Below are positions 1-20,000 of a stretch of 20,000 bases of DNA, piece after piece (position 1 is the stretch's first letter; every line of letters begins with the position of its first letter). The stretch comes from an uncultured virus (IMG/VR IMGVR_UViG_3300046782_000157) (taxonomy: Duplodnaviria > Heunggongvirae > Uroviricota > Caudoviricetes): the IMG/VR virus record IMGVR_UViG_3300046782_000157; one strand, 5' to 3'. A program made the translations under genes and the position numbers. A model generated the notes under the pieces. That model had not been told where the DNA came from. It made no database searches and saw only the letters and a program-made list of their open reading frames with translations.

Positions 1-24
1 GTGACAGAAAGATTGGCGGTTGTG

Positions 25-294
25 TCATTTGTGGATGACGCCGATCAGGCGCTCGATCGGGATGGACATCTGCTTGCCCTTGGCAGGGCCGTTTTTGGGC
101 CAGAACTTCACCCATCGGTTTCCATGTTCGTCGGTGAAGAACTCGACAGGCATCAATTCCCTCTTGGGGTTTCTCGGCCTGTTTACGGGCACAGTCTCTC
201 GTCTGATAAAGTAGATGGCGTTGCCATCTGACTCCTCGACCAAGACCGACTCGACGTTGTCCAAGACGATGTTCTCCTGTGGTGCTTCAACCAT
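25..294 (-). CDS. hypothetical phage protein (89 aa)
   Basis: ORF coupled to the upstream gene by a TAATG overlap at 294; same strand as the whole arm. Confidence 0.75.
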   Translation of the reverse strand: MVEAPQENIVLDNVESVLVEESDGNAIYFIRRETVPVNRPRNPKRELMPVEFFTDEHGNRWVKFWPKNGPAKGKQMSIPIERLIGVIHK

Positions 295-542
295 TATGCC
301 TCCGTGAACTTGTGAATCGCCACGGGATCGGGATCATGGGCGTCGAACAATTCAACACCGATGTCGTCGTTCTCGTAGCGATGGATGAATAAGCCGAAGA
401 TCACACGGTTTCCGATCTTGAAGATGAGGTCGTGCTCCCAATCCATTCGTTCTGGCAATACCGGGAGCTGGATCGCAGCTGTGACGCCAGCCTCATCATA
501 AGTAACGACCTTGACCTTGAGGAGCTTCGGCAGATTTGTCAC
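294..542 (-). CDS. hypothetical protein (82 aa, GTG start)
   Basis: ORF downstream of GAAGGAGGGTC SD (551-561); stop overlaps the next start. Confidence 0.75.
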   Translation of the reverse strand: MTNLPKLLKVKVVTYDEAGVTAAIQLPVLPERMDWEHDLIFKIGNRVIFGLFIHRYENDDIGVELFDAHDPDPVAIHKFTEA

Positions 543-550
543 TTCAGCAT

Positions 551-628
551 GACCCTCCTTCGTGTAATCGGAGTCGGGTGACTCCAGCCCCCGGTGACCG
601 CAGAGTCAACCGGGAGCTGCAACTACCC
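551..628 (-). repeat. intergenic G.G/U.G hairpin element, copy 1, plus SD
   Basis: minus strand GGGTAGTT-G-CAGCT-CCCGGTTGAC..GTCACCGGG-GGCTG-G-AGTCACCC; alternative hairpin GGAGTC-ACCC-GACTCC. Confidence 0.8.
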
Positions 629-958
629 TGACATCCGTCGTATGTATGCTTGTAACGGAGTGTCTCTGTTGTCTCTTTGTTCTTGGATAGTTGCCCATCG
701 ACAATTACCGGGTTCGTAGTTCCCGTCATTGTCGATTCTGTCGATCTGCTTGCCTGGTGGTCGTACTCCCATGTCCGCCAGGAAGTTCTCGAACTTGAGC
801 CAGCGTTCGCAAACCTTAATGCCTCGTGCTCCGTACTTGTAGTACGAATCGGCATTAGGATTCATGCAACGCTGTTTCATTGTCGTCCAGATTCGGTATG
901 TGCTGGTAGGCTTTCCACCCTCACAGTGACCATGAGTTATCTGGCCGCCGGGCTTCAT
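623..958 (-). CDS. HNH endonuclease-like protein
   Basis: YRIWTTMKQRC..YGARGIKVCERW..FENFLADMG..IDRIDNDGNYEPGNCRWAT..EQ..N is the typical pattern of phage HNH homing-endonuclease-like proteins. Confidence 0.85.
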   Translation of the reverse strand: MKPGGQITHGHCEGGKPTSTYRIWTTMKQRCMNPNADSYYKYGARGIKVCERWLKFENFLADMGVRPPGKQIDRIDNDGNYEPGNCRWATIQEQRDNRDTPLQAYIRRMSG

Positions 959-1179
959 CCGACTTGCTGGACTGGGTAGTGCGGCTTGATGTGCTTGTTG
1001 ATATAGCTGCCAACGCTTTGCGCGTTAGCCGCTACAACAGCACGTTGGTATGGCACGCCTGTGTAGGCGTACGTCTTGCCGCTCTTGTATGTGACGTACA
1101 TGATGCTCTTGTCACTATCCCAAGAGATCGACTCGACATTGCTGGAGTGTGGAACTGGAATCGGTCGTCGTGTGCTCAT
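955..1179 (-). CDS. KTSC-domain protein (74 aa; start corrected to ATG 1179)
   Basis: SSNVESISWD..MYVTYKSGKTYAYTGVP..AQSVGSYINKHIK matches the KTSC pattern; ATGA overlap with the upstream stop. Confidence 0.85.
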   Translation of the reverse strand: MSTRRPIPVPHSSNVESISWDSDKSIMYVTYKSGKTYAYTGVPYQRAVVAANAQSVGSYINKHIKPHYPVQQVG

Positions 1180-1373
1180 TTCGCACGCGCTTCCCCGGCC
1201 ATAAACCGCTTGGCTGCTTCCTTGGGCTTCATCCCCGCCATGTACCAGTCGTGCAACAGATCTTCGTCGCACTCGTCGCGCATGGTCAGATAGATTTCGC
1301 CCGTCTCAGCTTCGCGCATCTTGCTGACTTGATCGCCGAAGCGATCGCTCCAGTGAGAGAACGTGTAGCTCAT
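1176..1373 (-). CDS. hypothetical protein (65 aa)
   Basis: ATGA overlaps at both ends. Confidence 0.8.
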   Translation of the reverse strand: MSYTFSHWSDRFGDQVSKMREAETGEIYLTMRDECDEDLLHDWYMAGMKPKEAAKRFMAGEARAK

Positions 1374-1627
1374 GTGATCGAGTCCAGGAATTCTTGCGCT
1401 TCACTTGCTGAGCAAGGATTATCCCACTCATCGAACATGTCTCTAGCTAGCTCCCATGCTGTCGGCAGCCGCTTATTGCGGTACCACAGCAGACAGAGAG
1501 CGTCGAGCCACATGAATGGACGCTGATCACCAGGGCCACGCTCGACATCTGGGATGTTGTCAAGCTTGATGCCGGCCTCGCGCATCTCGCGCTCAGCTTC
1601 TTCCCAGGCGTGTTCGGGCTCGGTCAT
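1370..1627 (-). CDS. hypothetical acidic protein (85 aa)
   Basis: ATGA overlaps at both ends. Confidence 0.8.
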   Translation of the reverse strand: MTEPEHAWEEAEREMREAGIKLDNIPDVERGPGDQRPFMWLDALCLLWYRNKRLPTAWELARDMFDEWDNPCSASEAQEFLDSIT

Positions 1628-1827
1628 GTGATCACCTTGTTGGCCTTCAGCAGATCCACGATCGTCTGGCGGTCGGCGTTGACGTTACCAGTCCGAGCTA
1701 GCCAGAGACAGTAGTCGATGATCTCGCCTCGGTTCTTGTACTCAACGCTGAAGATCTCCTTGTTCGTGGATGTCTTCACCGTTACGACATGTCCGACACG
1801 AGTCACGCTAATGTTGACCTGAGCCAT
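1624..1827 (-). CDS. hypothetical protein (67 aa; start corrected to ATG 1827, MAQVNISV...)
   Basis: TGATG overlap with the upstream stop. Confidence 0.75.
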   Translation of the reverse strand: MAQVNISVTRVGHVVTVKTSTNKEIFSVEYKNRGEIIDYCLWLARTGNVNADRQTIVDLLKANKVIT

Positions 1828-2357
1828 CACCAGCCTTCTTTCGCCGCACAAATTGGGCCAATGCCGAGTGCGCGACTGCGCTCGTCGGTGAGCGTCCGTC
1901 CGCAGATCCCGCAATGGCCCAGCTCGCGCCCGTAGCGCATGCTAGCCTCTTTGGGGTCTTTGGCGATCTCCGTCATGATAGACTTCCTGTGCTCCGTGTT
2001 CTTGATCGGATAGCGTTCATCCGATGCACGGACGCTCAGGAATGTGTAGCCTGCCCACTTGCCCTCGGTCGGCTTGTCCACATGGTAGAACTTCAGGACA
2101 TCGTCCATCGGATCGACCACTGCGTACCTGCCGGCCGGGATGTCAGGCCAGTCTCGACTGACCTGCTTCTTAGGCAGTCCCTTCATGACGTCAATGATCC
2201 GGCTCGCTTCGCCCTTGCTGAGCTTTCGCGTGCCGGCATCGACCTTGGCGATGAAAGCAGCTTGCTTCTCCGTGATCTCATGCTTCTTGGCGAGATCGTG
2301 GAGATACTCAAGCTGATTCTCCGATGCTGGATCCTCTGTCCAGGCTGTCGTTGCCAT
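1827..2357 (-). CDS. DUF6011-like Zn-binding phage protein (176 aa; start ATG 2357)
   Basis: C-terminal CGICGRTLTDERSRALGIGPIC motif; SD GAAGGAGGG just upstream of ATG 2357. Confidence 0.8.
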   Translation of the reverse strand: MATTAWTEDPASENQLEYLHDLAKKHEITEKQAAFIAKVDAGTRKLSKGEASRIIDVMKGLPKKQVSRDWPDIPAGRYAVVDPMDDVLKFYHVDKPTEGKWAGYTFLSVRASDERYPIKNTEHRKSIMTEIAKDPKEASMRYGRELGHCGICGRTLTDERSRALGIGPICAAKEGW

Positions 2358-2359
2358 AT

Positions 2360-2428
2360 GCCCTCCTTCGGGTTTGGTACTCGGCTGAGCACCGGCCCAC
2401 CTCATTGCTGAGATGAGCCGCTGATCAA
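2360..2428 (-). repeat. intergenic hairpin element, copy 2, plus SD
   Basis: TGATCA-G-CGGCT-CATCTCA-GCAA-TGAGGTG-GGCCG-G-TGCTCA; alternative GGTGCTC-AGCC-GAGTACC. Confidence 0.9.
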
Positions 2429-2429
2429 G

Positions 2430-2609
2430 TCACTTCAGGCATTTGAGGCAAGTAATGGGATGTCGAGTCTTGACCAGCACCATTGGATGACCATTCCACG
2501 GCTTCACGGGCTGTCCGCAGACGGGTTCGCCCGATGAGTTCCGCTCATGGTACTTCAAGCTGCTGTCAAGACTGGGCGTGATCTGCATCCTGATTTGAAG
2601 AGTCACCAT
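2430..2609 (-). CDS. small His/Cys (putative Zn-binding) protein, 59 aa, not in the ORF track
   Basis: MVTLQIRMQITPSLDSSLKYHERNSSGEPVCGQPVKPWNGHPMVLVKTRHPITCLKCLK; TGATG overlap at 2609; fills the gap exactly. Confidence 0.75.
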   Translation of the reverse strand: MVTLQIRMQITPSLDSSLKYHERNSSGEPVCGQPVKPWNGHPMVLVKTRHPITCLKCLK

Positions 2610-2797
2610 CAGTTACGCCCGATTTCGCATGCCCGTGTCTGACATTCTGGATCGCTGGACTTAACTTGGTTGGCCAGCATCAGAATGTATTGCGGCCCGC
2701 CATGATAATCCCCACCACAGCAAGCTGTGCCATCGCTGCGAAGACTGTGCACTGTTCGCCACTTTCGATGAACAAGCACTTGACGTGTCTTCACCAT
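2609..2797 (-). CDS. small His/Cys (putative Zn-binding) protein, 62 aa (start ATG 2797)
   Basis: SD GAAGGAGGGTCAAATG; H-x9-CG...C-x4-C. Confidence 0.8.
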   Translation of the reverse strand: MVKTRQVLVHRKWRTVHSLRSDGTACCGGDYHGGPQYILMLANQVKSSDPECQTRACEIGRN

Positions 2798-2799
2798 TT

Positions 2800-2864
2800 G
2801 ACCCTCCTTCTGGTACTCGGCTGAGCACCACACCCTGCCTTCGAGGGCAGGATGCGCTACTCAG
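2800..2864 (-). repeat. intergenic hairpin element, copy 3, plus SD
   Basis: TGAGTA-G-CGCAT-CCTGCC-CTCGAA-GGCAGG-GTGTG-G-TGCTCA; alternative GGTGCTC-AGCC-GAGTACC. Confidence 0.9.
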
Positions 2865-2867
2865 TTG

Positions 2868-3047
2868 TTATCCGTGGTATTCATTGCTGAGGTGTGAGAC
2901 GATATGGATGTGAGTATGTACCGGAGCGTTTTCCAGAAGATGACGGATGTAGAACGTCGCTGTTGCCAGCTCCGTGAACTTCTTGAACGTGCCTTCGCCG
3001 GATTCGCCACCCATCCACACTTCGTACACAACGTGTGGTTCGTCCAC
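2868..3047 (-). CDS. hypothetical protein (59 aa; GTG start 3047)
   Basis: SD GAAGGAGGGTAGC directly before GTG. Confidence 0.75.
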   Translation of the reverse strand: MDEPHVVYEVWMGGESGEGTFKKFTELATATFYIRHLLENAPVHTHIHIVSHLSNEYHG

Positions 3048-3050
3048 GCT

Positions 3051-3116
3051 ACCCTCCTTCTGGTGCTCTTCTGAACACCGAGCCTCACAATTGTCTTTGT
3101 GAGACTCGCTACTCAG
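3051..3116 (-). repeat. intergenic hairpin element, copy 4, plus SD
   Basis: TGAGTA-G-CGAGT-CTCACAA-AGACAA-TTGTGAG-GCTCG-G-TGTTCA; alternative GGTGTTC-AGAA-GAGCACC. Confidence 0.9.
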
Positions 3117-3418
3117 CTGACTGTTTCTTGGTAGATGATACCTCTGATCATCGGGGCCCACTCGGGCGAGTCAGGCCCGTAGTTGGTCGCTGAGAACACG
3201 TCCATGTCGGCCCTGACGACACTCGGCGTCTCGTTGTCAGCTGCTGGTTCCTCGGGGTCGAGCTTCTGACGGATCTCTAGCTTGAACATCGGCGTGCCCA
3301 TGCTGTCGCAGATGATCATCTCGACATCACCTTCGGGAAGTGAGACTCTTGATACGAGAGAGAGATCATCGGCAACTTCGAGATACCACGGAGTTGGAAT
3401 CAGCTCGGGTTCATCCAT
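3113..3418 (-). CDS. hypothetical acidic protein (101 aa)
   Basis: SD GAAGGAGGGTCAGATG; stop TGA lies in the base of element 4. Confidence 0.85.
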   Translation of the reverse strand: MDEPELIPTPWYLEVADDLSLVSRVSLPEGDVEMIICDSMGTPMFKLEIRQKLDPEEPAADNETPSVVRADMDVFSATNYGPDSPEWAPMIRGIIYQETVS

Positions 3419-3420
3419 CT

Positions 3421-3489
3421 GACCCTCCTTCGTTGCGGTACTCGGATGAGTACCGCGCCCACCCCATGCGGGGAAGACGCGCTACTCAT
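3421..3489 (-). repeat. intergenic hairpin element, copy 5, plus SD
   Basis: ATGAGTA-G-CGCGT-CTTCCCC-GCAT-GGGGTGG-GCGCG-G-TACTCAT; alternative GCGGTACTC-ATCC-GAGTACCGC. Confidence 0.9.
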
Positions 3490-3623
3490 TTCTTTTTCTC
3501 GCAGTCGTCACAGATGCCGGCCACGATGTTGCTTCCGGTGATCTGTGCTTGAAATAGATCCTGCGATGTGACCTGGACGTACTTGAATTTGTGACACTTG
3601 GTGCAGTAGCCAACAAGTCTCAT
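3486..3623 (-). CDS. small CxxC..CxxC zinc-finger peptide, 45 aa, not in the ORF track
   Basis: MRLVGYCTKCHKFKYVQVTSQDLFQAQITGSNIVAGICDDCEKKK; ATGA overlap at 3620-3623; stop in element 5. Confidence 0.8.
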   Translation of the reverse strand: MRLVGYCTKCHKFKYVQVTSQDLFQAQITGSNIVAGICDDCEKKK

Positions 3624-3856
3624 CCTGGGCACTCGCTTTCAAGATGAACGAGATCGAGATCACCCTGGCTGTCGATCGCATCGTAGACTCTCAGCCCGAA
3701 CTTGATGGGCACGCGAATGCGATTTGGCTGGGTTTTCCAGGTTTTTACCTGGCCGTTCACTCGCCAGCGTTGACACGTACCGTCGGCATTCTTGTAGAAG
3801 TCATGATGCAGAACGTCGCCGGGCTTCAACGCCTTGGCTTGTTCTAGCGTGATCAT
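3620..3856 (-). CDS. hypothetical phage protein (78 aa)
   Basis: ATGA overlaps at both ends; RWRVNGQVKTWKT..R..VPIKFGL pattern resembles a common phage hypothetical family (from memory, not searched). Confidence 0.8.
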   Translation of the reverse strand: MITLEQAKALKPGDVLHHDFYKNADGTCQRWRVNGQVKTWKTQPNRIRVPIKFGLRVYDAIDSQGDLDLVHLESECPG

Positions 3857-4074
3857 GTCGACACCTGGCCCTGGGGCGAGATGCCGCCGTAGATCGGCTG
3901 ACCATGATCAGTCCAGTGCATCGTGAAGCACAGATAGTTGTTCGGCAGATCGAGTCCGCCCTTCTGAACAACCACGTTTTCAAGTTTCGGGTTGTTAAGA
4001 AGAACATCAATGCTTTTCTTCTGCGCTGTAGTCATGGTATTGAAAGCCTCTTGGGTCATCTTGACCTTGATCAC
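3853..4074 (-). CDS. hypothetical protein (73 aa)
   Basis: overlaps both neighbours; protein-like composition. Confidence 0.75.
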   Translation of the reverse strand: MIKVKMTQEAFNTMTTAQKKSIDVLLNNPKLENVVVQKGGLDLPNNYLCFTMHWTDHGQPIYGGISPQGQVST

Positions 4075-4454
4075 TTATGTGACCTCCATGCGACGATCTT
4101 GTCTCCGGGCAGGAAGATGACTGGCTTCTCCATCTGCGAGTGAAGAAAGCGATGCTTGTGCTTAACAACCTGTTCGCCCTCTGTCACCAGGCCACAGTCG
4201 CCCTCGATGTAGTACACACCGAATTGGAATGTGACGTAGTGCTCGAACTCTTGCCCTGACCATTTCGATTCAAGCTTGTTGTCTGGATCGAACGTCCAGG
4301 TGCCGAGATCCGAGAACTTCTTGCCAATCTGATATTCTCTGTCTGGATCTTCATCCATGTAGGCCACGGTGTAGCAGAAGTCAAGCATCTGCTGATCCCA
4401 GATGAGATCCTTGCGACGCTTACCCTTCCGCTCCACATATATGTTGAGTGGCAT
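4071..4454 (-). CDS. hypothetical protein (start corrected to ATG 4454, MPLNIYVE...)
   Basis: SD GAAGGAGGGCAGAATG. Confidence 0.75.
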   Translation of the reverse strand: MPLNIYVERKGKRRKDLIWDQQMLDFCYTVAYMDEDPDREYQIGKKFSDLGTWTFDPDNKLESKWSGQEFEHYVTFQFGVYYIEGDCGLVTEGEQVVKHKHRFLHSQMEKPVIFLPGDKIVAWRSHK

Positions 4455-4457
4455 TCT

Positions 4458-4522
4458 GCCCTCCTTCGTGGTGTCGTATGAACACCGACCCACTCACTGT
4501 TAGGTGAGTGAGTCGCTATTCA
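4458..4522 (-). repeat. intergenic hairpin element, copy 6, plus SD
   Basis: TGAATA-G-CGACT-CACTCAC-CTAACA-GTGAGTG-GGTCG-G-TGTTCA; alternative GGTGTTC-ATAC-GACACC (one bulge). Confidence 0.9.
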
Positions 4523-4807
4523 ATCTTCATCCGATCTCAGCTTCTCTGTGAGCAGTCTATGGATCTCGCGGAGGATAGCTTGCTGATCGGACGGACTGAA
4601 CCTCTGCTCCCAGATCGGCTTCTTGACTGGCGTCCTGGGTGGCTTTGCTGCTGGCTGTGGCTTCGGCTTGGCAGTGTACTCGCGAATGTCGTTTTTCCTG
4701 ATAACATCCTTGATCCCACGACCGTGCAATCGCCACCATGCCATGATGAGTGCGATGGTGAACATTGCTGCCGGGATGTCGATGAAGATGAACTTGACGT
4801 AACTCAT
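4520..4807 (-). CDS. membrane-anchored protein (95 aa; start corrected to ATG 4807, MSYVKFIF...)
   Basis: N-terminal hydrophobic helix, basic Pro-rich tail; ATGA overlap with the 4804-4947 ORF. Confidence 0.75.
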   Translation of the reverse strand: MSYVKFIFIDIPAAMFTIALIMAWWRLHGRGIKDVIRKNDIREYTAKPKPQPAAKPPRTPVKKPIWEQRFSPSDQQAILREIHRLLTEKLRSDED

Positions 4808-4947
4808 GATGAAGGCGATAGTGCTACTAGGAACACGTACACGCCTATGATCAAGAGCGCGATCACAATTCCCAACACGAGGAGTCGGGACGCCATCCAG
4901 AGAATGACGAACTGATCTTGCCATCGTTTTGGGATCTTGATGGTCAC
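4804..4947 (-). CDS. small single-pass membrane peptide, 47 aa, not in the ORF track
   Basis: MTIKIPKRWQDQFVILWMASRLLVLGIVIALLIIGVYVFLVALSPSS; GTGA and ATGA overlaps at its ends. Confidence 0.65.
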   Translation of the reverse strand: MTIKIPKRWQDQFVILWMASRLLVLGIVIALLIIGVYVFLVALSPSS

Positions 4948-4981
4948 CTTACATCGATGCTGTTCCCGAGTGGTTTCATTT

Positions 4982-5053
4982 GACCCTCCTTCGGATGATG
5001 CTCATTTGAGCACCCGCCAACACACTCTGCGATGTGCCAGCGGCTGATCAAAT
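4982..5053 (-). repeat. intergenic hairpin element, copy 7, plus SD
   Basis: ATTTGATCA-G-CCGCT-GGCACAT-CGCAGA-GTGTGTT-GGCGG-G-TGCTCAAAT; alternative GGTGCTC-AAAT-GAGCATC. Confidence 0.9.
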
Positions 5054-5281
5054 ACGAACAGCGATGAAGTCTCGCAGCCTTCCGTTGCCGATTAGGATTG
5101 TTGCGATCCACTGGTGGGTGTCGTTTCCTGTTCGGCGCTCGCGGATGATGCGTTGTCTGTTTCCCGCAAAATCATGCAAAGCGTGCATCGCGGTTGGTGC
5201 TTCGATGACAGCAACTTTGCGGAATGTCCCTGCGCCTCTGCCATCGTACCACGTTCTGATCTCGAATGTTCCCATTGTCAT
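5048..5281 (-). CDS. hypothetical protein (77 aa)
   Basis: ATGA overlap; stop in element 7. Confidence 0.75.
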   Translation of the reverse strand: MTMGTFEIRTWYDGRGAGTFRKVAVIEAPTAMHALHDFAGNRQRIIRERRTGNDTHQWIATILIGNGRLRDFIAVRI

Positions 5282-5649
5282 CTCAGCAGAACCTCCGGCC
5301 CGAACCAGATGTGGTTCATGACCGTGACGACACGATGTGCGATCTTATGAGCCATCCAACCATCACGATGAGGGTTGTCTTCTTCGAGGCCAGCGTTCTC
5401 TGCCTCGATCTCGATGTTGTCTGTGATCGGCACCATGAGCATCTTCATCAGCTCTGGTGGACATGCTTCCCAAATGCAAGCAGGGTTGCCCCACTTGGCA
5501 TCCTCGATCGCAATACGTTCTGCGAGCTTAGGCGTGAGCCCACGCTCGTGAACGCATTCCGAACAGAGCCATGTTCTGACGATGATGTTGTCGTCGGTGC
5601 TTTCCGTGACCATGGTTGTCGGACATCCGAAACACCTGATGATTGCCAT
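5278..5649 (-). CDS. CxxC..CxxC zinc-finger-containing protein (start ATG 5649)
   Basis: SD GAAGGAGGGTCAAATG; CFGC...CSEC. Confidence 0.8.
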   Translation of the reverse strand: MAIIRCFGCPTTMVTESTDDNIIVRTWLCSECVHERGLTPKLAERIAIEDAKWGNPACIWEACPPELMKMLMVPITDNIEIEAENAGLEEDNPHRDGWMAHKIAHRVVTVMNHIWFGPEVLLR

Positions 5650-5651
5650 TT

Positions 5652-5719
5652 GACCCTCCTTCGTTGTGATGAATACCAACCGCTCCGGGGGACAACTCCC
5701 GGAGCAGCTGCTAGTCACC
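5652..5719 (-). repeat. intergenic hairpin element, copy 8, plus SD
   Basis: GGTGACTA-G-CAGCT-GCTCCGGGAG-TTGT-CCCCCGGAGC-GGTTG-G-TATTCATC. Confidence 0.85.
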
Positions 5720-6005
5720 AGCTTTTGTACGGTGACAGCGCCTTGACGCGATCGAGATATTCCGAGGCGTCGTGAAGCTGTGTACCTTCTTCATCGCAAG
5801 TGTCGAACTGGTCGAACTTGTCGATGAAAGCCCACTCGCCAGCGTCACCCATGTAGATGTAGCCGACGAGTCTGCCGTCAATCTCGTACACGTAGCACTC
5901 GTAGTTCGTGTCGATGTCTGGGTAATCACCAATGATGTCTTTGGCATACAGCTCTGCTGTGTGCTCTAGATCCTGACGAAACTCAGACTCAGTCATTTCT
6001 TTCAT
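5715..6005 (-). CDS. small, highly acidic protein (96 aa)
   Basis: 24 Asp/Glu versus 8 Lys/Arg by hand count; ATGA overlap; stop in element 8. Confidence 0.85.
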   Translation of the reverse strand: MKEMTESEFRQDLEHTAELYAKDIIGDYPDIDTNYECYVYEIDGRLVGYIYMGDAGEWAFIDKFDQFDTCDEEGTQLHDASEYLDRVKALSPYKSW

Positions 6006-6205
6006 GGGATCTGCTTGACGAAGACGGCTGCTCTGAACTTGGTGTCAACGCGATTGAAGCCGTGGTTGATCAGCTTCTCGATCAGACGTTCACCGTCGTC
6101 TACGTGAATGATCTTGACGGATTCGATCTCTTTCTGATCGATGATGGACACGACTTTCACTTGCTTGTCGCTGACCGGGATCAGTGAAACGCGCTTAACG
6201 CTCAC
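6002..6205 (-). CDS. hypothetical protein (67 aa, GTG start)
   Basis: GTGA/ATGA overlaps at both ends. Confidence 0.8.
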   Translation of the reverse strand: MSVKRVSLIPVSDKQVKVVSIIDQKEIESVKIIHVDDGERLIEKLINHGFNRVDTKFRAAVFVKQIP

Positions 6206-6423
6206 GCTGTCACCTGATCCTTTGTGATCCAGAGCTGGCCGGAACCTGTGCCCAAGCTGTCGTACGCTCGATACAGCTTCCAGTGCTTATCGCAGCCATG
6301 ACCCCACGGCCCGTAACGAGTTTTGAAGTCGTACGGCCCTGGTGTCTTCATGCCTTCTTGATTGCAGAAATCGCAATCGGGAATGCGAGGCACGACGCAG
6401 ACTTTTCCCTTTTCTGCTTTCAT
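6202..6423 (-). CDS. small putative Zn-binding phage protein (73 aa)
   Basis: CDFC...YDFKTRYGPW...CDKH...LGTGSGQ; SD upstream. Confidence 0.8.
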   Translation of the reverse strand: MKAEKGKVCVVPRIPDCDFCNQEGMKTPGPYDFKTRYGPWGHGCDKHWKLYRAYDSLGTGSGQLWITKDQVTA

Positions 6424-6430
6424 TCTGTGC

Positions 6431-6499
6431 GACCCTCCTTCGTTTTGGTGGTTTGAACACCAGCCCTGTCGGATTATATCTGACAGAGCTGCTACTCAA
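6431..6499 (-). repeat. intergenic hairpin element, copy 9, plus SD
   Basis: TTGAGTA-G-CAGCT-CTGTCAGAT-ATA-ATCCGACAG-GGCTG-G-TGTTCAA; short alternative TGGTG..CACCA. Confidence 0.9.
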
Positions 6500-6819
6500 T
6501 ACCTGCTTTTCGAGACGAGCTTGCCGTTGTCGAAGCAGAACTGATAGCTGCCGTTCTGGCTGAGAATGCCGTAGTAGATACAACGGCTGTTCAATGTGCC
6601 GCCGTAGCCACCGACAGTTGTGTCGTCGCTGCTCTGAGGACTGCCGAACGAGCTTCTCACGTAGCTTTCGCTGACGCCAATTGGCATGATAGCGAAAGCA
6701 TTGGGATCGACCTGAGCACTTGACTTATCGCTCGCGTCGGTGATCCCGTGAAGTGCGAATGCTCCACCGCCTACAAAGAGGCTGAGTAGCAGCAGAATGG
6801 TGATGAATGCGCCTTTCAT
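6496..6819 (-). CDS. exported/membrane-anchored protein with SmpA/BLIP-like pattern (start ATG 6819)
   Basis: signal-like MKGAFITILLLLSLFVGGGAFA; F..MPIGVS..YV...FGSP...CIYYG....YQFCFDNGKLVSK. Confidence 0.7.
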   Translation of the reverse strand: MKGAFITILLLLSLFVGGGAFALHGITDASDKSSAQVDPNAFAIMPIGVSESYVRSSFGSPQSSDDTTVGGYGGTLNSRCIYYGILSQNGSYQFCFDNGKLVSKSRY

Positions 6820-6824
6820 TTTAC

Positions 6825-6909
6825 GACCTTCCTTCGTTTTGTTTTTATTTGGTTCTGTGTCTGCTGACACAAGCCGCTACACGTTGTCCTGAGTAGCAGC
6901 TTCTATCAG
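6825..6909 (-). repeat. intergenic hairpin element, copy 10, plus SD
   Basis: CTGATA-G-AAGCT-GCTAC-TCAGGACAACGT-GTAGC-GGCTT-G-TGTCAG; alternative TGTGTC-AGCA-GACACA. Confidence 0.9.
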
Positions 6910-7226
6910 TTGACGATACTGTGATCCTTGATGCTGATCCAGCCGCATTCGCCTTCAATACACATCACGATTCCTCGCAATGTCGGTCTGCTGTCAAGCC
7001 CTTCGCCGCCGCCATAGCGGTTGCTAGGATCGAAATCACTGATCCAGACACAGATTTCATATCCGAGTTGCTCGGCGTAACAGTAGAAGATGATCTGATC
7101 ACCTTGGACACCAGCTACTGTCCAGTGAGGGCTGACATATTCGCCTTCATACTGATTGGCGATCCAGTCAGCTTTGACTTCGCGGTCAGTTGCTGTCCAA
7201 ACTTTTGCTATGAACTCTGGCTTCAT
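6906..7226 (-). CDS. hypothetical protein (106 aa; start corrected to ATG 7226, MKPEFIAK...)
   Basis: SD GAAGGAGGGCCAATG; stop in element 10. Confidence 0.8.
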   Translation of the reverse strand: MKPEFIAKVWTATDREVKADWIANQYEGEYVSPHWTVAGVQGDQIIFYCYAEQLGYEICVWISDFDPSNRYGGGEGLDSRPTLRGIVMCIEGECGWISIKDHSIVN

Positions 7227-7228
7227 TG

Positions 7229-7298
7229 GCCCTCCTTCGTTTTTGTGTTCTGTAGTACAAGCCGCGTCGGTTGTCCACGACGCAGCTTCTGCTACAGA
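7229..7298 (-). repeat. intergenic hairpin element, copy 11, plus SD
   Basis: TCTGTAGCA-G-AAGCT-GCGTCG-TGGACAAC-CGACGC-GGCTT-G-TACTACAGA. Confidence 0.9.
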
Positions 7299-7390
7299 TG
7301 TCCGACTGCGCGCCCAATGAGTGCGCAGATGATGACGACGATTGGCGCAGCCGTGATATACGTTGGCCAAGCATCTTTCCACTTGTACAT
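7292..7390 (-). CDS. small membrane peptide, 32 aa (MYKWKDAWPTYITAAPIVVIICALIGRAVGHL)
   Basis: SD AAGGAAGGT before ATG 7390; stop TAG in element 11. Confidence 0.7.
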   Translation of the reverse strand: MYKWKDAWPTYITAAPIVVIICALIGRAVGHL

Positions 7391-7394
7391 GTGT

Positions 7395-7455
7395 ACCTTC
7401 CTTTGTTTTTTATCGTTCAAGGCCGAGCGGGTTGTCCTTCGCTCGACCTTCAACG
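7395..7455 (-). repeat. intergenic hairpin element, copy 12, plus SD
   Basis: CGTT-G-AAGGT-CGAGCG-AAGGACAACC-CGCTCG-GCCTT-G-AACG. Confidence 0.85.
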
Positions 7456-7464
7456 CGCGGCTTG

Positions 7465-7803
7465 TTACGCCGCGATATGCTTCGCACAGCGGTGAACTCG
7501 CTTGCCGTCTTTGAATAGCGACATGATCGCGAGTGCTCCGCACTTCTCGCCTTTGACCGCTTGTCCGTTATACGTTGAGCCCGCAGGCCCGAGTTTTGTA
7601 CGCTTCGTGCGCTTCTTCTTGAAGAACACTGTCGTCGTTTTGCCTACGAATGCGTCGCACGCTTCGGCGACTGCTAGCTCGCGGTCGATTGCGGGCGTAG
7701 CGGTTGCTCCGCTTATTCTTGAATCCCGGCTTTGTCCCGGGCTTCTTGCGGACTTCGTCGATACCGGCCCTCTGCTTTTTGCCGGCTTTTTACGTTTTGC
7801 CAC
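7465..7803 (-). CDS. basic hypothetical protein (112 aa, GTG start), possibly nucleic-acid binding
   Basis: SD GAAGGAGGGTCAGTG; Lys/Arg rich; C-terminal KCG...CAKH. Confidence 0.8.
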   Translation of the reverse strand: MAKRKKPAKSRGPVSTKSARSPGQSRDSRISGATATPAIDRELAVAEACDAFVGKTTTVFFKKKRTKRTKLGPAGSTYNGQAVKGEKCGALAIMSLFKDGKRVHRCAKHIAA

Positions 7804-7986
7804 TGACCCTCCTTCGGGGCTTATTGAATTGCTCCTCGATTCGGATTATTCGGTTGAATCGAGGACGTGCGGAAGCGGGACGTACGCTTACACGGGGGTT
7901 TTTGACGGCGTGCTTATGCCTTGCCGCTTTTCCCGCTCGGGTGGTGCGTCCCTCCTCCTTCGGTCGCTTAGGCGCGACCGGGGAGG

Positions 7987-8013
7987 GGTCGAGAGAATCG
8001 GATTCTCTCGACC
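7987..8013. repeat. perfect 13-1-13 palindrome GGTCGAGAGAATC-G-GATTCTCTCGACC
   Basis: read directly; a related copy lies at 8530-8560. Confidence 0.9.
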
Positions 8014-8031
8014 TCCCCCGCTCGATCCCTG

Positions 8032-8406
8032 CTAGGCGCGAGCCTTACGATACGCGCCGGACGCGAGCCGTCCCGGTCGCTTCGCGGCTACCGCGTAGCC
8101 GCCGAGGCGGTCTACGTTCGCCCGGGTCGGGCGGAACCCGAAGACGATCGGGAGGGCGTACGCTCGGAGATCCGTCGGCGACTCGGCGAGTACCGCCCGA
8201 ACGTCGGCCGCGCGTACGTCTTCGATCCGCTCGAACGAGCCGACCCGACTCGGGATTAGACCCGCGTCGCGGCGAGCCGCGTAAGAGATCTCGCGAGTCG
8301 ACCACTTCTTCTCGCCGCCGTAAACGGCCGCGTCGATCTCGGCGTCGGTCTTTCCGGCCGCCGCGAGCTTCGCGATTTTGTTCTCGTTACTTTTACTTAC
8401 GGACAT
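8032..8406 (-). CDS. first gene of the leftward arm, hypothetical (124 aa)
   Basis: SD CGAAGGAGG followed by AACGAA-ATG; Ala/Arg-rich, protein-like sequence. Confidence 0.8.
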   Translation of the reverse strand: MSVSKSNENKIAKLAAAGKTDAEIDAAVYGGEKKWSTREISYAARRDAGLIPSRVGSFERIEDVRAADVRAVLAESPTDLRAYALPIVFGFRPTRANVDRLGGYAVAAKRPGRLASGAYRKARA

Positions 8407-8529
8407 TTCGTTCCTCCTTCGGAACTCCGGAATTGCCGTTCCGGTATCGGGAACCGCGGTACGCGGCTCGCGAGACGCGATACCGGAAATTGAAATCGGG
8501 AATCCGGTCGCGCCTCGCGAGCCGTCCGA

Positions 8530-8560
8530 GGTCGAGAGAATCGAATCGAATCTCTCGACC
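8530..8560. repeat. inverted repeat GGTCGAGAGA-N11-TCTCTCGACC
   Basis: same 10-bp arms as 7987-8013. Confidence 0.9.
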
Positions 8561-8937
8561 CCGGCGGCCCGCCGAAGGAAGGAAGGTCTACGGCTCGCGC
8601 GCCTACGCTCTAGAGCCCGGGCGCCGCCCCTATCTACGGGGGACGGCGACCCTACGCGCGTCCGATCGAGTCCCCCGGGCGGCTATAGGGCGGGCGGGGG
8701 AGGGGAAGCCGTAGACCGCCCCTCCGAAGCCCGCGCGTAGCGATCGCGCGGCTCCTCCGACTAGTACCGCTCGCCTCTCTCCTCGGCTCGACCGAGGGAT
8801 AACGTCGGCGCCCGTCTCCGGCTCCCTAAGCCTATTAGGGGGTCGGACGGGAATCCGCGTAACCCTAAACCGAGATCCCCGCCACGTAGCCTCCCTAGGC
8901 TACGGGAGGGTGGAGGGTTGGATACTAGGGGGTCTAG

Positions 8938-9279
8938 AAAATCCCTGCTAATAGGGACTATTCAGTGATCGGACGGGACGGGCTAGACCCGCATCAATTA
9001 GCCCGAAAAATGTAGAAAAGGGACTCCGGCCACGTACCGGCAAACCTGAGGTGAAACACAAAATTTGCTCAATTGCAATTGCTAAAAACAGTGTTAGAAA
9101 CAAATTGATGTAAAAATCATGAAAACCACCCCTTTTCCAGCTAAAAATCACAAAAATCATGAAAAATCACCCATCAATATGAAAAACATACAGAAAAATC
9201 CAAAATAAAAACCAATTCTGCAGAAAACCCCTGGAAATCAACACCGTTTTCCAAATAGAAAACGCACCAATTCACTTCA
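8938..9279. other. AT-rich non-coding region with phased A-tracts (candidate pac/terminus or origin)
   Basis: A/T tracts starting at 9112, 9122, 9133, 9143, 9152, 9162, 9182, 9194, 9202, 9224, 9235; AAAAATCA x4; lies between the divergent arms. Confidence 0.7.
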
Positions 9280-9498
9280 TACGCGCGTACGCGCCCGCGA
9301 CCCCTCCACGTTCTGCAGATTTTCTCCGCCTACGCGCGTACACGCCCGTACGGGAGGGCACTCTCGCGCGTAAGGCGGGCGCGGGCGTAGCGCGCGCGAA
9401 CATGAGTTGTTAATAGAACTTAAATGCGCGCGCCCCCGCGCACCCGCCCCCGCGCGCGACACAAATAACAACTAAATGCGCGCGCGTACGTGCGCGTA
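9280..9498. repeat. cluster of CGCGCGTA/TACGCGCGTA motifs and a TAAATGCGCGCGC direct repeat
   Basis: TACGCGCGTA at 9280 and 9331; CGCGCGTA at 9365 and 9481; TAAATGCGCGCGC at 9421 and 9473. Confidence 0.8.
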
Positions 9499-9584
9499 AG
9501 AGCGCGACCCCCATCCGACCCCCATCCGACCCACCCCGCAGGTAGAATCACCCCACACTCCACACCCCACAAAGGAGGCGCACA

Positions 9585-9782
9585 ATGTCCACCACGCAGA
9601 TCCAGCAAAGCAAGACACAAAACAAGGGAACCTGCGACTTTCAATGGGGGCCGGGCTGCACCGCAAAGACATCCCCAGACCAGACTCACCTCTGCCAACT
9701 CGCAAGAGGACACACAGCCAACCAGTGCGAATGCTACTACTGCGGGCTGAAGCAGGTCAACGCCAGCCGCTCCCGAGTGTAA
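9585..9782 (+). CDS. small Cys/His-rich protein (65 aa), first gene of the rightward arm
   Basis: SD AAAGGAGG at 9571-9578; six Cys. Confidence 0.75.
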   Translation: MSTTQIQQSKTQNKGTCDFQWGPGCTAKTSPDQTHLCQLARGHTANQCECYYCGLKQVNASRSRV

Positions 9783-9901
9783 CCCCCGACCCGACCCGAA
9801 CCGAACCAAAACTCGGCAAGCGTCGGAGTCCGAAACGCGCTAGAGTCCCGAAATACGCCCCTCTGCCCCTCCACTCTGCCCCTCCACGGAAAGGAGTTCA
9901 C

Positions 9902-10267
9902 ACGAAAGCCCTAGATCGCCTTCATTGGCACACTCACATCGACGGGCTCGACTCGATCGAGCGGCAGCTTCGCCAAATGCGAAAGGATCTACATCATATG
10001 AGCACACAGATGGACGAACTCAACACCGCGATTCAGAATCTCGTCTCTGACGCGCAAGCCAACTCCGATGCCGTCAATGCACTGATCGCCAAGATCGACG
10101 CCGTGGGCGTCACGGCGGATCTCTCGGATGAGATCCAGGCCGTCAAGGATGCCAGCGCCAGCCTCGAAGCCAGCAAGGAGGCAGCCGACGCCGTGCTGAA
10201 CCCGCCGGCAGCCCCGGCCGAAGTGCCGGCGACCGATCCCAACGCTCCAGAGGTCAACCCTCTGTAG
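9902..10267 (+). CDS. coiled-coil, Ala/Asp-rich hypothetical protein; start uncertain (ACG 9902 or ATG 9998)
   Basis: 3' part of ORF 9644-10267 is protein-like; the strongest SD (AAAGGAG 9890-9896) precedes an in-frame ACG. Confidence 0.65.
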   Translation, partial: TKALDRLHWHTHIDGLDSIERQLRQMRKDLHHMSTQMDELNTAIQNLVSDAQANSDAVNALIAKIDAVGVTADLSDEIQAVKDASASLEASKEAADAVLNPPAAPAEVPATDPNAPEVNPL

Positions 10268-10365
10268 CCCAACACCAACACCAGGACTCACAATGTGGGG
10301 CGCGCACAGTAGGAGGGGCTGCGCGCCCCGCAACACGTAACAACAACAGAAAGGAAACAGGACGC

Positions 10366-10488
10366 ATGCCAGCCCGTAGTCAAGCACAAAGACGCTGGGC
10401 CTACGGCGTCAAAGGAGCGAAGTGGGCCAAGAAGCACCATTTCAATAACAAGGGCAAGCTGCCAGCCCGCTCAAGAAAGCGGAAGTAG
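10366..10488 (+). CDS. small basic peptide, 40 aa (MPARSQAQRRWAYGVKGAKWAKKHHFNNKGKLPARSRKRK), not in the ORF track
   Basis: purine-rich SD region upstream; MPAxSxAQxR...LP pattern recalls DUF3008-like small basic proteins. Confidence 0.7.
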   Translation: MPARSQAQRRWAYGVKGAKWAKKHHFNNKGKLPARSRKRK

Positions 10489-10491
10489 GCA

Positions 10492-11556
10492 GTGGCAGCA
10501 GTAGCCATGCCCAAATGGTGGGCCGACAAGAGACTCCGCAAAGAAGCTCTGGAGTTGAAGCTCGGACTCAGGAAACGGCCCAGCGACGTACCACACATTC
10601 CGGCGGGCAGCCCGGTGGACAGGGAACTGAACAAGTTCCAGAAGTGGGCGCTTTGGATCGCAGCTGGCAAGAATCCACAGACGCGCCCGAAGGACATCTG
10701 GAAAGCTGTACCTGACAAGATGTATTGGGACGTTCTGACCCAGTACATTAAGCTGCACAGCACCCCGCCACCGCAAAAACCACCGATTCAGCCCAGCCTT
10801 CCACCTAGCAAGTGGAAGAACACGCCGTGGGTGGTCAAGCACGTACATACCAGCCACGGTTTGCGCAAGGACGACGGCGTCTGGACGATCGACCAGTTGA
10901 TCGCCAGGGCCAAAACGGCCAAATGCCAAGCGATCATCTGCCAGATTGGTGGAGACACACCCGACCCAGACTGGGCAGAGAACGCCCGAGCACTCTACAA
11001 GGCCGGAAAAGCAGCAGGTCTGAGGATTGGGGCCTGGGGCCGGATGGACTACGTCAATTGGGAAACGGTCAAGGCCATGATCAAGAGCGTTCTGCCGTTG
11101 GACGGCGTTCTGGCTGATATCGAGGGTCGATGTCAGGATCAGGCGCTACCCGAGAAGCTCGTCAAGGAGTTTCCCAACCTACCAATGGGGGTGATCGCTA
11201 CCGGAGCAATTGATCAGTCTCTCGACGGCCTCTCTCCACCAGCAGTTGCTCAACGTTGGGGTGACCACTTCGACTTCGTGGGGCAGGACTACCACAAAGC
11301 CGACAACCCGATGACGCCTGATACTGGTGAGAACTTCGTCTACTGGCGCTCGACTGCCAAGGTCACCAGTGGGTTCAGGCATCTGCCCGAGGCGAAGGGG
11401 CGTTGGCACATTCCGGTGGTCATGCCGAGTGCCGAGACGTGTCCGCCGCTAGAGGCTCATCGTGCTTGGCTCAGGGACTACACGCCGCACTACGGCGTCT
11501 GGGACGGCGAGCTGGTGGAGGCCAATGGCGAGTGGGGCGTGTTCGCCAGTATTTAA
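10492..11556 (+). CDS. two-domain protein with Pro linker and a putative glycoside-hydrolase-like (TIM-barrel) domain
   Basis: AIICQIG...GKAAGLRIGAWG...DGVLADIEG resembles GH25/GH18-like barrels; PPPQKPPIQPSLPP linker; function inferred. Confidence 0.55.
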   Translation: MAAVAMPKWWADKRLRKEALELKLGLRKRPSDVPHIPAGSPVDRELNKFQKWALWIAAGKNPQTRPKDIWKAVPDKMYWDVLTQYIKLHSTPPPQKPPIQPSLPPSKWKNTPWVVKHVHTSHGLRKDDGVWTIDQLIARAKTAKCQAIICQIGGDTPDPDWAENARALYKAGKAAGLRIGAWGRMDYVNWETVKAMIKSVLPLDGVLADIEGRCQDQALPEKLVKEFPNLPMGVIATGAIDQSLDGLSPPAVAQRWGDHFDFVGQDYHKADNPMTPDTGENFVYWRSTAKVTSGFRHLPEAKGRWHIPVVMPSAETCPPLEAHRAWLRDYTPHYGVWDGELVEANGEWGVFASI

Positions 11557-11581
11557 CATCTAACCAATGAAAGGAGAGCAG

Positions 11582-12241
11582 ATGCGAAAGATCATTGTGG
11601 CGCTGGCAGTGGCCGGTGCTACGTTCGGGATCGCGACCGCAGTCAGCGCGAGCATCCCAAGCCCCAACGGCGTGTTTCATGGTTGTTATGCTCTGCACAA
11701 CCAGACGACCGACAAGGGCGTTCTGCGCTTGGTCAACTTCGATCAAGGCGAGGGTTGCCGCTTCTATGAGGCACCAGTCGCGTGGAACAAGGCAGGCCCG
11801 ACTGGCCCCAAGGGGGCAACAGGCCCGCCTGGCCCAAGAGGCCCAACCGGCAAGCCAGGCCCAACTGGCCCGAAAGGCCCCAAAGGAACAACTGGGCCGA
11901 AGGGTGCGACAGGCCCGCCAGGCCCGAAGGGCGTCACTGGTGCTCCGGGGCCAAAGGGCGCCACTGGTGCTCCTGGCCCCAAGGGTGCTACTGGGCCCAA
12001 AGGCCCGACAGGGATGAGAGGCCCAACCGGGCCCAAAGGCCCAACCGGCCCCAGAGGGCCAACGGGCACTGGTCAGCGTGGAGCGACTGGGCCAACAGGC
12101 CCAGGTGGGAAAGACGATGACGACAACTTCACCATCCTGCCGGTCTGCGAGAACACGTCGTCTGGTGAACTGCACGTCAGTCCGCCCCACAGCTGTACAG
12201 GCCAGGACGAGATCATCATCCATCTCGTGAAGGCACCATAA
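11582..12241 (+). CDS. collagen-like protein with N-terminal signal peptide
   Basis: [32 protein letters not shown]; 30 uninterrupted Gly-X-Y triplets plus 5 more. Confidence 0.9.
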
Positions 12242-12348
12242 CTCGACAAGCTACCGAATTGATCTTCGGGTAGGATCGCGGGGCGTGAGACCCCTCGCGC
12301 ACCGGGGGAGCGGGTTCCTAGATACGCAAAGGCCCGCTCCCCACTATA

Positions 12349-12585
12349 ATGATCAAATACTTGACCCCATACCAGCGTGACACTATCCGGGTCGCCATCG
12401 AGATCTACAACGGGTTGCCGCTCTGCTATTGCGGCTCCAAGCACGTTATGCCTGGAAATCCAAACATTCAGGATCACGAGCTGCTGATATTGGCCGACGC
12501 GGCGGCGATTCTGAAGGAATGGGACGTTCAACCCGAACCGATCCCCAACCGGCCTGGCAAAATCAAGGTGAAAGGGTTAGCATGA
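12349..12585 (+). CDS. hypothetical protein (78 aa)
   Basis: ATGA overlap with the next ORF. Confidence 0.6.
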   Translation: MIKYLTPYQRDTIRVAIEIYNGLPLCYCGSKHVMPGNPNIQDHELLILADAAAILKEWDVQPEPIPNRPGKIKVKGLA

Positions 12586-12689
12586 GCGAGCGGGGTTGGT
12601 TCATAGTCGGTTTCATGACCGGTATGGGCACATGTGGGATCATCTTGGCAATTGTGGTCGAAATCGCCCTCTACAGAGCAGTCGTTTGA
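12582..12689 (+). CDS. small membrane peptide, 35 aa (MSERGWFIVGFMTGMGTCGIILAIVVEIALYRAVV)
   Basis: ATGA and TGATG overlaps at its ends; one hydrophobic helix. Confidence 0.65.
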   Translation: MSERGWFIVGFMTGMGTCGIILAIVVEIALYRAVV

Positions 12690-13282
12690 TGGAAGGGCTA
12701 TATGCGATCATGGCCATTGATCCGGGTGGATCTACCGGCGTAGCCTGGGGCGTCTTTCACGATGAGGCCGAAACGGTGAAGGAAACCATCGACGGCAAGA
12801 TCTGCACCGGGCAGCGCACTTATGAGGGCTACCCAAGGCAGCAGGTATATGACATTTGCTGTCTTTGGCGTCGTTTGTACATGGAATGGGTGTTCGGGCT
12901 GGGGATCAAGCCGGAAGACTGTCATATGGTGATCGAGGACATCATTGTGGGCCCGAATACACCACCCGGCAAGGATGTCAAGATAGCAATTGAGATTGGG
13001 CGTGGGATCTACTACTACAGGCTGGGCTCTGCACATGAGCACGAGCGTTGGAACTGCGGATGGGTGCCTCCGGTGCGAGTCAGCTGGCAAACGCCCTCCC
13101 AGGCCTCGGGATTTGCTCGCAAAGAGCGTCTCAAGGACTGGGGCGTATGGATTCGAGGCAAAGAGCACGAGCGGTCGGCGTGGAAGCACATTGCGTTGTA
13201 CGTGGGTCGGCACATGGAAGCTCGTCGCGCCGCCTCGCGCGTATACGCGCGCGTACGCGCGACCCGAGCGCGAGCCCAGTAG
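12689..13282 (+). CDS. RuvC-like (RNase H fold) resolvase homologue; start corrected to ATG 12689
   Basis: IMAIDPGGSTGVAW, MVIED, QTPSQA, HERSAWKH; TGATG overlap. Confidence 0.75.
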   Translation: MEGLYAIMAIDPGGSTGVAWGVFHDEAETVKETIDGKICTGQRTYEGYPRQQVYDICCLWRRLYMEWVFGLGIKPEDCHMVIEDIIVGPNTPPGKDVKIAIEIGRGIYYYRLGSAHEHERWNCGWVPPVRVSWQTPSQASGFARKERLKDWGVWIRGKEHERSAWKHIALYVGRHMEARRAASRVYARVRATRARAQ

Positions 13283-13329
13283 CCAAGCCGTTTCTACGCC
13301 CAGCCGCGATCCAGGGTAGGATCGCGGTC

Positions 13330-13533
13330 GTGATCTACCCCGGTATCACCGTGATGCCACGGCCCCCGGTCGCAACTCGACCGCCGGACTACCAACCCAT
13401 CGCTCAGGGACTCGATCAGCAATACCCGCTGACTGGGACGTACGAGTGGTCTCCAGATCTGGACTGGTGGCACGATTGGCTCCACACCAGCGACATCAAA
13501 TACCAGGCCCGCCCACCTTGTAGGCCGATCTGA
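13330..13533 (+). CDS. hypothetical protein (about 67 aa, GTG start uncertain)
   Basis: 3' part of ORF 13048-13533; TGATG overlap with terS. Confidence 0.5.
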   Translation: MIYPGITVMPRPPVATRPPDYQPIAQGLDQQYPLTGTYEWSPDLDWWHDWLHTSDIKYQARPPCRPI

Positions 13534-14345
13534 TGGCCAAAGTCGTCAAGACTCGCCGCAAGGGCAGAGGCGGCCACAACCCACCGCCCGAGCCGAGGCG
13601 TGGCCCGCGCCCCAGGAAGGGTCTCACCGCAGCGGTAGACAAAGGTGGGTTGGAGACCAAACTGAAGCCGAGAGATCGCAGCAAGCAGAAACTCTCAGCT
13701 GGACTCCCTGGCTTCCAAGCACAGGCAGCAACTGCTCTCGGCGGCAAGTGTAACGCTATGAAGCGAGATGGGGTGGGCCGGTGTACGCTGCCGGCAGGGT
13801 TCGGAACTGACCACCCTCAGATAGGCAGGTGTAAGTATCACTCTGGGAACACGCCTACCGGGAACAAGCATGCGATCGTGGAGCGCGCTCGGCTCATGGG
13901 CGCTCCGATCGACATGAACCCGGTAGAAGCCATCATTTGGTCGATCCGCATTACTGCCGGTGAGGTCAAGTGGCTCTCGGAGCAGATTGCGGCGCTCGAC
14001 AAGAAGGATTGGCACGAGGACACCATCATCGGCAAACAGATGCATCTGTACGTGCGAGAGCGGCGCGACCGCGTGGGCTTGCTCTACAAGATGGGGAACG
14101 ACGCCATCAAGCTTGGCCTAGCAGAACGCGCCATCAAGATGGCCGAGATGTATGGGGTCGCTCTCAGCAGGTTCATCATGGGCGTTCTTGAAGATCTCCA
14201 GTTGACCGAGGAACAAGCTGTTAGAGTGCCCACGATCGTGCGCAAGCATCTGATAGCCTTGGAGGGCAATAAGCCGATCGGCGACGATCTAGCGACCATG
14301 ACGATCGAGGGCAAGGCTGAGGAGGTCAAGCAATTAGTAGCCTGA
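13533..14345 (+). CDS. terS: terminase small subunit
   Basis: CNAMKR...CTLPAGFGTDHP..GRCKYHSG (HGGxSTG-like Zn motif) then helical region; directly upstream of terL. Confidence 0.75.
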   Translation: MAKVVKTRRKGRGGHNPPPEPRRGPRPRKGLTAAVDKGGLETKLKPRDRSKQKLSAGLPGFQAQAATALGGKCNAMKRDGVGRCTLPAGFGTDHPQIGRCKYHSGNTPTGNKHAIVERARLMGAPIDMNPVEAIIWSIRITAGEVKWLSEQIAALDKKDWHEDTIIGKQMHLYVRERRDRVGLLYKMGNDAIKLGLAERAIKMAEMYGVALSRFIMGVLEDLQLTEEQAVRVPTIVRKHLIALEGNKPIGDDLATMTIEGKAEEVKQLVA

Positions 14346-14407
14346 GTGAACTCATCAACCCTGCCGATCTCGGCAAGATCTCACTTCCAGCCGGCACCGC
14401 AGATGCG

Positions 14408-15826
14408 GTGCTTCGCTACATGTATCCCAAGCCGAGCGTCTACAGGTCGCAGCCTGCTGCCTGGATCCGCGACCGATGCGGTGCTCATGTCTGGAGCAAG
14501 CAGGAGGAGATCTGCGACTCGGTGGTGGATAACAAGTACACGGCTGTGAAGGCATGCCACGGCCCTGGAAAGAGCTACATCGCCGGCAAGATCGCGGCCT
14601 GGTGGCTCGATCCTTCGGTTCACTCTCTCGGATCGGCTTTTGTTGTCACCACCGCCCCTAGTTGGCCGCAGGTGCAGACGATTCTCTGGCGCGAGATTCG
14701 ACGAACGCACAGACAGGCCAACCTGTTCGGCCGCATCACGCTGGAATGTATGTGGCACATGGGCGAGGGCAGATCTGGTGAAGAGATCGTGGCTATGGGC
14801 CGCAAACCACAAGATTATGACGAGCAGGCGTTCCAAGGAATCCATGCGCAGTTCGTTCTGGTCATCATGGACGAGGCGTGCGGAATCCCTAAAGCTCTCT
14901 GGGACGCCGTGAAGTCGATCGTGACCAACGACCAGTGTCGTGTCCTCGCGATCGGCAACCCGGACGACCCCGGCTCGGAGTTCGCAATGAACTGCAAGCC
15001 GGGGACGGATTGGAACGTCGTGCGTATCTCGGCGTTCGACACACCTGCCTTCACCGGCGAGGCTTGTCCGACAGAGGTCATGTCCCAGCTAACCAGTCCA
15101 GCGTGGGTGGACGAGCGCCGTCGCGACTGGGGTGAAGGCAGCAATCTCTGGATCTCCAAGGTGGAGGGAGAGTTTCCAGACGTCAGCGATGACTACCTGA
15201 TCACGCCTAGCATGCTGACACGTGCGCACGCTCTCGATTTGCCTGGGTTCGCTCATGGCCGATACGGGATGGACGTAGCTCGTATGGGCGACGACATGAC
15301 CGCCATCTACCGCAATCGAGGCGGGCAGGTGCGACACATAGATAGCTGGGCGAAGCAGGACACGATGCAGAGCGCGGATCGGGCATACGAGTATCTTGCC
15401 AGGCACTTTCCCAAGATGGTACCAATGAACGTGGACGGGATCGGTCTGGGCGCCGGAGTCTACGACCGGCTGCGGCAGCGTAGATGTGAGGTGGGCAACT
15501 TCGAGGGATCGGGCCGAGCCCTGAATCCGGCTAAGTTCAACAACCGCCGTTCGGAGATGTGGTGGACGTTCCGCAACTTGATGGAGGAGGGTGGCATCGA
15601 CCTGGATCCCTTGGACACGCAGTTGTCCGAGGAGCTACAGACCATTAAGTGGTTCATCGACCTATCGGGTCGCATCTGTATCGAGACCAAGGAAGATGCC
15701 AAGAAACGAGGCGTCGCATCGCCGAACAGAGCTGACGCAGCGGCGATGAGCACAGTCGAGGCGGGCACGATCCTCAGGATGAACTCTGAGTCCATCTCTG
15801 GGTCGCTCTTGACAAAGGCAATGTAG
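14408..15826 (+). CDS. terL: terminase large subunit (true start possibly 14333 or 14342)
   Basis: Walker A region KACHGPGKS, Walker B VIMDEA, IGNP coupling motif, nuclease GMDVAR.G.D, VDGIGLGAGVYDRL, SPNRADA. Confidence 0.95.
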   Translation: MLRYMYPKPSVYRSQPAAWIRDRCGAHVWSKQEEICDSVVDNKYTAVKACHGPGKSYIAGKIAAWWLDPSVHSLGSAFVVTTAPSWPQVQTILWREIRRTHRQANLFGRITLECMWHMGEGRSGEEIVAMGRKPQDYDEQAFQGIHAQFVLVIMDEACGIPKALWDAVKSIVTNDQCRVLAIGNPDDPGSEFAMNCKPGTDWNVVRISAFDTPAFTGEACPTEVMSQLTSPAWVDERRRDWGEGSNLWISKVEGEFPDVSDDYLITPSMLTRAHALDLPGFAHGRYGMDVARMGDDMTAIYRNRGGQVRHIDSWAKQDTMQSADRAYEYLARHFPKMVPMNVDGIGLGAGVYDRLRQRRCEVGNFEGSGRALNPAKFNNRRSEMWWTFRNLMEEGGIDLDPLDTQLSEELQTIKWFIDLSGRICIETKEDAKKRGVASPNRADAAAMSTVEAGTILRMNSESISGSLLTKAM

Positions 15827-15834
15827 GGAGGGGC

Positions 15835-16656
15835 ATGGCAGTTCCAAACGTCAAATTCAATAGGATGGTCAAGGAGGGCATGAAGGGGAACGACGTCATT
15901 GCCCTCAAGATCTGTGCTAGTCGCGCAGGCTGCTGGCCCTGGGCTGAGTTCGACAACATCGCCCACAAGGAATTCATGATGGGCCGAGGCAAGACAAAGG
16001 GCACCAGTGGGCTCAGAGGACTCCAGCGCCTACTCAAGATCAACGCTGACGGCGTGTACGGGCCGGTCACGCACACCAAGTCTCTGCCCTTCAAGGTTCC
16101 GGGTGGACACCTACATGCTGGCGAGTACATCTGGGACGGTCATGCTCAAGTGCTCTACAGCGGCGCCAGCACCAGCAGCGTCGTAGACAAGCAGAAAGCG
16201 ATCGTCGCTGACGTCTGGAAATGGTGGCAATGGATGATCGCGCACAAGGGCCAGATTCACTATGCGCAGACGCGACCGATGGGACAGCTAGCGGCGAAAC
16301 ACGAGCCACCGTTGCTGCCGTACTACGAAGACTGCTCATCGACGTTTATCTACTGCGCGTTCCTCGGTGGCGCGAAGTCTCCTGACATCGCCTACGGTTT
16401 CAGCGGCTACGGCAATACGGACTCCCTCATCCGCTGCGGCATCCCGATCTCGGAGTCGCAGATCCCACAGTACATGCTGACGCACTACCTTGGGGTCATC
16501 TACGGCAGCAGCGTCTGGAGCACGCATCACATTTCGGCCATCAAGTCTCCGACGCAGGTGGCCTCGATGGGCAGCGAGAGCGCACCTGAGTGGTGGAACT
16601 CGATCCATAGAGGCCCGGGAGCGATCGCAGGGATTCGAGCCTACTCAGTCTTGTAA
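15835..16656 (+). CDS. cell-wall hydrolase: peptidoglycan-binding-like domain plus NlpC/P60-like peptidase
   Basis: GMKGNDV..L and LQRLLKINADGVYGPVT (PG_binding_1-like); HYAQ..EDCSS...GNTDSL...THHI. Confidence 0.75.
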   Translation: MAVPNVKFNRMVKEGMKGNDVIALKICASRAGCWPWAEFDNIAHKEFMMGRGKTKGTSGLRGLQRLLKINADGVYGPVTHTKSLPFKVPGGHLHAGEYIWDGHAQVLYSGASTSSVVDKQKAIVADVWKWWQWMIAHKGQIHYAQTRPMGQLAAKHEPPLLPYYEDCSSTFIYCAFLGGAKSPDIAYGFSGYGNTDSLIRCGIPISESQIPQYMLTHYLGVIYGSSVWSTHHISAIKSPTQVASMGSESAPEWWNSIHRGPGAIAGIRAYSVL

Positions 16657-16660
16657 TGCG

Positions 16661-16855
16661 ATGTCTCTGCTCGAACCAGCCGAATACCAGGTCTTGTTCT
16701 TGACAGCAAACGGACACACAGCCAAAGAGATCGGAAGGGCAACTGGTTGGCCCGAGGAGACTGTCAAATCTCTACTTCGATCAACAAGACGCAAGCTCGG
16801 AGCGAAGAACACTGTTAACGCCATCTGGATCGCACTACAGAAGGGACTGCTGTAG
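16661..16855 (+). CDS. stand-alone LuxR/GerE-type HTH protein (64 aa; start ATG 16661)
   Basis: L.PAEYQVL...ANGHTAKEIG......ETVKS.L....RKLGAKN...A...A...GLL. Confidence 0.85.
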   Translation: MSLLEPAEYQVLFLTANGHTAKEIGRATGWPEETVKSLLRSTRRKLGAKNTVNAIWIALQKGLL

Positions 16856-16857
16856 CG

Positions 16858-18276
16858 ATGTCGTATTCAGCGCCACAGAAGCTCGGAGATCGAATCGGCG
16901 CGCCACCTACCGATCCTCTTGGCGTCGTTCTCCAGGGCACGTTGAGCCCTGCCGGGATGGCGCCATGGACTCAGTGGTACGACACTAGCGAGTACGTTCC
17001 AGAGCTGAAGTGGCCGCTGTCAATTGGCGTCTACAACCAGATGCGTACCGATCCTCAGCTGTCGGCTCTGTACAAGGGCACGACCCTTCCCATCCGTCGT
17101 TGGGATTGGTTCATTGTCCCGAACGGGGCCGACGAATCTACGGTGCGTGAGCTTCAGAAGGATCTCAACCTTCCCGTAGAAGGCGAGAAGCTGCTGGAGC
17201 AACCTTTGAGAGGCCGCTCTAAGAACAGGTTCCAGTTCATGGAGCACATGCGCCTGGCCATGCGGGCGCTCTTGTTCGGCTTTGCGTATTTCGAACAGCT
17301 GGGAACGATCACTCCGACGGATGCCCTCCCGGACGGTCGCTGGCAGCTACGCAAGTTGGCAGAGCGCCCGCAGAAGACTATTGATCAGTTCCTGGTCGCT
17401 GACGATGGAGGTTTGATCTCGATTCGACAGAACATCCGGCCGCTGAATCAAATAGGTAATTATCTCCAGCCCCTGGAGATTCCGATTGATCGCCTAGTTG
17501 GATACGTCTGGGAGCAGGAAGATGGTTCCTGGGTTGGTCGCAGCATGATGCGCGACTGTTACAAGAGCTGGGTCGTGAAGGATCGGCTGATCAGGATCGA
17601 CGCCATCAACCACGAACGCGCTGGCGGTGTTCCGTATGTGACCGCTCAGCCCGGAGCGACGGCAGGAGAGATCGAGCAGCTTCACAACATGGCGCGCGAC
17701 TTCAAGATCGGAGAGGCTGCCGGTGGAGCTGTTCCGTTCGGTGCTGCTCTGAACATCGCTCGCGCCGGTAACACGAACGTCGTAGAGTCGATCAAGTATC
17801 ACGACGAGTCTATGGCGCGGAACTGGCTGCTGATGATGATGCAGCTCGGCATGACAACGTCGGGCTCGCGCGCTCTCGGCCGAACGTTCCATGACTTCTT
17901 TGCCCAGGGCCAAGACGCGATCGCGCAGTGGTTCGCTAGCGTGTTCAACTGTCATGTGGTCGAAGACTGGGTGGACTGGAACTATGGCGAGGATGTTGAG
18001 CAGGTGCCACTGCTTGGATTCAAGCCAGACATCGACCTTGCCCTGTCGGAGATCTCCGGCCTGATTCAACAGGGCGCGATTGTCGTGGATAGAGATTTGG
18101 AAGACGCCCTGCGCAAGGAGACGGGGCTACCTCCAAAAGCAGAGGGTGCACCTGACCCGACCTCGCAAGCAGAGATGGCAAAGCTGCAAAAACCTCCTCC
18201 TGGTAGTGGTGGTGCGGAGTCGGGTCAGGATGCCCCCGGAAGTGGCACAAAGCCAGAAGGTGGGCAGGGCCAATGA
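16858..18276 (+). CDS. portal protein (Mu gp29/DUF935-like)
   Basis: position after terL; YNQMRTDPQL, ALLFGFAYFEQ, GRSMMRDCY..W..K, IKYHDESMA, GSRALG. Confidence 0.85.
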   Translation: MSYSAPQKLGDRIGAPPTDPLGVVLQGTLSPAGMAPWTQWYDTSEYVPELKWPLSIGVYNQMRTDPQLSALYKGTTLPIRRWDWFIVPNGADESTVRELQKDLNLPVEGEKLLEQPLRGRSKNRFQFMEHMRLAMRALLFGFAYFEQLGTITPTDALPDGRWQLRKLAERPQKTIDQFLVADDGGLISIRQNIRPLNQIGNYLQPLEIPIDRLVGYVWEQEDGSWVGRSMMRDCYKSWVVKDRLIRIDAINHERAGGVPYVTAQPGATAGEIEQLHNMARDFKIGEAAGGAVPFGAALNIARAGNTNVVESIKYHDESMARNWLLMMMQLGMTTSGSRALGRTFHDFFAQGQDAIAQWFASVFNCHVVEDWVDWNYGEDVEQVPLLGFKPDIDLALSEISGLIQQGAIVVDRDLEDALRKETGLPPKAEGAPDPTSQAEMAKLQKPPPGSGGAESGQDAPGSGTKPEGGQGQ

Positions 18277-18361
18277 GGGTGGTCATCTCGGTCGGGGGCG
18301 CTCCCTCCCGGCTACTCTTTGCGGCTCTGCTCATATGTCCCAGCGACGAGAAGGAGGATTA

Positions 18362-18553
18362 ATGGCTGGGAAGATCGAAGGAGCAACAGGCAACATGTTT
18401 GGCGTCAAGGGTGGCGCCAAGAGGATTCCCACCGCCAGGTGGGAGACTAACAGCCCGGAAACGGGTGGCCCGCCCGAGACGAAGGGACGTGAAGGAGCCA
18501 TGCTCAAGGCAGAGCTGGCCAAGTCCAAGGGCACTGGGTTGAAGGTTCCGTAG
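18362..18553 (+). CDS. small Gly/Lys-rich hypothetical protein (63 aa; start ATG 18362)
   Basis: SD GAAGGAGG upstream; TAG directly followed by the protease ATG. Confidence 0.7.
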   Translation: MAGKIEGATGNMFGVKGGAKRIPTARWETNSPETGGPPETKGREGAMLKAELAKSKGTGLKVP

Positions 18554-20000
18554 ATGACCTGGGTGCTGGAGAAGATCGAGGGCACGCCGTACACGCGCCT
18601 GAAAGGCGTGCCGCTGGTGGGGACTGGCATCGACTACGTCATCTCGACGCACCCCGAGGGATTTACAATCTCGGAGGAAATGCTGGCAGATGCTGTGGCG
18701 GCTGTTGATGATCCAGCGATCGTGGAGCCTCGCATGAAGCTGGGGCATGACGATCCTCGCTTCGACAGCCCCGAGTTCGATGGGGAGCCTGCGGTGGGCA
18801 GGATAGAGAATCTGAGTCTGGGCAATAACGGACAGACGATCTATGGTGATTATGTCACCTTCGACTGGCTCGCTCAGATGATCCCTCTTGCCTATCCCAA
18901 CCGTTCCGTCGAAGCAGGTGCCGGTGTACAGCCGATGTTCATCGAGAACCACGAGACTGTTACTGGCAAGAAGTACCGGATGGTTCTCACGGGAGTGGCG
19001 CTCCTGGGGATCGTCTGGCCGGGCTGCTCTACGCTGGAAGACTTGGAGTTGCTGTCTACCGGCGAGGGAGTTACCGTCAAGCAAGAGATCGAGGCTGCCA
19101 TGAACATCGAGGACGTTCGTACTGCGTACTACGAGCACCTTGAGGCCGAGGGTGGTGATACCTACTGGTGGTGGATCCGAGGAATGCGCCTCGACCCCAA
19201 CGAGTTGGTCGTGGACGACGACGATGGTCATCTGTTCCGTGTTCCGTTCACGGTAGAGAGTGACTATGTCGAGTTCGGGGATCCAGTCCAGGTGGTCGTA
19301 GACTACAAGGACGTTCCCGCAACGGTGGCGGCTGGTATCTACACCGAGGGTCTCATGCTCGGTGGCCGCCAGGGACAGGACACTTGTGTCTTGTTCTCAA
19401 GTAGGGCGGAATCCCGCCCAGAGTCCAACGAAGGAGGACAGATGACACCAGAGCAGCGGAAGCAGCTCTGTGCCTCGCTGGGCCTCGCCGAGGATGCGGA
19501 CAACGCAGCCATTCAGGCGAAGCTCCGTGAGGCAGAAATCCTCCAGGCCTCCACGGGCGAGGAGGAGCAGCCCGCAGGAGACGCCGACGACGACGACGCC
19601 GACGATGATGACGGCGACGACGGCGATGAGGAGGGGACAACTGCCGAGGCAGACCTGCCGGAGACGGTGACGGTCGAGGCAAGTGCTTTCAGGCAGATGC
19701 AGCATGATGCGGCTCTCGCGCGTCAGCTGCACGAGGAGAACATCGCAGGGAAGAACGAAGCGATCATGAAGGAAGCGGTGGCCAAGGGCAAGTTTGCCCC
19801 GGCCGTCGCCGCGTCTGTTCGTAAGCAGCTCGACAACCCTGGTACTCGCGATGCCACGATCAAGTGGATCGCCGAGTGTGCCGAGGGCGTCGTGCCGACC
19901 ACCGCCATGGGCTCCAGCGCCGCTGGTGAAGAAGTCGAAGGCGGCGAGGTCAACGAGGGGCTGCCGTGGTTCGCTCGTGAGCACGCTCGCGCAGCGCGGA
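18554..20000 (+). CDS. prohead protease/scaffold (Mu gpI-like), runs off the window; absent from the ORF track
   Basis: MTWVLEKIEG...KLGHDDPRF...GEPAVGRIENL...YPNRSVE...VLTGVALLG..PGCSTLEDL; open frame to the end of the window. Confidence 0.85.
   Translation, partial: MTWVLEKIEGTPYTRLKGVPLVGTGIDYVISTHPEGFTISEEMLADAVAAVDDPAIVEPRMKLGHDDPRFDSPEFDGEPAVGRIENLSLGNNGQTIYGDYVTFDWLAQMIPLAYPNRSVEAGAGVQPMFIENHETVTGKKYRMVLTGVALLGIVWPGCSTLEDLELLSTGEGVTVKQEIEAAMNIEDVRTAYYEHLEAEGGDTYWWWIRGMRLDPNELVVDDDDGHLFRVPFTVESDYVEFGDPVQVVVDYKDVPATVAAGIYTEGLMLGGRQGQDTCVLFSSRAESRPESNEGGQMTPEQRKQLCASLGLAEDADNAAIQAKLREAEILQASTGEEEQPAGDADDDDADDDDGDDGDEEGTTAEADLPETVTVEASAFRQMQHDAALARQLHEENIAGKNEAIMKEAVAKGKFAPAVAASVRKQLDNPGTRDATIKWIAECAEGVVPTTAMGSSAAGEEVEGGEVNEGLPWFAREHARAAR
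19442..20000 (+). CDS. nested in-frame scaffolding protein (internal start)
   Basis: GAAGGAGG-ACAG-ATG in frame with the protease (codon 297); LGL.EDA, acidic linker, AVAKGKFAPA. Confidence 0.7.
   Translation, partial: MTPEQRKQLCASLGLAEDADNAAIQAKLREAEILQASTGEEEQPAGDADDDDADDDDGDDGDEEGTTAEADLPETVTVEASAFRQMQHDAALARQLHEENIAGKNEAIMKEAVAKGKFAPAVAASVRKQLDNPGTRDATIKWIAECAEGVVPTTAMGSSAAGEEVEGGEVNEGLPWFAREHARAAR

Follow-up and report, generated by a model that had tools for sequence, protein, structure and literature searches.

The window analysed here, a stretch of 20,000 nucleotides from an uncultured phage, raises the question of what occupies the gaps between the small early genes of its minus-strand arm. 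A sequence-only reading had described the same hairpin in every sizeable gap, twelve copies in total, each with an invariant G.G mismatch and an invariant U.G pair. We found that the hairpin is one recurring folded RNA signal that stands in almost every gap. All twelve claimed copies were recovered at their sites on the minus strand (Table 1), each of the twelve 5-bp core pairs had been read correctly, and the G.G mismatch was counted in 12 of 12. Within positions 1-8031 of the window, 12 of the 13 gaps longer than 40 nt contain a unit, so that "every" gap holds with one exception, gap 7804-8031, in which another kind of hairpin is found.

Table 1. Hairpin units of the window and, below them, the anti-SD loop hairpins of related genomes.
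Feature	Position	Strand	R1 (bits)	G.G	Core	Stop codon	Second hairpin	Other features
Unit 1 (subtype I)	7388..7463	-	33.3	7451/7418	AAGGT/GCCTT	TAA, 16 nt upstream	none	GGACAAC in loop; 3' part: A-rich linker, then SD AAGGAAGG, then ATG
Unit 2 (subtype I)	7224..7301	-	40.5	7289/7258	AAGCT/GGCTT	TAG in lower stem	none	loop GGACAAC; SD GAAGGAGGGCC, ATG
Unit 3 (subtype I)	6817..6915	-	35.4	6903/6870	AAGCT/GGCTT	TGA in lower stem	6856-6871	loop GGACAAC; SD GAAGGAAGGTC
Unit 4	6421..6504	-	46.2	6492/6460	CAGCT/GGCTG	TGA in lower stem	6447-6461, weak	SD GAAGGAGGGTC
Unit 5	5647..5723	-	43.0	5711/5676	CAGCT/GGTTG	TGA in lower stem	none	GTTGTCC in loop, the complement of the subtype-I loops
Unit 6	4977..5056	-	39.9	5044/5013	CCGCT/GGCGG	TGA in lower stem	4997-5014	11-codon ORF after SD
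Unit 7	4452..4528	-	48.9	4516/4485	CGACT/GGTCG	TGA in lower stem	4470-4486	
Unit 8	3416..3494	-	43.6	3482/3453	CGCGT/GCGCG	TGA in lower stem	3437-3454	lower stem a perfect 7 bp
Unit 9	3045..3121	-	49.0	3109/3078	CGAGT/GCTCG	TGA in lower stem	3062-3079	start codon GTG
Unit 10	2795..2869	-	46.5	2857/2828	CGCAT/GTGTG	TAA, 13 nt upstream	2812-2829	out-of-frame TGA kept in lower stem
Unit 11	2355..2433	-	46.0	2421/2392	CGGCT/GGCCG	TGA, 11 nt upstream	2376-2393	another TGA, out of frame, in lower stem; MFE is the two-hairpin fold
Unit 12	548..632	-	34.6	620/584	CAGCT/GGCTG	TAG in lower stem	570-585	SD GAAGGAGGGTC
Anti-SD loop hairpin, L003	5592							
Anti-SD loop hairpin, L005	3372							
Anti-SD loop hairpin, L006	2808							
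Anti-SD loop hairpin, L007	9852							

A strict geometry scan, which demanded an A-U or U-A pair, the G.G mismatch, 4 bp, the U.G pair and at least 4 apical bp, gave 11 matches on the minus strand and none on the plus strand in window positions 1-8000; the copy at 3482 was missed due to a single apical mismatch. In 200 dinucleotide shuffles the same scan found a mean of 0.08 and a maximum of 2 matches, and a chance origin of the window's copies is excluded. Over the whole record of 129,757 b the scan gave 34 minus-strand and 6 plus-strand matches, and 30 of the 34 fall within the two small-gene arms. Model R1 recovered these copies only, all of them in the small-gene arms and on the strand that carries the genes, and found no copy in 80 unrelated viral loci.

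A set of 43 copies was collected from this phage (phage A), a sister phage in the same record (phage B) and three related viral contigs; the A/B orthologues within the set are non-independent. In these copies 93.2% of 770 pairing cells are paired, compared with 60.8% for shuffled sequences and no more than 43% after sliding of the partner, the value being inflated in the core and apex, where pairing was demanded by the scanner that picked the copies. Lower-stem columns 4-9 were free of this demand, yet they covary. The covariation claimed from the window alone proved strong, with double changes at all 18 of 18 pairs, and RNAalifold arrived independently at the same fold, leaving unpaired the G.G mismatch, which is invariant in 43/43 copies. 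The U.G pair had also been taken as invariant; this is so for 12/12 copies in the window but not across the wider family, where UG occurs in 35 of 43 copies, CG in 6, GU in 1 and a gap in 1. As had been proposed from G.U pairs, the element is strand-specific: 111 G.U against 12 A.C combinations were counted over the 43 copies (47 against 9 in the six lower-stem columns without scanner demand), which means that the sense strand is the folding strand. These data support the hairpin as a structure-defined element of the sense strand.

The upper stem, that is the distance from the G.G to the loop, is free in sequence and measures 11-13 bp in 32/43 copies (mode 12), placing the mismatch about one helical turn below the loop. 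The lower stem has 6-8 bp in 25/43 copies and the whole helix 18-23 positions in 35/43. The arms of the lower stem are semi-conserved, 7-8 nt long and 28-50 nt apart, and it is their pairing rather than their sequence which is conserved. No described family had been recognised for this geometry, and comparison of 20 kb with Rfam 15 likewise gave no match at gathering score. Two sub-threshold matches were obtained, RsmY with 22.4 bits (E 0.083; gathering score 57), overlapping unit 12, and sR1 with 18.1 bits (gathering score 45).

The element is not a single hairpin, as the sequence-only reading had it; an alternative second hairpin had been overlooked. A segment further downstream offers the 3' half of the lower stem another possible partner in 35/43 copies. 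The resulting helix of 5-7 bp takes in this 3' strand, the mismatch's 3' G and the final core base, at which it begins, adjoining the mismatch. Among 20 copies of the same length this helix is 100% paired and 5 of its 7 pairs are doubly changed. The positions shared by both helices covary three ways, C/G/C in 28, A/T/A in 3 and T/A/T in 1 in the first set, and A/T/A in 25 and T/A/T in 7 in the second. Since the second hairpin covaries too, the unit is an RNA with two exclusive folds, and any mechanism has to account for both of these mutually exclusive conserved helices. The long fold is the stabler by 3.8 kcal/mol on average over the 43 copies, while the two-hairpin fold is as stable or stabler in 7 of them. 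About half of the SD region is unpaired in either fold (accessibility 0.52 vs 0.53), so a switch of folds does not gate the SD. The second hairpin is missing from 8/43 copies, subtype-I copies among them, and these retain the G.G.

All 12 units sit on one strand, where each separates a stop codon from the SD that follows it, in the order upstream stop codon, hairpin of about 20 bp, conserved 11-nt ribosome-binding motif GAAGGAGGGTC and next start codon. Upstream stop codons had been placed in the basal stem of nine copies, and in 9/12 they do start 5-6 nt 5' of the G; an automatic rule scores 8/12, as it mis-scored the copy at 3482, whose actual reading is -6. Applied to the whole set, the automatic rule places the start of the stop codon 5-7 nt 5' of the G.G in 32/43 copies. 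Units occur only at non-overlapping gene junctions and separate blocks of 1-6 overlapping genes, in agreement with the proposed division. A sigma-70 scan of 9.6 kb gave 3 promoter-like sites (5.2 in shuffles), none in any of the 12 units, and a terminator scan gave 5 minus-strand terminator-like sites, all above 9000 and none in the arm or the units. Each unit is RNA-level punctuation within what we infer to be one long leftward early transcript.

Our tentative preference, held at somewhat less than even confidence, is to read the unit as an intercistronic site of RNase III-type processing and stability. A double-strand-specific endonuclease, host RNase III being the most plausible one, would recognise the long fold as its substrate, count off roughly one turn of helix from the loop and nick the 3' strand at or beside the G.G. 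This would leave the upper hairpin as the end of the upstream message, whose 3' end it would shield. The second hairpin would in turn shield the 5' end of the downstream message, which would begin precisely at that hairpin's base, with the ribosome site remaining free after the cut. The long transcript would thereby be split into independently stable messages of 1-6 genes, and the units would double as joints for gene-cassette exchange between related phages. PMC3867540 gives 22 bp as the ideal RNase III substrate and describes mismatches or loops at the target as leading to a cut of one strand that leaves a stabilising 3' hairpin, and PMC6212723 reports that RNase III sites of E. coli are enriched in intergenic regions within transcripts. 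The modelled helix of the units, with its mismatch about one turn below the loop, is consistent with such processing. The earlier proposal of a processing or protein-binding site stands as far as a structure-defined element of the sense strand is concerned, but not in its fixed U.G or its single hairpin. Several points weigh against RNase III. The lower stem, at 6-8 bp, falls short of a complete half-site for RNase III, and no RNase was recognised among the phage's proteins. A host enzyme would be free to act anywhere, yet the units stand only in the early arm of small genes. The copies lacking the second hairpin keep the G.G, so 5'-end protection is not the whole story. The pairing-based choice of copies and the non-independent A/B orthologues also count against this reading, and the invariant G.G and the subtype-I GGACAAC would fit at least equally well with binding by a sequence-specific protein.

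A ribosome-operated conformational switch or insulator, acting without cleavage, is a less probable explanation, though one to be taken seriously. A ribosome at the lower-stem stop codon would melt the long helix, releasing its 3' strand to form the second hairpin, so that the unit would reset local mRNA folding at every cassette boundary, keep the strong ribosome site clear of upstream sequence and keep the untranslated gap folded and hidden from Rho and RNases; it may also pass ribosomes on to the next gene. The fixed place of the stop codon agrees with such a switch, as do the conservation of both exclusive helices, the small energetic lead of the long fold, the half-unpaired SD region and the restriction of units to junctions where genes do not overlap. 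However, the near-equal SD accessibility predicts no on/off effect on initiation. The real stop is found 11-16 nt further upstream in 3/12 copies of the window, and the lower-stem TGA kept out of frame points to conservation for pairing, not termination. A switch also leaves unexplained the invariant G.G and the constant upper stem. The persistence of the G.G amid covarying surroundings argues for a dedicated RNA-binding protein of phage or host, possibly an antitermination factor, translational regulator or stabiliser, that would recognise the widened groove of the G.G, a fixed distance below the loop, and, in the promoter-proximal subtype, the loop GGACAAC as well; we regard this as unlikely. 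The GGACAAC loop is conserved on differing stems in 3 promoter-proximal copies of phage A and 4 of phage B, with GGACAAA in the copy at L003 1318, whereas the loops of copies outside subtype I are unconstrained. A 112-aa protein whose N-terminus is rich in Lys/Arg is the product of the gene that lies directly upstream of unit 1, and weak relatives of this protein are encoded at the head of the arm in two related phages, but position alone links it to the units. Comparison of the arm proteins with Pfam and PHROGs gave no RNA-binding family (0/30; matches only to DUF6011, KTSC and HNH), and a binding protein would leave the second hairpin unexplained.

It is very unlikely that the units are primarily recombination joints of mobile cassettes, providing shared homology at the DNA level for swaps of early genes with the RNA fold secondary. 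The units cover about 12% of the arm and 8 of 20 A/B homology-block ends lie inside or within 1 nt of them; short matches of >80% identity connect units at non-orthologous places, and phages A and B have different cassettes between their units. A precedent is found in the promoter-early stem-loop (PeSL) cassettes of T4-type phages, which combine a strong sigma-70 promoter with a terminator and, according to PMC2839356, are likewise small repeated intergenic stem-loop cassettes among small non-essential early genes, at boundaries of shuffled modules. The units differ from PeSL in lacking a promoter-like site (0 units) and a terminator tail, and what they conserve is the fold and the ribosome site. 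Moreover, exchange by homology needs conserved sequence, while these stems change sequence and keep pairing; the G.U asymmetry indicates selection on one strand, and intergenic gaps are natural breakpoints regardless. Joints would account for the spread of units, not for the keeping of the fold, the G.G and the alternative helix. Least probable of all are factor-independent terminators or attenuators without a U-tract that would end or damp transcription after each cassette. The G+C-rich hairpins are stable (-24 to -45 kcal/mol) and lie directly 3' of stop codons, and the alternative helix formally resembles a terminator/antiterminator pair. Still, a T-rich tail occurs in 0/12 units, confirming the reported absence of a U-tract, and the units do not qualify as intrinsic (rho-independent) terminators; the helix of the long fold spans the place of a would-be U-tract. 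With no promoter-like site after any unit, downstream cassettes would be left unexpressed, and to place twelve terminators along 7 kb of a single arm would be self-defeating.

The early polycistronic mRNAs of T7 and SP82/SPO1 have RNase III processing hairpins between genes. These signals resemble the units as hairpins between the cistrons of a long early transcript that consist of about two helical turns, interrupted by a non-Watson-Crick element, and have no U-tract; a hairpin of this sort would, as has been proposed, stay on the upstream message and stabilise it. All 12 units share the position between cistrons, in a presumably single transcript, and the family also agrees in its helix, some two turns (about 20-22 bp) in length and locally distorted at the putative target. 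They differ in having a 1x1 G.G mismatch in place of a larger internal loop, a stop codon built into the lower stem, and a conserved alternative second hairpin that shares the 3' strand. They are also dense, 12-15 copies in about 10 kb, and their cleavage is only predicted. Another comparison is offered by the SAS/ESAS repeats of Cluster K mycobacteriophages, described in PMC3203893, the function of which was still open in 2025 (PMC12699233). As in the units, a conserved SD-containing motif is located just before the starts of some non-structural genes, in one orientation and in one genome arm, with inverted repeats ahead and a presumed role in expression. The phage studied here is of another type, a myovirus, its motif is GAAGGAGGGTC, and the 13-bp SAS consensus GGGATAGGAGCCC had 0 matches in the window at up to 2 mismatches. 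According to PMC3203893, ESAS arms are 17-bp inverted repeats conserved in sequence, with a spacer of 4-13 bp; the units do not form such a repeat pair, given how their arms are conserved and spaced, and their stems carry the G.G and enclose a long upper stem.

None of the unit loops in the window contains an anti-SD sequence. The sequence GACCCTCC has a single minus-strand occurrence in the whole record, inside a coding region of phage B. In the relatives, one hairpin per genome carries a loop that is the exact complement of that genome's own SD motif (Table 1).

The repeated intergenic hairpin on the minus strand, each copy of which (a unit) is named by the window position of its 5' G, is a genuine and well-supported family of structured RNAs, located in the early operon of uncultured myophages that form a small clade. 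The twelve copies reported for the window by the sequence-only reading were all recovered by minus-strand reading and a geometry scan, and the twelve core pairs it listed (the five base pairs beside the G.G mismatch) were exact. The strict scan of window 1-8000 returned 11 matches on the minus strand and 0 on the plus strand, against a mean of 0.08 and a maximum of 2 in 200 dinucleotide shuffles; the twelfth copy, 3482, was outside the strict scan and has one apical mismatch. The whole record gave 34 minus-strand and 6 plus-strand matches, with 30 of the 34 located in two small-gene arms. The element had been said to fill every sizeable minus-strand gap; the arm has 13 gaps of more than 40 nt, and this held for 12 of them; the remaining one has a different hairpin. 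The units separate blocks of 1-6 coupled genes, as was proposed, because all other gene junctions overlap.

The 129,757-b record consists of two related phage genomes of ~65 kb, phage A and phage B, placed head-to-tail with a blockwise identity of 72-95%. Their junction is near window position 8534 (65089/65090 in the whole record), so the two halves of the window come from different phages. Two variants may truly be concatenated here, or the two-genome record may stem from faulty assembly or binning. With its portal, capsid, sheath, baseplate J and tape measure, phage A is a myovirus, and its replication genes (SNF2 helicase, PD-(D/E)XK nuclease, primase/MCM-like, ThyX) are located downstream of the small-gene arm on the same strand. 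Nearly all arm proteins are without family, the exceptions being DUF6011, KTSC and an HNH-like protein. The terminase of phage B is at most 43% identical to that of any GenBank phage record, and megablast of window 1-8000 against GenBank phages gave no match.

The alignment comprised 43 curated copies: the 12 of the window, 3 from elsewhere in phage A, 15 from phage B, and 6, 3 and 4 from the related contigs L003, L005 and L007, respectively. These contigs were among 30 IMG/VR loci (594,405 b) fetched with the SNF2 helicase, and their copies lie upstream of the helicase and on its strand. Pairing was found in 93.2% of 770 cells (pairs k and 77-k), compared to 60.8% in shuffled alignments and at most 43.2% with slid partners, for copies that were ascertained by a pairing-based scan and whose A/B orthologues are not independent. 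Covariation, which the sequence-only reading had named as a check, was evident: all 18 pairs were doubly changed, and the score was 0.867 versus 0.239, with 0 of 500 shuffles as high. RNAalifold without a supplied structure gave the same helix with compensatory changes in 17 of 17 pairs, leaving columns 11/66 (the G.G) and 8/69 open. In many orthologous copies of the two phages the upper stems are entirely different in sequence. The only invariant columns were the two G of the mismatch; the U.G pair, also claimed to be invariant, does not vary in the window but does so in the family (UG 35, CG 6, GU 1 and one gap, n=43). There were 111 G.U/U.G cells versus 12 A.C/C.A cells, and 47 versus 9 in the six lower-stem columns which the scanner did not require to be paired; selection for the fold therefore acts on the sense strand.

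The upper stem, from G.G to the loop, is free in sequence and 11-13 bp long in 32 of 43 copies (mode 12, range 10-16). The lower stem has mostly 6-8 bp, and the whole helix comprises 18-23 positions in 35 of 43. Three pairs below G.G, at column 8/69, a pyrimidine-pyrimidine mismatch was present in 13 of 43. An automatic rule placed the first base of a stop codon 5-7 nt 5' of the G in 32 of 43 copies, and 22 have TGA at -6. For the window, the earlier count of nine stop codons in twelve basal stems was reproduced, and two of the three exceptions keep an out-of-frame TGA at the site; what conserves the triplet is therefore its pairing with TCA of the 3' strand.

A second hairpin, absent from the earlier description, is possible in 35 of 43 copies. 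Here the last base of the core, together with the mismatched 3' G and the 3-5 bases that follow, pairs with a nearby downstream segment (typically GGTGCTC with GAGTACC), forming a hairpin of 5-7 bp whose end is 1-21 nt upstream of the SD. All 35 entered a scripted count; in 20 of them, which have the same 18-nt length and were chosen since the hairpin was predicted, pairing was 100%, five of seven pairs were doubly changed and 0 of 500 shuffles scored as high. Covariation links the bases shared by the two folds to each of their partners. Triples (5' partner/shared/3' partner) at the last core base were C/G/C in 28 copies, A/T/A in 3, T/A/T in 1 and T/G/C in 3, and at the next paired base A/T/A in 25, T/A/T in 7 and A/T/G in 3. 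The 3' G of G.G meets C (30) or U (5) only in the second fold. The long fold, i.e., the main hairpin, was favoured in 36 of 43, with a mean advantage of 3.8 kcal/mol, and the two-hairpin fold was the MFE structure in several.

A covariance model of the element, applied at E<=1 to the 129,757-b record, returned exactly its 30 copies, all on the minus strand. On the 30 related loci it gave 22 matches, 13 seeds and 9 new, all on the helicase strand, with weaker copies in the more distant L009 and L014. An IMG/VR pattern scan with the two lower-stem arms gave at least 120 stretches, and 80 unrelated viral loci carrying both arms (419,086 b) were searched with the model as a specificity control. 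None of the 80 matched; the lower-stem-arm pattern matches are therefore due to chance. The Rfam comparison proposed earlier yielded no match at threshold. The family is apparently undescribed; our literature search returned analogues only, which is no proof that the element is unpublished. To our knowledge, only a few model phages (T7, SP82, T4-type PeSLs) are known to carry such signals between their early genes. In kind, the element belongs with intercistronic processing or stability signals, as far as we infer its function, and it is new in its G.G ruler geometry, in having a stop codon within the stem and in its two covarying exclusive folds.

What is established for the units is a sense-strand fold with an invariant G.G at ruler-like distance, two exclusive helices, a position between stop codon and SD, and the lack of terminator and promoter signals. 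A search for RNA sequencing runs with window 400-7900 listed none. The best fit, tentatively favoured at somewhat below even chances, is a site for a double-strand-specific endonuclease of the RNase III type. Bacterial mRNA is protected by 5'-terminal hairpins. According to PMC3867540, the ideal RNase III substrate has 22 bp, and mismatches or loops limit cutting to one strand, leaving a stabilising 3' hairpin; cleavage is enriched in intergenic regions within transcripts (PMC6212723), and U-G wobbles are enriched in the distal box (PMC11780869). A nick on the 3' strand beside G.G would leave an upstream message terminating in the upper hairpin and a downstream message starting exactly at the base of the second hairpin, and both conserved folds would therefore have a job. 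A ribosome-operated switch or insulator acting without cleavage is a less probable account, perhaps a one-in-several prospect, and would draw on the stop codon and the exclusive folds. The ribosome site was unpaired equally in both (0.52 vs 0.53), which rules out SD occlusion; such a switch therefore does not gate initiation by hiding the SD. We consider a dedicated protein-binding site unlikely; the invariant G.G could serve it, and no phage-encoded RNase or RNA-binding protein was recognised among 30 arm proteins and 58 phage A proteins, or by PHROGs on the 30, a search that left out two long ORFs (918 and 1123 aa) straddling locus borders.

Eight of the 20 ends of A/B homology blocks fall in or adjoin units, which cover ~12% of the arm, and short matches of >80% identity connect units at non-orthologous sites. 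The units therefore also behave as joints of exchangeable cassettes, like the PeSLs of T4-type phages (PMC2839356). That such a DNA-level role is the main one seems improbable, the fold being selected on the sense strand. The terminator reading had no support (T-rich tail in 0 of 12 window units), and terminators of a U-less kind are the least likely of these accounts. The promoter reading had none either (sigma-70-like site on the gene strand in 0 of 12), and the Cluster K SAS consensus did not occur in the window. The comparable SAS/ESAS repeats of mycobacteriophages were still without known function in 2025 (PMC12699233). With up to one mismatch allowed, the arm has 10 copies of the SD motif GAAGGAGGGTC on its minus strand, against 0.4 expected in the whole window.

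More speculatively, and with a low likelihood, the unit may be a translation-sensing, two-state RNA 'full stop'. Ribosomes terminating on the lower-stem stop codon would hold the 3' strand in its second-hairpin pairing and leave the boundary intact; once they stop arriving, the 20-bp helix and its G.G would form, and RNase III or a dedicated phage factor would recognise it and cut or seize the boundary. The lifetime of each early cassette would then be set by its own translation, a boundary mechanism that we do not know from phage operons. The subset with GGACAAC loops, together with one or two GTTGTCC copies, could add loop-loop contacts or a protein handle.

This subset comprises the promoter-proximal copies (three in A, four in B), which have in common an AAGNT core and, on differing stems, a GGACAAC loop; most lack the second hairpin. 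The exact complement, GTTGTCC, is in the loops of unit 5711, of its phage B orthologue and of a copy in L003, and in a small hairpin directly before the helicase SD of phage A; the loop pattern recurs in phage B and L003. The loops may pair with each other or offer a protein handle, but they are an unexplained lead only, because GGACAAC is common in this genome (~20 per strand vs 8 expected). Anti-SD loops were absent from the twelve window units. In each of four relatives, one hairpin carries in its loop a perfect complement to the extended SD motif of the phage itself (GACCCTCC against SD GGAGGGTC, GTACCCTCC against SD GGAGGGTAC); that of L005 adjoins the helicase gene, just upstream.

Locations of the arms, loop subtypes and neighbouring features (L001-L007, IMG/VR loci fetched via the helicase)
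Feature	Location	Strand	Remark
Right-hand arm of phage A	window 1-8530	-	densely packed small genes
Left (structural) arm of phage B	window 8534-20000		carries terminase
GGACAAC loops	window, units 7451, 7289, 6903	-	
GTTGTCC loop, related contig	L003 3484		
GTTGTCC hairpin before helicase SD	whole record 54172 = L001 14172		
Anti-SD hairpin	L003 5592-5645		
Anti-SD hairpin	L005 3372-3430		
Anti-SD hairpin	L006 2808-2866		
Anti-SD hairpin	L007 9852-9910		
First intergenic gap of arm	window 7804-8031	-	hairpin at ~7980-8022
Counterpart of gap hairpin	whole record ~129100-129200		phage B
112-aa protein	window 7465-7803	-	
Weak relatives of 112-aa protein	G001 1220-1372; G002 59572-59763		two related phages
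111-aa protein	window 623-958	-	
Short repeats	window 8420-8530	-	upstream of first gene (8032-8406)
SD and 11-codon ORF	window 4944-4978	-	after unit 5044
Three consecutive hairpins	L001 15164-15290 (whole record 55164-55290); L002 8196-8310		

The family is an unusually clean case, with dozens of copies, a free stem sequence, a single non-canonical pair that never varies and keeps a fixed distance to the loop, and two exclusive helices both established by covariation. A short transcript treated with purified RNase III, or structure probing, would therefore allow a direct test. The element is a candidate natural 'insulator' part for operon building, and it marks the joints of early-gene cassette exchange between related uncultured phages.

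Several neighbouring features were recorded. In the first intergenic gap of the arm, TAG is followed by a perfect ~19-bp hairpin and then by SD-like repeats; the hairpin has a diverged counterpart in phage B. Upstream of the first gene of the arm, the G+C-rich genome end has several short repeats of the TTCCCGAT/TTCCGGTA type, a candidate operator or promoter region. Directly before the first unit lies a gene for a 112-aa protein with a Lys/Arg-rich N-terminus and without family match; its weak relatives stand at the head of the arm in two related phages, each then followed by a unit. The 111-aa protein matches the DNA-binding part of HNH homing endonucleases (PHROGs, E 2.5e-40) with no match in Pfam, and could be a domain that stands alone within the early arm, or a remnant. 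After unit 5044, a strong SD serves only an 11-codon ORF; the stop of this ORF and the GTG start of the following small gene overlap, which hints at a leader peptide or a coupling device. In L001 and L002, three consecutive hairpins precede a gene of 159-171 aa, the first of them with G.G-type geometry, yet without a match to the covariance model; the array may be a different structured leader or a small RNA.

What the first reader, a model, noticed from the sequence alone, without database searches (positions are those of the whole stretch)
2375..2829. A second, mutually exclusive hairpin overlaps the 3' arm of the element (switch or post-cleavage 5' cap)
Seen: starting one base before the 3' G of the G.G mismatch, a second hairpin can form: GGAGTC/GACTCC (1), GGTGCTC/GAGTACC (2 and 3, identical 19-mers at 2375-2393 and 2811-2829), GGTGTTC/GAGCACC (4), GGTACTC/GAGTACC (5), GGTGTTC/GACACC (6), GGTGCTC/GAGCATC (7), TGTGTC/GACACA (10; compensatory U-A end). 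It is short or weak in 8, 9 and 11 and not seen in 12. Its 5' arm is the 3' strand of the basal stem, so both cannot coexist, and it ends shortly before the SD. Inference: either cleavage next to the G.G releases an mRNA whose 5' end refolds into a protective stem, or a ribosome terminating at the upstream stop melts the basal stem and flips the fold, coupling translation to processing.
Basis: partly seen in the sequence, partly recalled or inferred. Interest (0 to 1): 0.75.

Follow-up and report, generated by a model that had tools for sequence, protein, structure and literature searches.

The report
Two-state hairpin between phage early genes
Between the early genes of an uncultured soil phage, a long RNA hairpin that buries the upstream stop codon can refold its 3' strand into a small second hairpin just before the next ribosome-binding site; both folds are conserved by compensating mutations, but what the switch does is untested.

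Summary
On the minus strand, 8 of the 12 intergenic elements in the window have a 6-9 bp second hairpin (hp2). Two have a weak one and two have none.

hp2 uses the 3' strand of the basal stem (R2) plus a downstream segment (R3), so it excludes the basal stem.

I collected 56 non-identical elements from several phage lineages:
- The G.G mismatch is present in 56 of 56.
- hp2 has a predicted energy of -5 kcal/mol or better in 46 of 56.
- The 3' G is paired inside hp2 in 49 of 56.

R3 matches its own R2. Matched pairs fold to a mean of -8.4 kcal/mol against -5.1 when tails are swapped (0 of 1000 permutations). All 7 hp2 pairs show changes on both sides.

The upstream stop codon lies in the 5' basal strand, starting 5-9 nt before the 5' G in 46 of 55 elements. 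A terminating ribosome must therefore open the basal stem.

The two folds are roughly equal in energy. The Shine-Dalgarno sequence (SD) is not unmasked by the switch.

The family is not in Rfam. It is absent from the two isolated phages I tested.

Function is inferred. My best guess is a T7-like processing and stability signal whose downstream product refolds into a 5' hairpin (0.4). The main rival is a switch driven by translation termination (0.3). No RNA data exist.

The parts
552..626 (-). Element e1. Long hairpin 578-626, with the 5' G at 620 and the 3' G at 584. hp2 at 569-586 (GGAGTC / GACTCC core). SD starts at 560.
2360..2427 (-). Element e2. Long hairpin 2386-2427, with the G.G at 2421 and 2392. 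hp2 at 2376-2393 (GGTGCTC / GAGTACC). SD starts at 2368. The true upstream stop is the TGA at 2430-2432.
2801..2863 (-). Element e3. Long hairpin 2822-2863, with the G.G at 2857 and 2828. hp2 at 2811-2830 (8 bp). SD starts at 2809.
3051..3115 (-). Element e4. Long hairpin 3072-3115. hp2 at 3062-3079 (GGTGTTC / GAGCACC). SD starts at 3059.
3422..3488 (-). Element e5. Long hairpin 3447-3488. hp2 at 3435-3456 (9 bp, GGTACTC / GAGTACC core). SD starts at 3430.
4458..4522 (-). Element e6. Long hairpin 4479-4522. hp2 at 4468-4489 (GGTGTT / GACACC core). SD starts at 4466.
4983..5050 (-). Element e7. Long hairpin 5007-5050. hp2 at 4997-5014 (GGTGCTC / GAGCATC). SD starts at 4991.
5653..5717 (-). Element e8. 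Long hairpin 5670-5717. Only a 4-bp helix in another register at 5663-5680 (-2.9 kcal/mol). Effectively no hp2.
6432..6498 (-). Element e9. Long hairpin 6454-6498. Weak hp2 at 6446-6462 (5 bp, 7-nt loop). It is absent in the orthologous element of the second genome copy.
6826..6909 (-). Element e10. Long hairpin 6864-6909. hp2 at 6855-6872 (TGTGTC / GACACA core). SD starts at 6834.
7229..7295 (-). Element e11. Long hairpin 7252-7295 with a GGACAAC loop. No hp2.
7395..7457 (-). Element e12. Long hairpin 7412-7457 with a GGACAAC loop. No hp2. The stop is a TAA 14-16 nt before the 5' G.

Best explanation
Each element is a two-state punctuation signal in the polycistronic early mRNA.

State A is one long hairpin. 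It has a basal stem R1:R2, an invariant G.G mismatch, and an upper stem of about 12 bp.

State B keeps the upper stem. R2, together with the 3' G and the base before it, pairs instead with a downstream segment R3 to make hp2. hp2 sits 1-27 nt before a very strong SD.

hp2 is thus the fallback partner of R2 whenever R1 is taken away.

I think the selected use is most likely processing. A double-strand-specific host nuclease (RNase III-like, as at the phage T7 early junctions) would cut state A at or beside the G.G. The upstream cistron would then keep the upper stem as a 3' hairpin. The downstream cistron would begin with hp2 flush at its new 5' end, followed by the strong SD. That is the architecture known to protect mRNAs from 5'-end-dependent decay.

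A ribosome terminating at the stop codon inside R1 should cause the same refolding transiently.

Shown here: both helices, their covariation, their mutual exclusivity, the position of the stop codon, and the free SD.
Inferred: the cleavage, its site, the enzyme, and the stabilising effect.
For: Both helices are under selection.
- The long hairpin has 93.2% of cells paired against 58.4% shuffled, and a covariation score of 0.798 against 0.199 (0 of 500 shuffles).
- hp2 alone has 89.4% against 75.0%, with 47 against 13.1 double-sided changes (0 of 500). Slid controls score 0.077 or less.
- The alignment-free tail swap reached the observed value in 0 of 1000 permutations.

The G.G is invariant in 56 of 56 elements. 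In hp2 the 3' G pairs with C (44) or U (5).

The 5' edge of hp2 sits beside the G.G. Offset -1 is paired in 47 of 56. Offset -2 is paired in only 21 of 56, which is the 0.375 expected for random pairs. Offset -3 is paired in 9 of 56.

Many pairs are G.U, which fits the mRNA-sense strand only.

The long hairpin has a median of 18 bp plus the mismatch, with about 12 bp above the G.G. That is about two helical turns, the size recalled for RNase III substrates.

The two box pairs just above the G.G are strongly paired and G+C-rich. This fits the E. coli rule that the positions between the two cuts are well paired (PMC6212723, passages seen).

The SD is predicted free in both states.

A 5' stem-loop plus a strong ribosome-binding site is an established stabiliser. 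The evidence seen is the reference titles and passages in PMC3997798.

hp2 also occurs in three elements that are not followed directly by an SD (G000 55270, G000 120301 and L001 8984). This argues against a role tied to SD proximity.
Against: No RNA data exist, so no 5' end has been mapped.

The host, and therefore its nucleases, is unknown. The nearest isolates are Arthrobacter and Microbacterium phages at about 41% DnaE identity.

In 16 of 56 elements hp2 is predicted to beat the basal stem by at least 1 kcal/mol in the uncut RNA. In those elements the long duplex that a double-strand nuclease would need may rarely form.

Ten of 56 elements lack hp2 by the -5 kcal/mol cut. In G000 these are e8, e11 and e12 with their second-copy counterparts, plus two further second-copy elements, mostly at the promoter-proximal end. 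The model does not explain this.

The near-fixed position of the stop codon inside R1 is not required by a pure processing model.

E. coli RNase III sites are not centred on a G.G mismatch (PMC6212723, passages seen).
Confidence: 0.4

Rival explanations
1. A switch driven by translation termination is the selected function. The ribosome terminating at the stop codon inside R1 unzips the basal stem, the G.G and two to three box pairs. R2 is caught by R3, which holds the element open. This either keeps translated messages from being cut at the long duplex, or stacks hp2 on the upper stem so that the next SD lies beside the terminating ribosome and re-initiation is favoured.
For: The upstream stop starts at -6 from the 5' G in 31 of 55 elements, at -9 to -5 in 46 of 55, and within -16 to -1 in all 55.

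As recalled, the mRNA channel keeps about 13 nt from the P-site codon single-stranded. A ribosome at a -6 stop would therefore free exactly the bases that make the 5' arm of hp2.

Masking the 5' side up to three bases past the 5' G raises predicted hp2 occupancy from 0.22 to 0.87.

The two states lie within 3 kcal/mol of each other in 31 of the 46 elements that have hp2.

Elements without hp2 have the shortest distances from the 3' G to the SD.

The topology of region 1:2 against 2:3 is that of known ribosome-toggled attenuators. The review PMC12548453 draws this analogy (passages seen).
Against: There is no predicted output. SD accessibility is the same in both states (0.62 against 0.64). No terminator-like U tract follows either hairpin: 0 minus-strand terminator-like sites were found in window 1-7500.

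The very strong SD should recruit ribosomes on its own.

The invariance of the 5' G is unexplained.

hp2 is also present where no SD follows.

Near-equal energies are expected simply because both helices use the same strand. The two energies do not correlate (r=0.08).
Confidence: 0.3
2. The element is a binding site for a phage or host protein that reads the G.G with its flanking pairs. hp2 would be the competing fold that sets how much of the RNA is in the bound form. An example would be a translational repressor or antiterminator acting on early messages.
For: The G.G is strictly invariant (56 of 56), flanked by A-U or U-A below and mostly C-G above.

A U.G wobble five pairs above the G.G is kept in all 29 elements first collected from this record.

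The first early gene encodes a very basic protein of no known family.
Against: No candidate RNA-binding protein was identified by any family search.

The U.G wobble is not kept in the related phages.

Nothing ties hp2 to binding.
Confidence: 0.12
3. hp2 has no function of its own. R3 would be a leftover copy of R1 created by the recombination that shuffles cassettes at these repeats, and it pairs with R2 only because R1 does.
For: R3 resembles R1. Natural variants have deletion and replacement joints at the elements, and one runs through the identical 19-mers of e2 and e3.
Against: R3 differs from R1 where it matters. It carries C or U opposite the 3' G, where R1 always has G. It often uses a different base from R1 at wobble-tolerant positions. 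At offset +3, R1 is mismatched with R2 in 17 of 56 elements, whereas the aligned hp2 pair there is a standard pair in 41 of 50 cells.

hp2 exists with unrelated arm sequences, 22 distinct 5' arms in all, in other lineages.
Confidence: 0.05
4. The structure acts in DNA, as a cruciform or a single-stranded DNA hairpin serving as a replication, packaging or promoter signal.
For: Hairpin promoters on single-stranded DNA are known from phage N4 (recalled).
Against: The many G.U pairs would be A.C mismatches on the other strand.

Every copy sits between a stop codon and an SD on the coding strand.

No phage RNA polymerase was found among the proteins scanned.

The sigma-70-type promoter consensus matched none of the elements.
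Confidence: 0.03

Closest known systems
RNase III processing signals between the early genes of coliphage T7 (R0.3, R0.5, R1, R1.1, R1.3). Recalled. General E. coli RNase III rules come from PMC6212723 (passages seen).
   Same: Multi-copy hairpins of about two helical turns sit between the genes of one phage early operon. The stem is interrupted by a non-Watson-Crick spot. The upper stem could remain as a 3' hairpin on the upstream message.
   Different: No cleavage has been shown here. The interruption is a single invariant G.G and not an internal loop. The stop codon lies inside the stem. The 3' strand has a conserved alternative partner (hp2), which to my knowledge is not part of the T7 signals.
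Ribosome-toggled alternative hairpins of attenuators (trp leader, ermC and cat leaders). Recalled. The analogy is drawn in review PMC12548453 (passages seen).
   Same: Three segments are arranged so that 1:2 and 2:3 pairings exclude each other. A ribosome sits on segment 1.
   Different: The ribosome would be a terminating one at the end of a full-length gene, not one stalled on a leader peptide. The 2:3 helix neither frees an SD nor forms or blocks a terminator.
5' stem-loop plus strong ribosome-binding-site stabilisers of Gram-positive mRNAs (aprE leader, SP82 polypurine stabiliser, hbs). Seen as titles in the reference list and passages of PMC3997798.
   Same: A hairpin lies directly upstream of a very strong SD.
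   Different: Those hairpins sit at the true 5' end. Here that would need a cut that has not been shown.
[quoted passage not shown] PMC3203893 and PMC12699233 (passages seen).
   Same: There is a conserved SD-containing motif before non-structural genes. About half are preceded by an imperfect inverted repeat with a variable spacer. The function is unknown.
   Different: The sequences are different. ESAS arms in phage Anaya carry no G.G and no second hairpin. The covariance model finds no match in the Anaya record.
PeSL (promoter-early stem-loop) cassettes of T4-type phages. PMC2839356 and PMC4122927 (search listing and start of abstracts only).
   Same: Repeated intergenic signals flank small early genes and mark where genes are gained, lost or swapped.
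   Different: No promoter consensus and no terminator-like U tract coincide with the elements. PeSLs are not described as two-state folds.
Alternative structures of phage lambda cIII mRNA (recalled).
   Same: A phage mRNA near a ribosome-binding site exists in two competing folds, and RNase III influences the balance.
   Different: It is a single site that controls SD exposure. Here there are many copies and the SD is free in both states.

Membership tests
T7-type RNase III processing signal | Intercistronic hairpin of about two helical turns in a phage polycistronic mRNA | tested here: met
   Median of 18 bp plus the G.G, range 12-22. All copies lie between a stop codon and an SD.
T7-type RNase III processing signal | Interruption of the stem (internal loop or mismatch) at the processing site | tested here: inconclusive
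   An invariant 1x1 G.G mismatch is present in 56 of 56 elements. Whether it marks a cut is unknown.
T7-type RNase III processing signal | Site-specific cleavage by host RNase III | not testable with these tools
   No RNA run holds the phage. The host is unknown.
Ribosome-toggled attenuator (trp / ermC type) | Two mutually exclusive helices sharing one strand, both conserved | tested here: met
Ribosome-toggled attenuator (trp / ermC type) | A ribosome is placed on the 5' segment | tested here: met
   The stop codon starts 5-9 nt before the 5' G in 46 of 55 elements. This is by geometry only.
Ribosome-toggled attenuator (trp / ermC type) | The alternative fold frees an SD, or makes or breaks a terminator | tested here: not met
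   The SD is unpaired at 0.62 against 0.64. There are 0 minus-strand terminator-like sites in window 1-7500.
Cluster K SAS/ESAS | The 13-nt SAS consensus and the 17-nt ESAS inverted repeats | tested here: not met
   The SD motif here is GAAGGAGGGT. The Anaya ESAS arms are unrelated. Model R1 gives 0 matches in the Anaya record.
PeSL cassette | An early promoter joined to a terminator-like stem-loop | tested here: not met
   The sigma-70-type scan gave 3 sites against 4.6 expected, none in an element. No terminator-like site was found on the minus strand. The host promoter type is unknown, so this is a weak test.
PeSL cassette | Marks the boundaries of gene insertions, deletions or replacements | tested here: met
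   Joints 2372->2809, 3434->7257, 6444->6863 and 5663->7257 in soil contigs.
Any Rfam family | A match to a curated covariance model | tested here: not met
   Only two weak chance-level matches at E<=1, and neither lies on hp2.

The most novel reading that the evidence does not exclude
These elements may be a widespread, undescribed class of ribosome-sensing intercistronic RNA switches in phages. Termination of one early gene would flip the 3' strand of a stop-codon-burying hairpin into a second hairpin, and so decide whether the junction is cut, or how the next gene is loaded with ribosomes. This would give each shuffled gene cassette its own built-in link between translation and message fate.
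Probability: 0.3. Interest if true: 0.8.

Novelty: new variant of a known kind. Interest (0 to 1): 0.62.

Why it matters
Phage early operons are long strings of small unknown genes. How their messages are punctuated, stabilised and translated is known in detail only for a few model phages.

Here a simple, uncatalogued RNA element shows covariation support for two mutually exclusive helices, with the stop codon of the upstream gene built into one of them. It recurs in several lineages of uncultured soil phages.

If the switch links termination or processing to the fate of the next cistron, it would be a compact, portable regulatory module. It would also be a natural counterpart of the RNA 'insulators' used in synthetic operons.

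The elements also mark where these phages gain and lose genes.

Tried and rejected
- RNA evidence: no RNA holder was listed among the 24 runs that hold the stretch. All are soil or rhizosphere DNA.
- Rfam at E<=1: nothing relevant.
- Megablast of window 1-8400 against isolated phages: no match.
- tRNA scan: none.
- Protein-led search with the DUF6011 protein: only 1 good relative among 13 loci.
- The first DNA pattern and three of the five viral hits of the second pattern (L017, L018 and the earlier L014) carried no element when scanned.
Of the matches I inspected (the top 45 of 122 ranked by fold energy), most fall in what looks like one conserved protein-coding gene. Only L030, L048, L090, L105, L110 and L114 were kept as family members.
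- Five model hits were dropped as doubtful before counting (L015:11075, window:7806, L087, L051, L074), as were the L021 rows, which near-duplicate L019.
- ermC-like SD unmasking: not predicted.
- A tuned energy balance between the two helices: no correlation, r=0.08. My first constrained energies (GA and GB) were confounded by flanking structure, so I replaced them with the minimal-sequence calculation.
- ESAS membership: rejected.
- Elements in Arthrobacter phage Wollypog: none.
- Sigma-70 promoter and intrinsic-terminator consensus at the elements: none.
- Mirror control, pairing R1 with the 30 nt upstream: a much weaker signal, -5.8 against -4.8 kcal/mol, with p<=0.05 in 11 of 56.
- Stop-codon calling by the longest upstream frame was error-prone (which also crashed). 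I redid it with a near-window rule. A few calls, such as L015:10658, may still be wrong.
- Earlier notes of this scan: none for this genome or for this sequence.

Full report
**Setting**

The window is part of a 129,757-base virus record made of two related phage genomes of about 65 kb joined head to tail. They are roughly 73-96% identical, block by block.

Window 1-8400 is the end of the first genome. It holds a leftward operon of small, mostly unknown early genes. From about 9600 onward the window holds the structural genes of the second genome: a collagen-like tail fibre, terminase, portal and protease.

Downstream of the early genes, on the same strand, lie replication genes. These include a DnaE-like polymerase, a primase-helicase and ThyX. 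No RNA polymerase was found among the proteins scanned.

The nearest isolated phages infect Arthrobacter, Microbacterium, Gordonia and Mycobacterium, at only 37-42% protein identity. The phage occurs in soil and rhizosphere metagenomes. The host is unknown.

**Anatomy of the element**

Reading the minus strand as RNA, each element has these parts in order:
- the stop codon of the upstream gene, lying in a 6-nt segment R1
- a G
- a 4-bp box
- a variable upper hairpin
- the other strand of the box
- a second G
- R2, typically TGYTCA, which pairs with R1
- a loop of about 4 nt
- R3, typically GAGYACC
- an A/C-rich spacer
- GAAGGAGGG, the Shine-Dalgarno sequence (SD)
- the start codon

R1:R2 is the basal stem. 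The two Gs face each other as a G.G mismatch. hp2 is formed by the base before the 3' G, the 3' G, the first five bases of R2, and R3.

I first collected 29 such elements from the record. A descriptor scan added three more. That scan found 32 minus-strand hits against 1-6 in shuffled genomes.

**Check of the observation**

Of the 12 elements in the window, 8 have an hp2 of 6-9 bp, with predicted energies from -7.7 to -16.7 kcal/mol. e9 has 5 bp and e8 has 4 bp in another register. e11 and e12 have none. The 5' arm of hp2 is the 3' strand of the basal stem, so the two helices exclude each other.

**Relatives**

A covariance model of the long hairpin plus SD (R1) found 70 matches at E<=0.1 in 100 sources totalling 749,461 bases. 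The matches fall in:
- both genome copies
- a third complete phage (L001, 9 copies)
- a more distant pair of contigs (L019 and L021, 7 copies each)
- a group of three metagenome contigs (L030, L048, L090)
- single short contigs (L105, L110)

L114 was added by the second model.

I dropped five doubtful hits and the L021 rows, then removed identical rows. This left 56 distinct elements.

The model finds nothing in Arthrobacter phage Wollypog or mycobacteriophage Anaya. Rfam has no such family.

**Is hp2 more than chance?**

In the 56 elements, the stretch from 4 nt before the 3' G up to the SD folds to -5 kcal/mol or better in 46. The 3' G is paired in 49.

Shuffling only the part after R2 gives p<=0.05 in 30 of 56, where 2.8 are expected. 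Mean energy is -8.4 against -4.5 kcal/mol.

Swapping tails between elements gives -5.14 +/- 0.32 against the observed -8.40 (0 of 1000). With one representative for each of the 22 distinct 5' arms the result is -9.31 against -4.56 (0 of 1000).

On an alignment fitted to the alternative fold (model R2), hp2 alone gives:
- 89.4% of cells paired against 75.0% shuffled
- 47 against 13.1 cells with changes on both sides
- a covariation score of 0.307 against 0.146 (0 of 500)
- slid controls of 0.077 or less
- all 7 pairs with a double-sided change

That alignment leans towards the structure, which is why I also ran the alignment-free test.

Unrelated arm sequences occur in the other lineages. Examples are a 10-bp GGAGCGCATA / TATGCGTTCT and a 9-bp GGAGTTCAG / CTGGATTCC in L019, and CGGTACC / GGTGCCG in L001.

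**Both folds are conserved**

The long hairpin has 93.2% of cells paired against 58.4% shuffled, and a covariation score of 0.798 against 0.199. All 17 pairs show double-sided changes.

The table anchored on the 3' G shows three-way covariation. At offset +1, R2 is U in 43 elements and A in 13. Both its R1 partner and its R3 partner change with it.

The G.G is invariant (56 of 56). In hp2 the same 3' G pairs with C (44) or U (5).

R3 is not a copy of R1. It has C or U where R1 has G. It often differs from R1 at wobble-tolerant positions. It pairs at offset +3, where R1 is mismatched in 17 of 56.

hp2 has a sharp 5' edge. Offset -1 is paired in 47 of 56. Offset -2 is paired in 21 of 56, which is the 0.375 chance level. 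Offset -3 is paired in 9 of 56.

The frequent G.U pairs place the structure on the mRNA-sense strand.

**Energetics**

On minimal sequences, the basal stem adds -8.1 kcal/mol and hp2 adds -6.5 kcal/mol on average to the upper hairpin.

Among the 46 elements with hp2, the difference between the two states has a median of +0.75 kcal/mol and a range of -6.6 to +6.3. It is within 3 kcal/mol in 31.

Over all 56, hp2 wins by at least 1 kcal/mol in 16 and the long hairpin wins in 32. The two energies do not correlate (r=0.08). There is therefore no sign of element-by-element tuning. Similar energies are expected because both helices use R2.

In unconstrained ensembles the mean probability of the basal stem is 0.71 and of hp2 is 0.22. 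With the 5' side masked up to three bases past the 5' G, hp2 rises to 0.87. SD accessibility stays the same, 0.62 against 0.64.

**Stop codon position**

The stop of the upstream gene starts at -6 from the 5' G in 31 of 55 elements, at -9 to -5 in 46, and within -16 to -1 in all 55. One element had no candidate. The codons are TGA in 37, TAG in 16 and TAA in 2 (a heuristic call).

As recalled, the ribosome keeps about 13 nt from the first P-site base single-stranded. A ribosome at a -6 stop must therefore open the basal stem, the G.G and two to three box pairs. That frees exactly the 5' arm of hp2.

**What it is not**

- Not an intrinsic terminator and not a sigma-70-type promoter by consensus.
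- Not the ESAS of cluster K phages.
- Not an SD-masking coupling device of the kind reviewed in PMC12548453.

**Mechanism**

The data show a conserved two-state RNA. They do not show what throws the switch or what follows.

I rank first (0.4) a T7-like processing signal. A double-strand-specific nuclease would cut the roughly two-turn hairpin (median 18 bp, about 12 bp above the G.G) beside the G.G. The upper stem would stay as a 3' hairpin on the upstream message. The downstream message would refold into hp2 flush with its new 5' end, next to a very strong SD. That layout is known to stabilise mRNAs.

This reading accounts for the invariant G.G, for the sharp 5' edge of hp2, and for hp2 at the three junctions that have no adjacent SD.

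Three facts count against it. There is no end mapping. In 16 elements hp2 should already win in uncut RNA. Ten elements lack hp2.

Second (0.3) is a termination-driven switch as the selected function. It rests on firmer first steps, namely the stop position and ribosome geometry. It lacks any predicted output and does not explain the 5' G.

Other readings are given as rivals.

**Population data**

Contigs from four other soil and rhizosphere runs show variants whose joints fall at the elements:
- loss of the two genes between e2 and e3, through the identical hp2/SD repeats
- replacements joining e5 to e11, e9 to e10 and e8 to e11
- absence of the HNH gene

So the elements are also cassette boundaries, as PeSLs are in T4-type phages (listing only).

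**Earlier notes of this scan**

AI notes from this scan, unchecked by me, describe stop-codon hairpins between early genes of other uncultured phages. Two of them describe a refolding small hairpin before the next ribosome-binding site. They are leads, not support.

**Literature**

My searches found no description of this element, or of a two-state stop-codon hairpin between phage genes. Those searches cover open-access text only.

Noticed in passing
whole record G000 (window = G000:56557-76556): The 129,757-base virus record is two related phage genomes of about 65 kb joined head to tail. They are collinear and 73-96% identical by block. The window spans the junction.
   Followed up: partly
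window 2372-2809, 3434-7257, 5663-7257, 6444-6863: Contigs from other soil and rhizosphere runs join these places directly or with 17-39 other letters. Genes between elements are therefore lost or replaced, with the joints at the SD/hp2 repeats.
   Followed up: partly
window 623-958 (-): The HNH endonuclease gene is skipped (628->954) in contigs of two runs, as expected for a mobile homing-type gene.
   Followed up: no
window 7252-7295, 7412-7457, 6864-6909 and 5670-5717 (-); L015; L001 3655 and 1506: The apical loops of the promoter-proximal elements share GGACAAC. The loops of e8, its ortholog and L001:3655 carry the complementary GTTGTCC. Loop-loop pairing in trans is conceivable.
   Followed up: no
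all 29 elements of G000 first collected: A U.G wobble directly above the 4-bp box is kept in all 29 copies in this record. It is not kept in the related phages L001 and L019.
   Followed up: partly
G000 55270 and 120301 (L016, L015); L001 8984: These three elements carry the G.G and a 6-10 bp hp2 but have unrelated arm sequences. They are followed not by an SD but by a roughly 29-nt imperfect palindrome, with the SD about 60 nt further on. This may be an operator or promoter at an operon boundary.
   Followed up: no
window 7803-7870 (-) and 7465-7803 (-): The first early gene has its own 9-bp leader hairpin, a spacer and the same SD, with no upstream gene. Its product is very basic and matches no family.
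   Followed up: no
window 540-552 (-): After the SD of e1 comes a 3-codon mini-ORF (ATG CTG AAG TGA). Its stop overlaps the GTG start of the 82-aa ORF at 294-542.
   Followed up: no
window 3486-3623 (-): A 45-aa ORF rich in Cys-x-x-Cys motifs ends on the TGA inside e5. It is missed by ORF lists with a 50-aa cut-off.
   Followed up: no
30 nt upstream of R1 in the 56 elements: In the mirror control, R1 with the 30 nt upstream folds slightly better than shuffles (-5.8 against -4.8 kcal/mol, with p<=0.05 in 11 of 56). Some copies may also have a partner for R1 inside the upstream gene.
   Followed up: partly
window 11567-12241 (+): A tail-fibre-like protein with a collagen triple-helix repeat, seen in the DNA as a 9-nt periodic repeat at 11766-12084.
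   Followed up: no
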